Origin: a virus
Lineage: Duplodnaviria; Caudoviricetes
Virus record (IMG/VR): IMGVR_UViG_3300032030_000026
Span: 1 to 64,000 of that record
DNA length: 64,000 nt
Reading direction: 5' to 3' (one strand)
In this document: piece after piece, positions 1 through 64,000 of the stretch
Layout: each line of letters begins with the position of its first letter
Position numbering within the stretch: position 1 is the stretch's first letter
The notes under the pieces: generated by a model
What the model saw: the letters and a program-made list of their open reading frames with translations, nothing else
Database searches by the model: none
What the model was told of the DNA's origin: nothing
Program-made: the position numbers and the translations under genes

Positions 1-216
1 AATTTCAACAAAGAAATAAAAGATTACATTAAGAAGAATATTTAAAGTTATAGATATGGATGATTTATTAAGACTTTTAACAAAACGTGAAGCCAACTCC
101 AATTACCCCATTTACATATCCAATGTTTATAGGTTTCATGATAAGAAAATTTCAGAAGAAATAGCCAAATGCGGGAAATGGCAAATAAGAAAACTTGTCG
201 AAAACTTTAAAAGCAA

Positions 217-525
217 ATGAATTTAAGAAACGCATATGATATGGAAAAGAGTGAAGAAGAAAAACAACACGTGGTTTACATTCCCAAAATTGGGACGTTT
301 GTTGACAGCAACAACGGTGGACACTATATTACAAAATGTGACCAAGAACGTCTTATTGAAGATGCAACAAAAAGTTGGAAGCGTACTATTAATTGTCCAA
401 AACAACTAATAATGGTTGCATGTATGCCAAATGAAAAAATACATTACCCGCATTTGGAAAGCAAAATCGTTGACAACCCCTATTTTGGTTGGAAGGAAAG
501 CCAATTAAAAATAGTTGAAAGATAA
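217..525 (+). CDS. hypothetical protein
   Basis: 102-aa ORF in a tightly packed co-directional run. Confidence 0.55.
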   Translation: MNLRNAYDMEKSEEEKQHVVYIPKIGTFVDSNNGGHYITKCDQERLIEDATKSWKRTINCPKQLIMVACMPNEKIHYPHLESKIVDNPYFGWKESQLKIVER

Positions 526-529
526 AAAT

Positions 530-787
530 ATGAAAACCTTTTACGATTGTGTAGTGCATCCAATGGATGAAGAAGAATGCCCAACGGGTCAAAACGATTG
601 CAACGGTTATAAATACACGGATTGTTGTGGAACAATATATATTCAGTCTTTTCCGTTTAGCAAAAAACAAATTGAAAACATTGAAAAAGAGGCAAAAAAG
701 ACACTTGATGTCTTTGTTGAAGATATTACTGATGAAATAAACAAGAGAATCTTGGAAAGAATTATTAATAGTAAAAATATAAAATGA
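530..787 (+). CDS. hypothetical protein, paralog of 4122-4331
   Basis: YTDCCG..Y.QS.PFSKKQI..IEKEAKK shared with 4122-4331; ATG at 530 preferred over TTG 515. Confidence 0.65.
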   Translation: MKTFYDCVVHPMDEEECPTGQNDCNGYKYTDCCGTIYIQSFPFSKKQIENIEKEAKKTLDVFVEDITDEINKRILERIINSKNIK

Positions 788-1227
788 ACACTGAAGCAGT
801 ATTAGAAAAATGGAAGAAAAACGTCACATGTGGCATATTGCTGCACACGCCTAACGGGTACCTGCTCTGCCATCCGACTGGTCGGAAGCACAAACGCGGG
901 TGCTATGACATACCGAAAGGTATGAAGGAGGACGGCGAGACCGAATGGGAATGCGCCGTGAGGGAGCTCCGCGAGGAGACTGGCCTGACTGCCGACTGGG
1001 AGTCTATAGACGTCACCGATATGGGGCGGCATCATTACAACGAGAAAAAAGACATACATCTTTTCAGATGCGAGTTTCAAAAACTAGAGACAGACAAACT
1101 CATATGCTCGTCTTTCGTGGAGGAGCTCGGCATACCAGAGACGGATGGATGGGCTGTCACCGAGGACTTAGGAATGTGTTTCCCGTCTCTAGTGCGGGTT
1201 TTCAAGGAATGTGGCATAACAGAGTGA
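784..1227 (+). CDS. Nudix hydrolase
   Basis: Nudix box PKGMKEDGETEWECAVRELREETGL. Confidence 0.92.
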   Translation: MNTEAVLEKWKKNVTCGILLHTPNGYLLCHPTGRKHKRGCYDIPKGMKEDGETEWECAVRELREETGLTADWESIDVTDMGRHHYNEKKDIHLFRCEFQKLETDKLICSSFVEELGIPETDGWAVTEDLGMCFPSLVRVFKECGITE

Positions 1228-1274
1228 TAGAGAAATAGAACTGAATAATTTTTTAACTAATGTAGGGATTAAAT

Positions 1275-1523
1275 ATGATAAGAGAAGAACAAACAAAACA
1301 GGCTGCATATAGTAGATATGCCATGGGTTCATCGCCAGTATTTGTAAAAACACAATGTAATTGTTTCATTGAAGGTGCAAGATGGGCGGACAATACAATG
1401 ATTGAAAAGGCGTGCGAGTGGTTAGAGAAACATGTGGAGGATTTTATGCCCCCGACAAATTCATTGCACGATTACAATACAGGTGAGCTTATACACTTTT
1501 TCAAAAAAGCAATGGAGGAATAG
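1275..1523 (+). CDS. hypothetical protein, paralog of 3447-3698
   Basis: Near-identical C-terminal half KACEWLEKHVEDFMPPTNSLHDYNT.ELIHFFKKAM. Confidence 0.7.
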   Translation: MIREEQTKQAAYSRYAMGSSPVFVKTQCNCFIEGARWADNTMIEKACEWLEKHVEDFMPPTNSLHDYNTGELIHFFKKAMEE

Positions 1524-1526
1524 ATT

Positions 1527-1811
1527 ATGAAAGCAAGAGTGATTGAAACAGGAGAAATTGTAGATGTGAAAAGATTGTACCCTACAGTTTATTCAAGATT
1601 GGATAAAAACAACAAAATTTCCGAAGAGTATTATGACGATGAAATTGAATTGATTGATAAACCAAAGAAGGTATCCATTAATAAGGTTTGTGAATGGCTT
1701 ATAGAAAATATGCACGACTATTTTAATGGGGATAGCGAATTTGCCGTTACAAATGATTTTATCACATGTGATGAATTTATAGAAAACTTTATAAAAGCAA
1801 TGGAGGAATAG
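1527..1811 (+). CDS. hypothetical protein
   Basis: 94-aa ORF; K.CEWL...F.KAMEE tail shared with neighbours. Confidence 0.65.
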   Translation: MKARVIETGEIVDVKRLYPTVYSRLDKNNKISEEYYDDEIELIDKPKKVSINKVCEWLIENMHDYFNGDSEFAVTNDFITCDEFIENFIKAMEE

Positions 1812-1813
1812 TT

Positions 1814-2176
1814 ATGACACAAGAAGATAAACAACTTTTATTGTTAAAGGACCTCTGTGCAAGACAGCCGTATGGGGTTAAGGTTGAAATAGATGGATAT
1901 GGTACCCATATATTGAAGGGTATTGATGGTGACACTATTTCAACTGATAGAGGTATTAATTATCCATTAAGACTTGTCAAGCCCTATCTTCGGCGAATGC
2001 CAGACATACAAGACCCATTGTTGAACGAACTGGATGATTTAATTACAAATAAAAAATTCTATGAGATAACATCTATTTCACAAGATTGGTATAATGAACA
2101 TAACTTCGACTATCGTGGTCTGATAGATATGGGGCTCGCTATTGAAGCACCAGAAGGGATATATACTAAACTATAA
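1814..2176 (+). CDS. hypothetical protein, paralog of 3695-4117
   Basis: MT..EKQLL..LC...PYGV ... PYLR ... FDY.GLI...LA.EAP. Confidence 0.7.
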   Translation: MTQEDKQLLLLKDLCARQPYGVKVEIDGYGTHILKGIDGDTISTDRGINYPLRLVKPYLRRMPDIQDPLLNELDDLITNKKFYEITSISQDWYNEHNFDYRGLIDMGLAIEAPEGIYTKL

Positions 2177-2186
2177 AAACAAGGAT

Positions 2187-2432
2187 ATGGCAAACAGAAA
2201 ACACACATATTATGCCGAATACGTGTACGAATACGAAATACTTCTTCCCGAAGTCAACGAATGGTTTAGGGACGAAATGTGTGAAGCAAAAATCGTATGC
2301 AACCAATTGAAACGTGACATTCCAAAATATCTGAAAGAGAAAGTCTTTAATGACTTGAAGTCCGACAACATAAGGAACTTCAAGTTCAAAATAACGGATA
2401 TGTACTTGACAAGTGACGATGCTTGCCTATAA
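2187..2432 (+). CDS. hypothetical protein
   Basis: ORF; ATG 2187 follows the upstream stop. Confidence 0.55.
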   Translation: MANRKHTYYAEYVYEYEILLPEVNEWFRDEMCEAKIVCNQLKRDIPKYLKEKVFNDLKSDNIRNFKFKITDMYLTSDDACL

Positions 2433-2504
2433 ATTTAGAATTTGATAATTAAAATTTTTATTGTATAATTTCAACGAAGAATCAATTAATAATTTGTAAG
2501 TGAT

Positions 2505-2744
2505 ATGGGGAATAAAGCACATATAAAGATTGACAAGGTTGTGGAGTATTGCAGCGAATGTCCGTTTTGCAGTATTAAATGTACTGGTTATGGAAAGTCA
2601 GGATGCTATGAACATGATGTGATTTGTCATGCAATTGATACGAAGTTTATATATACGAATCTTCGGTTTGTCGATATATTCCAAAAATCAGACAGTGATT
2701 GCGCAAAGGATTTTGTGCCTGATGATTGTCCGATGAAAATTTAA
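2505..2744 (+). CDS. Cys-rich hypothetical protein
   Basis: CSECPFC ... PDDCP motifs. Confidence 0.6.
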   Translation: MGNKAHIKIDKVVEYCSECPFCSIKCTGYGKSGCYEHDVICHAIDTKFIYTNLRFVDIFQKSDSDCAKDFVPDDCPMKI

Positions 2745-2750
2745 TAATTT

Positions 2751-3179
2751 ATGAAAGATATGAGTACGATTAGAAAAGATTTTAAGCATGGTGATATTTA
2801 TGTCACAACCAGTGGTCGAGATGCATTATGCAATGGTATAGCAACTGGATTTGGTACAAATAGATACGATAAAGACATTACATTGGATGAAGCAATTGTC
2901 ATTTGTACAAGAAATATGCAGAAAGACTATCCTGGCATGAATATAACTGAAGACACGGTTAGAAAAGTCATGTCTTCATATTCAAGATGTTTCCTGAATA
3001 TGGATGGTGAGGTTATTTCATATGAAAACCATGAAAAGCCTGATATCTTTGATATAAGATATATCAATGGAGAAGATGGTGAGAAACTCATGGTCGAAAA
3101 GGACAAGTGGCTTAAGGAGCATAATGTCACATTTGATATGTATGATGAAGATGGGAACTACAGATGCTGGGAGGATTAA
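2751..3179 (+). CDS. hypothetical protein
   Basis: 142-aa ORF in operon. Confidence 0.6.
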   Translation: MKDMSTIRKDFKHGDIYVTTSGRDALCNGIATGFGTNRYDKDITLDEAIVICTRNMQKDYPGMNITEDTVRKVMSSYSRCFLNMDGEVISYENHEKPDIFDIRYINGEDGEKLMVEKDKWLKEHNVTFDMYDEDGNYRCWED

Positions 3180-3182
3180 CTT

Positions 3183-3419
3183 ATGAAAAAAGAAACTAAA
3201 GAGACCAATCGCAGATTATCATATCCGGAATTGCGAGAAAAGATTACTTATAATATCTTAAAGAAGTTCGCAAAGAAAAAGAATTGGAAAGAATATAGGT
3301 ATGATGATGGATTCTGGATGTTTGGACCAGATAATGAAGAAACCAGAGCGGGAGTTGAAGAAAAACACCAGAAATGGTTACATGATAAAAGGCATAGACA
3401 TATGATGAACGGCATTTGA
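3183..3419 (+). CDS. hypothetical protein
   Basis: 78-aa ORF in operon. Confidence 0.55.
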   Translation: MKKETKETNRRLSYPELREKITYNILKKFAKKKNWKEYRYDDGFWMFGPDNEETRAGVEEKHQKWLHDKRHRHMMNGI

Positions 3420-3446
3420 TGTTTAAAATGATAATTTGTGAGTGAT

Positions 3447-3698
3447 ATGAAAAGAGAAGAAGAGATAAAACAAGAGGCTTATCGAAGATATTGCAACGAC
3501 CAGTCAGTAACCTTTAATATTCAATGTCTTTGTTTCGAGTCCGGTGCACAATGGGCAGACAAAACTATGATTGACAAGGCATGCGAGTGGTTAGAGAAAC
3601 ATGTGGAGGATTTTATGCCCCCGACAAATTCATTGCACGATTACAATACATGTGAGCTTATACACTTTTTCAAAAAAGCAATGAAGGAACAGTTATGA
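3447..3698 (+). CDS. hypothetical protein, paralog of 1275-1523
   Basis: Shared C-terminal half; ATG 3447. Confidence 0.7.
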   Translation: MKREEEIKQEAYRRYCNDQSVTFNIQCLCFESGAQWADKTMIDKACEWLEKHVEDFMPPTNSLHDYNTCELIHFFKKAMKEQL

Positions 3699-4117
3699 CA
3701 GAACAAGAAAAACAACTACTTATAAAAGCACTCTGCAGATATTTTCCGTATGGAGTAATATGTAGTGTTGTACATAAGAAGGATGGTAGATCAGTAGAAG
3801 AAGATATGAAATTGTCCGGGATGTTTGAAGACGGTAATTTCTACTTCTTGGACGAAATGGGTTCCACTTATTCATATAAATATATTCCTTACCTCCGTCC
3901 TTTAACAAGTATGACGGAAGAGGAACATAATGAATGGTTTCAGTATTACCAAAATGCAGAAATGGAAGAACTGAATAAAAGTGGTGACTATTTTAAGGCG
4001 GCAACATCTGGTGATAATGCTAAATACGATTGGCTCAATGCTCATTACTTTGACTATATGGGTCTTATCAAGAAAGATCTTGCACTTGAAGCTCCTTTTG
4101 AAATGTATAACTGTTAA
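3695..4117 (+). CDS. hypothetical protein, paralog of 1814-2176
   Basis: Shared terminal motifs; ATGA overlap with upstream gene. Confidence 0.7.
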   Translation: MTEQEKQLLIKALCRYFPYGVICSVVHKKDGRSVEEDMKLSGMFEDGNFYFLDEMGSTYSYKYIPYLRPLTSMTEEEHNEWFQYYQNAEMEELNKSGDYFKAATSGDNAKYDWLNAHYFDYMGLIKKDLALEAPFEMYNC

Positions 4118-4121
4118 AATT

Positions 4122-4331
4122 ATGACTATGGGACAATGTTATACATATACTGATTGCTGTGGGGCTACATATTTTCAGTCTTATCCGTTTAGCAAAAAAC
4201 AAATCGCAAAGATTGAAAAAGAAGCGAAAAAGATCCTTGATGAACGTGTTGAAGATATTACTAATGAAATAAACAAGATGATCTTGGAAAAAATTATAAA
4301 TAGTGAAAATTATGGGGATCAAAGACGTTAA
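4122..4331 (+). CDS. hypothetical protein, paralog of 530-787
   Basis: Shared YTDCCG...EINK.ILE.IINS. Confidence 0.6.
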   Translation: MTMGQCYTYTDCCGATYFQSYPFSKKQIAKIEKEAKKILDERVEDITNEINKMILEKIINSENYGDQRR

Positions 4332-4536
4332 ACCAAAATATAGAATAGGTGACACTTTCAGGAGGATCGGAACTCGTGGGTATTCTTGGTGGAAGGTAGA
4401 AGAGATTATGCATAGTGCAACAGAGACGGTATATGTTCTCAAGTTGATGCCTTTTGGAAAAGATGTCATAGAGGCCGGAGAGTCTGAATTGTGCGAAAAC
4501 TGGTATAGTACAACAATTAGTAATTCATTCCGATAA
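4312..4536 (+). CDS. hypothetical protein
   Basis: Short ORF with PKYRIGD start motif. Confidence 0.5.
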   Translation: MGIKDVKPKYRIGDTFRRIGTRGYSWWKVEEIMHSATETVYVLKLMPFGKDVIEAGESELCENWYSTTISNSFR

Positions 4537-4552
4537 TAAAAATGTTTATACT

Positions 4553-4975
4553 ATGACTTTGGAAGAATTTTCAACAAAAAGAAAGGAACTTTGGCGAGAA
4601 CTATTGCAACTTGAGGATAGTTTTGTGAAAGAACATGCCCTTTATAAAGCAGGTGATGTATTAAAAGTATCATTTCCGCGTGGAGATAGACATATAACTT
4701 GTCATTGCGCTATTACAAATGTTGGCATTGGTGATAGAGATGGTATTTTTCTAAGACCAAACCATTTTGGCGGGCATATAGTATATTATGCGGTATATGC
4801 CTATCTTGAAGACGGAAAATGGAAAAAGGACTATGGAGCAGGTTCTGTTTGTCATTTGGACAATCTTAATGGATTTTCTGGGGAAAGTAAATTTCCCATA
4901 GTATGTGGATATGAGATGGACATTGAAGAATTAAAAAACATTTCTATGGAAGTAGTGGGAAAAATAACATTATAA
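4553..4975 (+). CDS. hypothetical protein
   Basis: 140-aa ORF in operon. Confidence 0.6.
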   Translation: MTLEEFSTKRKELWRELLQLEDSFVKEHALYKAGDVLKVSFPRGDRHITCHCAITNVGIGDRDGIFLRPNHFGGHIVYYAVYAYLEDGKWKKDYGAGSVCHLDNLNGFSGESKFPIVCGYEMDIEELKNISMEVVGKITL

Positions 4976-4986
4976 CATTATAAACA

Positions 4987-5463
4987 ATGAACTACATAAA
5001 GATTACATATAATATATTTGTTGTAAAGAACCAAAACGGCTTCAACAATGCTTTATATGACTTCATGAAAGTCGATGAAGGTTGTTTTTATTCCAAACAA
5101 GAACTGAGAAGCATGGTGACTGATTTTCCGAAAAGTTATCCGGCGGCAGTTATTTTCCACAAAGAATATGACATCGGTAGAATATCAGTCGAAGTACTAG
5201 ATAAAAACGAAGTATCCGAGCTACTTGAATCTTTTGAAAAATTTAATGTTAAAATAAAAGATAATGATATGGATATAAAACTAGAAACAAATCAAAAGAA
5301 TGAACACAACACAGCTAAGTGCGGATACTGCTGTACTGTTTTTGAATATGATGCTTCTGAGTTAGAAGAAGAGGAGGACCGCGACATGAGAGGATATCAT
5401 TATTACTATTATGCTAAATGTCCAAAGTGTAGAAATAGAATTTTAGTAAAAGAATTGATATAA
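4987..5463 (+). CDS. hypothetical protein with C-terminal zinc ribbon
   Basis: CGYC ... CPKC. Confidence 0.6.
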   Translation: MNYIKITYNIFVVKNQNGFNNALYDFMKVDEGCFYSKQELRSMVTDFPKSYPAAVIFHKEYDIGRISVEVLDKNEVSELLESFEKFNVKIKDNDMDIKLETNQKNEHNTAKCGYCCTVFEYDASELEEEEDRDMRGYHYYYYAKCPKCRNRILVKELI

Positions 5464-5508
5464 TGAAAAATATATAAAGATATTAGAGAAGAACTAAAAA
5501 ATATCACA

Positions 5509-5712
5509 ATGAAGTATGATGAATACATGGACAAAGAGTGTATCCCGTTTTGCGATGCATTGAATGAGTTGCCCAGTGTGACCACATTCGAATCATGCTG
5601 CGGTCATCTCCAAAGACGATATGTTGTGTATCTTTATACAGACAACCCATATTCGATGGCGGTTATTGCCCGGACATTTGACAGGAGATACCATTTTCAT
5701 AACGGAAATTAA
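5509..5712 (+). CDS. hypothetical protein, possibly truncated
   Basis: TTFESCCGH motif. Confidence 0.5.
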   Translation: MKYDEYMDKECIPFCDALNELPSVTTFESCCGHLQRRYVVYLYTDNPYSMAVIARTFDRRYHFHNGN

Positions 5713-5718
5713 AAATTT

Positions 5719-5973
5719 TTGAGTAATTTAAAAGAATTCAAATACATGAAAAAGACAGAGGATGTGCCGGAAGGATATGTTTACGTACCTTGGATTCCAC
5801 ACACAACAAAGGCATTTATCAACGGTATTCAGGTATGGGATCGCCGATGGTGGAAAAACATACTTTGCAAGATAAACTGGTTTTTACACTTCAAGCAGCG
5901 AAAAACACACAAAAAATATGCTAATATTAATATAAATGGAGTGTTTAATATAAGTAAAATATTAGAAGAATAA
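5719..5973 (+). CDS. hypothetical protein
   Basis: ORF at end of run; start may be ATG 5746. Confidence 0.45.
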   Translation: MSNLKEFKYMKKTEDVPEGYVYVPWIPHTTKAFINGIQVWDRRWWKNILCKINWFLHFKQRKTHKKYANININGVFNISKILEE

Positions 5974-6033
5974 TGTTAATTCTGGTTAAAATTTAAAAAT
6001 CTCCAGCTATATTATACGAAATAAACTGTATAT

Positions 6034-6351
6034 ATGAATCAAAAACTTTTTGAATTTATTTGGGATCAATCTAAGAAAAATCAAGATAAGGCTCTGATTG
6101 AATTTCTAGTAGGCTTAGATTCGGACATAAAAGAAATAAGAAACGATCTGATCGGCGACATCGATTGTGTTTATCGGGAAATAGGAATTGACAAAGAAGA
6201 ATTAATAAATGAGATAAAAGCATGTCATAATGATCTGCAGATTCAGCTGGATGAGATCCGGAGACAGATGGATGACCGACTACATTTTCTTGAAAGAAAT
6301 CTCCGAGAAGAATTTGGAAAAACGGAAACCCCGGTAAATACCGAAAAATAA
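6034..6351 (+). CDS. coiled-coil hypothetical protein
   Basis: 105-aa helical ORF followed by a terminator. Confidence 0.6.
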   Translation: MNQKLFEFIWDQSKKNQDKALIEFLVGLDSDIKEIRNDLIGDIDCVYREIGIDKEELINEIKACHNDLQIQLDEIRRQMDDRLHFLERNLREEFGKTETPVNTEK

Positions 6352-6354
6352 TTC

Positions 6355-6377
6355 AAGACCCGAAAGGGTCTTTTTTT
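6355..6377 (+). terminator. intrinsic terminator
   Basis: AAGACCC-GAAA-GGGTCTT followed by a T tract. Confidence 0.85.
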
Positions 6378-6380
6378 ATC

Positions 6381-6408
6381 CTTAAGCTTTCCGGATTCCG
6401 ATTATATA
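6381..6408 (+). promoter_or_regulatory. putative phage early/middle promoter CTTAAG-N12-CGATTATATA
   Basis: Motif recurs at 7094, 25513, 30859, 34766, 38168, 44712 and 45718, each upstream of a gene or RNA cluster. Confidence 0.7.
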
Positions 6409-6447
6409 AGATCATAAGAGATATATTAATAAAAAAAAATAAGAATT

Positions 6448-6717
6448 ATGAAAAATATGATTGTAATATTGGTTCTTGCTCTGATGACAAGCTGCGTTCG
6501 CAATGTAAATTCATCAACAAGCGGGCCTGTTGTAGAATATACTTCTGTTAAAGGCGATTCCCATGGATTTATCACACCAGGAGAATGTGGAAAAATTGGT
6601 ACGGTGAGAGAATTTAAGTACAATGGTCACCAATACATTCAATTTGATATCATCTCTACACACGGAGGCCGCAGCGGGATCGTACATGATCCGGATTGTC
6701 CTTGTCAAAACAAATAA
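6448..6717 (+). CDS. putative lipoprotein
   Basis: Signal peptide with lipobox LMTSC; C-terminal HDPDCPC. Confidence 0.65.
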   Translation: MKNMIVILVLALMTSCVRNVNSSTSGPVVEYTSVKGDSHGFITPGECGKIGTVREFKYNGHQYIQFDIISTHGGRSGIVHDPDCPCQNK

Positions 6718-6742
6718 TATTCACTTTATAAAATCAATAAAT

Positions 6743-7039
6743 ATGAAAAAATCAACATTATTAGCCATTCTCGTTTTCCTTTTTGCTGTGTTTGTCACGA
6801 CATGTATCTGCTCCTCCTGCACTGAGGGCCAGAAAAGAAATCTAAAAAACATTAAGTCTGATTGGGGCGGAGGAATCGAGCGCACCGCCGTTCTGATGGA
6901 CTACAACGGCGACACAATCAAGACTTGGCATGGGAAATTTGACATCCGAGATTCCGGATCCGACAATCAGATCTTCTTTGATCTTGATGGGAAACGAGTT
7001 TGGATCCAAGGAGGCATCTTTGTTTCGGAAGAAAAATAG
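6743..7039 (+). CDS. putative lipoprotein
   Basis: MKK-hydrophobic-CSSC; ATG 6743. Confidence 0.65.
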   Translation: MKKSTLLAILVFLFAVFVTTCICSSCTEGQKRNLKNIKSDWGGGIERTAVLMDYNGDTIKTWHGKFDIRDSGSDNQIFFDLDGKRVWIQGGIFVSEEK

Positions 7040-7066
7040 AGATAACGGATGACGAAAAAATAATTA

Positions 7067-7090
7067 AAGACCCCGAAAGGGTCTTTTTTT
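7067..7090 (+). terminator. intrinsic terminator
   Basis: AAAGACCC-CGAAA-GGGTCTTT followed by a T tract. Confidence 0.85.
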
Positions 7091-7093
7091 ATC

Positions 7094-7121
7094 CTTAAGT
7101 TTTCCGAATTCCGATTATATA
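7094..7121 (+). promoter_or_regulatory. putative phage promoter
   Basis: CTTAAG-N12-CGATTATATA. Confidence 0.7.
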
Positions 7122-7164
7122 AGATCATAAGAGATAATTTAGTAATCACCAAAAATTTAGAAAA

Positions 7165-8127
7165 ATGAAAAAGATCTTAGGAATTTTAGTAGTAATGCTG
7201 GTTATGATGAGTGGAATGGCTCAGAAGATTCTTCCGGTTTCCGTCATGTATCATGTAGATACTACTAAAGAAATAAGAGAACAGTCCGGATCTATTGTAT
7301 ATAATGTATCCGAAATAGATATTCCGGATACGGTAATGAAACCGGTTTATCATATTGCGGAATCCAAAATTATTAAATCTACGGTTTCAACAAGTGAACT
7401 TGGTGCGGAAATAATTCATGATCTTTCTTGTGGGTGTAAAATCGTTGTCGGAGGTTTAAATCCATCAAACTTTTTATATCGAGATGTATATGTTCAGCAC
7501 ATGTGTGATTCTGATAAACAATATGAGCCGAAGATTGAGTATAAAAAGGTCTTGCAGGTAAAAATAATTTCATGCCCGGATAACGTATTTTTATATGCGG
7601 CAAAAGAACCGAAATTTAGGGAATTTAATTCAGTTATATTTTTCAACGGAAATATTAATGCCGGAGATGTAATTACACTATCTCCCGAATATAAACTTCT
7701 GCGTAATCTTTTAGATCAATATAACGGATATTTCAACACTGTATTAAAATTCAAAAACATCAGATCAGGATATAATGATTCAATCATTATAAATAAAACG
7801 GGAGAGTATATAGAACACATAACATTTTTTCCTCAAGATTCCTGTCTGTATTATGATACCACATACACCACAAACATCATCTGTGAAACCGGAAAAACTG
7901 ATGCTATATATGACTTCTTATTCGGTTCCTATACATACAAATATAAACTGAAACTCAAGTCCACCGATTCTAAAAAAGCATACTGGGTGGAGGTACCGCA
8001 AAATGTCTATAATAAATATTATTCGGATGACTCCGGACTGCTTAAATCCAATATAGAGTACGATGATTTAATGAAAATCAACAATACTAAAAAGATTAAT
8101 ATTACTAAAAATTATCAACAAATCTAA
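7165..8127 (+). CDS. exported hypothetical protein
   Basis: Signal peptide ending MAQ; 320 aa. Confidence 0.65.
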   Translation: MKKILGILVVMLVMMSGMAQKILPVSVMYHVDTTKEIREQSGSIVYNVSEIDIPDTVMKPVYHIAESKIIKSTVSTSELGAEIIHDLSCGCKIVVGGLNPSNFLYRDVYVQHMCDSDKQYEPKIEYKKVLQVKIISCPDNVFLYAAKEPKFREFNSVIFFNGNINAGDVITLSPEYKLLRNLLDQYNGYFNTVLKFKNIRSGYNDSIIINKTGEYIEHITFFPQDSCLYYDTTYTTNIICETGKTDAIYDFLFGSYTYKYKLKLKSTDSKKAYWVEVPQNVYNKYYSDDSGLLKSNIEYDDLMKINNTKKINITKNYQQI

Positions 8128-8136
8128 CAAGAAACA

Positions 8137-9468
8137 ATGGAAAACTCAATAACTCTTGTAGGAAAATATACTAAAGCCGAGATTTTTGCCAAAACCGTAG
8201 AAGATGGCGTATATGGTCAAGTGTACGACATCATCAACAATCCCGCATTCTTGGGTAAGAAAGTGGTCCTGATGCCGGATGTGCATGTGGGAGCAAGCGG
8301 ACCCTGCGGGCTGGTAGCGGAAATCGGGGACTGGATTTGTCCGGAGCATATTGGTGTGGATATCGGATGTTCGGTGACTATGATGATGTTAGATGGATTT
8401 ATTCCTGAAGATAAATTAGTTTTATTAGAGCATCGAGTCAAACAATCAGTCCCTATGGGATTCAATCTTCATGAACATACTGTCATAGATGAAAAAGACT
8501 TCTTCAAGTTCTTAGGTACGGAATTCATGAAGGCTAGAACTTTATGGCCTGAAGTTTTCGATATTGATCATCTTCCTAATGTAGTTACGGAAAAATGGAT
8601 CGGCAAGCAACTTAAAAAACTTGGGATGGAACCCGGAGTTTTCTATAAATCATTAGGAACCATTGGTGGAGGAAATCACTTTATTGAATATGGAGAATCC
8701 AAATTGAATGGTGCTATCACTATGCACTTCGGGAGCCGGAATCTTGGAGTCAAAGTCTGTAAGTACTGGATGAAGAAAACAACCAATCCTATGACAAAGG
8801 CGGAAGCTCAAAAAGTTGTGGCGGAATTCAAAAAGGAGTGGAATAGAACTCATAAAAGTGATATGTGTGGATTCAACGAAGCTCTTAAGAAAGAAATGCA
8901 AGAGCGTAAGAAGAATTTTATCAAAGGCTACCTTACAGGTGAAGACTTGAAAGGATATCTGGCGGATATGGTATTTGCTCAAGCGTATGCTAAATACAAT
9001 CATAAGACAGTCAAAGACATCATTTCTAAGATTCTTTCAAAGATGCATCTTCCTAAGATTGACAAGATGATCATCTGTACGCACAACTATATAGATTTCC
9101 GGGATCGCTACATCAGAAAATCTTCTATATCCGCACACGAAGGAGAGGAAGTCATTGTACCATTGAACATGAGAGATGGAACTGTGTTCGGTGTTGGAAA
9201 GGGAAATAAGTACTGGATGAATTCTTGCTCACACGGTGCCGGTAGAAAGATGTCCAGAAGCGAGGCCAAGAAAAACATCACTTTAGAGGAGTTCCAAGAA
9301 TCTATGCAAGGCATTGTGACTACTTCAGTAGATCAAACCACCATTGATGAATCCCCGATGGCCTATAAGGATACGGATGAGATCATTGATGTCATACAAG
9401 ACACTATAGATATATTGGCGGTATTCATTCCTAAAATATCTTGGAAAGCTTCCGAGACTCCCGAATAA
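8137..9468 (+). CDS. rtcB: RtcB RNA ligase
   Basis: MPDVH, GVDIGC, LGTIGGGNHFIE, HNY, SCSHGAGR, DESPMAYK. Confidence 0.95.
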   Translation: MENSITLVGKYTKAEIFAKTVEDGVYGQVYDIINNPAFLGKKVVLMPDVHVGASGPCGLVAEIGDWICPEHIGVDIGCSVTMMMLDGFIPEDKLVLLEHRVKQSVPMGFNLHEHTVIDEKDFFKFLGTEFMKARTLWPEVFDIDHLPNVVTEKWIGKQLKKLGMEPGVFYKSLGTIGGGNHFIEYGESKLNGAITMHFGSRNLGVKVCKYWMKKTTNPMTKAEAQKVVAEFKKEWNRTHKSDMCGFNEALKKEMQERKKNFIKGYLTGEDLKGYLADMVFAQAYAKYNHKTVKDIISKILSKMHLPKIDKMIICTHNYIDFRDRYIRKSSISAHEGEEVIVPLNMRDGTVFGVGKGNKYWMNSCSHGAGRKMSRSEAKKNITLEEFQESMQGIVTTSVDQTTIDESPMAYKDTDEIIDVIQDTIDILAVFIPKISWKASETPE

Positions 9469-9476
9469 AAACAATA

Positions 9477-9500
9477 AAAGACCCGTAAGGGTCTTTTTTT
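9477..9500. terminator. bidirectional terminator between convergent genes
   Basis: AAAAGACCC-GTAA-GGGTCTTTT. Confidence 0.8.
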
Positions 9501-9541
9501 GTCTTAAAGTTGTCTTAAAGTTGTCTTAAAGTTGTCTTAAA
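9499..9541. repeat. 11-bp tandem repeat, about 4 copies
   Basis: (TTGTCTTAAAG)x3 + TTGTCTTAAA. Confidence 0.9.
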
Positions 9542-9950
9542 TAGCTAAAGTACCGGTATGTATCAAACTAAAATCATCCGGATACTCGAGAAATTCATGC
9601 GGATATTTTATATTGTGCCGAGATATAAATTTCGAAATAGTCTCATTATATCCGTTTGGAGTCCAATAAATATCGCAAATAATATAATTGGCTTTTAATT
9701 TTAATTTTAAAAAATCCCGGCCGGGACCGGTAAATATTAACGCTCCATTTCCATTATTCAATTCACATTGCTTGATAACATGTGTATTAGATAGCGAGCG
9801 TATGGCATCATCAAACAACTCAATATCCGACATTGCATGAGGTACAATTACGTATATATTGTTTTTATCTGCAAATATTTTTGAAAAATTATCTTGTTTG
9901 GCGGAGGATGTTCCTCTCCGGCCTATTATAGATTCGTCAATGTGTCTCAT
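9537..9950 (-). CDS. ESIIG-leader family protein
   Basis: N-terminus MRHIDESIIGRRG. Confidence 0.8.
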   Translation of the reverse strand: MRHIDESIIGRRGTSSAKQDNFSKIFADKNNIYVIVPHAMSDIELFDDAIRSLSNTHVIKQCELNNGNGALIFTGPGRDFLKLKLKANYIICDIYWTPNGYNETISKFISRHNIKYPHEFLEYPDDFSLIHTGTLAI

Positions 9951-10272
9951 TTTCTAGTCTTTTCTTTAATTTAGTGGGCGTATATGTTTTATAAAACACA
10001 TCGAAATTTTCATTTTCTATATTTTTCCAAAATTCATATCCATCCTCCGTGTTTTCCCACGTAAATGCACACATCAGTCCATCATTCCACAACCAGCTTA
10101 TATCAAAATCACCACGTCTAGCCAACAACGCCTCATGTATTATCAGAGTAATAATTTCCAACGGCCATCCTTTCATTTGTCCTTTAACATCTTTTTGGGT
10201 TAAACCATATGGATTAGGCCACAACACCTGCGCTCCTCTCCGCCCTATTATAGATTCGTTGATATGTTTCAT
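9937..10272 (-). CDS. ESIIG-leader family protein, WPNPY subfamily
   Basis: MKHINESIIGRRG; paralog of the next two genes. Confidence 0.85.
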   Translation of the reverse strand: MKHINESIIGRRGAQVLWPNPYGLTQKDVKGQMKGWPLEIITLIIHEALLARRGDFDISWLWNDGLMCAFTWENTEDGYEFWKNIENENFDVFYKTYTPTKLKKRLENETH

Positions 10273-10589
10273 TTTTCAATTATTTCTCTTAATTTTGCGG
10301 GAGTATATGTTTTATAAAACACATTAAATTTTCCATGTGCTATAGAATCCCAAAATTTATGTCCGTCCATTGATTTATTCCAATCAAATGCACAACTCAA
10401 TCCCTCTTTTTGCAGATCTTCTAAACCAAAATTATCTCTGACCAAATATGTTTCATATAATGCTAAAGTTATGATCTCCAATGGCCATCCCTTTATTTGT
10501 CCTTTAGCATCTTTTTGGGTCAAGTCATATGGATTTGGCCACGTGGTTGTTCCTTTCCTCCCTATTATAGATTCTTGTATATGTTTCAT
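10269..10589 (-). CDS. ESIIG-leader family protein, WPNPY subfamily
   Basis: MKHIQESIIGRKG. Confidence 0.85.
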   Translation of the reverse strand: MKHIQESIIGRKGTTTWPNPYDLTQKDAKGQIKGWPLEIITLALYETYLVRDNFGLEDLQKEGLSCAFDWNKSMDGHKFWDSIAHGKFNVFYKTYTPAKLREIIEK

Positions 10590-10909
10590 TCTTCTAGTCT
10601 TTTCTTTAATTTAGCGGGCGTATATGTTTTATAAAACACATCGAAATTTCCGCGATCTATTTTTTCCCAAAATGCATATCCATCCTTCGAGTTTTCCCAC
10701 GTAAATGCACACATCAGTCCATCATCCCATAGCCAGTTTATATCAAAATCACCACGTCTAGCTAACATCGCCTCATGTATTATCAGAGTAATAATTTCCA
10801 ACGGCCATCCTTTCATTTGTCCTTTAACATCTTTTTGAGTCAAACCATATGGATTTGGCCACGTGGTTGTTCCTTTCCGCCCTATTATAGATTCCTTGAT
10901 GTGTTTCAT
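10586..10909 (-). CDS. ESIIG-leader family protein, WPNPY subfamily
   Basis: MKHIKESIIGRKG. Confidence 0.85.
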   Translation of the reverse strand: MKHIKESIIGRKGTTTWPNPYGLTQKDVKGQMKGWPLEIITLIIHEAMLARRGDFDINWLWDDGLMCAFTWENSKDGYAFWEKIDRGNFDVFYKTYTPAKLKKRLEE

Positions 10910-11334
10910 TTCCGGTCAAATGTTTTTGTATAATCTTTCGAATATGGTGAGTTTCCGTTTGCAATTTTTTCTAATATAGTCGTATAGAACGTAATATAAG
11001 AGTCTTTTGGGTTTTTTGGTTTCCATTTCCAGACACCAATAATATCGAATTGTGTGACATCATATGCCCTGCCTGTCTTAAGGTATAAGTCATCATTATA
11101 GTCGCGGAGATATATGAAGTTTTGATCATATGGCGCGCCGCCTTTACGTATAGAAAACAATATTCCGTCCGAATCCCAGCGAGACAAACATCCGGTTATA
11201 TTCCAGGTATCTATGTCTTTAATTACCATTAAATAATCGCCGGCTCTAGTTTTTATAATATCTCTATTCGATAACATTGATTTTTTAAGCAAACTCCCTT
11301 TCCGCCCTATTATAGACTCGCTTATATGTTTCAT
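10906..11334 (-). CDS. ESIIG-leader family protein
   Basis: MKHISESIIGRKG. Confidence 0.85.
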   Translation of the reverse strand: MKHISESIIGRKGSLLKKSMLSNRDIIKTRAGDYLMVIKDIDTWNITGCLSRWDSDGILFSIRKGGAPYDQNFIYLRDYNDDLYLKTGRAYDVTQFDIIGVWKWKPKNPKDSYITFYTTILEKIANGNSPYSKDYTKTFDRK

Positions 11335-11786
11335 AATCTGCTTATGGTTTCTTCGGTTAATATCTTAAATAATATTCCGTTTTTCTTACAGAATTCCATA
11401 GCCGCCGCCCATTTGCTCCGGTTCCGGATGTATTCTTTCCAGGCATATCCATTAGGATCGAATGGTGTCTTGGGGGGAACGGTTTGATTCTTGGGTTTGA
11501 TCTCTATCAATACCTGAGATCCATCTTCCATGATCACAAAAAAATCCGGATAATAACGATGAGATTCTCCATCAAGTTTGTTTATATAGGGTATAGCCAT
11601 GCACTCTGATGCCCAGCTTTTGACTTTATGGGTATTTTCTAACCAATGTATGAATATCTTTTCATAAGAACTCCTATATATTATAGGCTCGCGGGACTGA
11701 GATTCTAGGAGCTTCTTGCAAGAATCCGGGTTTATATACCCTTGCTTGAATCTCTTTTTGGATGGCCGGACTTGCTTGATGTTCAT
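11331..11786 (-). CDS. head completion nuclease, T4 gp4-like (TnsA-type fold)
   Basis: YRSSYE, WASE..IPY, HRYYPDF, IEIKPK.QT, KW.AA..FC. Confidence 0.88.
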   Translation of the reverse strand: MNIKQVRPSKKRFKQGYINPDSCKKLLESQSREPIIYRSSYEKIFIHWLENTHKVKSWASECMAIPYINKLDGESHRYYPDFFVIMEDGSQVLIEIKPKNQTVPPKTPFDPNGYAWKEYIRNRSKWAAAMEFCKKNGILFKILTEETISRL

Positions 11787-12223
11787 AATCTGTCTTTAAA
11801 GTAATTATTATCTTGGAATATTTCCTTGATAGATTTCCCGTTATTGGTCACATGATGTATGATCTTTGTCACATCGAATGCGCCGCATGTATCCGGGATA
11901 CATTTAAGATTATTGACAAACATGGTTTCATGCTGCCAAAAATATAATTTTAATTCTAAATCATATAGAATGATAACACACTCATTTTTATCCAAACACC
12001 CTTTTAAAGTTTTTACGACATATCCGGTTTTTGTCTTATTCACAATTTTCAGACAATCTATAATTTCATCAATTCTGTCGCGAGCCGTACGATTATCCAG
12101 ATATATAGCCGTGCACGTGCCCGGATTGTGCTGGTTGTTTGTCAAAGCCAATACATCCCAGCATTTTGGATATTTGTTATATGTACCTTTCCGCCCTATT
12201 ATAGATTCATTGATGTGTTTCAT
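11783..12223 (-). CDS. ESIIG-leader family protein
   Basis: MKHINESIIGRKG; start reassigned to 12223 (or 12226). Confidence 0.8.
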   Translation of the reverse strand: MKHINESIIGRKGTYNKYPKCWDVLALTNNQHNPGTCTAIYLDNRTARDRIDEIIDCLKIVNKTKTGYVVKTLKGCLDKNECVIILYDLELKLYFWQHETMFVNNLKCIPDTCGAFDVTKIIHHVTNNGKSIKEIFQDNNYFKDRL

Positions 12224-12233
12224 CATATTTGGT

Positions 12234-12668
12234 TTATTTATAACTCCAAATTTCCTGACCGGTTGTTCCAACAGAAGCCATTTTTAGAATTTCGATATCA
12301 GTCTGTATGTTTTTTATATTTTTACGATCAAAAATATCGGGTATATGATTCTTGACATATTCCGGATTAGCCCGCCAGATGCTTGCCACATCTAAATCAT
12401 ATCCTCTGCCCGCCTCGTTGCTGAATTCTAAATTATTGTCGTATTCATAATCTGGAATATATCCCGATCCAAGTAAAACAAATTTAGTTGGGATAGCATT
12501 GTTGCCGAATTTATTACTAGCGTATTTCTGTCTGATTTTTTTATCAAAAACCACTATCCAGAACTCTCCATTCGCGGTTTGAACGATATCAAAATCCCTT
12601 AACAACGATTTCGGATTTGAAAATGATGACCCCTTTCTTCCTATTATAGATTCATTTATATGTTTCAT
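12234..12668 (-). CDS. ESIIG-leader family protein
   Basis: MKHINESIIGRKG. Confidence 0.85.
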   Translation of the reverse strand: MKHINESIIGRKGSSFSNPKSLLRDFDIVQTANGEFWIVVFDKKIRQKYASNKFGNNAIPTKFVLLGSGYIPDYEYDNNLEFSNEAGRGYDLDVASIWRANPEYVKNHIPDIFDRKNIKNIQTDIEILKMASVGTTGQEIWSYK

Positions 12669-12672
12669 AATA

Positions 12673-13098
12673 TTACTTTTTATATAGATAAAATGTTCTT
12701 CCGGCTATATTAACAAAAATTATATCCGCCTTCGCCGGCCTGCAAAACCATCGACCAGATTCTTCAAATTGAAATGCACCACATATATATTCTTGTTGTC
12801 CCTCTCTTCCATAAAGTTCATCAAGATCATTCCAAATTTGCATCCTGAAATTCCTATCACTAATATAACCTTCATAATTATCGGCATTCACGGGTCCGTA
12901 ATCTATCAAGCAAGAGGCTAATTCCCGAAAATCCGATTTTTGCTCAATTTTTTCTAACCACTTATCAAATTTATCAAAATTATTATATAATCCCTTAGCT
13001 TTGAGTTTCTTATCATCGAATATGAGTTCCGATATGAAATATTTCTTTGACGGATAATTTCCTTTTCTTCCTATTATAGATTCATTGATGTGTTTCAT
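12673..13098 (-). CDS. ESIIG-leader family protein
   Basis: MKHINESIIGRKG. Confidence 0.85.
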   Translation of the reverse strand: MKHINESIIGRKGNYPSKKYFISELIFDDKKLKAKGLYNNFDKFDKWLEKIEQKSDFRELASCLIDYGPVNADNYEGYISDRNFRMQIWNDLDELYGREGQQEYICGAFQFEESGRWFCRPAKADIIFVNIAGRTFYLYKK

Positions 13099-13132
13099 AT
13101 TATCTTTAATTGATTAAAAAAATACAACAAAA

Positions 13133-13189
13133 AACAAGCGATCTTCCGGTCGGATATATAAATGGTCATCCTATAGAAGATCGCTTGTT
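13133..13189. repeat. intergenic palindromic element (CGATC family)
   Basis: 14-bp perfect inverted repeat AACAAGCGATCTTC/GAAGATCGCTTGTT; relatives at 31252, 47494, 61498. Confidence 0.75.
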
Positions 13190-13207
13190 ATACGGAGGAT
13201 ATGAGCG

Positions 13208-14389
13208 TTATTTTACATATTTTATACAAGCGGCACAATCATATGCGGACTTGGATTTCTCATTCGGCATCTTGGTAATCTTGATCTTGCCGGATTGGAA
13301 TAGATCCCAAAGGCTATCCGGATTCAGTTTAGATTCTCCGATATTGATGTAATTCATGTTCGGATCCACTATCACAATCCGGTTAAAGCCTTCTACCTTA
13401 TAATATAGGAACATGTTTATAACACCATATATTATATTAGCATAATTATTGTCGCAGTTCCGGATCTGATCATGAGAGAGATGCTTATTGAGGAAATTTG
13501 TCACTTCCATTATGGTATTAGCATCGGACACACCCCAATAAGTACAGAATGCTTCCGCCAGAGCTTCTTGTAATCTGGTGCCCGGATTGTCTTCCAAATA
13601 AGAAGATATGCGCTGTAAAAACTCCTTGAAGGTACCTATCTTATTGAAGATCTCACCTTCCTCAAAATGATCGAATTTAGTATCAATCAGTCTTCTCAGG
13701 ACAAATTCGTCTTCCTTAGACCATTTATCCAGATACTTGTTAATGACATTCCGGAATTCTACGATAGATGCCGGAGACGGATAGTTATGAGACTTGCATC
13801 GGGGATCGGACTGGGCTTTGGTCTTGGAAGAAGCCTTCAGCTCTATGCCGATATTCTGTCCGAAGACATCTCCGTTTTTATGTGAAGATGGTACATTGGC
13901 ATTGATAGCATCATCGGAAAGGATCCGGAGCAAATACTCATAGTGCCCGACTTTCAGACCACCGGCCTGATTGTATTGGGCAATAGTCTTCAATGAACTG
14001 TCGCTGAACTGTATAGGATCTCCATTCTTGTCTTTCAGGTTAGCGAAGAGGTCCGGAATCCGGCCTTCGGTAATCCGGTTTGGAAATACGTCTTTCAGGG
14101 ACTTCCGATTGTGATTTTCCGGATCTATATAGCGGATGAACTCGATCAAGTCGTCGTTCTTCTCGAACCGATATAGAATATCTTCAATGATATCTTTGTT
14201 TTCTATTCCGTGATTCTTGAACCACTCTGATATGATATCTTCCATCCCTTCCGGATCGGATGATTTGATGATAGAATATATCCGGCGGAGCTTCTCCGAC
14301 TTGACCTTAGGTGTGCTGTTTAAGATATATTGCCGCAGATCGTTGTCCGATAGGGATATAGCTTCAACTAGGTAATTATACAATGACAT
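13208..14389 (-). CDS. hypothetical protein, possible PD-(D/E)XK nuclease fold
   Basis: VGHYEYLL ... GDV-x6-IELK. Confidence 0.5.
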   Translation of the reverse strand: MSLYNYLVEAISLSDNDLRQYILNSTPKVKSEKLRRIYSIIKSSDPEGMEDIISEWFKNHGIENKDIIEDILYRFEKNDDLIEFIRYIDPENHNRKSLKDVFPNRITEGRIPDLFANLKDKNGDPIQFSDSSLKTIAQYNQAGGLKVGHYEYLLRILSDDAINANVPSSHKNGDVFGQNIGIELKASSKTKAQSDPRCKSHNYPSPASIVEFRNVINKYLDKWSKEDEFVLRRLIDTKFDHFEEGEIFNKIGTFKEFLQRISSYLEDNPGTRLQEALAEAFCTYWGVSDANTIMEVTNFLNKHLSHDQIRNCDNNYANIIYGVINMFLYYKVEGFNRIVIVDPNMNYINIGESKLNPDSLWDLFQSGKIKITKMPNEKSKSAYDCAACIKYVK

Positions 14390-14418
14390 TTTTTTTTATT
14401 TTATTTTACATTTTCTTA

Positions 14419-16272
14419 TTAGAAACCAAATTTATTCCTATATATACCATGCAGCTGGTTTAAGGCGGCGAAGGTGCCGGTGAGCTTCATGACCCGGCCT
14501 TTATAGGTGAATACCACGCCTTCGACGGCACTCAGATTCTTATCCCCAATCCGTTTGATCTGAACCAGAGTCTTATTGATAGCATCCGGATCGTTACTAT
14601 CTAATATAGCGGTCCAGGCGTTCAACATATCTTTTCTTAGTACATCCGTTACATAGCGCTCGCAGTTAGCATTGATAAATCCATCGCATATCTTCATAAA
14701 GTCTATGCCTATGCCCATGAATAACTCATCAAGAGGTTCCATAACTTTTTGGACATATTCCTTTCCGGGTCCCTTAAGTTCTTCATAATGATCAGGATAT
14801 ACTTTCTTTAATTCCGTGACTCGAACCGTTTTGTCATCATTGAACCATCTATTGAAGATCACACCTACCATCTCGGTCATCCATTGTGGCTTGACTTCCT
14901 CAAATTTTTTCTTCTTCCAGTCTTCCAGTGTTGTATTAAGATCTAAATCTAAGTCTTTATATAGTTTTTTAATACCATCAATATATTTTTTCTTATAACT
15001 TTCGGTATCCTCCATAGTCTTGATAATGATATCGGGGCGCGGAGCTACTCGACCGGCATATACTCCGGTATTTACGATATCATATATATCTTCCACGTGC
15101 CCTTCTACTTTCCGGTATTCTTCCCACCCATTCTCACCTTTTTTGTAAATCACATAACCATGAAAAGCTACCATATCACTAGCATATATCATTACATTGG
15201 TCTTGCCGGAGGTGATACATTCGCAATTGATGACTTTCCTGGTATCCGGTCTTGGATTGAAATATCGGGTTCCTAGCTGTGAGAATATGCCGCGAATAAT
15301 CTCTCCGGCTTTCACAAATACATCCCGGACTCTCGGATTCATAGCCCATTTGTTAGCCATATCCTCGATAGTCATGCCGCCTTGTTCGGAGTTTAGGTCC
15401 GACTTATTGCGGATGAATACTACTTCGCCGTCTTCATTCATGGTGGCATATATGTTAGTGCCATCCAGCTTTTCCTTGACATGTTCTATCTTGCCGGAGA
15501 ATAAGGTTCCGACAAGGTTGCAAAGATCTTTGCCGGTAAGCTCAGTGTAATCATAAGGGTGTGCCATATGTCCGGCGGCGCCGCCTTCCAAGATCATATT
15601 CAAGTAACCTCTCAGGCTTCTAGATTCTTTTATACCACCCTCCAAGTCTCTCAAGAACCTTCCAAAAGCATCACAGAACTCTCCGAACATGCCGCCTGTC
15701 CCTTTAGGCATCATCTTTTCGAACGCGGATTGATTTTTCTCTAATATAGATTTCCGAACCAATGAGCCGCTCACACTAGAGCTCCTGCCGGAACCGATAT
15801 TGGGTTCTAACTTGCCTTCCAATTCCGGAAAGCTCTTGATGAGTGTCTTATATTTTTCAACTCGGTCGTCTCCGCACATCAGATATTGAGGTTCATATTC
15901 GTCATCCTTGACTTTGTTATTGAAATCTTCTACAGCCTCATAGGCATTTTTGACATAGACAATATCTATTATATCTTTTTTATAGTTTCTCTTGACTATA
16001 TCTAATTCTTTTTCAATAAGATCATTAGAAAACGGCCGTTTCAGGATTTCTTTTTCTCTTTCGGTGAGATCTCCTTTGCCGGTCCTGGCAAATTCCGATA
16101 CTCTTTCTAATTCCTGCTTGGATATTTTCTTGCCTTTGATCTTAGAAGGATCCCTGTCCGAAGAATTGATTCTATATATAATACAAGGTAGCTCGCCTTC
16201 CAATATCATATTGAGATGACCTTGAGTAAACGGTTGGAACCGACCTATGGTTATATTTACTTTCTTTGACAT
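14419..16272 (-). CDS. cytidyltransferase-like domain fused to a ligase-like nucleotidyltransferase domain
   Basis: GRFQPFTQGH and CGDDR; then GGAAGHMAHPYD, EKLDG, EGVVF, MKL. Confidence 0.75.
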   Translation of the reverse strand: MSKKVNITIGRFQPFTQGHLNMILEGELPCIIYRINSSDRDPSKIKGKKISKQELERVSEFARTGKGDLTEREKEILKRPFSNDLIEKELDIVKRNYKKDIIDIVYVKNAYEAVEDFNNKVKDDEYEPQYLMCGDDRVEKYKTLIKSFPELEGKLEPNIGSGRSSSVSGSLVRKSILEKNQSAFEKMMPKGTGGMFGEFCDAFGRFLRDLEGGIKESRSLRGYLNMILEGGAAGHMAHPYDYTELTGKDLCNLVGTLFSGKIEHVKEKLDGTNIYATMNEDGEVVFIRNKSDLNSEQGGMTIEDMANKWAMNPRVRDVFVKAGEIIRGIFSQLGTRYFNPRPDTRKVINCECITSGKTNVMIYASDMVAFHGYVIYKKGENGWEEYRKVEGHVEDIYDIVNTGVYAGRVAPRPDIIIKTMEDTESYKKKYIDGIKKLYKDLDLDLNTTLEDWKKKKFEEVKPQWMTEMVGVIFNRWFNDDKTVRVTELKKVYPDHYEELKGPGKEYVQKVMEPLDELFMGIGIDFMKICDGFINANCERYVTDVLRKDMLNAWTAILDSNDPDAINKTLVQIKRIGDKNLSAVEGVVFTYKGRVMKLTGTFAALNQLHGIYRNKFGF

Positions 16273-16287
16273 ATATTGTAAGTTTCT

Positions 16288-16641
16288 TTATATTATTCCG
16301 TTTTTGACAATTTTTTCTAATTCGTTTTGTGTATATGTGGGAAATTTTAAAGATATATTAGGTAGTTGTGAAGTTTTGAATATCTTAATCACATCAATGT
16401 CCCGGTCAAATAAACATTTTAGATTTTTATCAAAGTTCCTAATATCGCAAAGATATACGTCTTCACAAAAACCGGTACATATATTTGCATTTCCAAAAAA
16501 GTCCGTAGTCATAAACATCCTATACTCTCCGTTTCTCCACTGCACTATATCACCTTCATCCAGATTCTCTTTCCGGGGAAGAGCTTTCGTGATCCCACCA
16601 TTTCCTTTTTTTCCAATTATAGATTCGCTTATATGTTTCAT
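16288..16641 (-). CDS. ESIIG-leader family protein
   Basis: MKHISESIIGKKG; ATG 16641. Confidence 0.8.
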   Translation of the reverse strand: MKHISESIIGKKGNGGITKALPRKENLDEGDIVQWRNGEYRMFMTTDFFGNANICTGFCEDVYLCDIRNFDKNLKCLFDRDIDVIKIFKTSQLPNISLKFPTYTQNELEKIVKNGII

Positions 16642-16703
16642 TAACAAATTTTCAATTGATTAAATAATATATTGTATAACTGAAAACATATGCCCGGTAA
16701 CTG

Positions 16704-16714
16704 TATTTTTTATA
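16704..16714 (+). promoter_or_regulatory. putative late promoter TATTTTTTATA
   Basis: Exact copies at 33347, 46194 and 51167 (minus strand), all just upstream of starts. Confidence 0.45.
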
Positions 16715-16729
16715 CATAAAACGTTTATA

Positions 16730-19708
16730 ATGAGAGATACTTTTATAGATATTCAGGCAAGTCGTCCATATAATGGAGATCCTCCATATATATTCCGATT
16801 CGAAGAAGGCCAATCGGTAGGGTTAAATTATATTAAGAAGATTTGTATGGTCTCGGATAATCCGGAAGCCACCATCCGGACCGAATCCGACCAGACTATA
16901 TTCCGGATCCTGAAAATGACCCAGGATATTCCTAACACCGTAGAGACTATTAAGATGAATCTTAAGGTATATGCGGACTTAGAAAACCTTATCGCCGAAA
17001 ATAATGAGTGGACTTGTAGTGGTTTTCCTTACCATCTAGCATATAATCCGACACAAGGCGATCCTCCGGGCACTCCAACCAGGACCGTATATATTTATAT
17101 GTTTTATATTCTTGGAAGATCCGAAGATCCCGGCGAATATGTTGGAGATTTTTGGATTAATGATAGTGAATATAGAATATCAGCGGACTTTTATGTAGAA
17201 AATGAAATATTAAAAGAAAATCTGAGGAACTTTGAAAGCAAGCTTCCGGAGAGCATCCAGAAAGCTATATACAAAAATAATGTTCACGAGGAATTAAACG
17301 ATAATATTCTTATCAATCGCAAGAATAAAGAACTCTTGATGAATTATATGAGCATTATGGGAAATAAAGGCTCTTATGATTCTATCTTGAATTCTATAAA
17401 TTGGTTTGAATGGGGTGATCTTTTGAGGCTGGAAGAATTTTGGAAGAGATATATTAATGATGATCTAGACTATGATTATTTTGCTACCGAACTCAACCAT
17501 CAGCTTACTCCGGAAGATGTCCGTCAACTTACAAATCATGTCAAATCTACATTTCTAGGTATATATTGCGCATTGAATAAGCTGCAGATTGTAGATGGCA
17601 AAATAGCTTATCAGGATAGTTTCGGACGTACTAATATCCAATCCATGACCAGTTGGCAGGATAGAGACGCGTCGCACATGTATGCTCCTGAAGATATGTA
17701 TCACCTATATGTAGAAGGAGATCATACCGTAGAACCCGCCATAATTGTTCCAATAAATTCCTTACCGGATGAAGAATGGGATGATCTGAGACCGGTGGAT
17801 CTTTCCGGAGCGGACGCCGCTGAAATCGGTACCGAAGAAGTTATACCCGGAAGTCAATTTGCACAATATCATCCCGGCACTATGGCTCCCGGAAGCAATG
17901 CTCCGGGAAATTGGGCAAGGATTGAGAATCCTGATGGAACTATAGACTGGATAGAAATAACAAGTGGAAATACCGGATCAATACCGACCGGAGCTACTTT
18001 CTGGAATATAGATTTCAACTATATTTATAATGAGCAAATGCCTAATGTGCTGAGACAATTTGCTATGTGGTCCGGCCAGGATCTTTCTTTAAAGATGACA
18101 GTATTGGGTAATTTCTTTTCGTCATTTTTCATGCCTATACACCTCGATCTGATTCATTCCTGCATAGAATATTGGGCTTATGCATATGCGTTGAAGATGA
18201 TATATACTCAGTCAATGGATCAAAAAGGTTATATAATAGGACCGGAAAGCTTCGATATGGTATGGGAAAGTGATCTTAAAATATCTCCCCATCTGGAAAC
18301 TCGGGTATATAAGAATACATTATTCCGGAATTATAATACGGAAAAAATATTCGGGTTTTCCACGGATGTTTTAGATCATGTGTCTGATAATGATGATGGT
18401 GAAGATGTAAAAAAATATAATGAAGATGTTTTAAAGTATTTTTATGCCGGAGAATGCTGCCCCGTAAGATTCATAGGTAAAATATATACAAAAACGGATG
18501 ATCATAATATATCTATTTATAGACAAAAGCTGATATGGATCAGAAACGGAGGATCTGCCGAATTTATAAAGGATAACATATCATCTTATCATGAATATCA
18601 TTTCTTTAAAGATCCGGATACGGAAGAATATTATGAAATCAATGATTCCAATAGGGGTTTACTATTAGAATACATTCAAGATCCTTCTACCGGATTGCCT
18701 AATGATGGATACACATATTCAAAGAATTATGGAGGTATAGTTTCAAACGTAAGTGTACAGCCGGATATTGAATATGTAAGAGATAGCATTTCTCAATATG
18801 CATCCGGACATTACTATATAGATGACTCCGGGAACATCCTGCCCATAACGGATGCCAATAAAAATACACTTGAAAAATCTAGGGCAACTACATATTCGAA
18901 AATGTGTGTATTTAATTTAGATTTTAAAGTAGGATTTAAGGAATCTGGAAAGTATGAGCTCCGTATGGAGTTTTTAGCTACCAATAGCCGAGTATTCACT
19001 AAGGTCTTTAATATTGATATATCCGATTATATGCATAACCGGGTAGATGTTATGAAATTGGTGCCCGCCAAATATATTGACTGGTCTTTAGCAAATTCTC
19101 CAATAGATCTTTATCAATATGCCAATATTGATGCACTATCGGATAATTTTAAAGACTCGGATATCATGTTACAAAGTCATTTTTTCTCCGCTAATAATTA
19201 TGGCGATCCCGATAAAGCCGGACTTAATCATACACTTATAGGCATTATAGAAGAAAATTATGAATTTGATGGTGATTCCGATTTTGACCCGGAACTAAGC
19301 GCTACTATATGGCATAGGGGATCAGACGAAACCGGATCGGATGGAGTATCCGGTCCTAGAAGCGATTCGCCATTCGAGGGAACCATAATAACTTGGGTAA
19401 GAGATGGACAGCCCGCTACTTGGCGGAGTGATGATGGTGTCGCAAAATGGCCTACGGAATGGGGTGATTATACGGTTGAAAAATCTTTAGAATACGTGGA
19501 TGTTCCGATACCGGATACTTATCGCAATGGGAGATTGAATAATCTTATATCCGACTTAGAAGAAAAATTTCCGGATTATTGGTGGAGTTGGGATAGAATT
19601 CAAATATCAAAAAGAGATAATACCGTAGTTAAAGCATACCCATTTGACCCATATCCAAAAGGAAATGTTGAGCAGAGAAACTATCCGGATGATTATCCGG
19701 CACAATAA
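16730..19708 (+). CDS. large virion structural protein, baseplate-wedge-like
   Basis: 992 aa; NKGSYDSILNSINWFEWG resembles wedge KG-S/T motifs; FFMPIH. Confidence 0.55.
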   Translation: MRDTFIDIQASRPYNGDPPYIFRFEEGQSVGLNYIKKICMVSDNPEATIRTESDQTIFRILKMTQDIPNTVETIKMNLKVYADLENLIAENNEWTCSGFPYHLAYNPTQGDPPGTPTRTVYIYMFYILGRSEDPGEYVGDFWINDSEYRISADFYVENEILKENLRNFESKLPESIQKAIYKNNVHEELNDNILINRKNKELLMNYMSIMGNKGSYDSILNSINWFEWGDLLRLEEFWKRYINDDLDYDYFATELNHQLTPEDVRQLTNHVKSTFLGIYCALNKLQIVDGKIAYQDSFGRTNIQSMTSWQDRDASHMYAPEDMYHLYVEGDHTVEPAIIVPINSLPDEEWDDLRPVDLSGADAAEIGTEEVIPGSQFAQYHPGTMAPGSNAPGNWARIENPDGTIDWIEITSGNTGSIPTGATFWNIDFNYIYNEQMPNVLRQFAMWSGQDLSLKMTVLGNFFSSFFMPIHLDLIHSCIEYWAYAYALKMIYTQSMDQKGYIIGPESFDMVWESDLKISPHLETRVYKNTLFRNYNTEKIFGFSTDVLDHVSDNDDGEDVKKYNEDVLKYFYAGECCPVRFIGKIYTKTDDHNISIYRQKLIWIRNGGSAEFIKDNISSYHEYHFFKDPDTEEYYEINDSNRGLLLEYIQDPSTGLPNDGYTYSKNYGGIVSNVSVQPDIEYVRDSISQYASGHYYIDDSGNILPITDANKNTLEKSRATTYSKMCVFNLDFKVGFKESGKYELRMEFLATNSRVFTKVFNIDISDYMHNRVDVMKLVPAKYIDWSLANSPIDLYQYANIDALSDNFKDSDIMLQSHFFSANNYGDPDKAGLNHTLIGIIEENYEFDGDSDFDPELSATIWHRGSDETGSDGVSGPRSDSPFEGTIITWVRDGQPATWRSDDGVAKWPTEWGDYTVEKSLEYVDVPIPDTYRNGRLNNLISDLEEKFPDYWWSWDRIQISKRDNTVVKAYPFDPYPKGNVEQRNYPDDYPAQ

Positions 19709-19719
19709 ATAAAAAAAAT

Positions 19720-22700
19720 ATGGCACAAAATATACAAATATTAGATTGGAATGGTAACCTATTTGGTGATATATATAAAGTTAGTTATACCGGGGAGAGA
19801 TTATCATTCGTACCACAGATTGTAGTAGATGGAAGAAATCAGATTAATGGCGATTTCTGGGTGAGATATTTTACGGTAAATGAAGATCATTCTGCTATAA
19901 CGGGATGTGTGATGACCGGACCGGGCAGTCTGCCGGATGGCGATCCTCATAAAGCCGGAGATAAGGGTTTGACACCGGATGTTATAAATATACTTGGATT
20001 AACTAATGTATACGATGAAGATAGCATTTCCTGGACAGCGGGTTCCGCCGCGAAATTTATAACATATGAAGTATTTCCAGATAATAATGGTCAGCCCGAT
20101 TACAGCAACCCTATTGTCAAAAAAGATAATATTACATGGGATGTATATCCTAACATAGATGAAGGATCCGGCATACATGTGGATCTATCTTCCGGTAGTA
20201 ATCCTAGTCCATATACATTTCAATTAAATCAGGCGAAACCTACTGTAACTTTTTCCGGTGATGTAGAGGAGGTTGATTTTGATCCTAGCAATCCCGAAGA
20301 AACATATCATGCTTCGGGGTTTGAGCTTTCTTATGAAAACGACTACGGTGGCATATTCCGCGATGCTATTGAACGGAGAATTATAGCGGTAACTACTGCG
20401 GATCCGTCAAAGTTAGAGGTTTCCGGAAAGAGAATCGGCACGTTTACGTCGAATATTAGGATTGCCGACTTGTGTGTAGTGCAAGGAGATAATCCTGAAG
20501 AAAATCCGGAATTGTGGAGAAACTTTAGCCCACAATTTAAAATCAAGAGACAAATAAAATTGATTATAAAAGGAGAAGAATCTTCAACTTCCGGTATAGG
20601 CATCCCGGTTTCCGCCATTAAAGTATATGACGGTAGGCCATTGCGTCCGATAGTAGAAAATAAGTCTTCAAATGTTAATATAGAATATAGTGAGGATGGT
20701 ATTAACTTTAGTTCGGACCCGATATCCGTAACTGATGTTGGTACTAAATATGTCACCGTTAAAATAACAGGTATGTCCGAAGAGGCTACTTATGGATATT
20801 ATAGTATCACTATAACTCCCCGTCCGATTTATATAACATCGGATTCTGCTTCTTGGAATTATGATGGGCAAGAGAAAACTTGCGATTGGGTAACCGTTCA
20901 GGGTCATTATGATGAAGATGCTGGGCCCGTGCGGATACAGACTAGGTTCAGTCCCCCGGAAGGATCTAGGAAGATTACCGGAATTCCTCTCATAAAGAGT
21001 GGTGATACTATGGAGATAGAATTCAAAGGCGGACAGACCGGGATAGGGTCGTCTAGCAATGCCTTTGACTTTGAGGTAATATCATCTAAGCCTAACAACT
21101 ATGATGTAAGGGTAGAATTTGGTTTATTAAAAGTCAATCTAAGCTCACAAGATATATATGTATTTATCCGGGGCAATACTAAAGGCACATATGATGAATC
21201 CGATCCATATACCTGGTATGAACCCGAAAAAGACCGGAGTTGCGTATATGATGGCGGCATCTGGACGGTTTCTGGTTGGCAGGTGGTAGCCGTATCTAGC
21301 TCATCCGATTTTGTACCGGACCCCGATCATCATGGTGATTTGTGGGGTACTTATGGTGCTCGCGATATAGAATTCGTAGGCAAAGATACCGCTATGGAAG
21401 TATCCGGTGTGTATATCAACAATATCACGGATATGGATGATGAGAATTATTGGAATCCGGTAATTTATGAATCATCATTATCACAAGATCATTTTAGAAA
21501 TATTAATACCGGGTTCTCTTCACGATATATACATTTTATAGTCACTCCTAATCGGATTAAAATTGTTAAGAACCCGATAACTATCAAGATCACCGGACAT
21601 CATGATACATTTGACTTCAACATGATTATGCCATTAGGTGGAACTCAATGGGTTCCGGAAACAAGAAGTGTTGAGGGGTGTGATTATCTTGCTAGTAATC
21701 CGAATTATGACACAACTACTATAATATATAGGAAACCGAATCCGCGAGGCGGCAAATATTTAACTACCCCTACAATATCCGCCTGTGTATGGAATGAAGA
21801 AGTCCCTATGGATGAATCAATTATACCCGGAGCTTGGTATATGCATTTGGAAAACGATGTGCATAATGGAGAATCCGATAAAGATGCCCCATTCGAACCG
21901 GAGGAACCGGACTCGAATATCGGTAGTTTTATCAATACTAATAAAAATTATGAAGTTACTTTCAAGGTTGAAGAGGATGGTTGGATTTTGATAAACCCCA
22001 TTGATGTCAATGTATATATCCGAGGCACTCAAAAAACGATATCATATAACTCAGCCGGACACAATATTACCGGAACGTCGGAGACACCGGAGATTTGGTG
22101 GATGTCCGATTGTAAGTTTTATAATAATGTCGCCGCAGCGGAAGCTGTTGATAACGAAGCTGTTTTAAAAAATGGAGTACATTGGGTGACTCAATATAAA
22201 GAGCAATCTACGAGCCGGAGTCTCTTGGATACCGGAGAATCGGACATTAAATCGGACGCTAATAGTTCCGCCGGAACAATTAAAGCGGTCAAATCAACCG
22301 ATAAAGAATCTAGGACGACATATTATAGAGCTATTCATGGGGGATATTTCGAATGGTCTAACAATGGAGATACCGGCACACATACCGATATTAATGAACT
22401 TGTTGATGCTACTCCGGATGACGCATCCTATTGGAAATCCGTCCCATATCATATGGATCCGTCTATTGATAAAAATTCTCAAAATGAAGAAAACTTCTAT
22501 GCTGACCAAAATATCCAATTTGAGAACGAAGAGGAACCATTAGGATATCCTAATCATGTTTATAAAAACATCATACCTAATTTTATTCTGGTAGAAAATG
22601 GATCATTAACTATTACATCATATACGGATAATGTAAATGTATCTATAAGCGGCAAGACTCTATCCGTAGATTATGATGGAAATGAACATTCCGTATCCGG

Positions 22701-24576
22701 ATATGATTCGGAATCAAGCATATCTATATATAATCCGAGTAGTGATGATTATATTTCCGGTCCGGAGAACCCGGAAGCACGTGGCGTTAATCCGGGAGTA
22801 TATGTAATGGGATTGAATTCTAATAATTTCAAGAACATTAATAGAAACTTTTCTAATGTAATCATTGCCGTAATTGATGGGTGGCTCCAAATTGGAAGCA
22901 CAGGAATAGATCAAAATATCACAGGCAAAGAATCCGGATATAAGGTATTTGACAATACCGCTATGGAAATAGAAGATCCGGAGGGTATAACAAATCCAAA
23001 ACGATATGAAAAAAATCCGGATTATGATTCTCGTGATCCGGAATCTTCGGAATGGATAGAAAAATCCGGTAGTCTTGAAGTATATGATAATGGAGATTTT
23101 CAATTTCGAATAGAATCAACAAAGTCCGGAAATATTGTAGATATTGTCACGTCCGGGCGAATAGACCCCCTATATTTAGACATATCTTCATCGAGCGAAA
23201 CCTGGATTTATGACGGAGAGACTCATTCTAACCATACCCTATCGGTAAAGCCCGGCGTTGAGGATATTCCTAATATGGATAAAGTAATGATATTTGCTAA
23301 TGCCATATTGAATATTATAGACACCGAATCTATGCCGGAAGTTAAAAAATCCGGCAGTGTGCAAAATTCATTTACGTTTGGAAATATAAGCGCGCTATTT
23401 AATAATTCGGTACAAGACAAGCGATATGTTATTGATGACAAGCTGTATGAAAATGGAAATATTATAGGTAATTGGGATCCATTAACAAAACACACATCAT
23501 ATCCTAATGTAATTATTAAAACATCACCCGGAACACTAACTGTATCATCGGGAATAGACACGGTCACCATTCGGGGATTAGAAAAAACCGTTGTCTATGA
23601 TGGAAGACCGCATACATTAATAGGATATACCGTAAATCCTCCAATAAACATTCCGTTAGCACCCGATGTAATTCCGGATGATTTCTATGAAAATACAACA
23701 AATAAGATAAATGCCGGCGAATATGTGGTGGCTTTAACGGAAAATGATTTTGACTGGCCATCAGGAGTAGCTAATAAGATTGTAGCCGGAGATGTGAAGA
23801 TGACCATAACCAAAAGAGATCTCCTGATCACTACGGGGTCCGATACTATGCATTTTGATGATGAAGAACCGGAATATATTGCCAAAAATGAAACATATAC
23901 TACACAAGGTCTTGCTAGTACGGATCGTATAGTTCCGGATGCCTGGGTAAGCATAACATCAGGCGAGACCGATAATGTCATGACATATGAGATCTTACAC
24001 GAAAATGGTGATAGTGTCTTGAACAATTATAATATTGCGGCTAACTGGGGTCTCCTCAGAATCAGACATGCATCGGAAGCCGATTTGTACTACAGAATAA
24101 TGGGTATTTGTAAAAATACCACATCCCCGGACACCGATAAAATCCATATTATGGGATTAAAACACATTGATGGTCTTTTACGTATGGTTGATGAAGACAG
24201 ATTCTATCCCGCACTCCATAAACTTATGCCTATATCCGAAGATGGAGAAGTAGATCCGGATGATGTAATATGCATAATACCAACATTCAAACATAATAAG
24301 AAAATAGAAAATGTAACTTGGATGTTCGAAAATAAGAGCACAGGAGAAAAGATTTTTTCCAAAGTACACGACCGACCAATATTCCCGGACGGAAATTATC
24401 GGGGGGCACGCCCGGCATATCAGAATTATGGAGGATTATCGGATACTCCCGTATTGAATGTGGTACCAAAAGAACTCAAACCGGGATATTATGATATCAC
24501 ACTTAATTATAGAGTAGATAATACGGATTATTCTCAAAAATTCTCCAGTGTATTTGTAATTAAGAAGAAATCATGA
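19720..24576 (+). CDS. large beta-rich virion or adhesin-like protein with MBG/Ig-like repeats
   Basis: 1618 aa; repeated ITS.S..W.YDG ... NY.V....G.L.I units. Confidence 0.6.
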   Translation: MAQNIQILDWNGNLFGDIYKVSYTGERLSFVPQIVVDGRNQINGDFWVRYFTVNEDHSAITGCVMTGPGSLPDGDPHKAGDKGLTPDVINILGLTNVYDEDSISWTAGSAAKFITYEVFPDNNGQPDYSNPIVKKDNITWDVYPNIDEGSGIHVDLSSGSNPSPYTFQLNQAKPTVTFSGDVEEVDFDPSNPEETYHASGFELSYENDYGGIFRDAIERRIIAVTTADPSKLEVSGKRIGTFTSNIRIADLCVVQGDNPEENPELWRNFSPQFKIKRQIKLIIKGEESSTSGIGIPVSAIKVYDGRPLRPIVENKSSNVNIEYSEDGINFSSDPISVTDVGTKYVTVKITGMSEEATYGYYSITITPRPIYITSDSASWNYDGQEKTCDWVTVQGHYDEDAGPVRIQTRFSPPEGSRKITGIPLIKSGDTMEIEFKGGQTGIGSSSNAFDFEVISSKPNNYDVRVEFGLLKVNLSSQDIYVFIRGNTKGTYDESDPYTWYEPEKDRSCVYDGGIWTVSGWQVVAVSSSSDFVPDPDHHGDLWGTYGARDIEFVGKDTAMEVSGVYINNITDMDDENYWNPVIYESSLSQDHFRNINTGFSSRYIHFIVTPNRIKIVKNPITIKITGHHDTFDFNMIMPLGGTQWVPETRSVEGCDYLASNPNYDTTTIIYRKPNPRGGKYLTTPTISACVWNEEVPMDESIIPGAWYMHLENDVHNGESDKDAPFEPEEPDSNIGSFINTNKNYEVTFKVEEDGWILINPIDVNVYIRGTQKTISYNSAGHNITGTSETPEIWWMSDCKFYNNVAAAEAVDNEAVLKNGVHWVTQYKEQSTSRSLLDTGESDIKSDANSSAGTIKAVKSTDKESRTTYYRAIHGGYFEWSNNGDTGTHTDINELVDATPDDASYWKSVPYHMDPSIDKNSQNEENFYADQNIQFENEEEPLGYPNHVYKNIIPNFILVENGSLTITSYTDNVNVSISGKTLSVDYDGNEHSVSGYDSESSISIYNPSSDDYISGPENPEARGVNPGVYVMGLNSNNFKNINRNFSNVIIAVIDGWLQIGSTGIDQNITGKESGYKVFDNTAMEIEDPEGITNPKRYEKNPDYDSRDPESSEWIEKSGSLEVYDNGDFQFRIESTKSGNIVDIVTSGRIDPLYLDISSSSETWIYDGETHSNHTLSVKPGVEDIPNMDKVMIFANAILNIIDTESMPEVKKSGSVQNSFTFGNISALFNNSVQDKRYVIDDKLYENGNIIGNWDPLTKHTSYPNVIIKTSPGTLTVSSGIDTVTIRGLEKTVVYDGRPHTLIGYTVNPPINIPLAPDVIPDDFYENTTNKINAGEYVVALTENDFDWPSGVANKIVAGDVKMTITKRDLLITTGSDTMHFDDEEPEYIAKNETYTTQGLASTDRIVPDAWVSITSGETDNVMTYEILHENGDSVLNNYNIAANWGLLRIRHASEADLYYRIMGICKNTTSPDTDKIHIMGLKHIDGLLRMVDEDRFYPALHKLMPISEDGEVDPDDVICIIPTFKHNKKIENVTWMFENKSTGEKIFSKVHDRPIFPDGNYRGARPAYQNYGGLSDTPVLNVVPKELKPGYYDITLNYRVDNTDYSQKFSSVFVIKKKS

Positions 24577-24869
24577 TTTATGTAATGAATATATTAACTC
24601 CCACTCGTCAAGGGGATGCATATGACCTGGTAGCCATTAATAAATTTCCTATAATCTATAAAACATCTAGGAAACCGGATGATTTTTTATATGATAAATG
24701 CATGATAGAACAAATGGAAAAAGTAATTCTCAATAAAACTACAAGAGATCATGCAATTCTATATATAAGAAGCATAAATGAAGATATGTCTTTTAATGAT
24801 TATGAATATTCAGTTAAGAATATTTTAGAAATTTTTAATAAAAACGAAAAATATGGCAAAAAAGAGTGA
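24573..24869 (+). CDS. hypothetical protein
   Basis: ATGA overlap with upstream gene. Confidence 0.55.
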   Translation: MIYVMNILTPTRQGDAYDLVAINKFPIIYKTSRKPDDFLYDKCMIEQMEKVILNKTTRDHAILYIRSINEDMSFNDYEYSVKNILEIFNKNEKYGKKE

Positions 24870-25467
24870 ATATACTCCAAAAGATCTTATGGATGATATT
24901 TTTGGAGGAGATGATCTTCCCATGGATAATATGGAAGATGTATATACTATAGATACCGATCTTATTAATAAGGAGAGCAATATTATGGCTACTTCTTTAA
25001 TATCTTCGGTGTTGCGGCTATACAACAATAAAGAATTTGTGGACGAGCACCCGGATTTTAAAAAGAGAATAGATACGGAAATAGAGTCTTTGAAGAGAAT
25101 GTATAAGATGATCAAGACGGATGAGATTGTCCATGATCATCTGGTGCAGGCAATATCCAAGAATCCGGGCAATGCTTCTTTATATATGTCTATGACCAAA
25201 TTGCAAGAAAAAATTTCCTCACTGGACGGTGATATCAAACGCATTCTGGATGGACTGAATAAGATATGTGCCAATTATCAGATGGAGCTCAATTTTGAAC
25301 AGACTCGGAAGGCGTCAGATGATGAATCCGCTTATGACGAGACGGGAGTGATTACTCGGGGAGGCAAAGCATTTGTGGATATGATGAAGGGAGATTCTTT
25401 AGTAAGAGAACCCGAGTTGTTTGATAATGAAGAATATCAAGAAGAAGAAATTGAAGATGATGAATAG
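24853..25467 (+). CDS. hypothetical protein
   Basis: 204-aa helical ORF with acidic tail, followed by a terminator. Confidence 0.7.
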   Translation: MAKKSEYTPKDLMDDIFGGDDLPMDNMEDVYTIDTDLINKESNIMATSLISSVLRLYNNKEFVDEHPDFKKRIDTEIESLKRMYKMIKTDEIVHDHLVQAISKNPGNASLYMSMTKLQEKISSLDGDIKRILDGLNKICANYQMELNFEQTRKASDDESAYDETGVITRGGKAFVDMMKGDSLVREPELFDNEEYQEEEIEDDE

Positions 25468-25512
25468 GTGAACAATAATTGTAAGGAACCGTAATAAGTT
25501 CCTTTTTTTATA

Positions 25513-25540
25513 CTTAATAATTCGACAAATTGTTTATATA
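25513..25540 (+). promoter_or_regulatory. putative phage promoter
   Basis: CTTAAT-N12-TGTTTATATA. Confidence 0.55.
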
Positions 25541-25545
25541 ATAGC

Positions 25546-25656
25546 ATGGAAGAATACGATAACTTTTTTGAAGAAGATTTTGAGTACCTTGATGAAGGCC
25601 ACATTCCGCAAAAGCCGGAATCAGAATGGTTTGAAGATGATAGTTTTGAAATATAA
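25546..25656 (+). CDS. 36-aa highly acidic peptide (absent from ORF track)
   Basis: MEEYDNFFEEDFEYLDEGHIPQKPESEWFEDDSFEI directly after the promoter motif. Confidence 0.55.
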   Translation: MEEYDNFFEEDFEYLDEGHIPQKPESEWFEDDSFEI

Positions 25657-25682
25657 AAAACCTTTTTAAATCCAAACCACCT

Positions 25683-25859
25683 ATGGAAGAAATTAAAAAT
25701 ATTTTAGGCGACTCATTTGATGAATTTATGGGGATATTTAAATCCATCATCTACAGCGACAGACATCCATTTGACCAGTATTCCGAATTGGAAAATCTTT
25801 TATTTGATTATGGATTAGAATTAGATTATTTAGAAACATTGCTTTCTAATGCATTTTAA
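25683..25859 (+). CDS. 58-aa acidic hypothetical protein (absent from ORF track)
   Basis: MEEIKNILGDSFDEF...LFDYGLELDYLETLLSNAF. Confidence 0.6.
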   Translation: MEEIKNILGDSFDEFMGIFKSIIYSDRHPFDQYSELENLLFDYGLELDYLETLLSNAF

Positions 25860-25902
25860 TTTTTCCAAAATTTAGTTTATATTAATTCAAAATTATACTA
25901 TT

Positions 25903-26532
25903 ATGTTAATTAGAAAACAATACAGCATCGAGATGGGACATCTGGTCCGGAATTGTTCTTCGGAGAGATGCGCTTTCTCTCAACATGGGCACTCTGCTAT
26001 TATAGAAGTAATTCTGAGCGCAAGTGCATTGGATAACGCCGGAATGGTTTATGATTTCGGCCTGATGAAAGGCACCATCAAGCAATTTATTGATTCTTTT
26101 GACCATTGTTACGTTTTTTGGAACAAGGAATCGGAAGAATTCAAAAGATATATCAAGAAATTCAACCGCCGGTGGATAGAAGTAGACTTCAACCCCACCG
26201 CCGAGAACTTAGCATTGTTCTTCCACGGCTGGATAGAGTATATTCTTTCTAAGACCAAGATGAACAATAATGAGAGCCCCGATCTACATGTAGCTTCCGT
26301 CATTTATCATGAGACCGCCACCGGATATGCCCAGACGGAGTATGGTGATGTAGATCTGATTTATAAAAACCAAGTCGGAGAACATATTGATCCTAGATTG
26401 AAAATGTCTGATATTTCGGAACACGTCGCCAAAGATTGGTCTGATGATCTTAAATTAATCATGCATCATCGTAACATGGATTATGGTAAAGTTGTAGATA
26501 ATCCGATCCCGTTCCATCAAATTGAAAATTAA
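25903..26532 (+). CDS. queD: 6-carboxytetrahydropterin synthase QueD
   Basis: H.VRNC.SERC..S.HGHS, GMVYDFG, FDH, NPTAEN, HET. Confidence 0.9.
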   Translation: MLIRKQYSIEMGHLVRNCSSERCAFSQHGHSAIIEVILSASALDNAGMVYDFGLMKGTIKQFIDSFDHCYVFWNKESEEFKRYIKKFNRRWIEVDFNPTAENLALFFHGWIEYILSKTKMNNNESPDLHVASVIYHETATGYAQTEYGDVDLIYKNQVGEHIDPRLKMSDISEHVAKDWSDDLKLIMHHRNMDYGKVVDNPIPFHQIEN

Positions 26533-26561
26533 AAAAATATTAAATTAAAAATTTATAAAAT

Positions 26562-27488
26562 ATGAACAATTTAGATAATTCTTTATTTGAAAGTGTATGT
26601 GCTCTTCTGGGTATCGATAAAAAAGCGGTCGAAGAGTACTTAAAAGATCCCATGTCTAATATGACTTGCGATGTAGAACAAAAAGCTCCGGCGGAGACTC
26701 CCGTAATTGATCACGATGATCTGCCAAATCGTATGAACCCCGGTGGTAAGTCCGATAATCAGCTTAAAGCGGAAGGCTGGAAACTATCCGAAGATTTTGA
26801 AAAACGTGAGGACGGAGCTTATGTCTGCAAGAGAATCTGGACAAAATCCGAAAACCCCGGCGACCGCAAGTGTAAATGTGATTGTCAAGAAGGGCAACCG
26901 GATATTTCTGACGCCCGCTTGAAATCCGATTTGCTTACGGTGGACGGCTGGATGGACGTAATGAACTGGGCTTTGCTCCATAATTGGAGCACTATGAAAA
27001 TCGCCATGAATGAGAAGTTTCCGAACAATAAAGACGAAGTGGAGTCCGTCTTGAAATTTGTTAACATGGCACTGGAGGACACCGTCGAGTATCAGATCCC
27101 GGTCACATCTATCTGGAATAAATTTTCTTCTAAAAATGCTTATTCATGTGCGGAAGTCCTAGATCATATCATTCGTGACGTTATTGAGTCGATTAAAGTG
27201 AATGAAACAAATATAGTCACCGACATGAATAAGCTTTGCCCGGAAGCCCGCAATACACTTATCTGCAGACTGACTAAGTATAAATCGCTGTTAGATAGCG
27301 AAATGAATAAGATTATTGATTACACCGACAATATCGAGCCGCAATATCATCATATGAACATCATGACTCCATATATCGAATCCTCCCCGTATGCAATGAT
27401 TCTTCTTTGGGTATCCCTCATCACGGAATATCTTGCGGAACTGATTGAGATTACCAATAAGATTCTTTCAGCTAACAAGGTCCTTTAA
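26562..27488 (+). CDS. hypothetical protein
   Basis: 308-aa ORF between queD and queC. Confidence 0.7.
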   Translation: MNNLDNSLFESVCALLGIDKKAVEEYLKDPMSNMTCDVEQKAPAETPVIDHDDLPNRMNPGGKSDNQLKAEGWKLSEDFEKREDGAYVCKRIWTKSENPGDRKCKCDCQEGQPDISDARLKSDLLTVDGWMDVMNWALLHNWSTMKIAMNEKFPNNKDEVESVLKFVNMALEDTVEYQIPVTSIWNKFSSKNAYSCAEVLDHIIRDVIESIKVNETNIVTDMNKLCPEARNTLICRLTKYKSLLDSEMNKIIDYTDNIEPQYHHMNIMTPYIESSPYAMILLWVSLITEYLAELIEITNKILSANKVL

Positions 27489-27552
27489 GGACCTTTTTTT
27501 TATAAATATTCTTAAGAGAACTTATATATTAACTTATAAAATTCCATAAAAT

Positions 27553-28299
27553 ATGAAAAAAGACATTCAATTTGACAAACAAGCGGTAATCAGTTTCTCC
27601 GGAGGCATGGACAGCACTTGTCTGATGATGCATCTTCTCTCTAAAGGATACAAGGTCAATGCCTATAGCTTCGATTATGGACAGGCACATGCCGTAGAGC
27701 TCCGTCTTGCCAAGAAGAACATCAAGTATCTGCAAAGCCTGGGACTGCCGGTAGAATATCAGATCATCAACCTCCGGGACGTATTCTCCGGCGATACTAG
27801 CACGCTGGTAAGACACGAGAAATCGCCGGAAGGAGATTATAGAGAAGAATCCATGAAAAGTACCGTTGTAGCTAATCGCAATGTAATTTTCAGTTCCGTA
27901 ATTTTCGCTAAAGCATTAAGTTTAGCTAAGACCATCGGACAAAATGTATTGATTTCACTAGGCGTACATGCCGGTGATCATGCCATTTATCCGGATTGTA
28001 AGGAAGAATCCGTTAATATGGCTCGCGAACTGTACCGTATTTCCAATTGGGATTCCGAGCTAGTGGAATACGATGCTCCGTTCGTGAATATCAACAAATC
28101 GGGGGTGCTTAGCAAGGGACTGGAGGCAATGAAGAATTTAGGTATGACCAAATCTCAGATCAATAAAGTGCTCAAAAACACCATGTCTTGCTATAATGCA
28201 ACTCCGGATGGGAAGGCATGTGGCAAGTGCGGGACGTGCACGGAACGAATAGAGGCATTTCGAGATAACGGAATAAAAGATCCAATCCAATATGTTTAA
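27553..28299 (+). CDS. queC: 7-cyano-7-deazaguanine synthase QueC
   Basis: SGGMDS, FDYGQ.H, NRN, YPDC, SCY...CGKCGTC.ER. Confidence 0.95.
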   Translation: MKKDIQFDKQAVISFSGGMDSTCLMMHLLSKGYKVNAYSFDYGQAHAVELRLAKKNIKYLQSLGLPVEYQIINLRDVFSGDTSTLVRHEKSPEGDYREESMKSTVVANRNVIFSSVIFAKALSLAKTIGQNVLISLGVHAGDHAIYPDCKEESVNMARELYRISNWDSELVEYDAPFVNINKSGVLSKGLEAMKNLGMTKSQINKVLKNTMSCYNATPDGKACGKCGTCTERIEAFRDNGIKDPIQYV

Positions 28300-28351
28300 T
28301 ATCAAGACCTCTTCGGAGGTCTTTTTTTATTTTTTAAAAAAATATCATATA

Positions 28352-28753
28352 ATGAAAACATTAACGGAATCTATAATAGGGAAGAGAGGAAATTCGGCTA
28401 AATACACGAAAATACCCGGAACCCTGGAATGGTATTTCCGTAACCGGGATTACCATATAGATCGACACGAAATCGGTGATAATTGGTATGTGATGTATAA
28501 CGACAAAGCCGTATTGTTCTGGCATCCGGATGCAATGTGGTATCCTTATTTCTTCAAAAATGACAATCATTTATGGAAATATGCCTGGTCTCTAGTCGGG
28601 TCCGGATCTATTTCATATGTAGGGCCGGAAGAGGCTTATAACGACATAATGATGAGATTTGATGAATTCCTCCAGGATGGGCCTACCGTTCCATATTTGA
28701 CGGAGATAAAAATACCGGATAAAGTCAAGAATATTTTAAAGACAATGAAATAA
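28352..28753 (+). CDS. ESIIG-leader family protein, W.P.A..YPF subfamily
   Basis: MKTLTESIIGKRG; start reassigned to 28352. Confidence 0.8.
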   Translation: MKTLTESIIGKRGNSAKYTKIPGTLEWYFRNRDYHIDRHEIGDNWYVMYNDKAVLFWHPDAMWYPYFFKNDNHLWKYAWSLVGSGSISYVGPEEAYNDIMMRFDEFLQDGPTVPYLTEIKIPDKVKNILKTMK

Positions 28754-28761
28754 AACATATC

Positions 28762-29220
28762 ATGAAACATATCAGTGAATCTATAATAGGTAGGAAAGGA
28801 TCCGCAAATAGAACTATTATACACATACCAGGTACTATAGAATTTTTATATGAGGTGGACAGTCTTTCTAATCCGATGAATGGTTGGAAAGCCGCGGATA
28901 AATGTGATGATTGGTATTTACTGGTGGATCAAGAAAAATTGATAGTGATGTTATGGTCTCCGAACGCCAATTATTTTCCGTTTCTTTATACGGATGATGA
29001 TTGGAAATGGAACTTTAACAGAAGTTGGAATTTAGCCGTAAAAATCTTACCGGAATTGAAAGGTGTTAATAGTCCAAGCATGATGCATGATCTTATAAGC
29101 GATGCCGACCACTGGGATAAATATACGGCTAAAAAAGCTATTACGAATGTTTCGATAGAAATGCCAAAAGCAATTGAAAAGCTTATTCGCGATAAAGCGG
29201 GCTTGCATTTTTGGAAATAA
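28762..29220 (+). CDS. ESIIG-leader family protein, W.P.A..YPF subfamily
   Basis: MKHISESIIGRKG. Confidence 0.85.
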   Translation: MKHISESIIGRKGSANRTIIHIPGTIEFLYEVDSLSNPMNGWKAADKCDDWYLLVDQEKLIVMLWSPNANYFPFLYTDDDWKWNFNRSWNLAVKILPELKGVNSPSMMHDLISDADHWDKYTAKKAITNVSIEMPKAIEKLIRDKAGLHFWK

Positions 29221-29239
29221 TGGAAATAATGATAAGTAT

Positions 29240-29680
29240 ATGAAGACATTGCAAGAATCTATAATAGGGAGGAAAGGCATTCCGAGATCATTGACGAATG
29301 GATATACTATAAGTATACCGCGTATCAAAACTCTTAAATATGAAAAGACGGATGGTAGCTGGTCATATGATGATAAATGTATCGGATGGTATTTAATGAT
29401 GGATCACGAGAAGTCGACTATAATGTTATGGTCTCAAAAAGCCACTTATTATCCATTTATTTATGCAAGGGATATTATTTTTGATGGTTTCATGGGTAAT
29501 TGGAATTTAATGCCGGGTAAACCTAATATATCTATTGATGAAATATATGATATTTTAGATTCCGACGCCGAAACCTGGAATGATCTTGATCTTGTATGTG
29601 ATAGTATAACTAATATTGAAATAAATTTACCATCGGGAATTGAGTCACTAATCAAAGATTTTTATAAAAACACCAAATAA
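29240..29680 (+). CDS. ESIIG-leader family protein, W.P.A..YPF subfamily
   Basis: MKTLQESIIGRKG; start reassigned to 29240. Confidence 0.8.
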   Translation: MKTLQESIIGRKGIPRSLTNGYTISIPRIKTLKYEKTDGSWSYDDKCIGWYLMMDHEKSTIMLWSQKATYYPFIYARDIIFDGFMGNWNLMPGKPNISIDEIYDILDSDAETWNDLDLVCDSITNIEINLPSGIESLIKDFYKNTK

Positions 29681-30006
29681 TGAGAGCACTCAGCGAATCT
29701 ATAATAGGAAAGAAAAACACCCAATCCAGGTCGGCTTGGTATAACAGAGAATCTAAATTATCCCGAGATGAAATAATCGGAGATATTATGTGTTGTATAA
29801 GCAACATTCAAAGCAACGGTAATTATCTGCGTGGATTAAAGGATCCGGAGGCTAATTATGCCGAATACGTTGCGGATATTCTAAATATTGCAGCCAGGTG
29901 CAAAGACAAAAAAATATCGGATATGGCTAAAAAGTACTTACATAATTCTCCCGATGAAGAGCTTTTTGATGGGGTAATTGCCATATCACAATTGCTAGGA
30001 ATTTAA
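29680..30006 (+). CDS. ESIIG-leader family protein
   Basis: MRALSESIIGKKN. Confidence 0.8.
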   Translation: MRALSESIIGKKNTQSRSAWYNRESKLSRDEIIGDIMCCISNIQSNGNYLRGLKDPEANYAEYVADILNIAARCKDKKISDMAKKYLHNSPDEELFDGVIAISQLLGI

Positions 30007-30019
30007 GCTATAAAAAATC

Positions 30020-30403
30020 ATGAAACATATTAACGAATCTATAATAGGGCGAAAAGGAACTCCTCTGCAGGATTGGCATACCGGGGATCTTGTATATATG
30101 AACATTAATGGCCCCAATATACCCGGAAATTATAATTATGTCTGGCTTTATTTAGATAAATATGAAGCTAAAAGACGGATGGATGAGTTCGAATCAAACG
30201 CTCATTTACAAAAAAAAATTCAAGAAGGAAAATCCGTATTTATACAGCCTGGTGCAATCAGGAGCAATTATAAATATGTTGGGCAGGCTTCGGAAAAATT
30301 TTTATCCAATTTTGCACAGGAACTGATTAGGATGGGTCGGTTGAAATTGGATCCTAAAAAAACTATACAAGAAAATTTAGAAGAAAACAATTACGGGCTA
30401 TGA
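30020..30403 (+). CDS. ESIIG-leader family protein
   Basis: MKHINESIIGRKG. Confidence 0.85.
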   Translation: MKHINESIIGRKGTPLQDWHTGDLVYMNINGPNIPGNYNYVWLYLDKYEAKRRMDEFESNAHLQKKIQEGKSVFIQPGAIRSNYKYVGQASEKFLSNFAQELIRMGRLKLDPKKTIQENLEENNYGL

Positions 30404-30822
30404 AACACATTCAAGAATCTATAATAGGCAGGAAAGGATCGAAAAGCAAATTTCTCCACATTCCCGGCAAGATAATGCTTAGATACGAAAAAGATGACCG
30501 TAGTTGGGACGGCAATGATTATTGTGGTGGGTGGTATGTATTCACCAATCCCGAAGAACAAATACTATTATTGTGGTCTCCGGAAGCGACATATTACCCA
30601 TATTTTCACTATGATACTACATCTAGTTGGAATCAAATAAAAACCGAAACTTGGGATTTATTAGAGGGAGTACCCGATATAAAAACACCGGAAGATGCGT
30701 ATGTTATTATAACAGATATAGATAAATGGAATGAGGCTGTTGTATATGCCACAATTTTTAGTGTTTATATAGATATACCGGATAATGTCATACGAGATAT
30801 TCGCAGATATACCGGATTATAA
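30400..30822 (+). CDS. ESIIG-leader family protein, W.P.A..YPF subfamily
   Basis: MKHIQESIIGRKG. Confidence 0.85.
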   Translation: MKHIQESIIGRKGSKSKFLHIPGKIMLRYEKDDRSWDGNDYCGGWYVFTNPEEQILLLWSPEATYYPYFHYDTTSSWNQIKTETWDLLEGVPDIKTPEDAYVIITDIDKWNEAVVYATIFSVYIDIPDNVIRDIRRYTGL

Positions 30823-30858
30823 AAGCATATCAAAGAGCTCCGCCGGAGCTTTTTTTAT

Positions 30859-30887
30859 CTTAATGTCCGGTGGAATCGGATTATATA
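30859..30887 (+). promoter_or_regulatory. putative phage promoter after a terminator
   Basis: CTTAAT-N12-CGGATTATATA. Confidence 0.55.
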
Positions 30888-30907
30888 TAACTGTAAAATC
30901 ATATTAT

Positions 30908-31246
30908 ATGGAATTAGCTATATCCGATAACCACAGACATGAATATCCCATAGAGAAGTTCTGGTATACCAAACATAATGGACACTCTATAGAATATATT
31001 ATAGATCACGATATCTCTTTTTTCGAATGGGCGGTAAAGGTATTCCAAGACGTCACACCATGTCAGGCGGAATACTATTATAAAAAATCGGGAAAGAAGA
31101 TTCCGGCATCCTGTATAAAGGCGGTTGTTCCATACACATGGGAAACCGGAGATCCGGAAAGACTATATATAGAATTATGTGAGTCCGGTGATCTGGAAAA
31201 GGTATTGTTCAAATACCGAAAAGGAAATCAATTAGACTTGTTTTAA
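30908..31246 (+). CDS. hypothetical protein
   Basis: ATG 30908 downstream of promoter; QLDLF C-terminus resembles a clamp-binding motif. Confidence 0.6.
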   Translation: MELAISDNHRHEYPIEKFWYTKHNGHSIEYIIDHDISFFEWAVKVFQDVTPCQAEYYYKKSGKKIPASCIKAVVPYTWETGDPERLYIELCESGDLEKVLFKYRKGNQLDLF

Positions 31247-31360
31247 CGCGATATTTTGAGCGATCTATATCTTAGGTATATAATTATACGATTTTGATAC
31301 GAACGCTTAAAATAACCGCATTTGTGTGCGATTTAAATATAAAATTCATAATAATATAAT

Positions 31361-31588
31361 ATGGCAAAACAACAACCAATAGAAGTCGATGCAATCGTCA
31401 CAGAGGCCTTAGGCAATGGAATTTTCCGATGCGAGTTAGAAAACGGACATGAAGTGATTGCTCATCTCTCCGGCAAGATGCGAACCAAATATATCCGGAC
31501 TATTCCGGGCGATAAAGTCCGGCTAGAAATGACTCCTTATGATCTGACCAAAGGAAGAATTTCTTATAGATATAAGGCAGATTCTTAG
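31361..31588 (+). CDS. infA: translation initiation factor IF-1
   Basis: [38 protein letters not shown]. Confidence 0.97.
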
Positions 31589-31614
31589 AATATCTTAAAA
31601 GAAACTTAAAAGAT

Positions 31615-32091
31615 ATGTTAAAATACACAGATACACAGGTAGTATTCAGAGAATTTCCCGGAGAGATAACGCTTGCTATCAACATCTCGGGATGCCCTAA
31701 CCGGTGTCCGGGGTGTCATAGTCCGGAACTGCAGCAGGATATCGGCAAGCCGCTGAACTGGGATACTTTGAAGGATCTTATCGAGAAGAATCCCGGCGTC
31801 ACATGTATAGGATTCATGGGTGGTGACAATGATCCGATGATGGTTAAATATTTAGCTTATCAGATCAGGTCTCGTTTTGATATGAGAGTGGGGTGGTATA
31901 CCGGAGTCGGAAATGCCCAGACTATGAGAGAGATGGATTATGTGAAGATCGGAACTTATCAAGAGCAATTCGGGCCCCTGGATTCACCTACCACCAACCA
32001 GGTATATCTAGAAAGACAACCTAATGGAGATTGGAGAGACAGGACCGACAAGTTCTGGGTTCATAAAAATTCGGAGAACAATCCGGACTAA
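31615..32091 (+). CDS. nrdG: anaerobic ribonucleotide reductase activating protein (radical SAM)
   Basis: VFREFPGEITLAINISGCPNRCPGCHS, FMGGD, PTTNQ. Confidence 0.88.
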   Translation: MLKYTDTQVVFREFPGEITLAINISGCPNRCPGCHSPELQQDIGKPLNWDTLKDLIEKNPGVTCIGFMGGDNDPMMVKYLAYQIRSRFDMRVGWYTGVGNAQTMREMDYVKIGTYQEQFGPLDSPTTNQVYLERQPNGDWRDRTDKFWVHKNSENNPD

Positions 32092-32149
32092 AATTCTTAA
32101 ATATTAATCATAAGAAACTTATATATTTCCATACTAAATATCAAAAATC

Positions 32150-33298
32150 ATGCCAATCAAGAAAAGTGAAATCAAGACGGAGCTGGATCAGCTCAAATAT
32201 GACTACATGAGAGCCTATCAACGGATGTGGGAGGCTCGGAAACGCGGGAAGGATCTTAAAGAATATGAAAAATGCCTGGCTGGAATCAAGGAGAAGATGG
32301 ATAAGATCACCGGACTGGCTCCCGGACACCGCACCGTCCATGAACTAGATCGTAGTGAATATAAACAAGAGTTTGTGCCGGATAAAGATTATCTGGATTC
32401 TATGCCGGATCTTCAAAATTCCCAATTCATCGGAACCCCCATCGATTTTGTAGGTATTGAAGGAATGAGGATTCCTTTGAAGATCAAGCAGAAAAAAGGA
32501 GGAACCCAAGAGGTAGTCTGTGATGTCACCGGCACGGTCTCTTTAGATGCGGCCAAACGCGGTATCAATATGAGCCGCATCCTCCGTTCTCTACAGAAGA
32601 CCACTAAAGGGGCCACTACTTTCGACATCAACGATCTGGAAAAAGTACTGAAAGCCTATCAGAAAGACTTAGATACTTTTGATGCTCACATCTTAGTGAA
32701 CTTCCCATACCGCCTTTGGCAGCCTAGTCTGCGCAGCGTGGATGAAGACGGCGAGCCTAACGGAGGCTGGCAATATTATAATGTCACTTTTGACTGTAAC
32801 TTGGATGTCGACGGAGAGTTCAAGAAGATTATCTGGTTTGATTATGTGTATTCTTCCGCCTGCCCCTGTTCTACGGAACTTTCCATGCATGCTCAGGAGA
32901 CCCGCGGAGTATATGCCATCCCACATTCACAAAGAAGCGTAGCTCGTATAGGTATCGAGATGGGTAACACACTAGTCTGGATTGAAGACATCCTGGCTAT
33001 GTGCAAGAAAGCTATCCCTACCGAAACCCAAGTTTTTGTCAAGAGAGAGGACGAGCAGGCCTTTGCGGAGATGAATGGTGCTAATACTATTTTTGTAGAG
33101 GATGCCGTCAGGAAGCTGAGTGTCGTCTTGGAAGACAATGCGGCGGTGATGGATTATAAGATTATTTGTTCTCATTTTGAATCATTACATAAATCCAATG
33201 CTATCTCGGTTATTACTCGTGGTCGGAGAAGAGATGGGGGAATATCTATTTTCAATCATCATGCTCCACTTGGAGAATGGAGATCTTTAAAGGTGTAA
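32150..33298 (+). CDS. folE2: GTP cyclohydrolase IB (FolE2) with N-terminal extension
   Basis: RGINMSR, SACPCS, PHSQRS, VKREDE, FVEDAVR, ESLH. Confidence 0.93.
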   Translation: MPIKKSEIKTELDQLKYDYMRAYQRMWEARKRGKDLKEYEKCLAGIKEKMDKITGLAPGHRTVHELDRSEYKQEFVPDKDYLDSMPDLQNSQFIGTPIDFVGIEGMRIPLKIKQKKGGTQEVVCDVTGTVSLDAAKRGINMSRILRSLQKTTKGATTFDINDLEKVLKAYQKDLDTFDAHILVNFPYRLWQPSLRSVDEDGEPNGGWQYYNVTFDCNLDVDGEFKKIIWFDYVYSSACPCSTELSMHAQETRGVYAIPHSQRSVARIGIEMGNTLVWIEDILAMCKKAIPTETQVFVKREDEQAFAEMNGANTIFVEDAVRKLSVVLEDNAAVMDYKIICSHFESLHKSNAISVITRGRRRDGGISIFNHHAPLGEWRSLKV

Positions 33299-33371
33299 AA
33301 ATATAGGTCATTTATTTAGATCGTTATAAAAGCCCTTCGGGGCTTTTATTTTTTATATAAAAACACGTAGA

Positions 33372-34472
33372 ATGAATACATGGGCATATAATTATTTCTA
33401 TAAAACCACATTAATTCCAACCGGACAATTTTATTATGGAATACACAGTACGAATAATATAAATGATGGATACCTGGGGTCCGGTGTTCGTTTGAGAAAA
33501 TTATTTGATCAATATAAGAAAAGTGATTTTTCTAAAGAGATTATAAAATATTTTAATAGTAGGAAGGAACTGTCGGATTATGAAAGAGAATATATAACAT
33601 TTGATATTCTAAATGATCCTTTATGTCTTAATGTATCGTTAGGTGGAGATTTACATGATAATATTGGTGTTACTAAAGGACTAGTAACTGTTAAAGATAA
33701 AGATGGGAATATATTTGATACTTCAATAAATGATCCGCGATATTTATCCGGAGAATTAATTCCACCAACTAGAGGAACAGTCTCAGTCCGTGATAAATCC
33801 GGTAAAGTCATCAAAGTGCCTGTAAACGATCCGCGGTATTTATCCGGAGAACTAGTAATAATAACTAAAGGAAATAAGGGTATGACCGGACGAACTATGG
33901 TTAAAAAAGATGGAATTCAAAAAAGCATATTATTATCCGAACTTGAAGATTATATAAAAAATGGGTGGGTTCGTGGTAATCTTGATAAAGGCCGAACAAG
34001 TCCCACTAAAGGAAGAATATGGATCTATAAAGATGACAGGCAATTGTGTGTATTATCATCGGAACTTGAAAAATATATAAATGAAGGGTGGACAAAAGGA
34101 AGAATTTGCAAATCCATAAAAGATAGAGTTTCGATAACAAAAGATAATAAAAATAAATATGTTGAAATATATGAACTCGGAAAATATTTACAAGAGGGTT
34201 GGCGATTGGGGGCAACATCTAGAAATAAAGGAAAAGTAACTGTTACTGAGGATGGAATTAATTGGTTTGATGTTGAGAATGATGATGAAAGATTTAAATC
34301 TGGTAAATTAAAGTGTCTTTTTCAAATAAAAAATGTTACTAAAGGCTTGAAGTACATTCATAAGGATGGAAAAATAAAAAGAGTTCGTCCGGAATATGTT
34401 GATAAATTTTTACAAGATGGGTGGATTTTAGGTATGGGGTCTAAATCAAAAAAAGAAAAACAAAATAATTAA
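33372..34472 (+). CDS. free-standing GIY-YIG (Seg-like) homing endonuclease
   Basis: YFYKTT...FYYGIHST...DGYLGSG; C-terminal Y...GW..G repeats. Confidence 0.8.
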   Translation: MNTWAYNYFYKTTLIPTGQFYYGIHSTNNINDGYLGSGVRLRKLFDQYKKSDFSKEIIKYFNSRKELSDYEREYITFDILNDPLCLNVSLGGDLHDNIGVTKGLVTVKDKDGNIFDTSINDPRYLSGELIPPTRGTVSVRDKSGKVIKVPVNDPRYLSGELVIITKGNKGMTGRTMVKKDGIQKSILLSELEDYIKNGWVRGNLDKGRTSPTKGRIWIYKDDRQLCVLSSELEKYINEGWTKGRICKSIKDRVSITKDNKNKYVEIYELGKYLQEGWRLGATSRNKGKVTVTEDGINWFDVENDDERFKSGKLKCLFQIKNVTKGLKYIHKDGKIKRVRPEYVDKFLQDGWILGMGSKSKKEKQNN

Positions 34473-34525
34473 AGTTAATTTTTTAACGAATCTTGGTATT
34501 ATATAAATTGAAAACATCAAAATAA

Positions 34526-34669
34526 ATGCAACCGAAACTCGGACATATAATGGAATCAGTGAAATGGCAACAGAAAAGCTCTTTAAGAGCCCGCCTGAGT
34601 GTGCCATGTCAAAATTTGGAAGACAATTATGTTTTCTTTATTGGCAAATCCGCTGAAAATTCCCGATGA
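34526..34669 (+). CDS. 47-aa putative leader peptide upstream of the tRNA island
   Basis: MQPKLGHIMESVKWQQKSSLRARLSVPCQ...; lies between a promoter-like TATTATATA and a terminator. Confidence 0.35.
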   Translation: MQPKLGHIMESVKWQQKSSLRARLSVPCQNLEDNYVFFIGKSAENSR

Positions 34670-34708
34670 AGGTCCGGGGAGGGAAAACAAGATATACAAA
34701 ATATAACG

Positions 34709-34744
34709 ATAAGGCCTTCATTTAGAGGGCCTTATTTTTTTTTT
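34709..34744 (+). terminator. intrinsic terminator or attenuator
   Basis: ATAAGGCCTTC ... GAGGGCCTTAT followed by T10. Confidence 0.8.
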
Positions 34745-34765
34745 GACAAAAAAGTGAGAAAATAC

Positions 34766-34835
34766 CTTAAGATCGTATAAGGTGCGATTATATAAAAAAG
34801 CAAGATTGAGAAATCAGAGTTCATTGACATATTGG
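34766..34835 (+). promoter_or_regulatory. phage promoter plus rrn-type boxA
   Basis: CTTAAG-N13-CGATTATATA, then GTTCATTGACATATTGG. Confidence 0.6.
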
Positions 34836-34860
34836 AGAAGATCATAGATATAGTAAGATC

Positions 34861-34954
34861 AATAAAAGCCCCCGGAAGGACCTGCGAGTTCTTTTGCGAG
34901 CATAATAAAAGCCCCCGGAAGGACCTGCGAGTTCTTTTGCGAGCATAATAAAAG
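34861..34954. repeat. 43-bp exact tandem duplication
   Basis: AATAAAAGCCCCCGGAAGGACCTGCGAGTTCTTTTGCGAGCAT x2 + AATAAAAG. Confidence 0.95.
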
Positions 34955-34995
34955 ATCATAGAAGAATCGGAGTGAAAAGGTGAATACTCCGAGAT

Positions 34996-35070
34996 AGGGA
35001 GATCCTCTAATCGGTTTTAGGAGACCGGTCTGATACACCGGCAATCCGAGTTCGAGTCTCGGCCTCCCTA
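34996..35070 (+). tRNA. tRNA-Ile(GAT)
   Basis: Cloverleaf; CCGGT-CTGATAC-ACCGG. Confidence 0.9.
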
Positions 35071-35193
35071 CTATATGACCGGACATTTGGGGTACTATAT
35101 GAAAGTGTCATTATGGCCGGGGAAATCCTCGGCGAGAGGGTGGAAAGGATGAAAAGAGTGTCGAAGTTGCAAATTCGATGACTGCTGAGTAGT

Positions 35194-35280
35194 AACCGTG
35201 AGAAGAGTCTGATCAACCTCCAAAGAGTCGGCCGCCTGTTGGCATGAGTAGTATACCGGGTTCGATTCCCGGCGCGGTTC
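35194..35280 (+). ncRNA. tRNA-like RNA (acceptor stem and T arm, no canonical anticodon arm)
   Basis: AACCGTG/CGCGGTT stem; CCGGG-TTCGATT-CCCGG. Confidence 0.5.
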
Positions 35281-35366
35281 CCTATAGGTTGACATCGAAG
35301 TACAAGGTGCAAGCAATGAGGTGTAATGGGGAGAGCCTCACGTTAAACAAAAACCCTCCCGGCTAT

Positions 35367-35441
35367 GGGCCCGTAGTTCAGCCTGGTAGAACGCCTGCCC
35401 TGCAAGCAGGATGTCATGGGTTCAAATCCCATCGTGGTCCA
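35367..35441 (+). tRNA. tRNA-Ala(TGC), C33, bulged acceptor stem
   Basis: G3-U70; CCTGC-CCTGCAA-GCAGG. Confidence 0.8.
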
Positions 35442-35479
35442 CTGAGGTCCCTCGAGGACTTAACTAAAACTGTTTTAGT

Positions 35480-35595
35480 TGCTTGGTAGCTTAAATAGAA
35501 GCAATTATACCTGATCGGCTGACGAGCCGATAGAGTGGAACTTGTAGAGCTCCGTTAGTGAACGGAAGGTGCGAGTGCGAGTCTCGTCCAAGCCC
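35480..35595 (+). ncRNA. tRNA-like RNA with insertion after the D arm
   Basis: GCTTGG/CCAAGC; variant T loop TGCGAGT; TCCGTT-AGTG-AACGGA. Confidence 0.45.
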
Positions 35596-35599
35596 TAAT

Positions 35600-35673
35600 G
35601 GGTGTATAGTTGAACTGGTTTACAATGCCGGCCTGTCACGCCGGTGGTCCGGGTTCGAGTCCCGGTACACCCG
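35600..35673 (+). tRNA. tRNA-Asp(GTC)
   Basis: CCGGC-CTGTCAC-GCCGG. Confidence 0.92.
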
Positions 35674-35679
35674 CACATC

Positions 35680-35752
35680 GCCGATATAGCTCAGCAGGGA
35701 GAGCATCCGATTCGTATTCGGTGGGTCGAGGGTTCAATTCCTTCTATCGGCT
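35680..35752 (+). tRNA. tRNA-Thr(CGT)
   Basis: CCGA-TTCGTAT-TCGG. Confidence 0.85.
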
Positions 35753-35856
35753 CTATAAGGTGTAAATCAATCTCTTTACCCGCACCTGAAGACGCATATC
35801 TTCTCTGGTATAAAGAAGGGGGCAGAGGTCACGGCATCGGAAAGCGGTGCCAATTT

Positions 35857-35930
35857 GGAAAGGTAGCTCAGTTGGTTAGAGTGCCGGAACGTTAAATCCG
35901 GGGACGTGGGTTCGAATCCCGCTCGATCCG
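35857..35930 (+). ncRNA. tRNA-like RNA with 8-nt anticodon loop and weak acceptor stem
   Basis: Canonical D and T arms; CCGGA-ACGTTAAA-TCCGG. Confidence 0.55.
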
Positions 35931-35944
35931 CTAAAAATAAACAC

Positions 35945-36018
35945 TGCGGAATAGGGAAGAGGTCCATCCCGCAAGGCTCATAACCTTGAAATCGCAGGTT
36001 CGAATCCTGCTTCCGCTA
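35945..36018 (+). tRNA. tRNA-Met(CAT), probable initiator
   Basis: CAAGG-CTCATAA-CCTTG; 1:72 mismatch. Confidence 0.85.
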
Positions 36019-36026
36019 CTAATTAT

Positions 36027-36099
36027 TGGGGATTAGCTCAGTCGGTAGAGCGGTGCACTGTTAATGCAATGGTCGTGAGTTCGAGTCTCACATCCCCAG
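36027..36099 (+). tRNA. tRNA-Asn(GTT)
   Basis: TGCA-CTGTTAA-TGCA. Confidence 0.9.
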
Positions 36100-36179
36100 C
36101 AGCGGCGTGGTCTGAACCGTGACCCGTTCAAAAAGAAAAAATAAAAATTGCGGTGGCGCTCTGGAGAGACAGGGAATTT

Positions 36180-36256
36180 TGGGCTATAGCTCAACGGTAG
36201 AGCACCCGTTTAGACATTAGTGAACGGAAGACGGTGGTTCAATTCCACGAGTCCAA
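36180..36256 (+). ncRNA. tRNA-like RNA with 12-nt anticodon loop
   Basis: Canonical D arm; CCGTT-TAGACATTAGTG-AACGG. Confidence 0.6.
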
Positions 36257-36314
36257 CAGGTCTTGGAGATTGTAGGTTTCCCGCCAAGCGATCTAAAGTG
36301 AGGAACCTTCTAAT

Positions 36315-36399
36315 GGGAGTGCTGCTCAGATGGTGGATGGGCAACGGTCTGTAAAACCGTCACAGAGAAACACAGGAGGTTCGAATCCTCCCACTCCCA
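36315..36399 (+). tRNA. tRNA-Tyr(GTA)
   Basis: ACGGT-CTGTAAA-ACCGT; long variable arm. Confidence 0.9.
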
Positions 36400-36408
36400 C
36401 AATATTTT

Positions 36409-36481
36409 GGAGGAGTAGCTCAGCAGGTAGAGCGAAGGACTGAAGATCCTTGCGTCGGGGGTTCGATTCCCTCCTCCTCCA
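36409..36481 (+). tRNA. tRNA-Phe(GAA)
   Basis: AAGGA-CTGAAGA-TCCTT. Confidence 0.92.
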
Positions 36482-36561
36482 CAGCCGGTAAGTTTTGACA
36501 CAGCTTACTTTTCAAAAAACCGTGGCGTTCGTGAGCCTTTGTGGTGAAAAGCTCTCAATAT

Positions 36562-36633
36562 AGGTCTGTAGTGTAATTGGTAGCACACGTGACTCCAAAT
36601 CTCGGAGTATGGGTTCAAGTCCTGTCGGGCCTG
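36562..36633 (+). tRNA. tRNA-Trp(CCA)
   Basis: CGTGA-CTCCAAA-TCTCG. Confidence 0.88.
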
Positions 36634-36642
36634 CAAAATTAT

Positions 36643-36748
36643 TACGATATGGTGTAATGGTAGCACACTCCTGTAGTGGGACCGGTGACGGCCGGATAAG
36701 AGTCATTCAGATGGCTAAGTAGTATTGGTTCGAATCCTTTTATCGTAT
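36643..36748 (+). ncRNA. 106-nt tRNA-like RNA with expanded anticodon/variable region
   Basis: TACGATA/TATCGTA acceptor; D arm GTGT-AATGGTA-GCAC; T loop TTCGAAT. Confidence 0.6.
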
Positions 36749-36754
36749 CAAAAT

Positions 36755-36827
36755 GGCGCGTTCGTCTAGTTGGTTAGGACGCCAGGTTTTCAACCTGGAA
36801 ACCTTGGATCATACCCGGGAGGCGCTA
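36755..36827 (+). tRNA. tRNA-Glu(TTC), atypical T loop ATCATAC
   Basis: CCAGG-TTTTCAA-CCTGG. Confidence 0.75.
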
Positions 36828-36833
36828 CTAAAT

Positions 36834-36906
36834 GGCCCTGTCTGCTAACAGGTCAGGCAACCGGATTCTCAATCCGGAAATCAGAGTTCGAGTCTCTGTG
36901 GGGCTA
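36834..36906 (+). tRNA. tRNA-Glu(CTC)
   Basis: CCGGA-TTCTCAA-TCCGG. Confidence 0.88.
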
Positions 36907-36917
36907 CTAGATATCTT

Positions 36918-36993
36918 GCCCCGGTAGTTCAATGGATTAGAACAAATGACTACGGATCATCAGATGGGGGTTCGAATCCTCTCTGGGGTACCA
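36918..36993 (+). tRNA. tRNA-Arg(ACG), CCA encoded
   Basis: ATGA-CTACGGA-TCAT. Confidence 0.9.
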
Positions 36994-37012
36994 TTATGAC
37001 TATTATGACTAT

Positions 37013-37084
37013 TGGGATGTAGTGTAATGGCTACCACAGCTGACTCTGGATCAGCTAATCTGAGTTCGAATCTCGGCATCCCAA
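37013..37084 (+). tRNA. tRNA-Gln(CTG)
   Basis: GCTGA-CTCTGGA-TCAGC. Confidence 0.9.
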
Positions 37085-37242
37085 CACGAAAGCCTTGTGA
37101 AATGCGCGCGAGTAGCAAGGATCGTACCAGTCTTGGATAGGCGATGCGAAAGCATCGGATAACAATGATCCGACACCGGATCGTAAGTGCCGGTGGGAGT
37201 TTTCCGGTATAGTTCTCCGGTAATATAAACTATACCATCCAT

Positions 37243-37316
37243 GCCCCGGTAGCCCAACTGGCAGAGGCACATGTTTCAGGTACATGACAGTGACGGTTCG
37301 AATCCGTCTTGGGGCA
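37243..37316 (+). tRNA. tRNA-Leu(CAG), short variable arm
   Basis: CATGT-TTCAGGT-ACATG; variable loop ACAGT. Confidence 0.88.
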
Positions 37317-37327
37317 CTAAAAATAAT

Positions 37328-37401
37328 GCGGTAGTAGCTCAATTGGTAGAGCGTCTGCTTGCCATGCAGAAGGCTTGCGGGTCCGAGTCCCGTCTACCGC
37401 T
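37328..37401 (+). tRNA. tRNA-Gly(GCC), T loop TCCGAGT
   Basis: TCTGC-TTGCCAT-GCAGA. Confidence 0.88.
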
Positions 37402-37405
37402 CTAT

Positions 37406-37479
37406 GCGATAGTAGCTCAGTTTGGCAGAGCGTCTGCCTTCCAAGCAGAAGGTCGTGGGTCCAAGTCCCATCTATCGCT
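37406..37479 (+). tRNA. tRNA-Gly(TCC), T loop TCCAAGT
   Basis: TCTGC-CTTCCAA-GCAGA. Confidence 0.88.
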
Positions 37480-37498
37480 CATATTATCAAGTAGTTAT

Positions 37499-37576
37499 AG
37501 GGTAGTAGTTCAGTTGGTAGAACGCCTGGTTTGGGTCCAGGAGGTTTTTTCGCAGGTTCGAGCCCTGTCTACCCTA
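37499..37576 (+). tRNA. tRNA-Pro(TGG), enlarged variable loop
   Basis: CCTGG-TTTGGGT-CCAGG. Confidence 0.85.
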
Positions 37577-37602
37577 CTGATTATCAATTACTTACAAGAA
37601 AT

Positions 37603-37685
37603 GGAGAGTAAATTCTACGGGGTAGGAGCCAACCTGCTAAGTTGTGCGAGTGTAACAGCTTGTGGATCGAGACCACTGCTCTCCG
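37603..37685 (+). tRNA. tRNA-Ser(GCT), 8/4 fold
   Basis: 8-bp acceptor GGAGAGTA/TGCTCTCC; 4-bp T stem; loop CTGCTAA. Confidence 0.8.
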
Positions 37686-37914
37686 CTTATCGAAATATAC
37701 AGTAAACGGGATAAACACGGGCAGCAGTGTGTTCCTTCGCCAACCATGGGAGGTGGGTAAATAACACCCTGTATATGACCAGCTGTGATAAATTAAAAAG
37801 GGGTTATATTAAAGCTTCCAAACCAGAACCCCTGAGCCCTTAACTGTGTGAGACGTCACCGGGGCGACAGTCCATTGGGTAATTCCATAGGAGCGCTGTT
37901 AGGGAAGCAATTAT

Positions 37915-37986
37915 TGAGCTGTGGTATAATTGGTAACACGTTGGGTTTTGATCCCAAAGTTCTGGATTCGAGTTCCGGCAGCTCAA
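37915..37986 (+). tRNA. tRNA-Gln(TTG)
   Basis: TTGGG-TTTTGAT-CCCAA. Confidence 0.88.
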
Positions 37987-37990
37987 CGAA

Positions 37991-38068
37991 GATGCATTAG
38001 TTCAGGTTCGAGTCCTGACTTTGGCAAGTGTTTGCTGAGGTGCGAGCAATAGGTAGACAGAATGCATC
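37991..38068 (+). ncRNA. circularly permuted tRNA-like (YrlA-type) RNA
   Basis: Order: GATGCATT, T arm, acceptor 3' strand, 7-nt linker, acceptor 5' strand, D region, AATGCATC. Confidence 0.65.
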
Positions 38069-38071
38069 CAT

Positions 38072-38144
38072 GACGGAGTGTCCGAATTGGTTTAGGTGAC
38101 TGGCCGCAACCCAGTCTATGCAGGTTCGAGTCCTGTCTCCGTCT
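38072..38144 (+). tRNA. tRNA-Cys(GCA), C33
   Basis: ACTGG-CCGCAAC-CCAGT; U73. Confidence 0.85.
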
Positions 38145-38167
38145 CTTGAAAAAAATGATTTTCTTTC

Positions 38168-38228
38168 CTTAAGATTCTCTGAAATCGTTTATATAATATC
38201 ACAAGAGAGAAGTTCTTTGACATATTGG
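38168..38228 (+). promoter_or_regulatory. internal phage promoter plus rrn-type boxA
   Basis: CTTAAG-N12-CGTTTATATA, then GTTCTTTGACATATTGG. Confidence 0.65.
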
Positions 38229-38249
38229 AAAGATCATAGATAAGAAAGT

Positions 38250-38359
38250 TACGGGTTGAAATGCCGGTTCGAGCCCGGCCCTGTCCGCCATTAAGAAAGG
38301 CCTTCGGAAAATCATTCGGAGGGTGCGGGTGGGTTGACAAAGGGATAGTCTGGCCCGTA
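38250..38359 (+). ncRNA. circularly permuted tRNA-like (YrlA-type) RNA with internal CCA
   Basis: TACGGGTT/GGCCCGTA terminal stem; T arm GCCGG-TTCGAGC-CCGGC; CCTGTCC-G-CCA; linker; GCGGGTGGG; D arm. Confidence 0.7.
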
Positions 38360-38363
38360 TTTT

Positions 38364-38437
38364 GCCCTGATAGCCCAACTGGCAGAGGCCTGCGGCTTAG
38401 AACCGCAACAGTGCGAGTTCGAATCTCGCTCGGGGCA
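38364..38437 (+). tRNA. tRNA-Leu(TAG), short variable arm
   Basis: TGCGG-CTTAGAA-CCGCA; ACAGT. Confidence 0.88.
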
Positions 38438-38545
38438 CAAAGATCAGCAGACTGAATCAAGAAAAGCATAGAACAACAAAACAAAGAACAGAACGGCTGC
38501 CTCTTTACAAGTTTTCTTGAGCTGAAGGCCGTTTTAGCTGCTGAT

Positions 38546-39116
38546 CCGGATGAGGTGAAATGATATATCCTCGCAAAGCACGGACAGGATCTCGTGAAGG
38601 TCTCAATCTTATTGGAACTAGTAGATTCCGGCTTTGAAAAGGCCACAATAGTGGTAACACCGTATGGTATTATAATACACTAGTTCTGTGTAATCTGCTC
38701 GAAACACTTATATAGAAGGAGAGAGCTGGAATCTTGGGTGCCAAACATAGACGAAAGACCGAGTGATGCAAGATGGAGCCGAAGCGATAAATTATATAAA
38801 GAGGCTATCCGGTAAAGAACAATACTTGTCCCTGACAATAATATAGTCAAACAAAGATTTGATGTGCCTCAAAAAATGTCTCCGTGTTATTTGCACAGGT
38901 ACTTCTAAAAACCTCGGTTTTTGGATGATTAAATTTCACATTTTGAGAGAGTGTTATAAAAAAGGGAAAGCCGTGACGGATGGATATTCGATAGGTGTTT
39001 ATAAACACTGAAAGGAAGTATTGTCGCTTCGCCATCCACGGATGTAGCATCATGTCAGAACAAGTAAGTCTGGTGAGGTCCCTTATCCTTGCATGGCTGA
39101 AAGTTCATGTTCTTTA
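38546..39116 (+). ncRNA. large ornate ncRNA, probable ROOL RNA
   Basis: About 570 nt between tRNAs, no credible ORF; long-range helices CCGGAT/ATCCGG, ACAATACTT/AAGTATTGT, TAAAGAAC/GTTCTTTA; AGAACAAGTAAG..TGGTG segment matches ROOL as I recall it. Confidence 0.65.
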
Positions 39117-39122
39117 TTTGAT

Positions 39123-39196
39123 ATCCCGGTAGCCCAACCGGCAGAGGCACAGCGTTGAGGGCGCTGACAGTGGCAGTTCGAATCTGCCTCGGGATA
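39123..39196 (+). tRNA. tRNA-Leu(GAG), short variable arm
   Basis: CAGCG-TTGAGGG-CGCTG; ACAGT. Confidence 0.88.
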
Positions 39197-39276
39197 CTAA
39201 AAAAACCCATAGATATTACTTCTTTAGACTAACGTGTTAAAAAGCGGAACTGGTAAGAAAGTGAGAATGGGTATAA

Positions 39277-39490
39277 AAAGTCAAGAACATTCCACCAAGT
39301 AGCGTTCGGGGTAAGTGTCAGGCAAATGTCGACTTCTTCCTGGTGCGGTGTCTCGGAGCCAAAGAGCTGCCGTCAGCCCGATGAACGGTGTTGGTTATCG
39401 TGAGGTGCCATAAGGTGCAACGCAACAGTGCGGTTTGCGAAGAGCATATAACCAACGCACAGTCCGTAGCTCGTAAATTTTCTTGGCTTT
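39277..39490 (+). ncRNA. unassigned structured RNA, about 210 nt
   Basis: Closing helix AAAGTCAAGAA/TTCTTGGCTTT; internal GTGTTGGTTAT/ATAACCAACGC. Confidence 0.45.
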
Positions 39491-39494
39491 CTAT

Positions 39495-39570
39495 GGGGAA
39501 GTAGCTTAGCGGTCCAGAGCGACAATGGGTGTGACGCCCGGAGACATTGGTTCAAATCCAGTCTTCCCTG
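39495..39570 (+). ncRNA. tRNA-like RNA with distorted anticodon arm
   Basis: GGGGAAG/CTTCCCT; D and T arms intact; GGGTG-TGA-CGCCC. Confidence 0.6.
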
Positions 39571-39668
39571 CGAGAACAGCTGCTGCAACAGCTTAGTAAC
39601 TGGCGATGTCTGATATTTCAATGTGCCTTTGCAGGGGTTAGACAGAGAAGGGATCAGGTATCGAAAAA

Positions 39669-39738
39669 TTCTTATTCGTACAATCGGTTAGGACACCGGC
39701 GATGGTCGGAAATGCTGGTTCGAGTCCAGCATAAGAGT
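39669..39738 (+). ncRNA. tRNA-like RNA with a 4-nt loop replacing the anticodon loop
   Basis: TTCTTAT/ATAAGAG; CCGGC-GATG-GTCGG; perfect T arm. Confidence 0.65.
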
Positions 39739-39743
39739 CAAAT

Positions 39744-39827
39744 AGAGAGTTAACTGCGGCGGCCTGCAGGCCGGTTTCGAAAACCGTGCGAGTCCTATGG
39801 CTTGGGGATCGACACCTCAGCTCTCTG
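39744..39827 (+). tRNA. tRNA-Ser(CGA), 8/4 fold
   Basis: AGAGAGTT/AGCTCTCT; loop TTCGAAA; T loop ATCGACA. Confidence 0.82.
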
Positions 39828-39835
39828 CAAACAAT

Positions 39836-39922
39836 GGAGAGCTAAGCCGGCGGGGCTGGCCGCTGTTTGGAAGACAGTCGGAGTCTGGAAGATGGCTTGG
39901 GGATCGAGACCTCAGTTCTCCG
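39836..39922 (+). tRNA. tRNA-Ser(GGA), 8/4 fold
   Basis: GGAGAGCT/AGTTCTCC; loop TTGGAAG. Confidence 0.82.
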
Positions 39923-39987
39923 CAAACTGTGGAACTATGGAAATGTCATTCATCCACGGGTCGTCCCCAAAACAAGAATGGCATATT

Positions 39988-40071
39988 GGAGAGTTAACTG
40001 CAGCGGCCTGCAGACCGGTCTTGAAAACCGTGGGAGTATAACAGCTTGGGGATCGACACCTCAGCTCTCCG
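39988..40071 (+). tRNA. tRNA-Ser(TGA), 8/4 fold
   Basis: GGAGAGTT/AGCTCTCC; loop CTTGAAA. Confidence 0.82.
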
Positions 40072-40324
40072 CAAAGGCTTCAGAAATGAAGTTAGGTGTC
40101 CTTGGGGAGACTTATAACCTTCCGACTGTGGGAAGCCCCCACTACAGCGTACCGAGGAACGTGGACATCCTCCATTGATGTAATTGCGCAATAAGTCAGT
40201 GGAGACTTCCAAGCAAATAATCCGCACGAAAGTGCGTCAATATATTGGGCATAATGGAAAGTAGTGTGCCGTACCGCAATTCGGGGCGCGAAACCGAGTT
40301 CATCTCGGTTGTCCACCAATTTTT

Positions 40325-40398
40325 GGGCTAGTGGCGCAATTGGTTAGCGCAGATGTCTTATACACATAAGGTTGGGGGTTCAAGTCCCTCCTAGCCCA
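40325..40398 (+). tRNA. tRNA-Ile(TAT)
   Basis: ATGT-CTTATAC-ACAT; Ile-type body, A73. Confidence 0.85.
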
Positions 40399-40515
40399 CT
40401 ATGAGAAGTGTATATAAACCTCAGGCGTGCGCCTATGGCTCGCAAAATCATAGGTAGTTATCGTTTATACGTAAAACAGCGGAAGGAGCGGCCCAACCGT
40501 AAGAGGCTGCGATAT

Positions 40516-40589
40516 GGTGTTAGTAGCTCAGTTGGTAGAGTGCTGGATTGTGGTTCCAGTGGTCGCAGGTTCGATCCCTGTCTAACACA
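40516..40589 (+). tRNA. tRNA-His(GTG)
   Basis: CTGGA-TTGTGGT-TCCAG; encoded G-1 opposite A73. Confidence 0.88.
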
Positions 40590-40754
40590 CTAAAGGATTG
40601 GTTGATCCGAGGTTCAAGAAGGCTTGCTTGAGATGGCTACACAGCAGGAAATGCTTGAGATGGAAACTGTGAAGGGACAGCCATAAGTCGTGAAGTACAG
40701 TTAGATGTGGAGGTCTGCTGAAAGAAGGTGACCGTGTAGGACAATCCAATCTAT

Positions 40755-40828
40755 AGCTCGATAGCCCAACCGGCAGAGGCGACAGATTCAAAACCTGTAC
40801 AGTGTGAGTTCGAATCTCACTCGGGCTA
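40755..40828 (+). tRNA. tRNA-Leu(CAA), short variable arm
   Basis: ACAG(A)-TTCAAAA-(C)CTGT; ACAGT. Confidence 0.85.
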
Positions 40829-40838
40829 CAATATATTT

Positions 40839-40967
40839 TGGGATGTAGTCGAATTGGTAGAGATGCCCGGGATGGTCCGGGAGGTTTGCAAATAATTTCG
40901 CGATGAATAGCAAACGGCACTCATTGGCCTGAGTGTCATAATGAAGGTTCGAATCCTTCCATCCCAG
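40839..40967 (+). ncRNA. 129-nt tRNA-like RNA with two-hairpin variable region
   Basis: TGGGATG/CATCCCA; CCCGG-GATGGT-CCGGG; perfect T arm. Confidence 0.65.
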
Positions 40968-41089
40968 CTAGTATCCGGCAACCTATATGAGCCGGGAATT
41001 CGAGAATATCTCGTTAATAGGTCAAGGCCATGCCCCTTGCTAGTGGGGGTTGGAGCTCATACGAAAATGTGAGAATCACTAGCGATTTT

Positions 41090-41163
41090 GCCGATGTAGC
41101 GGAGCTGGCTTCATGCGCCGCTCTCATAAGGCGGAGACGGTGGTTCGAGTCCACCCATCGGCA
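41090..41163 (+). tRNA. tRNA-Met(CAT), elongator type
   Basis: CCGCT-CTCATAA-GGCGG; paired 1:72. Confidence 0.85.
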
Positions 41164-41181
41164 CGAAAGCGAAAAAAGCTC

Positions 41182-41253
41182 CGGCGTGTAGCTCAGTAGG
41201 CAGAGCGGGCCAAGGTACTGGCCGGGTCCTCGGTTCGAGTCCGAGTGCGTCAA
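41182..41253 (+). ncRNA. tRNA-like RNA with 6-nt anticodon loop
   Basis: GGCCA-AGGTAC-TGGCC; C1:A72 mismatch; canonical D and T arms. Confidence 0.6.
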
Positions 41254-41312
41254 AGAGTTTGCAATTACTTCGCATACGGTACCTAGCTGAGGTTTTGCAC
41301 GTTTTCTCGCGA

Positions 41313-41386
41313 GCGGAGTTAGCTCAGTTGGAAGCAGCATCCGGCTTACATCCGGAGGGTCGGGGGTTCGAGTCCCTCATTCCGCA
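41313..41386 (+). tRNA. tRNA-Val(TAC)
   Basis: TCCGG-CTTACAT-CCGGA. Confidence 0.85.
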
Positions 41387-41534
41387 CTAAAAAATAAACC
41401 TTGTGATCCCAGAGGGGTTGGTCACTTCCAGCTGGTAGGTTATTTTTCTCTTTCATACGACTGTCAAGGGGTATTATCCATCGTGCAATGACAGTCCAAC
41501 ATAAAGAGTTTTCTTAAAGGTGAAGTGACACTTT

Positions 41535-41608
41535 GGCGCTGTGGGCAAACTGGTTAAGCCGCCACTCTTTCAAGGTGGAAACTACGGGTTCGAGCCCCGT
41601 CGGCGCTA
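41535..41608 (+). tRNA. tRNA-Glu(TTC), second copy
   Basis: CCACT-CTTTCAA-GGTGG. Confidence 0.85.
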
Positions 41609-41759
41609 CTGCGGAAGCAAATCAGTAATGGAGTTATGGGGGTCTGAGTGAAAGCTCAGAATGGAGTGGCTACTCCACGTTAAATATTAAAAGTAGCCTG
41701 GTGGACTTGCCATCGGGCGGGAACACAGAAAGCCGGCGCTGCAAAGACCGGCACACTAA

Positions 41760-41831
41760 GCCGGTGTAACTCAATGGTAGAGTATCGCACTTGTAATGCG
41801 GCGGTTGTGGGTTCGACTCCCTCCATAGGCA
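41760..41831 (+). tRNA. tRNA-Thr(TGT)
   Basis: TCGCA-CTTGTAA-TGCGG. Confidence 0.82.
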
Positions 41832-41850
41832 CTCATAAAACGTTATAATT

Positions 41851-42231
41851 ATGGAAAAGAAGATAAATGATCGTAGATATACAATTCTCGGAATTCACCG
41901 AAACGGTACATTATATGGATGGGCAGAGAATTCATTTTCCTTCTCCGCATCCGAGACGCACACTCGTGTATGGGGCGCGGAATATAAAGAATTCGGCGGT
42001 CGAAAATATTGGAAGCCGAACAGAAACCAGTCCAACTGGAACTATCTCAAAAAAGTTGCTGATGATCTGACTGCAAAGAAGTTTATGAACTGCGTCTGGA
42101 GAGTGTACCGAGTCGGCAGCAAGCACTGCCCAGCTGACATAGACTTCAGAACTTGCGATCTGATGAAACATGGTAAAATAAAATACGACAAATATCTGGC
42201 GAGAAACCACAGATTCTCGCCGAAACAATAA
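41851..42231 (+). CDS. basic hypothetical protein within the tRNA island
   Basis: 126-aa ORF filling the gap between RNA genes. Confidence 0.65.
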   Translation: MEKKINDRRYTILGIHRNGTLYGWAENSFSFSASETHTRVWGAEYKEFGGRKYWKPNRNQSNWNYLKKVADDLTAKKFMNCVWRVYRVGSKHCPADIDFRTCDLMKHGKIKYDKYLARNHRFSPKQ

Positions 42232-42494
42232 CGGGCGACCCGGATAATGGGGATTGAACAGGCGGATTAGCTACCGCTTACGCAATGGCGCTTCTGAGAC
42301 GGATCTCAGAGACAAGCCGTAAAGTGCGGAACCGAAAGTCCAATGAGCTGTAGACAATCGGCGCAAGCACCAGAACTCAGGCGATGACAGTTGCAATAGA
42401 GCTCAATAAAGAGCTGCCAAGTCTGAGTCATTCTCTGACTGGACAGGCCAGTCCAAGAAGAAGCGTTCAGGAGGTTCGACTCCTCCTCGCCCGA
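42232..42494 (+). ncRNA. 263-nt RNA framed by a tRNA acceptor stem and T arm
   Basis: CGGGCGA/TCGCCCG-A; GGAGG-TTCGACT-CCTCC; TGAAC/GTTCA helix encloses several hairpins. Confidence 0.65.
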
Positions 42495-42501
42495 CTAAGT
42501 T

Positions 42502-42586
42502 GGCTGAGTGGCGAAATTGGTAGTACGCTTCAGACTTAAAATCTGATGTCCGTAAGGACGTGCGGGTTCAAGTCCCGCCTCAGCTA
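42502..42586 (+). tRNA. tRNA-Leu(TAA), long variable arm
   Basis: TCAGA-CTTAAAA-TCTGA. Confidence 0.9.
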
Positions 42587-42659
42587 CAAACAGTGGACAT
42601 TTGGAGGGAAATTGTTAAAACGTTGTGATTCGCTCATGGAAATGTCCTAACAACGTTAC

Positions 42660-42732
42660 GCGTCAGTAGCTCAGTAGGTAGAGCACATCCCTTTTAAGGA
42701 TGGGGTCCCGGGTTCGAGTCCCGGCTGACGCA
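42660..42732 (+). tRNA. tRNA-Lys(TTT)
   Basis: CATCC-CTTTTAA-GGATG. Confidence 0.92.
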
Positions 42733-42739
42733 CTTATAA

Positions 42740-42822
42740 GGAGAGCTAAATCGGCGGGGCCGATCGCTGTTTGGAAGACAGTTGGAAGGTAACACTTTGG
42801 GGATCGAGACCTCAGTTCTCCG
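42740..42822 (+). tRNA. tRNA-Ser(GGA), 8/4 fold, second copy
   Basis: GGAGAGCT/AGTTCTCC; loop TTGGAAG. Confidence 0.82.
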
Positions 42823-42827
42823 CACAA

Positions 42828-42900
42828 GCCCTTGTAGCGCAATTGGTAGAGCATCTGTTTTGTAGTCAGAGGGTTGGGGGTTCAAGTCCTCTCAGGGGCT
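42828..42900 (+). tRNA. tRNA-Thr(TGT), second copy
   Basis: TCTG(T)-TTTGTAG-(T)CAGA. Confidence 0.82.
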
Positions 42901-42917
42901 CTTATTATAATTATATT

Positions 42918-42993
42918 GGGAGTTTAGCTCAGCTGGTTCAGTAGCGTCTGCCTTACAAGCAGAAGGTCGTTGGTTCGAATCCAACAACTCCCA
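42918..42993 (+). tRNA. tRNA-Val(TAC), second copy
   Basis: TCTGC-CTTACAA-GCAGA. Confidence 0.9.
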
Positions 42994-42998
42994 CAAAG

Positions 42999-43264
42999 CT
43001 GGCGTCGTTGACGCTCCGGTGAAAGGATGTTTGGACGAGGGGTTCGATTCCCTCTACCTCCACTATTTCTTAGCTGACCAACCAAGATGTTGGAACAGTT
43101 ACGGTGGCGGAAACTTAATATGAGATCCGTCACTTGCTTATGGGGGTAATTGGTTTTGACAGCATTTGAGTAAGAAGAGAAGAGATGCCGGTGAGTGAGA
43201 ATAAATCACAAAACAACTGTTCGTCTCGCTGCTTAAGCCTAGGGCTCACAACAAGCGAGGGTCC
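42999..43264 (+). ncRNA. ssrA: circularly permuted (two-piece) tmRNA
   Basis: T arm and TACCTCC-A (43055-43062) precede GGGGGTA-ATTGGTTTTGACAGC (from 43142); G3-U70; tag frame ending VRLAA-stop (43207-43236). Confidence 0.85.
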
Positions 43265-43293
43265 GGGGAGAACCAAATCTCCCCATTTCTTTT
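43265..43293 (+). terminator. intrinsic terminator after tmRNA
   Basis: GGGGAGA-ACCAAA-TCTCCCC followed by a T-rich tail. Confidence 0.7.
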
Positions 43294-43341
43294 GTAAATA
43301 TGGAAGATTGATTTCTTATTTTTAGGTAAATAAAACATATT

Positions 43342-43736
43342 ATGGCATTTATAACTAAGAATGAGGAAGAATTCAGACAAGGTCAAGAATTTTACAAAGA
43401 TATTATTCCGCTGTTCGTAAACGTATCGTAAACGTAAAGACCAACCATGAGACTATATACGGAATATCATGTCCACAGATTAATGATGTGCAAGAAATGA
43501 TCATAAATGCACTAAAAGAGGTTACCGTGCCGTTTGAAGGTTCTATAAGTGTCGAGCTAGGCTTGCTTTCCGATAGTTCTAAGTTCGTCACAGCAACAAA
43601 GATCAATTATGATCAATGGATCCAGATTAGAAATTACAATATAGAAATTGAATTAGAGGTTGCACATGTTCTAAGCAATGAATTCTTTGCGGGATTGTGC
43701 AATAAATATCTAAAATTAATAAACAAGCTGTCGTAG
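43342..43736 (+). pseudogene. frameshifted hypothetical gene (or 1-nt sequencing error)
   Basis: ATG 43342 frame stops near 43431; another frame runs open from about 43407 to 43736. Confidence 0.45.
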
Positions 43737-43800
43737 CTCAGTTGGTAGTAGAGCGTCCTTGGTAAGGAAGAGGTCGCCAGTTCAAGTCCGGCCGACTGCT
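43727..43800 (+). tRNA. tRNA-Thr(GGT)
   Basis: TCC-TTGGTAA-GGA; several stem mismatches. Confidence 0.75.
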
Positions 43801-43807
43801 CTTGATT

Positions 43808-43881
43808 GTCTCGGTGATGCAATTGGTAGACATGCTTCTCTTAAACAGAAGATCTTGAGAGTTCGAATCTCTCTCGGGACA
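43808..43881 (+). tRNA. tRNA-Leu(TAA), short variable arm
   Basis: CTTCT-CTTAAAC-AGAAG; 5-nt variable loop. Confidence 0.85.
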
Positions 43882-43898
43882 CGAAATAAATATAAGTT

Positions 43899-44168
43899 AT
43901 GAAATCAATATTAGAATCTATTAATGAATCCGAAAAGAAATATGATAATTTCCTGAATCTTCCTCCTATAACTGAACTCGGAGACGGTGAGTATGATTGC
44001 GCTGTTTGGGGACATAGTGTTGTTTGTGATGGTAAGAAATATTATTCGGAAATTGGTATAAAGAACATTTATCCTATCAAGATGAAGATAATCATCAAAG
44101 ACGGCAATGTTCGATTTGGGGATTCCGATAATCTTCAAAGAGCGGAATTGAAAAAACTTTTCGATTAA
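43899..44168 (+). CDS. hypothetical protein
   Basis: MKSILESINES start resembles the Glu-ending leaders. Confidence 0.65.
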   Translation: MKSILESINESEKKYDNFLNLPPITELGDGEYDCAVWGHSVVCDGKKYYSEIGIKNIYPIKMKIIIKDGNVRFGDSDNLQRAELKKLFD

Positions 44169-44176
44169 TCATAATT

Positions 44177-44249
44177 GTTCTTATAGCTCAATGGATCAGA
44201 GCACGGGCCTCCGGAGCCCGGGATCCGGGTTCGAATCCCGGTAGGAGCT
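44177..44249 (+). tRNA. tRNA-Arg(CCG)
   Basis: CGGGC-CTCCGGA-GCCCG. Confidence 0.88.
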
Positions 44250-44276
44250 CTATATGACATCTATGATCTTTTCATC

Positions 44277-44350
44277 GCCTCGATAGCTCAATGGATCAGA
44301 GCAACGCCCTTCTAAGGCGAAGGTTGAAGGTTCGACCCCTTCTCGAGGTA
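44277..44350 (+). tRNA. tRNA-Arg(TCT)
   Basis: CGCC-CTTCTAA-GGCG. Confidence 0.9.
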
Positions 44351-44369
44351 CTAAAAATTAAGAATTATT

Positions 44370-44639
44370 ATGACTAATCAAGAATTATCTAGAATTATCA
44401 AAATATTCGCACTCACTACTCATTACGAGATGGATGAAATTCATCCTATTCCTAAAAATGAACTTAAAATCGGTCAAAGATACCTGGGAAGCTGCCGGAA
44501 TTCGGATATTGCTATCTGGAACGGAGAACAATTTGAATATCACAGATATAAATTTGGCGATTTCTTCCTCGAAAAAATCAACCACTTTGAAGATGATGAC
44601 GGATATGATTTATTCGTGCCTTTTATGAAAATGCCTTAA
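44370..44639 (+). CDS. hypothetical protein
   Basis: Y.G.CRN...A.W.G..F.Y.R.KFG...E.INHFEDDDGYDLFVP. Confidence 0.7.
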   Translation: MTNQELSRIIKIFALTTHYEMDEIHPIPKNELKIGQRYLGSCRNSDIAIWNGEQFEYHRYKFGDFFLEKINHFEDDDGYDLFVPFMKMP

Positions 44640-44711
44640 ACTTTAATAAATTTTTAAGTTTTTTCTATAACACATCTATAAAGAATTCTATATAAATACT
44701 TTATAAAATAC

Positions 44712-44739
44712 CTTAATAATTCTCTAAATCGATTATATA
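44712..44739 (+). promoter_or_regulatory. putative phage promoter
   Basis: CTTAAT-N12-CGATTATATA. Confidence 0.65.
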
Positions 44740-44793
44740 GTATCATAATGAAATCACGAAGGATTTCAATACTTCGTTAAGAGATATGATATT

Positions 44794-45708
44794 ATGATAC
44801 CATTTAATACAGTACGAAACTACTTGGAAATAACCCAGACCGACAAAGTCCGGACTTATAAATCCGGATTTTTTAACGTTTTGAAGCAATATTCCGAAGA
44901 AAATGGCGGAAAAACATCCCGGAATGGCCATAGAATTTACATTCCTTATACCAAAGGAATTGGAAATATTGATATATTCATCAATGACGGCGAATCCGGG
45001 TCACAATGGGATAAGTTCAGAAGCTTCTTATTAGGTACATATTATAGCAACGGATTAATATCTGAGCTCAATACAAACCAAGGCCGTAACACGGAAAATG
45101 TCAATTATATTACCGGAACCTATACGGTATCCTTCAAAGATATGAACGGGAATATGAAAACCGATATCCGGAAGATCGGCAAGCTCCTGGCAAAGAATAA
45201 TGTTGAATATGATGGAAAGCCGGCTTTAGATTGGTATAATGCCGACCCTATCCGATTGAAGAAGAAAATCGAGGCTTCGGATGATCTCATGATGGTAATA
45301 TCGGATCATGCCTATGACATTGCCGGAATGTCTACCGGAAGAGACTGGACCAGCTGTATGAACATCAAAAATGGGACAAATAAAGATTATGTCGAGAATG
45401 ATATAAGATATGGAACAATCATCGCCTACCTGTGTGAAGCATCGGATACCAATATCCGGAACCCATATGCCCGGATCTTAATCAAACCATATAAGCTCCA
45501 AAGAGAGGGTTATTGCGGGACCGACCCGGCTCCGATCATATACTATCCGGAGTCTACGGTGTATTCGGCATATGCCGGATTGAATGGGCTGGGTTGTGGT
45601 CTAGAAGAAATTTGCCGCAAAATCCAGAGCGGGAAAGGCAAACTCAGACCTATGAAGGATTTATATAATGACACATGGCATGGCAATAGAGGGGTCGTGG
45701 AATTTTAA
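44794..45708 (+). CDS. hypothetical protein
   Basis: 304 aa; YDIAGMSTGRDWTSCM, PYARILIKPY. Confidence 0.75.
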   Translation: MIPFNTVRNYLEITQTDKVRTYKSGFFNVLKQYSEENGGKTSRNGHRIYIPYTKGIGNIDIFINDGESGSQWDKFRSFLLGTYYSNGLISELNTNQGRNTENVNYITGTYTVSFKDMNGNMKTDIRKIGKLLAKNNVEYDGKPALDWYNADPIRLKKKIEASDDLMMVISDHAYDIAGMSTGRDWTSCMNIKNGTNKDYVENDIRYGTIIAYLCEASDTNIRNPYARILIKPYKLQREGYCGTDPAPIIYYPESTVYSAYAGLNGLGCGLEEICRKIQSGKGKLRPMKDLYNDTWHGNRGVVEF

Positions 45709-45717
45709 TTCGGACTT

Positions 45718-45745
45718 CTTAAGATTCTCTAAAATCGATTATATA
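45718..45745 (+). promoter_or_regulatory. putative phage promoter
   Basis: CTTAAG-N12-CGATTATATA. Confidence 0.7.
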
Positions 45746-45786
45746 ATATCATAAAAGAAAAATAGTAATATTAAAATCATAAAGAA

Positions 45787-46134
45787 ATGAAAGAAACCAA
45801 ATTTTACACAAACCTTGAAAAGAAAACCGTTGTCTGCGTTATCACCATTCATGATGATTACTTTGGAGAGATTCACAGATTCGAAGGTAAAGCCAAGTGT
45901 TCCCCCGACGACAATTTCGATGAAGCTATTGGCCGCGAGATTGCCCAGAACCGGGCCTTCATCAAGATGAAAACCCATTTTAAAAATCTTAAGAAATCAA
46001 TTCGCTTGTCCGTAGCTAATCGGATCAAAGAGCTTATGAAGTATGGTGCAAAGGTCACAGCCGGCATTCTCCGGAACGAGAGCGAGATTAATACGGCTAA
46101 AGCTCGTATTCGCGAGCTCGGAACCTCAAAATAG
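45787..46134 (+). CDS. small phage protein with G.AKC.P.D.FD...G..IA motif
   Basis: GKAKCSPDDNFDEAIGREIAQNRA. Confidence 0.7.
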   Translation: MKETKFYTNLEKKTVVCVITIHDDYFGEIHRFEGKAKCSPDDNFDEAIGREIAQNRAFIKMKTHFKNLKKSIRLSVANRIKELMKYGAKVTAGILRNESEINTAKARIRELGTSK

Positions 46135-46205
46135 ACACCGGTTTTTGTAATATTTATCTCTTATATCCTCGAAAGGCTTCTCCGGAAGCCTTTTATTTTT
46201 TATAC

Positions 46206-46448
46206 ATGAATATACAAGACAACGGAACATATACCAATAATTATTATATCTGGGAGCGCAAGCTGCATCAGCCATATGATTATGAACATAATGGGCTGAT
46301 TAATAGAATAATGTCCCATAAGATATACGAGACAACCAATCCATTTTTGAAATACATAACAGAGATCTATGAAAGATCTTTGGTGTATTGTATGAAGTAT
46401 GCCGATCTCTTGGCAAACTTTATAAACTATAATAAGTGGAATCGTTAA
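46206..46448 (+). CDS. hypothetical protein
   Basis: 80-aa ORF after TATTTTTTATA. Confidence 0.55.
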   Translation: MNIQDNGTYTNNYYIWERKLHQPYDYEHNGLINRIMSHKIYETTNPFLKYITEIYERSLVYCMKYADLLANFINYNKWNR

Positions 46449-47458
46449 TGGAAAGAAGATTGGAGTATATCACTATAGATTATAATAAAGACACGGAGGA
46501 TTTTATAGAATTCTATAAGAGTTATGACACTCTGGAGCATGATGGGTGGTACTTTAATTTAAATACGTTCTTTATAAACGGAATAGTATTAAATTTTGAA
46601 GTATATTATCGTCCCAAATACAAGAGACTTGTATATTGCAATTATCAAAAACTAAGGCTCATAGGGTCCGCGATACATTATAAATCCATGATGTGGGCGC
46701 TTGCCGGGTTTGATTATATATGGGATTATCAAAACAATGATCTTGAAGACTGGAAACCCGAATTACAATCTAAAATCATTCGGTATACTGAGGCTCCGAA
46801 GAACATGCATGATAAGTTCGATAATTATGAAATGAGTTTTATAACATGTCTCCCGGGAAGCCCTTTGAGAAAAAATCCAAATTTCAATATTCATCCGCAA
46901 TCCCATATTCTAACAAATGTCAAATTCTGGATTAATGATCATGATCCGGATTTAGATAAAGTCACCGTATACCCATTTTCCGGCTTTGGCCCGGGCACTT
47001 GGATCATGAATGATTGTAATCATATGATGAATAGAGTATCTCAAACCGCTCGAGAATATGAGCACTTGAATAATCCCAAAGTATCAGACCGGATAAAGGG
47101 CAAAGGAAGCATATACATAGGAGCGGATGTATGGATAGGCAAAGATTGTCATATTGTATCCGGTGCAAGCATCGGTCATGGTGCGACCATAGGTATGGGA
47201 TCTATAGTGACCGGAAAGATTCCTCCATATGCTATAGCATGCGGATGTCCGGCTAAGATCATTAAATATAGATTTCCGCGGTGGATAAGAAATGCTCTTC
47301 TAGATATTGCCTGGTGGGACTGGCCGCTTTGGAAGATATATGATAACCTGGATAAAATCGAATCCGACAATATCATCGGATTTATAGAAACATTCGGAAG
47401 CCTTCCAAAATGGAAATTAAAAATGCATAAATTTTTCTACAGGGTAATCGGGAAATAA
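46448..47458 (+). CDS. hexapeptide-repeat O-acetyltransferase (CatB/Vat-like C-terminal domain)
   Basis: IGADVWIG, IGHGATIG, IPPYAI..G.PAKIIKYRF, IAWWDW. Confidence 0.8.
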   Translation: MERRLEYITIDYNKDTEDFIEFYKSYDTLEHDGWYFNLNTFFINGIVLNFEVYYRPKYKRLVYCNYQKLRLIGSAIHYKSMMWALAGFDYIWDYQNNDLEDWKPELQSKIIRYTEAPKNMHDKFDNYEMSFITCLPGSPLRKNPNFNIHPQSHILTNVKFWINDHDPDLDKVTVYPFSGFGPGTWIMNDCNHMMNRVSQTAREYEHLNNPKVSDRIKGKGSIYIGADVWIGKDCHIVSGASIGHGATIGMGSIVTGKIPPYAIACGCPAKIIKYRFPRWIRNALLDIAWWDWPLWKIYDNLDKIESDNIIGFIETFGSLPKWKLKMHKFFYRVIGK

Positions 47459-47493
47459 ACTTTATGTTTTTTGCGCGTTTTTATGCGATATAA

Positions 47494-47546
47494 CAAGCGA
47501 TCTCTCTTGATACAATATAACTATTCATTCAAGAAAAGATCGCTTG
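47494..47546. repeat. intergenic palindromic element (CGATC family)
   Basis: CAAGCGATCTCTCTTGA / TCAAGAAAAGATCGCTTG. Confidence 0.7.
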
Positions 47547-47561
47547 AATTTGATATGGTTT

Positions 47562-49286
47562 TTATGGCCTATGCCCGGTAGTAGTATTTGTATTATTGTT
47601 TCCGGATAAATTAGATCCTATAGAAGAACCGGATAATGGTTTGGTCCATCCTCGCATAGCCGCTCTAGCATCTCGAATCGTATTATGGACTGCATTAGAG
47701 CCTCGATTGATAGCATTATCCACGGGCTTTAGTGTTTTGTTGGCTAATTTTCTGCCCATTCTATGTGCAAATGAATTCGGATCCGGTATGATAGATCCCC
47801 AATATAAATTTCCCATAGTAATCTTAGCAAGCTCACTGTTGATTTTAGAATTAACATATCCCCGTGCGGTATCCGTCGCTCCTTTTAAAAAGTCTCTAGC
47901 TAGGCCCCCAACAATTCCGAGATTATATTTATCATCGATGTTTTGGCTATCTTTTGTGGGTATATTTGGGCTTCGGCTTATATTTCCCGAGATCGAAGCC
48001 ATGTTATATCGGGAGGCTATATTAGTGTTTCCGGGTAGTGGCGTAAGTGCCGAGTCCGCTAGTATAAGTTTACCTTCTACATCTCTTAATGCGACTTCGT
48101 CTTTCCGCATGTTTTCATCCATCATGGCCTGATACTCATTCAGCGCATCATTTGGATCCGGTGTGGTATATAATTCGGTTAATGTTGTTTCACCGGTCTC
48201 CGGGTCCGTCCCTTCGAATAAAAATGGAATTTCTTCACCACGCTGATCTTTATATGACTTATATTTCTCAATAGCGCCTTCAAGTTCTTTTGACCCATAA
48301 ACGGTATCCGCCTCACCCCACACATTTTCTTTACTTTGCCGGTCTTCTTTATCCATGTCCATGAATATATAATCTCCAATTATCCGATTTAAAGTATCAT
48401 TAAATCTTTGTTCTATCACATTTTTAAAAGTGATTTTAATCTCATGAGACATACCGAACGGCTCATCAGATTTGACTTCGGTATATGCACTGGCGGCGGA
48501 ATTGGCATCTATTTCACATCCCTGCAGCTCTATAAGTTTGGCCGAAGAAAATATATTCCCGGATCCATCCGACCATTCCCGGTAGCTAGGAATCTCAAAT
48601 GTAACCTCCGGATCACCCATATCCGTCAGGGACACTGGCGGACGCCCGTTCAATCCATGTCTTTCTTTCTCCCTATCCACATCGCCATATCCATAATGAA
48701 CATATGCTAATGGTGTGTTGATGATATATATAGACATATCGAATCTTCGGAGATTGGCGGGTAATATTTCCTTGTGCTGAATTTTAGAAAACGCCACTGC
48801 TTTATATAAATCTAAAAGAGTAGATATGCGGTTATCATAAGAATCTTCAAGTGTTTTAATGGTTATGGATCTGGGTTCTTCGTCTATCTTGAACTCTCCG
48901 GTATATTCCGATCTTTGCAGAGCGTCTTGCAGTCCGTCTATACTCTGAAAATACCAAGGAGAATATGTGTTTATATTTGAAAGCAATGTTACAAAATCAT
49001 CTAACATCTGCTTTCTCTGCATCTCACCATTCACATATAAATAACTAGTAGCCGTATTGGTGTTTTCCGTATAAGTTAACCTAGTAGAATCGAAATCTAT
49101 AAATTCTCGCCCGGTATTCAATAATCCATATCCGGTATTGAAATGGAAAAATATTCTAAAATATAGACTTGCCGGAGTTTCTAAACGATTAAACTCGTCC
49201 GCAAAAGTATCCGAATGTCCACCTGAGCGCCGGAATGCTTCTCGAAGCTGATATATGCTATTATATGATTTTATATTTTCTTGCAT
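47562..49286 (-). CDS. probable tail or baseplate structural protein
   Basis: 574 aa; operon with hub-like and gp53-like genes; PWYFQSI.GL, ILPANLRRFDM. Confidence 0.55.
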   Translation of the reverse strand: MQENIKSYNSIYQLREAFRRSGGHSDTFADEFNRLETPASLYFRIFFHFNTGYGLLNTGREFIDFDSTRLTYTENTNTATSYLYVNGEMQRKQMLDDFVTLLSNINTYSPWYFQSIDGLQDALQRSEYTGEFKIDEEPRSITIKTLEDSYDNRISTLLDLYKAVAFSKIQHKEILPANLRRFDMSIYIINTPLAYVHYGYGDVDREKERHGLNGRPPVSLTDMGDPEVTFEIPSYREWSDGSGNIFSSAKLIELQGCEIDANSAASAYTEVKSDEPFGMSHEIKITFKNVIEQRFNDTLNRIIGDYIFMDMDKEDRQSKENVWGEADTVYGSKELEGAIEKYKSYKDQRGEEIPFLFEGTDPETGETTLTELYTTPDPNDALNEYQAMMDENMRKDEVALRDVEGKLILADSALTPLPGNTNIASRYNMASISGNISRSPNIPTKDSQNIDDKYNLGIVGGLARDFLKGATDTARGYVNSKINSELAKITMGNLYWGSIIPDPNSFAHRMGRKLANKTLKPVDNAINRGSNAVHNTIRDARAAMRGWTKPLSGSSIGSNLSGNNNTNTTTGHRP

Positions 49287-49288
49287 AA

Positions 49289-50692
49289 CTAATTCTTTTC
49301 TATTTCTTCTTTAATAGGAGTATTATATTTTTCTATTTCCGACCCATCCCGAGATAATAAAAACTCCTGAGACCATTGGAATTGGGTGTGATAATAAAAA
49401 GACATCTCACTTATATAATATTGCCCGGATATCATTTTATTGATAACCCATCCGCCAACGTTATCCATGATTATAGATTCGGGCAAATCTATATTGGAAG
49501 ACACTTCACTATTAGCGGCATCCGTAATGGGTCCGGTAACATAATTATTCTCGTCATACCACCATAGATTAGCTTTACCTCCCTGTACAAGTCCTAGAGT
49601 CGGTATGTTTATAGATACCCGTATTGTTTGTGCATCTATTTTAGATAACATCATATCCTTAGCAGCGTTTCTAGCAAGATAATCATAGTCGCCAAAAAAT
49701 TCTCCTCCATAAACATACGATTTTTGAAGATTATCTTTTACATCACCATTTTCAATAAGCGTGGTGGTTTGTTGAAGGTTATCCATAGAATATGTGTCGA
49801 ATATCTGATCCGTAGACCCCGTCTGTAAAAATTCCGGTATATAATTGTTTATATATAATTGAGAGTTTCTTAAAATTGGGTTGTTATTAAACGCGGCTAT
49901 CATTTTGACCGGCTTCTGGGTATTATCATCTCCGCCTATGCTAGGTGAATTGTCTACCGTCCAGATCTGCAATTTTTCCTCCGGGACTTTTTCATGATAT
50001 TCGGTATATTTGTCTACTAACACCAGATTATTCCAGTAATCTATCCACCAATCAAATATGGATTCTTTAGTTTTATTGTGCGCATAAGATACGGTGCTGC
50101 TAATATGATCGACAATATTCTTCATGGGATTATATATGTATCTCTTATCATCGGTGTCCGTTATGTTAGATGCAAATCCCAGGCCAAATTCCCTGGCGGT
50201 CATTTCCATGAATTCATATGTTGTGATTTCCCCATATGCCCTCATTTCGTGATCCCATAAATTGGGTATATGATAAGAGGCGGACATGGATATGATACTT
50301 CCGTTTATATTCACGGATTCAATATAAAATAGCAAATTTATTTTTTTGTATGCACCCTCAAACGGAGGCAATATTTGTAGTTGCAGCGAGTTATCCCAAG
50401 ATGGAGTATCTAGATTTTTAATCAATCCGAGTTGATCGTCAATGGTGATGTCTAATCTCGGAACTTGATTTATATATAAATGCATATCTACTATTTCCGT
50501 GAAAAAAATCGTTTGATTACACATTCTCACCAGAGGCACCATAACACCATCTACTTTGGTCTGTTTCAAGACAGTAGTATCTCCATCGGAGCCGAATTCT
50601 ATTCCACGAGGGTCGGCTTCGTAGTCCTCCGAGTAAATGGGCATCTTGATGTCAGGTAATATTAGTGTGGGGTCAAAGCGTACTTCTATCAT
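49289..50692 (-). CDS. probable baseplate hub protein
   Basis: 467 aa; SGQYYISEM.FYY near C-terminus; follows gp53-like gene. Confidence 0.55.
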   Translation of the reverse strand: MIEVRFDPTLILPDIKMPIYSEDYEADPRGIEFGSDGDTTVLKQTKVDGVMVPLVRMCNQTIFFTEIVDMHLYINQVPRLDITIDDQLGLIKNLDTPSWDNSLQLQILPPFEGAYKKINLLFYIESVNINGSIISMSASYHIPNLWDHEMRAYGEITTYEFMEMTAREFGLGFASNITDTDDKRYIYNPMKNIVDHISSTVSYAHNKTKESIFDWWIDYWNNLVLVDKYTEYHEKVPEEKLQIWTVDNSPSIGGDDNTQKPVKMIAAFNNNPILRNSQLYINNYIPEFLQTGSTDQIFDTYSMDNLQQTTTLIENGDVKDNLQKSYVYGGEFFGDYDYLARNAAKDMMLSKIDAQTIRVSINIPTLGLVQGGKANLWWYDENNYVTGPITDAANSEVSSNIDLPESIIMDNVGGWVINKMISGQYYISEMSFYYHTQFQWSQEFLLSRDGSEIEKYNTPIKEEIEKN

Positions 50693-50694
50693 GA

Positions 50695-51150
50695 TTAGTA
50701 TATTATAACGCGATTTGTTTTATCTATCTTGAATCTTGAGTCTCCGATAATGGCCTCATTTGGTGCTCTCTTTTCCTTAGGCTTTTTATATGATGGCTTA
50801 TTGTTCCATACATCATCTTCACTATCTTCTATATTTTCTTCTTTATCCGCCTGAATTAAAAATTTATCCATATCCTGTATTTCCGGAACATATAATATCA
50901 TACCTTCGTTTAATTCAAACGGATTTTGTATGCCATTAATGCGGCATATAACATCACCATATATGGTTGTGCCATATATAGATTTTGAGACCAAATCCGG
51001 TCTTGCTATGTGTTCGGGAGATACTTCTACAGCCCGGTATGAGAAATTATCCGGCAATACGAAAGATTCTCCAAAAAAATCCATCATATTTTCCTGGAAT
51101 CTTTTTGAGAATCGGATTTGCTTATTTGTCAGTATAGAATTGATTAACAT
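50695..51150 (-). CDS. baseplate wedge protein, T4 gp53-like (LysM-like)
   Basis: RPDLVSKSIYG...ICRINGIQNPFELNEGMILYVP. Confidence 0.85.
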   Translation of the reverse strand: MLINSILTNKQIRFSKRFQENMMDFFGESFVLPDNFSYRAVEVSPEHIARPDLVSKSIYGTTIYGDVICRINGIQNPFELNEGMILYVPEIQDMDKFLIQADKEENIEDSEDDVWNNKPSYKKPKEKRAPNEAIIGDSRFKIDKTNRVIIY

Positions 51151-51297
51151 ATCTCTTGATTTATGTTATAAAAAATAAACCCGGATATGTGTGAGAATAA
51201 GATTATTCCTCCCGAATAAGATCTCTTAAACGAATGTCAATTTCTAAAGTGCCTACCGGAAAATCAACAATTTCTTGAGGAGATGCTCCTTCTGTAA

Positions 51298-51630
51298 TCA
51301 TATATTCATTTCATTTATTGTCTCTATAAATTGATCCAATGAATCAACCATTATTGTTATACTTCTCAAGCCATCACCCTGATATACTCTTACATCCCAC
51401 TCGGTAAGCTCTTTGAGTTCGGATCCATCCGAATTTGATATCCATCCATCCCCAGTGTATTCAATCTCTTTTTTTATAGTCACCTGAGGAGTATCTACTC
51501 TTCTACCATTTACTATCATAGCATTTGGAGTAAACTTATCAATTTTTACGTGATATCCCGCCCAGCAATCATCTATTATCTCTCTAGACCAGCCGGACGT
51601 TTCAAGCCATTTGTATATATCTTCTATCAT
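51298..51630 (-). CDS. hypothetical protein
   Basis: 110-aa ORF. Confidence 0.6.
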   Translation of the reverse strand: MIEDIYKWLETSGWSREIIDDCWAGYHVKIDKFTPNAMIVNGRRVDTPQVTIKKEIEYTGDGWISNSDGSELKELTEWDVRVYQGDGLRSITIMVDSLDQFIETINEMNI

Positions 51631-51727
51631 AAATGTAGTTTGAACGTATTTAAATATACAAATAAAGTGATAAATTTACATGTTAAAAAATTAAAAACCT
51701 GTTTTATAAAAAAAAAGAGGTTCGGCT

Positions 51728-51937
51728 TTATAAGAACTCGAACCTCAGATCATTAGTATTGCTACCCACCTTTGATATCTTTCCGTTGTCTAGAGTGACA
51801 TAAAATATAGTTTCACCATTATGCCATTCTATATCGGAGACGAACCCGGAGACATCTATTGGTATGATACAGTCCGCCACAAATCGGATTTTTTTATTTA
51901 AAAATTCTTTTTTAATAAAATCTTTCCAGCTTACCAT
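51728..51937 (-). CDS. hypothetical protein
   Basis: 69-aa ORF overlapping the upstream stop. Confidence 0.55.
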   Translation of the reverse strand: MVSWKDFIKKEFLNKKIRFVADCIIPIDVSGFVSDIEWHNGETIFYVTLDNGKISKVGSNTNDLRFEFL

Positions 51938-52878
51938 CTCATCTTTTCATACAAATAAGTACTCCAATCCAAAAACGCCGAAGATATAAAGTTCCGATTA
52001 CCGGACACATTATCTTCTATTATATATCCCAGTGCCTGAGAAAGTCTTTTTAGGATGTTAGTCATAGTGACCTGCTCATTAACATCAATATTCACACAAG
52101 TGCAATCCGCAAAATTATTATATAGCGAGACTGATGCTAAAGGCAAGCCAACTTTAATAATATTATCAATATATTTTTTCATCTCCTCACAGATTTCTAC
52201 CTGACCCAGCCAATAAGTAATATCCGAAAATATCTCGATCATATACTTATACATATTATGGCGATATATCAGGAGAGGGTCGCATACGGAAAGGATATCG
52301 GCGGTATAATTAACGGAACCATTAGCACACCCGCATCCCGATTGTTTGGATATGCTGTTTATATCCACATAGCTGTTAAATTTCATAAGAGATTTTATTA
52401 CCTGATCATACATCTCTTGTATGTAATATTGGAGCATATATCGGAGTTTATCGGGATCTTTAGACCAATCATCTATCCAGGTGTCGTTTGCGCACAACAC
52501 TTCAGCCAGCCAGGTGCGGAATCTTTTCAGTTCTTCTAAGGTGATATCATCATCCGTGACAAATTCGTTGAGATATAAGTATTTTTGGAGATTTTCAAAA
52601 TCTTCCACATACGAAGCATAATCTTCAAATAACACATAATCAACGTTTCTAGTCAGCTGGAATGTTTCTTCGCCAATTTCAAAAATCAGCTTGCCGGTTG
52701 GCATTTCGCCGAGTTGTATGCGTTCTAATTCTATGATGTGCTGAACCGTATCCGTAAGGCCATGCACTCCTAGTGGAATCACATAAATATAGTTTACGGC
52801 CAATGCATACTTGCCTTTTAGATTGTCATTGAAAAACTCGGATTCTGTTATGTTGTCTTTAAATTTTACTATATTCAT
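51931..52878 (-). CDS. hypothetical protein
   Basis: 315-aa ORF. Confidence 0.7.
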   Translation of the reverse strand: MNIVKFKDNITESEFFNDNLKGKYALAVNYIYVIPLGVHGLTDTVQHIIELERIQLGEMPTGKLIFEIGEETFQLTRNVDYVLFEDYASYVEDFENLQKYLYLNEFVTDDDITLEELKRFRTWLAEVLCANDTWIDDWSKDPDKLRYMLQYYIQEMYDQVIKSLMKFNSYVDINSISKQSGCGCANGSVNYTADILSVCDPLLIYRHNMYKYMIEIFSDITYWLGQVEICEEMKKYIDNIIKVGLPLASVSLYNNFADCTCVNIDVNEQVTMTNILKRLSQALGYIIEDNVSGNRNFISSAFLDWSTYLYEKMRW

Positions 52879-52880
52879 AT

Positions 52881-53078
52881 CTACAGTTGATTTAATAAAT
52901 AATGCTTGAGACTCATGGATTCCTTTAAGACCATAAACTCTTTGATTTCCTGATCGGTCATATCTCCATCCGCTATATTCAATACTTCTTTAGATACTTT
53001 AGATCTTTCCAATTCTCCTTTTCGGACGGCCCAAGCCATACGGAAAAGTCTTTGTTGTGATTTTGATTTACTTGGCAT
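52881..53078 (-). CDS. DUF3008-like small protein
   Basis: MPSKSKSQQRLF.MA.AVRKGE. Confidence 0.7.
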   Translation of the reverse strand: MPSKSKSQQRLFRMAWAVRKGELERSKVSKEVLNIADGDMTDQEIKEFMVLKESMSLKHYLLNQL

Positions 53079-53097
53079 AATTCGCTATAATTTTTTT

Positions 53098-56000
53098 TTA
53101 CACACCATGCACGGTTAAAGCAAATCCGCCGTTTGCCTTTCCGACACAATTACCTAATTTAGTTATTACGGTTTTTAATGCATTCATTTCGGCTTCTAAT
53201 TTTTCTAATTTTTCCTTATTAGGATCTTTCTTAGGAACCTGTGGTTTTGATTTAGAAGATCCATCCGTAGGTTTTGCAAGACCTTCTCTGGATCCTCCTC
53301 CGCTACCTAAGCTGGAGAAGTCTTTATTATTCACATCATCTAAAGCGGCGGTAAGTTTTTCCAATGCTTCCAACAATTTTTCATTAATTACATCAGCGAG
53401 TTTATCAAAATTACCTTGGATGCTATCGGAGAATAAATACAATTCATGCATAAGCTCCTTCAGAGAGGTGACCTTGGAGATATCTAATGTATTCACGGAT
53501 TTGATGAGTTTGACGGAGTCGTCGGTGACCTGCTTCCAAGCGGAGGTGCATTGATTTAAGTTAGATCCGTTTACATTTTGGAATATAGACTTAGCTATCA
53601 GTTCTATGGCATGGCCGGCCGGGGTATCTATCTTGTCTTTTAGGCTCGTGAATTTTATATTTTCATATTTACCGCAGGTCTCCAGATATTTATCATAAGG
53701 GAGGTTCATAAGCAAGCCTAGTGACATGACCTGATCCTTGCTAACATGTCCGGCATCGGAAATGTCCTTCAAGAACCGGCTTGCCATCCAGGTTATAGTC
53801 AGTGTATCTTCGGTTCCGTTATTGATCGTGTGAACGGTTATGTTCTTAGCTTTGATCTGGGTCTTGATCATTTGGTCGGTAGCCTTGCCCATAAGAATAG
53901 TAGACATGAGATAGTTTTTAGTATTATCCAATAATCTATTGACTACATCGGTCTTGAGTTTCTCGTCCATAACGGTAACGGTCTTTTCTATCACATTTCC
54001 AAGAGCATCCATCTGATCATTAAAATTATCCGGTATTTTCCATTTAGATAACTTAACGGCTCTTTTAGCTATCTTATTCAAGATACGGAGTATGTTGCTG
54101 ATAGTATTGACTTTTCGTTTCGTCTGGCGCAATTTTCTACGTTTGACTTTATTCAAAGCAAACACTATACCACCTTCTCCATCCCGACCGACGATTGCGA
54201 ATATCGGAGCGGTGAGCTTATCCGGATTTATCGGGGGCATAGCGGTTACCTGCATAGCTGCTGTGCAGATATCTTTTATCTTCAAAACAGTTTTAGATAT
54301 AGAAGCTATCTTCAATGCGGACTTACCCATTTCTACCAGACCTAGCTGATTCAGATAATAGAGTACACTGCCCTCCTCGTATCCTTTCTTGATACCTAGG
54401 AATCCCTTAGCTTCCTTGCCACCATCCGGAGATAGCTGCAATGCACGGAGAGGTATAAGCATTTTCTCCGATAACTTTCGGGCTACCTCGGTGGGATCTC
54501 CTGTAATACCGGCTGTATCCATAGCCATAGAAGCTTCCGCCAAGGCTTTCATAGCCTGGGCTGCTGTCTGAGCTATTTTAGAAATAGACCACATAGCAGC
54601 CTCCCCCAATAAGAACGCTGCTGCCTGAGGACCTAGAAGCAAGAACCCGGCAATCGCTGCCATGCCCCCAAGTTCGGCTATAACCAAAGCCATGATCTGA
54701 GAGGTTCCCAACAAGTCACCAGCATCGGTCATGGCAGCCACCTCTCCGAGAGATCTAAACGCCGGCATAGCCGCATTTAATATCAGAGTTATACCACCCA
54801 AAGCAGCCTCCCCAATAAGTAAATCTTGTTTAGGTATCTTAGACAGAATAAAAACCATTCCTCCTAATTCCGCCATAACTAAAGTCATAATTTGAGAGGT
54901 TCCCAGCAAATCACCGGCCTCCGTTTCTTTTGACACTTTCCCAATTATACCCATCACAAGTGCGGCCATCCCGGTTAGTATTATAATTAAAGCCATGGGA
55001 ATCACCCCCTTTATAATCTCTTTTTCAAATTTTGCCAAACCCCATATCATCAAAGCCATAGCTCCTAATGTAGTTATCATAACCAACATAGTAAGAGCCA
55101 CCTGTTTGAGATCTATAGTTTCGGCCAATAATGCCATCAGTGCTAAAGTGGCCACCATACCTAGAATAGCAAGGTCTATCAACAATAGTGCGGTAGCTCC
55201 TTTTTTCAAAAATGCCCCGGCTAAACTTAACAGAGCCATCAGACCTAACATAGTGGCTATAAATGTAAATGTTATCCCTATCAAAACCATACCCAACACT
55301 ATCATAGCTCCCGCGGTGATCATAGCCAGGATAATCAGAACAATTCCGCCTATAGCTCCAATCATGCTAGTGATGACCCTATGTGATTTCCGGGACTGTG
55401 CCAATCTGGTAGATATTAAAGACATAACTAATATATATCCGCCTATAATTGCCATGATTATGGGCATGGTAGCCGCGGCCTTCATGGCTTTTTTGGGTTC
55501 CGGCATGTTGTTGATAACCTCACAGAAATCTTTCAATGTCTTAGACATATCTTTGAAGAACGTCTGTGCTTTAGAAGAATTTGCTTCTAAATTTATTTTC
55601 TCTATAAATTTCAAAAGAATCCAATACTCTAGTATAATTATCACAGTTATAGGTAAGATAATCATTAAATTTAACATCCCTATAACAGACGGTGCATTAT
55701 CCGAAGCTCTTTTTAATGACACCATAGCTACGCCCATGCCATTAAAGACTATTAAGGCATTGTTGACGTCTTGATCCGCTAATTTAGCTTTATTAATCAA
55801 CCATACCATTCCGGCAAATTCAAAAACGGCCACGGTGGCGGATATTAACACAAAATTCAGATTAATGGTATCCGCAAATTTTGGAGTATTATCAACTGCT
55901 TGTTTTAAAGATACCATAATCATACCCATGTCGTCAAAGACTTTTAGAACATTGTTAATGTCTTGATTAGCAATTCCGGCTTTATTGATCAACCATACCA

Positions 56001-57873
56001 TTCCGGCAAATTCGAACACCGCTATAGTAGCGGATACTAACACGAGATTTAAGTTAACGGCATCTTTGAATTTCGGTGTATTTGTTATGGCATCATTTAG
56101 GGTTTCAGTAAATACGGATATCATTCGCATGCTATTAATAGCAACAGACAGATTATCTTGGAATTCGTTGTTACCAATAAGCTTTGTAATTTTTATGATC
56201 TTCCGAATAGAAGATTTGCTTAATGATACCACTTCAAGAAATTCCGTCATTTTTTCCACGCTTGCCATTCCTAAAATCATATTGTTCATCTCGGTAACTA
56301 AAATAGATATTGTTCTAGTTACTTCGATAGCGGCATTAATCTTATCGGGATTGTCTTTATCTGTAATAAATCTAGAGGTTCTCAAAATAGTATTGAAGTT
56401 GAATCTCATTATCTTTAATGCAATTAAAGACTTTAGAGCCTGTTTAGTATCTAAATTTAGTAAGGTTCGGAATATATTCACAATTGCATCCGCAATGTTC
56501 ATAATACATTCAAAACCCTCATGAAATATCGGTTCATTGTCTTTGAAAGCTTGAATTATGGATAAAATAGAAACCCGCTCACCCCCGTTTTTAGCATTTC
56601 TCCATTGCCCCCATTTAGCACCGGAAAACAATATAGCATATATATGTCCCAACCCTTTCTGGGCTGATTTGAACCGCTTCCGTCCAAATAAACCGGTATA
56701 CATATTTATACTCTTCAATACTATATTGATAGCTTTAAAGAACACTACTAAGGATATGGAAATCGCCGCGGCTTTCAAAGCATCTATCATAGATAGAGAT
56801 TCCGTAACTCCCGCAATTATATCCATTGCCCCTTTTTTCTTAATAGTGGACTTATTGAATAAATTCCGTATATTCCGGCGTACCCATCCATATTCTTCTC
56901 CAAATAAGAGCATCCAAGTTCGAGAAATATTTTCCTGAATCTTGGTTTTTTCTAACCACCCCATATTTTCATTGATAAAATGCAACGTTTCATTCAAGCT
57001 TTCAAATGTCTTAGAGATCATAAGCATATTTATTCGGGCTTTAACGGCGGTAGCCACATTCATATTCCCAATATTCTCAATAAGACTCATTATAGAATGA
57101 GACCGGCGGAATATTCTATCATATATGCGCCCGAATAGTAATACATATATCTTAGATATGGTTCTTCGATACCGGAAAATTTGCTTGAAAGTGATCTTAT
57201 TTTTCAGCACTTCGAAGATTGTCGGAATTAAATTAATAGTATCGGCTATAAATTTTATGCTTACCTTTGCTTTAGCAAACGGAGCCAATTTTCGATCTCC
57301 GATAAATTCTATTAGCCGAATGAGTTTCCGGAACAACATCTTATATTTTATAACAGTAAACCTATATTTTATAACATCCCCCAAAGATATCTTTTTCAAT
57401 GGAGAAGCCACAATCTCTAAGGACTCCATGATGGGTTCCATAGATTTTAAAGAGATTCTGGCTTTAATTATAGAAATTGGGTTATAATTCCCAAGTTTTT
57501 CTACAAACTTAAATAAAGACTTCATACTCTTTCTCAAGAGAATCATCCGAAACTTGTTGCCGATTAAATCTTTTAATGGAATCTTTCCAACAGTCCCCAT
57601 TAAGATCTGATACTCATATATAGTATCCGTCATATTCTTCAAATCTTTAGCATTTATAGATACGGCGGAATATGCACCGGAGATTCTTTCCAATCCATAT
57701 AAAACCGCCTCCAGTGCATCCGTAGAACGCTCTATACATTTCTTCAAAGTATTGAAGAATTTCTTATCCATCTTGTTCTTAACGATAATTCTGTTTATAT
57801 CATTGACAAGATTGAGTTGCTCTTTATATATTTCGAAAAGGTCTTCGCTATTAGGTATCTTGGTCTCGGCCAT
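53098..57873 (-). CDS. tail tape measure protein
   Basis: 1591 aa, helical, hydrophobic Ala/Ile/Met-rich middle with internal repeats; next to baseplate genes. Confidence 0.7.
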   Translation of the reverse strand: MAETKIPNSEDLFEIYKEQLNLVNDINRIIVKNKMDKKFFNTLKKCIERSTDALEAVLYGLERISGAYSAVSINAKDLKNMTDTIYEYQILMGTVGKIPLKDLIGNKFRMILLRKSMKSLFKFVEKLGNYNPISIIKARISLKSMEPIMESLEIVASPLKKISLGDVIKYRFTVIKYKMLFRKLIRLIEFIGDRKLAPFAKAKVSIKFIADTINLIPTIFEVLKNKITFKQIFRYRRTISKIYVLLFGRIYDRIFRRSHSIMSLIENIGNMNVATAVKARINMLMISKTFESLNETLHFINENMGWLEKTKIQENISRTWMLLFGEEYGWVRRNIRNLFNKSTIKKKGAMDIIAGVTESLSMIDALKAAAISISLVVFFKAINIVLKSINMYTGLFGRKRFKSAQKGLGHIYAILFSGAKWGQWRNAKNGGERVSILSIIQAFKDNEPIFHEGFECIMNIADAIVNIFRTLLNLDTKQALKSLIALKIMRFNFNTILRTSRFITDKDNPDKINAAIEVTRTISILVTEMNNMILGMASVEKMTEFLEVVSLSKSSIRKIIKITKLIGNNEFQDNLSVAINSMRMISVFTETLNDAITNTPKFKDAVNLNLVLVSATIAVFEFAGMVWLINKAGIANQDINNVLKVFDDMGMIMVSLKQAVDNTPKFADTINLNFVLISATVAVFEFAGMVWLINKAKLADQDVNNALIVFNGMGVAMVSLKRASDNAPSVIGMLNLMIILPITVIIILEYWILLKFIEKINLEANSSKAQTFFKDMSKTLKDFCEVINNMPEPKKAMKAAATMPIIMAIIGGYILVMSLISTRLAQSRKSHRVITSMIGAIGGIVLIILAMITAGAMIVLGMVLIGITFTFIATMLGLMALLSLAGAFLKKGATALLLIDLAILGMVATLALMALLAETIDLKQVALTMLVMITTLGAMALMIWGLAKFEKEIIKGVIPMALIIILTGMAALVMGIIGKVSKETEAGDLLGTSQIMTLVMAELGGMVFILSKIPKQDLLIGEAALGGITLILNAAMPAFRSLGEVAAMTDAGDLLGTSQIMALVIAELGGMAAIAGFLLLGPQAAAFLLGEAAMWSISKIAQTAAQAMKALAEASMAMDTAGITGDPTEVARKLSEKMLIPLRALQLSPDGGKEAKGFLGIKKGYEEGSVLYYLNQLGLVEMGKSALKIASISKTVLKIKDICTAAMQVTAMPPINPDKLTAPIFAIVGRDGEGGIVFALNKVKRRKLRQTKRKVNTISNILRILNKIAKRAVKLSKWKIPDNFNDQMDALGNVIEKTVTVMDEKLKTDVVNRLLDNTKNYLMSTILMGKATDQMIKTQIKAKNITVHTINNGTEDTLTITWMASRFLKDISDAGHVSKDQVMSLGLLMNLPYDKYLETCGKYENIKFTSLKDKIDTPAGHAIELIAKSIFQNVNGSNLNQCTSAWKQVTDDSVKLIKSVNTLDISKVTSLKELMHELYLFSDSIQGNFDKLADVINEKLLEALEKLTAALDDVNNKDFSSLGSGGGSREGLAKPTDGSSKSKPQVPKKDPNKEKLEKLEAEMNALKTVITKLGNCVGKANGGFALTVHGV

Positions 57874-57966
57874 ACTGTTATAATTTCATTTTGTAATAAA
57901 TGCCGGAATATATCATTATGTGGCATTTAGAATTATTATATAAATAATCAAATATCGGTTGAAACA

Positions 57967-58683
57967 ATGAAGAAGCTGACACAATTTCTTAAAAACATAG
58001 ACGAAGCATTTCAAGATGAGCTAACTGAAATTACCGGATGGCTGGGTTCTTTGGAGAATCTTTCCGATGTCTTGGATAAACTCGAAAATTCTAAAATTCT
58101 AGGCGGACGGGGTAACGACAGATTTGGAAGGGGTGATGGTGAGAATATTGATGATCATACAAAGCGATATGTAGGGATGATCCTTAAAAAACTCATGATG
58201 GATCCCGAGATTATATCATGGTATGATTCTCCATATAACAACGAAATGGAACTTTATAGTTTGTTAGCTAAAAAACTTTCTCCTCGAGAAATGACTTATT
58301 TGGAGGAGATTACCCAGGTTTTAGCTTCCGTGGAAGATTCGGATAAAGATGCGGAGATAGTCAATAACGCTGTCGTTCGTCTCATAGATGATCCGGATTT
58401 AGAGAGATGGTTTAAGAAATATTCAAAACCTATTAAGAAAACAGATAGGTTTGGTAATGTCGAAACTACGGCAGCAACTCCTAATGAATTTGAACTCAGA
58501 AAGATCATCAACAGCAAGCTTTCAGGCACAGAAAGAAAATTTTCCGAGCCTATTGCACGGAAATTTATGCGAATATATAATGGCGAATATGATACCGATG
58601 ATTATTTCTCCAGAGAAGGCGGCAGCTCGGGAATGGGTAGGTCCATGGCCGGGAGACGGAACGATAGGCGTTTTAGAATTTAA
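57967..58683 (+). CDS. hypothetical protein, possible head-internal protein
   Basis: MKKLTQFLKNIDEA start; two internal repeats. Confidence 0.65.
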   Translation: MKKLTQFLKNIDEAFQDELTEITGWLGSLENLSDVLDKLENSKILGGRGNDRFGRGDGENIDDHTKRYVGMILKKLMMDPEIISWYDSPYNNEMELYSLLAKKLSPREMTYLEEITQVLASVEDSDKDAEIVNNAVVRLIDDPDLERWFKKYSKPIKKTDRFGNVETTAATPNEFELRKIINSKLSGTERKFSEPIARKFMRIYNGEYDTDDYFSREGGSSGMGRSMAGRRNDRRFRI

Positions 58684-58712
58684 GATAAGAATTAAATAAT
58701 CAATTAAGATAT

Positions 58713-61223
58713 ATGAAAAGGTTTCACGAATATACTGAGATGATCACGGAATCTCTAATGATGTTATTAGTGTATTCCGCTATAGTGGCTACCATGGTCC
58801 AGGATGCCAAACAAGAACGTCTCAAGTTCAAGATAGAACAAAAGCGAATGGAAAAAGAGCTTAAAGAAATGGAAGATCGTGAGGATGATGAAGAAATCCA
58901 ACGCAAATTGGAAAAAGAACGTCGTAAAAGAGAACTTGCTCAAGAAAGACACGAACGTCGGGAAGAGAAGTGGAAGCGGAATATAGCCAAGTTACAGATG
59001 CTCCAAGACAGAATGGCGGAATCTCGTGAGAAAAAATTAGAAACTCAACGTTTTGCATTGGCAGCTCATAATATGATGAATGACAAGGAAACCGTCGAAG
59101 ATCGGGGCCTTATCGAGAAACATGCTAAGAATAAAGAAAAATGCACCCCCGATCAGATTCGCCGGGCCACAGAAAAAGCTAATAAAATTTCTGATGAAGA
59201 AGCCGATAAATATGTAGCTAAGTATATGCCGAAGAAAGATCTTCCCAAGACGGAACCGGAATCTCAAAAAGAAACTCGGAAGACGTCGGCCACCAGAGAC
59301 TTCAAGATACCTAAAAAACCAGATTCTGTCGGAACCGGAAAAGAAGTAGATAAAAAACCGGAACCCAAAGAAGAAGAAGTAATCAATCCGGAAACCGGCA
59401 AGAAAGAAAAACATAAAGTATATACGGGCAAACGAGGGGGCAGATATTGGATGTCTAAAAACAACAATAAAGTATATGTCAAAGAAGACAAAGAAGAACA
59501 AGAGGTAGCTTCTCGTTGGGATATTACTAATTCACGCTTAGCATACCTGCAATGGGCCATAGATAATACTAAAGATAAAGAAAAATCTAATAAGCTCCAG
59601 GAAATGTATAATGCCTTGTATAATATAACATATGATACAGGCGGCGATATCCGGAGTTTAGATGATACTATATCTTATATTACCCAGACTATGCAGAATA
59701 ATAAAGGTTTGATCCCGGGGCTTCCTTCTAATGATCAGATAGAAGAAATTGACAAGAAAGCTGCCAGCTTTGAAGAATTGTATCCCGAGGAATATGAAAG
59801 CTATATTAAAAGATTGGAAAGCTCTAATCTGGATAAATCCAAGAAAGACAAGGAAGATCAAGCGGATAGTGTGCTGAGTCCGGCGGACACTAAAGATGAT
59901 AAAGATGCTCGTGACAAGTTGGCTACCCTTACTTCTATATTCGGATTTACTAATATTATAGGCCTGGAATCCAATCGGAAACCATCCGCGGAAGATATGA
60001 AGAAAAAATCGGAGCTGAAAAAGGATCAGAAAGATAATGCATTGCTCCAGGACACCGAGGATGACGAAACCGCTCTTAAGAAACCGGAGACTTCTGGTGA
60101 AGAAAGTTCCGATGAGTCCAGTGAAGAGTCCGGTGAAGAAAGTTCCGATGAGTCCGGTGAAGAGTCCGGTGAAGAGTCCGGTGAAGAACTGTCGGATATT
60201 GAAGAAGATATGATTATGTATGTAGTCATGATGGCCGAAGAATATCTAGATCAGTTCGAAGAGGATGAATATAACGAAGCGGATGTGGATAAATGGCTGG
60301 ATGAACAGAACCTGGAATCTGATCTTGGACTGGAAACCGACGAAGAGAAAAAAGGCTTCCGGGATGCTATGAAGCAGGAAATCAAGAATGAATTGGAATC
60401 CGAGTCCGATGAGGATAGTAAAGAGTCCAGCGAGCAAACAACCGAATCGCTTTTAGAGTTTTCTCAAAACTTCATATTTGAATTGTTCGGTCGGAATGAC
60501 GCTTTCAAGGCGGCTAAGAAAAATGCCGAAATGTTCAATAAGTATGGAGATGGTGCTTATAAGCCGGAAATCGCAGCAAAAGAACTCCAAAAGGCACGTA
60601 AGAAAAATGCAAGTGCGGTTAAGTTCAACAAAGCGGTAAATCTGCTTACCGGACCGCTGGGTGCCGCTATCATCAACAAAAAGCAAGATAATATGAAGAG
60701 GCGCATGGCCGGAATGAAGTCTATGATTGATAGCACACCGGATCCTGACGAAAAAGAAAAGCTTCAGAAGAATTATGATATGATGATGAAAGCTTGTGTT
60801 ACCAAGAAAGGAAGATTCCGCGCCCGCCCGAAACTCAAAAACCTTTCTCCGGAAGAAATAGCCGAGTTCAAATCCAAATATAAGGAAATCAAACAATCCA
60901 AAACAATCCGCCAAGCCGGCAAGGATTATATGATCAAACATGAAGATTTTGCCGATCAGGTACTACAAGATAAAGTATCTAAGAAAAAAGAAGAAAAAGA
61001 AATCAAGAAAGGTAATGTTGAAAAGACTTCTATGGATGACGGATCTACTCTGGTAGCCCGGAAATCGGAGAGGGATGGCCATATGATTTATACTAGAGAA
61101 AAAGGTGGCAAGACCGTGGAATATATAGATAAGGACGAATATCACAAACGCCTGGCTAACAAGAAAGAATCGATAGAACACCACTTTGGTTCTTTCAAAG
61201 TCTTGCTAGAATCTAGAATGTAA
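58713..61223 (+). CDS. large charged protein, possible prohead core or internal protein
   Basis: MKRFHEYTEMITES start; coiled coil, YTGKRGGRY, acidic ESGE repeats. Confidence 0.7.
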   Translation: MKRFHEYTEMITESLMMLLVYSAIVATMVQDAKQERLKFKIEQKRMEKELKEMEDREDDEEIQRKLEKERRKRELAQERHERREEKWKRNIAKLQMLQDRMAESREKKLETQRFALAAHNMMNDKETVEDRGLIEKHAKNKEKCTPDQIRRATEKANKISDEEADKYVAKYMPKKDLPKTEPESQKETRKTSATRDFKIPKKPDSVGTGKEVDKKPEPKEEEVINPETGKKEKHKVYTGKRGGRYWMSKNNNKVYVKEDKEEQEVASRWDITNSRLAYLQWAIDNTKDKEKSNKLQEMYNALYNITYDTGGDIRSLDDTISYITQTMQNNKGLIPGLPSNDQIEEIDKKAASFEELYPEEYESYIKRLESSNLDKSKKDKEDQADSVLSPADTKDDKDARDKLATLTSIFGFTNIIGLESNRKPSAEDMKKKSELKKDQKDNALLQDTEDDETALKKPETSGEESSDESSEESGEESSDESGEESGEESGEELSDIEEDMIMYVVMMAEEYLDQFEEDEYNEADVDKWLDEQNLESDLGLETDEEKKGFRDAMKQEIKNELESESDEDSKESSEQTTESLLEFSQNFIFELFGRNDAFKAAKKNAEMFNKYGDGAYKPEIAAKELQKARKKNASAVKFNKAVNLLTGPLGAAIINKKQDNMKRRMAGMKSMIDSTPDPDEKEKLQKNYDMMMKACVTKKGRFRARPKLKNLSPEEIAEFKSKYKEIKQSKTIRQAGKDYMIKHEDFADQVLQDKVSKKKEEKEIKKGNVEKTSMDDGSTLVARKSERDGHMIYTREKGGKTVEYIDKDEYHKRLANKKESIEHHFGSFKVLLESRM
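60094..60187 (+). repeat. 12-bp coding repeat (SGEE/SSDE)
   Basis: Repeated GAGTCCGGTGAA-like units. Confidence 0.85.
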
Positions 61224-61461
61224 ATAAAAATATCATTAAAGCCAGCAAATCATCATCCGAATCCAAAGAACATGTTGTAAAAGATAAAGATGGAAGCGAA
61301 ATTCACGCCCACCGGAAAAAACGGGTATCGACATGACTTATGTCAGAATGAAAGATGGTAAGGAAATTGGATATGCTACCAAAGATGAATTTCGGACTAC
61401 AAAAAGTTCCAACGAATCTTATGTAGGATTGTCTGATTATATTCGAGAATCTGTTGAGTAA
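61224..61461 (+). pseudogene. frameshifted remnant of an alternative C-terminus of 58713-61223
   Basis: KDKDGSEIHAHRKK / GIDMTYVRMKDGKEIGYATKDEF aligns with MDDGSTLVARKS..GHMIYTREKGGKTVEYIDKDEY. Confidence 0.6.
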
Positions 61462-61497
61462 AATTCCGTTATAATTATTTCATATCCTCTGTATAAT

Positions 61498-61547
61498 AAA
61501 CGATCGTGCCTTAAGTGATTAATTGGTCATCTAAGATACGATCGTTT
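61498..61547. repeat. intergenic palindromic element (CGATC family)
   Basis: AAACGATCGT / ACGATCGTTT. Confidence 0.7.
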
Positions 61548-61571
61548 GATTTTGATATGATTTTGTAAGTT

Positions 61572-63722
61572 TTAGAGTATTTCTAAATCCGGAACTATAC
61601 AGGGATATATATACTGCCACAAATCATACATAGACATATTATTATTGTTGCGAGCATTTAATATGGCATCATTATATGCATATCCATATTTTCCCGTAAA
61701 TTCAATCCAAATTTTTCTCATATTTTCATATACTTCGCGGGATGTAATGTATGTATTGTTTTTTATTCTCAAGCATTTATTTTCACACCCAATCTCGTTT
61801 AAAAATTCATCCACCAGCGGCTTATGGCCTCCACATGTGTCATCGCGTTCTATGGCACCGGACATAGTAATCATCTTGTTTGGAGTCTCAATGATTTTTT
61901 CATACAATCCCCTATGGAATTCCGGGGTTGCAAAAAATGAATTAAGAGAATTATTAAGAATATCTAATTTTTCATAATCATTACATTCTTTATTATACAG
62001 ACTCACATCGTACCCCATATTAAACACAATCTGTGGTTGTCCATATGTTTCGCATTCACAAACATCCGGCATCCATGCAGAACAATAAGATGGATAATAA
62101 AATACATTACATAAAAAATTCATATTCCCGTATCTCGATTCACAAACATTAAGGTCCGGATCTCCGCAGATAGTCAGATCAACATCCGCTGACGGAAGTA
62201 TATAACCCGAAATCATGTCTTTCTTTCTTTCGGCATACCAAGATATATCAAATGGCTCCCAATGGCATATCAAACTAAGCTTCGGGCGGAAAGTCCAGTT
62301 TGGTTTCATGCCTTTACTTAATAAAAATTTTTGTTCTTCTACGGATAGTGGCCCTTGTATGTCCGTAAAATAATTTATGTTCTGGTTCCAATTCCACCAC
62401 GTATATCCATCCACACTAGACATATCTAACCCGGCATGACCCCTTTTATATTTATTGTAGTAATAATCCTTGATATTCTTAATAATATAGTGATTTATCC
62501 ATACGGTATCTAATTCACTATCTCTCCATCGGAATGTAATATGGCTCACATTGTTGCCTAAACAGTCCCTAACGTTTAATTTCTTTCCGACAGCGGACCA
62601 TATAGTATGTTCATTCATATCCAAAGCCAGTCCGGATCTGGAAATAGTTTTATACCAGCCATTCATATTTTCCGGGCGGCAATCTTTCCGGACGTTATTT
62701 GATATTGGTTCCGTGCAGTATTCGTATATCGGAACATCTATAGGAGTTACATCCGGATTGGCATGAAAACATCTCCACTGTAATATATAAGCATCGGTAT
62801 CGGGAAATCTGCTTAAAAATTCTTTAATATTTATGTAATTTTCACTTTTTATGTTTATAAATTCATCAATATCTATGAATGCTACCCATTTATATATATT
62901 GTCATTGCAAAATGTCTTATATTGTGCAATTTGCTGAGCCTTTTCTCCTCTTGCATTGCGTATTTCAACACGAGCAAATTTCTTTTCTAGCCAATCATAA
63001 GTTTCCGGAGAATCCGCATCGTTGTTGTCATAAATGTAGATTCTATCAAATCCTAAGTTCAGATGCCATCTGCACCAGTCTTCCAAATAGTTATTTTCTT
63101 GCTTAGCAATGGCGCATATTACAACTTCTTGCGATCTGTTTTCATAATCCTCTATAGACATAGTTAACCCCAGATCTTTAGCCATATTATGCCAAGTATC
63201 TACGTTTACATCCCATTCCGGAATAGTTCTTTTTAAAAATTTATTGTGATCCGTTTTCCTGATAATAGTAGTACCGTGGTCAAAATCATACAAAACATGT
63301 ATTAGTAAATCATCATGTTCCCCAACTAATTTTAATAAAGCTTTATAGCAATCTCCATTCCACACTCCACCCGGTACCGGATCATGAGAAGCTACATAGT
63401 CGGATGCCGGCCACATATCATGACATAATATAGTCCCCCCAGCATTTAATGACTTTAGAGAATTTATAATATCTCTATAAACTTGTTCGTGTTGGTGAAG
63501 TCCATCTATGAATATTAGATCAAACTTCTGCCGATTTTTTAAAAAGAAATCGTCTGATGTGGTGATCATATTAGCCTTTGATTGTTCATTAGGGTCGACA
63601 CCTATTTTAAATTCAGCAATAACATTATCAAAAACATCTCCACGATCAACACCTATCTCTAGATACGATTTGTAATTATGTTTTTCTATTAAAAAATTTA
63701 TAAGATCTAATCTATTGTTCAT
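61572..63722 (-). CDS. SAM methyltransferase fused to a GT-A (GT2/GT92-like) glycosyltransferase
   Basis: YLEIGV, FDLIFIDGLH; ICAIAKQEN.YL.DW..WH..LGFD.IYIYDN, FIDIDEF. Confidence 0.85.
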   Translation of the reverse strand: MNNRLDLINFLIEKHNYKSYLEIGVDRGDVFDNVIAEFKIGVDPNEQSKANMITTSDDFFLKNRQKFDLIFIDGLHQHEQVYRDIINSLKSLNAGGTILCHDMWPASDYVASHDPVPGGVWNGDCYKALLKLVGEHDDLLIHVLYDFDHGTTIIRKTDHNKFLKRTIPEWDVNVDTWHNMAKDLGLTMSIEDYENRSQEVVICAIAKQENNYLEDWCRWHLNLGFDRIYIYDNNDADSPETYDWLEKKFARVEIRNARGEKAQQIAQYKTFCNDNIYKWVAFIDIDEFINIKSENYINIKEFLSRFPDTDAYILQWRCFHANPDVTPIDVPIYEYCTEPISNNVRKDCRPENMNGWYKTISRSGLALDMNEHTIWSAVGKKLNVRDCLGNNVSHITFRWRDSELDTVWINHYIIKNIKDYYYNKYKRGHAGLDMSSVDGYTWWNWNQNINYFTDIQGPLSVEEQKFLLSKGMKPNWTFRPKLSLICHWEPFDISWYAERKKDMISGYILPSADVDLTICGDPDLNVCESRYGNMNFLCNVFYYPSYCSAWMPDVCECETYGQPQIVFNMGYDVSLYNKECNDYEKLDILNNSLNSFFATPEFHRGLYEKIIETPNKMITMSGAIERDDTCGGHKPLVDEFLNEIGCENKCLRIKNNTYITSREVYENMRKIWIEFTGKYGYAYNDAILNARNNNNMSMYDLWQYIYPCIVPDLEIL

Positions 63723-63738
63723 ATTTTATTTTTAATTT

Positions 63739-64000
63739 CTAAATCTCGGGAATCCAAGCATAGGTCCATTTATCCTGGAAAAAATACATCCAATTATCAA
63801 TTTCCGCCCGGTTATCCGTCATATTTATAAACGGAGCAAACCCGTCCTTTTGAGAGATTTCCGAATTATGATAGCAATAATCAAACCATTTGCAAAATAA
63901 AAATCGATTATGCAATAGAATAAATCTAGGATCATGATATGCCATTTTGTATACGGCATATGTAAGAGTTGTTTGGTTGATGCGGTCAACCTGTCCGTTT
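63739..64000 (-). CDS. 3' part of a gene entering from the window edge
   Basis: Open frame ending at 63739; true start probably beyond 64000. Confidence 0.45.
   Translation of the reverse strand, partial: NGQVDRINQTTLTYAVYKMAYHDPRFILLHNRFLFCKWFDYCYHNSEISQKDGFAPFINMTDNRAEIDNWMYFFQDKWTYAWIPEI

Follow-up and report, generated by a model that had tools for sequence, protein, structure and literature searches.

A probable new family of large structured non-coding RNA in the tRNA island of a rumen jumbo phage

Complex, conserved folds have been described for very few RNAs above 500 nt in bacteria or phages. GOLLD and ROOL, two such RNAs, are encoded beside phage tRNA genes and were recently found to form RNA-only cages (bioRxiv 10.1101/2024.12.08.627333). 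If a third family, unrelated to both, occupied this genomic niche, it would suggest repeated evolution of big structured RNAs tied to tRNA arrays in large phages.

The stretch of DNA analyzed here (64,000 nt; hereafter the window) is part of a 115-kb IMG/VR virus record with an estimated completeness of 57%, which puts the phage genome at about 200 kb; its source is a rumen jumbo phage. Positions 38443-39118 of the + strand, with a conserved core at 38551-39118, were interpreted as encoding a large, stable, non-coding RNA from a family that Rfam 15 does not contain and that has no sequence relationship to ROOL, an interpretation given a probability of roughly 0.7. The core, which runs from a hairpin designated H at 38551 to the end of a closing helix at 39118, measures 568 nt, or 676 nt with an optional 5′ module included. 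The window RNA is a new family of the GOLLD and ROOL kind of large phage RNA, alike in kind and not a homologous family: as expected of a large ornate phage RNA, it exceeds 500 nt, contains no ORF, has a complex fold backed by covariation, is phage encoded near tRNAs, and is found in RNA libraries. A first-pass annotation made from the letters of the window had proposed a large ornate non-coding RNA inside a tRNA island; this was borne out by the covariation and RNA-library evidence, and the bounds given there (38546-39116) nearly coincide with those of the conserved core. BLAST searches of GenBank phage records with the window RNA and two relatives returned no match. A text search for the loop motif of hairpin H, together with inspection of a survey of 10,006 candidate structured RNAs from viruses and of a 2026 preprint, turned up no description in the papers covered.

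Using Rfam and ARAGORN, approximately 40 tRNA genes and a permuted tmRNA, all on the + strand, were placed in an island at 34996-44351. Within it, a 684-nt gap (38439-39122, + strand) separates two tRNA genes:

38364-38438, + strand: tRNA-Leu(tag), upstream neighbor of the large RNA
39123-39197, + strand: tRNA-Leu(gag), downstream neighbor of the large RNA

The ORF list for the gap held short ORFs only, the longest on the + strand being 50 aa with a TTG start; this ORF overlaps a hairpin that the relatives are without, and alignment with the relatives revealed no conserved ORF in 38439-39122, in agreement with the earlier statement that no credible ORF is present. Located 5′ of the island, the window also encodes an RtcB RNA ligase (8137-9468; Pfam E value, 1e−56) and a FolE2-type GTP cyclohydrolase I (32150-33298; E value, 5e−63).

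The RNA family is small (about ten distinct sequences, three of them more than 88% alike), and part of its conservation may therefore reflect short divergence. All relatives were in uncultivated phage contigs of 46 to 364 kb where the length is known, with L017 and L020 coming from shorter metagenome contigs. The small protein gene at window 41851-42231 served as bait for L012, which shares 92% identity over the first 432 nt but differs by the loss of a 74-nt hairpin and by a different sequence in one arm. Scanning metagenomes with a conserved 18-mer identified L020, 88% identical to the window RNA, and, at far greater divergence, L017. Further scans, based on other invariant motifs, identified L095, L093/L096, and L108/L115, together with a distant subfamily comprising L071, L094, L092, L037, and L057/L066. 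Loci L001 to L010, found via a 366-aa flanking protein, were too distant and held no homologous RNA. The pattern TCCTTGCATGGCTGAAAG returned only a known relative and two chance matches, and is blind to relatives with an insertion at that point. Exact-motif scans of 185,579 species genomes identified no family member. When the motif of one internal element (the L hairpin, below) was searched against bacterial genome contigs, 10 matches were obtained, none of which was recognized by the family HMM, and their flanks were unrelated. Suppressor-type tRNAs (anticodons CTA or TTA, labeled tRNA-Pyl or tRNA-Stop by ARAGORN) are carried by L012, L020, L017, L029, L032, and L095, which suggests stop-codon recoding in their phages; the window's own ARAGORN list contains none.

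Comparison of the relatives resolved the RNA into the following parts:

38443-38545, + strand: optional 5′ module, with 5/8 outer pairs changed on both sides
38443-38450/38538-38545, + strand: outer helix of the 5′ module
38492-38533, + strand: inner hairpin of the 5′ module, containing CUGC...GCUGAAGG
38551-38573, + strand: hairpin H, whose short stem covaries and whose 13-nt loop UGAAAUGAUAUAU is invariant
38586-38604, + strand: hairpin P2 (AGGAUCU / AGGUCUC), with 7/7 pairs changed on both sides
38614-38687, + strand: arm P3 (GGAACUAGU / ACUAGUUCU), with 6/9 pairs changed on both sides
38688-38726, + strand: hairpin P4 with PK2; stem 38688-38691/38704-38707, in which 4/4 pairs covary
38697-38700 (GCUC, P4 loop) / 38723-38726 (GAGC), + strand: pseudoknot PK2, covarying
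38772-38809, + strand: L hairpin, a covarying stem with a 22-nt loop
38811-39118, + strand: 3′ domain, with 38811-38821/39108-39118 as its 11-bp closing helix
38856-38865/39047-39056, + strand: inner helix of the 3′ domain
38866-38952, + strand: optional hairpin of the 3′ domain, missing in L012, L017, and L095
38971-38974/39038-39041, + strand: CCGU/ACGG helix of the 3′ domain
38978-39037, + strand: variable arm of the 3′ domain
39073-39092, + strand: 3′ hairpin
38962-38967 (AAGGGA) / 39079-39084 (UCCCUU, 3′ hairpin loop), + strand: pseudoknot PK1, co-varying

Support for this fold comes from covariation across relatives and not from energy, as single-sequence folding was uninformative (folding energy not beyond chance; z = −1.5 for the + strand and −1.8 for the − strand). 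RNAalifold run on four sequences predicted 143 pairs, 36 of them compensated. A curated alignment of seven sequences contained 57 pairs in 10 helices, 93.7% paired, with 34 pairs changed on both sides; 0 of 500 shuffles were as good, and sliding the partners by 1 to 3 columns left 37 to 47% paired. The many G-U pairs in the curated helices show that it is the + strand, and not its complement, that takes this fold. Overall, at least 12 covarying helices and at least two covarying pseudoknots were identified, the middle domain being branched. Approximately 55 unpaired bases are identical in both subfamilies, which otherwise differ almost everywhere; these include the H loop, CUCGAAG, GAGAG, CGAUGCAAGA, GAAGCGAUAA, AAAGCCGUG, and GGAUGUA.

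The 5′ module, whose conserved single strand is AAUCAAGAAAAG, is present in the window, L012, L017, L020, and L093 and absent from L095, while in L037 it is split from the RNA body by a tRNA-Asn. A small lipoprotein-like ORF (MKKIAFILVTLLLLTGC...) lies inside the L037 tRNA array just before the module (L037:2850-3240, − strand). The stem of hairpin H occurs as GAGG/CCUC, GGGG/CCCC, or GCCC/GGGC. In P2, variants at 38600 (G>A) and 38603 (T>C), seen in L012 and in a bovine rumen RNA run (X5, below), turn G-U pairs into Watson-Crick pairs. The tip of P3 is branched and variable and includes a hairpin at 38642-38655. The conserved loop of P4 is AAUCUGCUCGAA, and its pseudoknot PK2 takes the form GCUC/GAGC in five members, ACUC/GAGU in L093, L094, and L037, and GCUC/GAGU in L017. 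The L hairpin keeps GAAGCGAUAA and AAAGA in its loop, with the conserved CGAUGCAAGA just 5′ of it.

Pairings proposed in the first-pass annotation fared differently. That between 38813 and 39116 corresponds to the closing helix of the 3′ domain, which covaries in at least five forms:

Closing helix, window form: 5′ strand GGUAAAGAACA, 3′ strand UGUUCUUUAUU
Closing helix, L093 form: 5′ strand AGAAAUAUAG, 3′ strand CUUAUAUUUCU
Closing helix, L108 form: 5′ strand ACAAUCUUUA, 3′ strand UAAAGGUUGU
Closing helix, L071 form: 5′ strand AAAUCACAAC, 3′ strand GUUGUGAUUU
Closing helix, L094 form: 5′ strand AAUCAUAACAAA, 3′ strand UUUGUUAUGAUU

The 38868/38947 helix is likewise real, being the base (38866-38870/38947-52) of the optional hairpin that L012, L017, and L095 do not have. 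The helix drawn between 38546 and 38812 (CCGGAU/AUCCGG) finds complementary strands nowhere but in the window, with pairing disrupted in L020, L012, and L017. For 38819/39024, a perfect 9-bp complement does exist in the window (13 of 500 shuffles did equally well), but relatives keep it only in part; this pairing may be a third pseudoknot. Three other candidates were rejected: a long-range CUCG/CGAG helix (38591-38594/38760-38763) from the first alifold model, in place of which distant sequences form the local hairpin P2, and pairings of GAAGCG with CGCUUC and of the P4 loop with CGAG, neither of which is kept in relatives.

The purine run of PK1 stands before AAAGCCGUG. Besides the window form, PK1 occurs as AAACC/GGUUU (L093), AAGUA/UACUU (L108), AAAAGUA/UACUUUU (L071), and GAAAGGA/UUCUUUC (L094). 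Each of these duplexes taken singly is at chance level, and the case for PK1 is made by its conserved position and co-variation; those of L093 and L071 were read from the sequences by eye, the automatic search having ranked other duplexes higher.

The window RNA is expressed, as it is present in RNA libraries as contigs. Part of the stretch was contained in 24 public runs (sheep, cattle, and other gut samples), only three of which held at least half of its words. In run X5, a 40-Mb size-fractionated bovine rumen RNA library, a single 630-nt contig with a depth of 16 covers exactly 38489-39120, starting inside the 5′ module. The only other cover over 38000-39700 in this run is one 151-nt contig in the next gap, leaving the tRNAs and spacers bare, a pattern unlike uniform DNA carry-over. 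In the sheep metatranscriptome X1, word depths over the RNA were about 620 to 5800, and contigs stopped at 39116-39117. An 845-nt X1 contig crosses the upstream tRNA into the RNA, so that unprocessed precursor or DNA is also present. RNA-library contigs thus end at 39116-39120, just before tRNA-Leu(gag), and in a variant from runs X1 and X3 a tRNA-like sequence again lies directly 3′ of the RNA. Given that this evidence consists of assembled contigs, it gives no more than hints of ends, strand, and level, and uncovered parts of the stretch in runs X1, X3, and X4 were not counted as evidence. The following inter-tRNA gap (39198-39494), which is represented by the 151-nt bovine contig (39318-39469) and by sheep metatranscriptome contigs, may encode a further stable RNA.

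No sigma-70-like promoter or terminator was identified on the + strand inside the gap that carries the large RNA; a promoter-like site lies at 38334-38363, just before the upstream tRNA-Leu(tag), and the conserved fold ends 4 to 5 nt from both flanking tRNAs. From the combination of no promoter or terminator of its own with a tRNA on each side, we infer that the RNA would be transcribed together with the phage tRNA array and released by host tRNA-processing enzymes. Its 5′ limit would probably be set by RNase Z or 3′ trimming of tRNA-Leu(tag), and its 3′ end probably be made by an RNase P cut at the 5′ end of tRNA-Leu(gag).

The same arrangement would also suit an element that works in cis within the tRNA operon, such as a folded spacer by which the processing of adjacent tRNAs is insulated, timed, or protected, and that has no role of its own once released. 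Wherever tRNA genes flank the RNA, which holds for all members but L093/L096, it lies on their strand, and tRNA-Leu(gag) usually follows directly (in L012, L020, and L095 as well as in the window). However, the neighbors vary, being tRNA-Trp and a suppressor tRNA on either side in L017 and tRNA-Met and tRNA-Phe in L071, while L093 has no ARAGORN-called tRNA alongside, only a tRNA-like 3′ end before the RNA and a terminator at its end. The RNA accumulates in RNA libraries where its flanks do not, and the invariant unpaired bases and two pseudoknots far exceed what a spacer needs. A purely cis-acting role is therefore considered unlikely.

A series of small RNAs, each folding by itself (5′ module, H, middle domain, and 3′ domain) and cut from one another after transcription, would accommodate the optional nature of the 5′ module, the need to excise the tRNA-Asn between module and body in L037, and the recurrence of H and the 5′ module in other RNAs. 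Against this, the 630-nt contig takes in everything from the 5′ module's inner hairpin up to the 3′ end, the covarying closing helix ties 38811-38821 to 39108-39118, PK1 links 38962 with 39084, and every member keeps the core, H through closing helix, in collinear order. Such a set of cassettes is thus decidedly unlikely, and a single large RNA remains the preferred reading.

Hairpin H extends well beyond this family. A 17-mer around its loop (window 38555-38571) matched 66 IMG/VR loci, and a CC...GG variant matched 12 more. On 52 distinct phage loci the loop UGAAAUGAUAUAU is invariant and the 3-5-bp stem covaries (covariation score of 0.593 versus 0.151 for shuffled sequences; 0/500). About half of the H loci adjoin tRNA genes, always on the same strand. 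Across 596 Gb of bacterial genomes, the 17-mer had 54 matches, no commoner than chance and usually stemless: half had no stem extension, and the few real hairpins were mostly on phage-like MAG contigs. The sole chromosomal-looking recurrence was in three related Melainabacteria / Cyanobacteria MAGs (L132, L136, and L138), where the 17-mer sits in a conserved context approximately 45 nt 5′ of tRNA-Met. H also forms the loop of terminator-like hairpins in L036, L038, L078, L110, and L113; the last of these phage contigs carries two copies with 12-bp stems in opposite orientation, 5.5 kb apart (L113:216-232 and 5715-5731).

A second family, group B, consists of RNAs of about 480 nt in phage tRNA islands (L029, L032, L045, L061, L062, L080, L056, L089, L041, and L030). 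Examples are as follows:

L029:8676-9154, group B RNA
L045:4320-4812, group B RNA
L062:9485-9980, group B RNA

Group B has the CUGC...GCUGAAGG hairpin and hairpin H in common with the window RNA. Its body is different and has its own conservation, with a terminal hairpin ...ACGCAGACCAA...GUCUAGGCGU... followed by GAGUAG, and it gave no Rfam match.

The H loop can be read as two tandem U-G-A-N-A pentads (UGAAA and UGAUA), which are invariant and in sequence resemble the T-loop pattern, in an atypical contiguous arrangement. The tRNA elbow, which is universally conserved, is the docking site of the double T-loops in RNase P, T-box stem I, and the ribosomal L1 stalk (PMC4810234). In those modules the two pentanucleotide T-loops interdigitate head to tail, stack on the elbow, and are separated by a helix, whereas the H pentads adjoin one another in a single 13-nt loop. 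Speculatively, H and the CUGC...GCUGAAGG hairpin might be the portable head of at least two unlike RNA families of 0.45 to 0.7 kb, docking a universal partner, most attractively the tRNA elbow, via a compact double T-loop; the RNAs would then serve as platforms for tRNA capture or, in the manner of GOLLD and ROOL, as RNA-only assemblies in which phage tRNAs are held while infection proceeds. This proposal, drawn from sequence resemblance, is a long shot. As an invariant-loop hairpin in dozens of unrelated phage loci, H offers a simple handle for finding the partner.

With regard to function, so many unpaired bases that do not vary would point to a partner recognized by sequence, within the tRNA or translation apparatus, or to self-assembly, rather than to a mere spacer. 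Our best guess, weakly held, is of a folded, trans-acting particle that, by analogy with GOLLD and ROOL, would engage the tRNA or translation apparatus, or itself, in the course of infection.

The same bases would also suit catalysis, and together with the large size and complex pseudoknotted fold they are usual marks of catalytic RNAs; as the phage also has RtcB and about 40 tRNAs, an RNA that cuts, repairs, or modifies tRNAs, either as a ribozyme or as the RNA component of a ribonucleoprotein enzyme, was considered. However, the RNA bears no likeness to RNase P or any Rfam ribozyme, no conserved protein partner or substrate was identified, and most large bacterial RNAs without an assigned function have not proved catalytic, making an enzymatic role very unlikely. 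For cryo-EM and for studies of binding, the window RNA offers a new target that is compact.

The first-pass annotation had called the RNA a probable ROOL, to be left as an unclassified large non-coding RNA should no significant ROOL match appear, and none did. Scans with the full Rfam 15 library (4227 covariance models), on which the comparison with GOLLD rests, found no match to ROOL, GOLLD, or any other non-tRNA family in the gap at the gathering score (99.1 bits for the ROOL model, RF03087, of 574 positions). At E values of ≤10, neither ROOL nor GOLLD matched, and 38430-39130 gave two chance-level matches only, CRISPR-DR6 (E value, 0.72) and snoR126 (E value, 8). RF03087 alone, searched against the whole 115-kb record, gave nothing at an E value of ≤10. 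Similarly, at an E value of ≤5, Rfam 15 gave no ROOL or other match in four family members (L017, L071, and L037 among them) or two group B loci, six related loci in all, and tRNA and tmRNA were the sole Rfam matches in 19 related or hairpin-bearing loci.

As a positive control, the same ROOL search identified a full-length ROOL at 180 bits (E value, 1e−40) in genome G003 (Lachnospiraceae). This genuine, full-length copy lies at L170:1501-2099 (− strand) in a Waltera intestinalis genome. None of the ten signature motifs of the window RNA family is present in it (0/10), and the family HMM run with nhmmer --max returned nothing. Of the window segments that the first-pass annotation had likened to ROOL, the two long ones had no match in the verified ROOL at up to 3 mismatches, and the others matched at chance level. 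With no model match in the window, the record, or the relatives and a control that worked, the RNA is not a recognizable ROOL.

The likenesses between the two are nonetheless numerous. ROOL is about 580 nt, was first seen in cow rumen, occurs in phages and prophages, often near tRNA islands, is abundant, and has many junctions and pseudoknots (PMC5737381; bioRxiv 10.1101/2024.12.08.627333). Its RNA-only nanocage is a homo-octamer. The window RNA matches these generic traits in its size of ~580 nt, multi-junction fold, pseudoknots, and tRNAs on both sides, and shares the rumen habitat and high abundance; such traits are insufficient for ROOL membership. They could also be those of a very divergent ROOL that the Rfam model is too narrow to recognize, and given that ROOL has few invariant bases, drift in sequence would be plausible. 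However, the window family, which has neither the covariance-model match nor the motifs of the verified ROOL, keeps many invariant unpaired bases, compared with about 10 highly conserved nucleotides in ROOL (PMC5737381), and the model that scored the control at 180 bits found nothing in the window or whole record, or, at an E value of ≤5, in the six related loci. A divergent ROOL is accordingly regarded as extremely improbable. The window RNA combines abundance in rumen RNA libraries and two covarying pseudoknots with far more invariant bases than ROOL.

Stable non-tRNA RNAs are also co-transcribed and processed with phage tRNAs in T4, namely its “species 1 and 2” RNAs, but these are about 120 to 140 nt. 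The window RNA is not known to resemble the small stable RNAs of T-even phage tRNA clusters.

GOLLD resembles the window RNA in being a large phage or prophage RNA that adjoins tRNAs and has a conserved part and a variable part (bioRxiv 10.1101/2024.12.08.627333). It differs in usually exceeding 800 nt, and the window RNA matched no Rfam family. The linker of GOLLD sometimes houses tRNAs (bioRxiv 10.1101/2024.12.08.627333), an arrangement that recalls L037, in which a tRNA-Asn comes between 5′ module and RNA body.

What the first reader, a model, noticed from the sequence alone, without database searches (positions are those of the whole stretch)
42232..42494. 263-nt ornate RNA built on a tRNA acceptor and T-arm frame
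Seen: a 7-bp acceptor stem, A73 and C74, a perfect T arm and a small D-like hairpin. A TGAAC/GTTCA helix in place of the anticodon stem encloses about 200 nt of hairpins (AGGCGG/CCGCTT, TCTGAGA/TCTCAGA, ACTCAGGC/GTCTGAGT, TGGAC/GTCCA). The layout is tmRNA-like, but there is no G3-U70 and no clear tag ending in AA-stop. Inference: a possibly undescribed class of large tRNA-framed ncRNA.
Basis: partly seen in the sequence, partly recalled or inferred. Interest (0 to 1): 0.75.

Follow-up and report, generated by a model that had tools for sequence, protein, structure and literature searches.

The report
Phage tRNA-shaped RNA with partner protein
This is a real, expressed 264-nt phage RNA that keeps the acceptor/T-arm body of a tRNA but carries a large branched extra arm; it is always encoded next to one small unknown protein in large phages (rumen phages, Lak megaphages, KVP40-like phages) and matched no described RNA family in my searches.

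Summary
The feature is real. At 42232-42495 (+) lies a 264-nt RNA gene with a paired acceptor stem, a T arm (TTCGACT loop), A73-C74 and a small D-like hairpin. ARAGORN and Rfam 15 do not recognise it, even at E<=10. It is 87.5-97.7% identical among relatives whose adjacent ORF DNA is only 77-84% identical. Rumen metatranscriptome contigs cover the RNA with its insert and stop at 42495.

Covariation and distant homologues favour a 6-bp acceptor stacked on a 6-bp T stem, a D-like hairpin, and a non-decoding hairpin at the anticodon-arm place. About 170 nt of branched insert sits at the variable-arm place.

The RNA forms a conserved two-gene module with a basic, roughly 110-190-aa protein (phrog_15953) that has no detectable match to a known family or solved fold. 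The module occurs in rumen huge phages, Prevotella Lak megaphages and cultured T4-like phages (KVP40, Cronobacter S13, Citrobacter Ci1). Gene order is ORF-RNA or RNA-ORF.

It is not a tmRNA: there is no G3:U70 and no tag, no SmpB was found in the incomplete record, and the phage has its own two-piece tmRNA. It is not an intron-bearing tRNA either. Function is unknown. My best guess is a tRNA-processed, CCA-ended RNA that works as an RNP with the partner protein.

The parts
41851..42231 (+). Partner gene: 126-aa basic protein (pI 9.9) of family phrog_15953. Its stop codon TAA directly abuts the first base of the RNA.
   Evidence: PHROG match in 48 of 50 members. 104 cluster representatives found. 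AF2 model pLDDT 87.8 with no PDB fold match. No Pfam, NCBIfam or PDB sequence match. Always next to the RNA.
42232..42495 (+). The whole RNA gene: position 1 to C74, 264 nt.
   Evidence: RNA contigs cover 42278-42495 (X4), 42267-42465 (X9) and a 266-nt head-to-tail form (X3).
42232..42237 (+). Acceptor stem, 5' strand (CGGGCG). A 42238 can pair with T 42487 in some relatives only.
   Evidence: Pairs 1-6 with 257-262 are 100% kept, with C-G to U-A at pair 5.
42239..42251 (+). D-like hairpin CCCG GAUAA UGGG.
   Evidence: Invariant in 7 relatives. Purine- or GG-rich hairpins sit at the same place in most other lineages read by eye; L016-type RNAs have a long hairpin there instead.
42253..42286 (+). 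Arm at the anticodon-arm place: AYUG/CARU plus AGGCGG/CCGCUU with an 8-nt loop (A/G)UUAGCUA. No anticodon loop.
   Evidence: Pair 23-54 changes U-A to C-G. The loop at this place is 4 to 13 nt long and variable in other lineages.
42287..42292 (+). Closing helix of the giant extra arm, 5' strand (GRCGCU). Its partner is 42463-42468.
   Evidence: 100% paired, G-U/A-U. The same position in L028 holds a different sequence, ACGGAACGG/UCGUUCUGU.
42293..42462 (+). Branched insert. Contains hairpin 42293-42310, domain 42324-42370, domain 42375-42428 (with the conserved hairpin 42388-42416, loop GCAAUAGAGCUCAAUAAAG) and hairpin 42441-42454.
   Evidence: Four pairs with compensatory changes lie in these helices. 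The conserved hairpin has a covarying stem and a related loop in 10 lineages.
42463..42468 (+). Closing helix of the extra arm, 3' strand (AGCGUU). One C separates it from the T stem.
42469..42487 (+). T arm: 6-bp stem AGGAGG/CCUCCU and loop UUCGACU.
   Evidence: Pair 238-256 changes A-U to G-C in three relatives. The T loop UUCGANY is kept in nearly all lineages (L030 reads UUCGUUA, L028 UUCAACU).
42488..42495 (+). Acceptor 3' strand CGCCCG, discriminator A (42494) and C74 (42495).
   Evidence: Two RNA contigs end at 42495. One of them continues with C,A where the DNA reads T,A. Relatives encode GCCA (KVP40, S13) or ACCA (L039).

Best explanation
A stable non-coding RNA that uses a tRNA body as its frame. 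A 12-bp acceptor/T-arm stack, a T loop and a D-like hairpin frame it. A non-decoding hairpin sits at the anticodon-arm place, and an extra arm of about 170 nt emerges where the variable arm of a class-II tRNA would.

Shown here:
- It is conserved more strongly than the neighbouring protein gene.
- It is present as RNA, with the insert retained, in rumen metatranscriptomes.
- It is genetically linked, in either gene order, to one small, very basic protein family with no detectable match to a known family or fold (phrog_15953). The linkage holds across rumen huge phages, Lak megaphages and T4-like phages.

Inferred:
- The tRNA frame lets host RNase P and 3' trimming cut the RNA out of the tRNA-array transcript.
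- The CCA-adding enzyme then completes it.
- The conserved loops of the extra arm bind the partner protein.
- The resulting RNP acts on something that recognises tRNAs: the translation apparatus, tRNA enzymes, or tRNA-targeting host defences.

The molecular target is unknown.
For: Existence and conservation:
- RNA identity is 87.5-97.7% against 77.2-84.3% for the adjacent ORF DNA.
- On 7 relatives, 99.4% of cells pair and 7 pairs show double changes. 0 of 500 shuffles reach this, and slid controls give 34-42%.
- In 16 lineages, 188 of 189 positions of the acceptor+T stack pair. The first five acceptor pairs score 80/80, against 46.6% across lineages.
- The stack stays 11-12 bp whether split 7+5, 6+6, 8+4 or 9+3.
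- In five T4-like phages, 20 of 38 predicted pairs carry double changes.

Linkage to the protein:
- The ORF is followed by the RNA in the window clade; in L004, L016-L022 and L028-L042; and in Lak-A1, Lak-B2 and Lak-C1.
- The RNA precedes the ORF in KVP40, 6E35.1a, 1.081.O, S13, Ci1 and L054.
- KVP40.0317 is a family member (hhalign probability 99.7%, E 4e-27).
- The protein family is uniformly basic: median pI 9.8, K+R 20%.

Expression and ends:
- 22 RNA runs from the 13 listed studies hold part of the stretch.
- Contigs cover 42278-42495 and 42267-42465. A 285-nt contig joins 42495 through 'CA' to the 5' end.
- The ORF is absent from X3 and X4.
- CCA is encoded in KVP40, S13 and L039.
Against: - No experiment or computation here shows that the protein binds the RNA. 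Adjacency is the only link.
- Some family members lack a large RNA beside the gene. L023 has only a normal-size tRNA upstream.
- In the L041/L043 clade the tRNA frame is replaced by a plain 12-16-bp terminal helix, so the tRNA body may be dispensable for the core function.
- The non-templated 'CA' rests on one contig of depth 5.6. It can also be read as an A and a G insertion in that strain.
- Contigs cannot prove RNA ends.
- Family members were found by requiring acceptor pairing, which inflates the pairing counts.
Confidence: 0.6

Rival explanations
1. A cis-acting element of the partner gene's mRNA. The tRNA-like fold serves only as a processing or stability signal that sets the mRNA's 3' (or 5') end by RNase P cleavage, as mascRNA does for MALAT1. 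On this reading the RNA has no trans function.
For: The RNA starts directly at, or even overlaps, the ORF stop codon in the window, L028 and L004. One RNA-library contig spans ORF plus RNA (X1).
Against: - The RNA is more conserved than the ORF.
- The extra arm of about 170 nt has conserved loops and covarying helices, which a processing signal does not need.
- Gene order is inverted in T4-like phages and L054, and spacing varies from 0 to about 78 nt.
- The RNA is found without the ORF in X3 and X4.
Confidence: 0.12
2. A tRNA-mimic decoy or sponge that works without the protein. It would titrate a host tRNA-directed factor, such as an anticodon nuclease or another defence enzyme that docks on the acceptor/T-arm elbow.
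For: It sits in a tRNA array of about 40 genes, together with RtcB and several other tRNA-shaped RNAs that lack decoding loops. The tRNA elbow and CCA end are kept.
Against: A decoy needs neither a conserved 170-nt arm nor a dedicated protein. The arm at the anticodon place, which is the target of anticodon nucleases, is not tRNA-like and varies freely. The L041/L043 clade lacks the tRNA frame.
Confidence: 0.12
3. A divergent tmRNA-like RNA that is charged and enters stalled ribosomes to add a tag.
For: It has an acceptor/T-arm frame with a large internal domain. The 5' segment GGAUUGAAC resembles, from memory, the tmRNA GGAUUCGAC motif (my knowledge of E. coli ssrA).
Against: - The pair is G3-C70, not G3:U70. 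Acceptor sequences differ freely between lineages, so there is no common identity set.
- No conserved reading frame ends in a stop. The frame upstream of the conserved UAG has only 3 codons (read).
- ARAGORN and all Rfam tmRNA models fail.
- The phage already has a two-piece tmRNA at 43002-43236 (57.5 bits).
- A D-like hairpin and a second arm are present where the tmRNA tRNA-like domain has none.
Confidence: 0.04
4. A decayed or intron-bearing tRNA gene (a pseudo-tRNA) with no function of its own. This is how small relatives are annotated in KVP40.
For: Neighbouring short tRNA-like genes are annotated as tRNA-Pseudo or tRNA-OTHER in KVP40, Ci1, S13 and 6E35.1a.
Against: - The sequence is strongly conserved, and compensatory changes run throughout the insert.
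- No anticodon loop remains once any part is removed.
- No group I intron match was found, even at E<=10.
- RNA contigs retain the insert.
Confidence: 0.04

Closest known systems
tmRNA (ssrA), including the two-piece form present in this window at 43002-43236
   Same: An acceptor stem stacked on a T arm frames a large structured internal domain. It is processed like a tRNA and has a CCA end. tmRNA works with a small basic partner protein (SmpB).
   Different: There is no G3:U70 and no tag frame, and no tmRNA model matches. A D-like hairpin and a second arm are present. The insert sits at the variable-arm place rather than replacing the anticodon stem. The partner protein is unrelated to SmpB by sequence (no Pfam match to the ORF), and the fold search listed no SmpB structure.
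Phage T4 stable RNA species 1 (rnaC, 139 nt) in the T4 tRNA cluster
   Same: It is a phage RNA of unknown function encoded in the tRNA cluster. It has a canonical T arm (CCGGG UUCGAAU CCCGG) and paired termini around an insert.
   Different: It is half the size. No detectable sequence relation was examined beyond the T arm. T4 has no phrog_15953 gene beside it (tblastn searches found none; Trna.3 is unrelated).
KVP40-type 'pseudo-tRNAs' (tRNA-Pseudo-3, 116 nt; tRNA-OTHER in Ci1, S13 and 6E35.1a)
   Same: These are tRNA frames with an intact acceptor, D arm and T arm, and a replaced anticodon/variable region. tRNA-Pseudo-3 lies 5 nt after the same protein family's gene, KVP40.0317.
   Different: They are about 115 nt with a short insert and a true D arm. 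The RNA of 236-266 nt that corresponds in size and frame to the window's RNA lies upstream of the ORF in these phages and is not annotated.
Class-II tRNAs (Leu, Ser, Tyr, Sec) with a long variable arm
   Same: An extra arm emerges between the anticodon arm and the T arm. The summed length of the acceptor/T stack is kept when the split changes; from my knowledge, tRNA-Sec uses 8+5 or 9+4.
   Different: The extra arm is about 170 nt and branched, against 10-20 nt. There is no anticodon loop and no canonical D arm in the window copy.
Bacterial Y RNA YrlA with Ro60/Rsr, often found beside RtcB
   Same: It is a tRNA-like module in a non-coding RNA that works with a protein, and RtcB is encoded in the same phage.
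   Different: From my knowledge, the termini of YrlA lie in the Ro-binding stem, not in the acceptor. No TROVE/Ro60 gene is present in this phage record.

Membership tests
tmRNA | G3:U70 wobble pair in the acceptor stem (alanine identity) | tested here: not met
   G3-C70 in the window. No lineage-wide G3:U70 (acceptor strands listed).
tmRNA | Tag reading frame with a resume codon, ending in a stop | tested here: not met
   I read the frames. Candidate frames are not conserved (AMALL versus AAALL). The frame before the conserved UAG has 3 codons. ARAGORN finds no tag.
tmRNA | Match to tmRNA covariance models | tested here: not met
   No hit to any tmRNA family at E<=10 in 42100-43400, except the separate permuted tmRNA at 43002-43236.
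tmRNA | Works with SmpB | tested here: inconclusive
   No SmpB in the 115-kb record. The record is only about 57% complete, and the host SmpB could serve.
tRNA with a group I or other intron | A canonical anticodon stem-loop is restored after removal of the insert | tested here: not met
   No 7-nt loop with U33 can be formed in any register. Loops at that place are 4 to 13 nt long in relatives.
tRNA with a group I or other intron | Insert absent from the mature RNA | tested here: not met
   RNA-library contigs of three studies carry the insert.
tRNA with a group I or other intron | Match to intron models | tested here: not met
   No Intron_gpI or gpII hit at E<=10.
tRNA-like RNA (acceptor/T-arm minihelix processed by tRNA enzymes) | About 12 bp of coaxial acceptor+T stack with a UUCRANY T loop | tested here: met
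tRNA-like RNA (acceptor/T-arm minihelix processed by tRNA enzymes) | 3' end at N73 plus CCA, added or encoded | tested here: inconclusive
   Contigs end at C74. One contig reads C,A beyond it, where the DNA reads T,A. GCCA or ACCA is encoded in KVP40, S13 and L039. Contigs cannot prove ends.
tRNA-like RNA (acceptor/T-arm minihelix processed by tRNA enzymes) | Cleavage by RNase P at position +1 | not testable with these tools
   The 5' end is inferred only from the head-to-tail contig.
Rfam large ornate phage RNAs (ROOL, GOLLD and others) | Match to the family model | tested here: not met
   No hit at gathering score or at E<=10.

The most novel reading that the evidence does not exclude
The RNA and its partner protein form a previously unrecognised class of phage ribonucleoprotein built on a chargeable, CCA-ended tRNA body. 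It would be a third kind of tRNA-bodied machine, beside tRNA and tmRNA-SmpB. On this reading the RNP docks on the ribosome, EF-Tu or an aminoacyl-tRNA synthetase to reprogram host translation during infection by large phages. The head-to-tail junction seen in RNA may additionally mean that the RNA is circularised in vivo, for example by the phage RtcB.
Probability: 0.12. Interest if true: 0.9.

Novelty: new variant of a known kind. Interest (0 to 1): 0.72.

Why it matters
Large phages carry tRNA islands whose non-tRNA content is mostly ignored or labelled 'pseudo-tRNA'. Three results make this one worth following.
- One such RNA is a conserved, expressed family with its own partner protein.
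- It spans phage groups as distant as Lak megaphages (Prevotella, gut), rumen huge phages and KVP40-like vibriophages.
- It is present, unannotated, in cultured phages (KVP40, Cronobacter S13, Citrobacter Ci1), so its function can be tested directly by genetics and biochemistry.

It may reveal a new way in which phages exploit the tRNA shape. It also gives a covariance-model target for annotation.

Tried and rejected
- Known RNA families: ARAGORN and Rfam gave no match, at gathering score and at E<=10 for the window, and at gathering score for 13 related loci.
- DNA search in the 'phages' collection with the RNA plus its flanks: only tRNA-level hits.
- Exact and degenerate DNA patterns in IMG/VR: only one close relative. 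The family was reached through the neighbouring protein instead.
- A first protein model from 7 sequences was too poor to use (pLDDT 39.8).
- Fold searches with the good model: Foldseek against PDB gave a best E of 0.37, VIA wide a best Z of 4.1, and BFVD returned only unnamed family members. The ESM Atlas gave no usable hit.
- Profile against PDB sequences, Pfam, NCBIfam and PADLOC: nothing meaningful.
- Y-RNA/Ro60 idea: no TROVE gene in the record.
- Stop-codon recoding idea: long ORFs in the window do not lengthen when TAG is read through.
- T4 Trna.3 as a homologue of the partner protein: rejected.
- Genome-contig scan: no cellular relative found, but the patterns were narrow.
- A family-wide MAFFT alignment of the whole RNA was not good enough for a single consensus. 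No covariance model was built because the length exceeds the calibration limit.
- Literature searches found no description of this RNA. The KVP40 genome paper is not held.
- Parts of the stretch without cover in RNA contigs (ORF in X3 and X4, spacer after 42495) are only weak hints.

Full report
**What the window is.** The window is the first 64 kb of a 115-kb IMG/VR virus record, estimated about 57% complete. Between 34996 and 44351 the + strand carries about 40 tRNA genes. Rfam also finds a two-piece (permuted) tmRNA at 43002-43236 (57.5 bits, gathering score 47). Elsewhere the window has RtcB (8137-9468) and a preQ0/7-deazaguanine gene set.

**Checking the observation.**
It has a 7-bp acceptor CGGGCGA/TCGCCCG, A73, C74 and no encoded CCA. 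It also has the T arm GGAGG-TTCGACT-CCTCC, a small hairpin CCCG-GATAA-TGGG, and the listed internal hairpins.
- The strand folds better than any of 200 shuffles (-96.1 kcal/mol, z = -3.55).
- ARAGORN calls nothing here. Rfam 15 has no match at gathering score or at E<=10.
- One caution applies. In a tRNA array a distal 7/7 partner (G-U allowed) for the 3' flank of a T arm is common by chance. Twelve such spurious 'frames' in this window end at true tRNAs. Pairing alone is therefore weak evidence, and the case rests on comparison with relatives.

**Relatives and conservation.**
- DNA patterns found only one close relative in IMG/VR.
- The ORF that ends at the RNA's first base (41851-42231, 126 aa) opened the family: 7 close proteins, then 104 cluster representatives by profile search.
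- In every contig of the window's clade, the RNA follows the ORF stop directly.
- The RNA is 87.5-97.7% identical where the ORF DNA is 77.2-84.3% identical.
- A seven-sequence alignment (A8) supports a detailed structure. 99.4% of cells pair and 7 pairs carry changes on both sides. 0 of 500 shuffles reach this, and slid controls give 34-42%.

**Revised structure.**
- Its last A (42469) changes together with T 42487 (A-U to G-C) in three relatives, while A7-U66 breaks in the same sequences. The T stem therefore has 6 bp and the acceptor 6 bp.
- A helix AYUG/CARU with a U-A to C-G change wraps the AGGCGG hairpin. GRCGCU/AGCGUU then closes the insert, one base before the T stem.
- The distant homologue L028 has, at the same two positions, a hairpin followed by the 9-bp helix ACGGAACGG/UCGUUCUGU. 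It has no counterpart of TGAAC/GTTCA.
- The layout is therefore: acceptor, D-like hairpin, a non-decoding arm at the anticodon-arm place, a giant branched arm at the variable-arm place, then the T arm.

**The wider family.** Distant members of the protein family (27-46% identity) are again flanked by a tRNA-framed RNA of roughly 220-285 nt.
- L004 has an AT-rich copy, with a terminator after it.
- Contigs of Lak size carry it (L016-L022, L034-L040). So do the named genomes Lak-B2, Lak-A1 and Lak-C1.
- Further copies are in L028, L029, L030, L032/33, L036, L042, L047, L048 and L056.
- In T4-like phages the order is inverted, with the RNA upstream of the ORF. These are KVP40 (237 nt, GCCA encoded), Vibrio phages 6E35.1a and 1.081.O, Cronobacter S13 (266 nt, GCCA), Citrobacter Ci1 (whose fold is no better than shuffles, z = -0.76), and the metagenomic L054.
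- KVP40.0317 is a clear family member (hhalign 99.7%, E 4e-27). It is followed 5 nt later by the annotated 116-nt 'tRNA-Pseudo-3'.
- The RNA upstream of it lies in unannotated sequence.
- In five T4-like phages, 20 of 38 predicted pairs have double changes.

**What is conserved across lineages.**
- Across 16 lineages the acceptor sequences all differ, yet 188 of 189 stack positions pair. The first five acceptor pairs score 80/80, against 46.6% in a cross-lineage control. Members were picked by pairing, so these counts are biased upward.
- The summed acceptor+T stack stays at 11-12 bp whether split 7+5, 6+6, 8+4 or 9+3.
- A hairpin in the extra arm has a covarying stem and a related A/U-rich loop. 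Examples are GCAAUAGAGCUCAAUAAAG, GUAAUAGGGUGCAAUAAAG and GUAAUAAAUUGCAUUGAAAG.

**Exceptions.**
- L023 has only a normal-size tRNA next to the gene.
- In the L041/L043 clade a plain 12-16-bp terminal helix replaces the tRNA frame.

**Expression.**
- 22 runs on record as RNA, from the 13 studies listed (sheep and cattle gut/rumen), hold part of the stretch.
- I laid contigs from four runs:
  - X4 has a contig covering 42278-42495 that stops exactly at C74.
  - X9 has 42267-42465 at depth 14.6, and a separate ORF contig at depth 6.3.
  - X1 has one contig spanning ORF and RNA.
  - X3 (5 Mb in all) has a 285-nt contig that runs 42370-42495, then CAGGGCGACCTGGATAATG, then 42249-388. This is a head-to-tail form of 266 nt.
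- After C74 the X3 contig reads C,A where the DNA reads T,A. That fits non-templated CCA.
- It could also be an indel variant of that strain. The junction could come from circular RNA, from reverse-transcriptase template switching on an abundant RNA, or from tandem genes in a relative.
- The insert is present in all of these contigs, which argues against an intron.

**The partner protein.**
- With 50 sequences AlphaFold gives a confident model (pLDDT 87.8, pTM 0.80).
- No solved structure matches it.
- No Pfam, NCBIfam or PDB-sequence family matches it, and the few single-member PADLOC hits are weak. Only PHROG 15953, of unknown function, matches.
- All 50 members are basic (pI 9.3-10.7, K+R 20%). 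That is consistent with RNA binding but does not show it.

**What it is not.**
- Not a tmRNA: G3-C70, no common acceptor identity, no conserved tag frame, no model match, and a separate tmRNA is present. No SmpB was found in the incomplete record.
- Not an intron-bearing tRNA.
- Not a Y RNA module with Ro60.
- Not ROOL, GOLLD or any other Rfam family.

**Most likely mechanism.**
- Shown: a conserved, structured, expressed RNA with a tRNA frame, linked to one protein family.
- Inferred: tRNA-processing enzymes excise and finish it, the extra arm binds the partner protein, and the RNP engages something that reads tRNA shape.
- I put about 0.9 on 'real conserved tRNA-framed ncRNA plus partner gene' and about 0.35 on the RNP-acting-on-tRNA-machinery reading.

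**Novelty.** I found no description of this family in Rfam or in the searched literature. Short neighbours are annotated as pseudo-tRNAs in KVP40-type genomes. The concept (a tRNA-bodied ncRNA in a phage tRNA cluster) has a precedent in T4 species 1 RNA. I therefore rate it a new variant of a known kind, with a new partner protein and wide distribution.

Noticed in passing
window 43002-43236 (+): A two-piece (circularly permuted) tmRNA encoded by the phage. Rfam tmRNA_permuted scores 57.5 bits (gathering score 47). The acceptor piece lies upstream of the coding piece, and the tag ends ...LAA.
   Followed up: partly
window 25903-34472 (+): A 7-deazaguanine/preQ0 pathway gene set: QueD/PTPS (25903-26532), QueC (27553-28299), a radical-SAM QueE-like gene (31615-32091) and FolE2 (32150-33298). 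It suggests modified DNA or tRNA bases.
   Followed up: partly
window 8137-9468 (+): RtcB RNA ligase (Pfam E 1e-56). It may relate to tRNA repair, or to the head-to-tail RNA junction seen in one RNA contig.
   Followed up: no
window 42495 joined to about 42233 in RNA run X3: A 285-nt RNA-library contig joins the 3' end of the RNA, through 'CA', to its 5' end, giving a 266-nt circle. It could be circular RNA, template switching or tandem genes.
   Followed up: partly
L059 (Vibrio phage KVP40) 72-184, 195-318 and 1869-1984; L058 (Citrobacter phage Ci1) 789-903 and 910-1023: Annotated 'pseudo-tRNAs' of about 115 nt keep the acceptor, D and T arms. They share a hairpin with a 6-nt loop UGAYAA in place of the anticodon loop, so they may be a second conserved family of tRNA-shaped RNAs.
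   Followed up: partly
L059 1303-1863 (KVP40.0317): The annotated start of KVP40.0317 is probably too far upstream. The family match covers only residues 58-186, and the first 23 nt of the annotated CDS overlap the 3' end of the unannotated 237-nt RNA.
   Followed up: partly
L002 4242-4311: The closest relative of the window's phage encodes a tRNA with anticodon CUA (called tRNA-Pyl by ARAGORN), that is, a TAG suppressor. The window's long ORFs show no sign of TAG recoding.
   Followed up: partly
L041 about 1097-1340 and L043 about 1858-2150: In one clade the partner protein has a C-terminal extension (239-252 aa). Its RNA has a plain 12-16-bp terminal helix instead of the tRNA frame, but it shares internal motifs (GCGGUUAG, hairpin followed by AUAAG).
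   Followed up: partly
window 35857, 36180, 39495, 41182 and others: Several further tRNA-shaped genes in the array have 6-, 8- or 12-nt loops in place of the anticodon loop. ARAGORN labels them 'tRNA-???', or only Rfam detects them.
   Followed up: no
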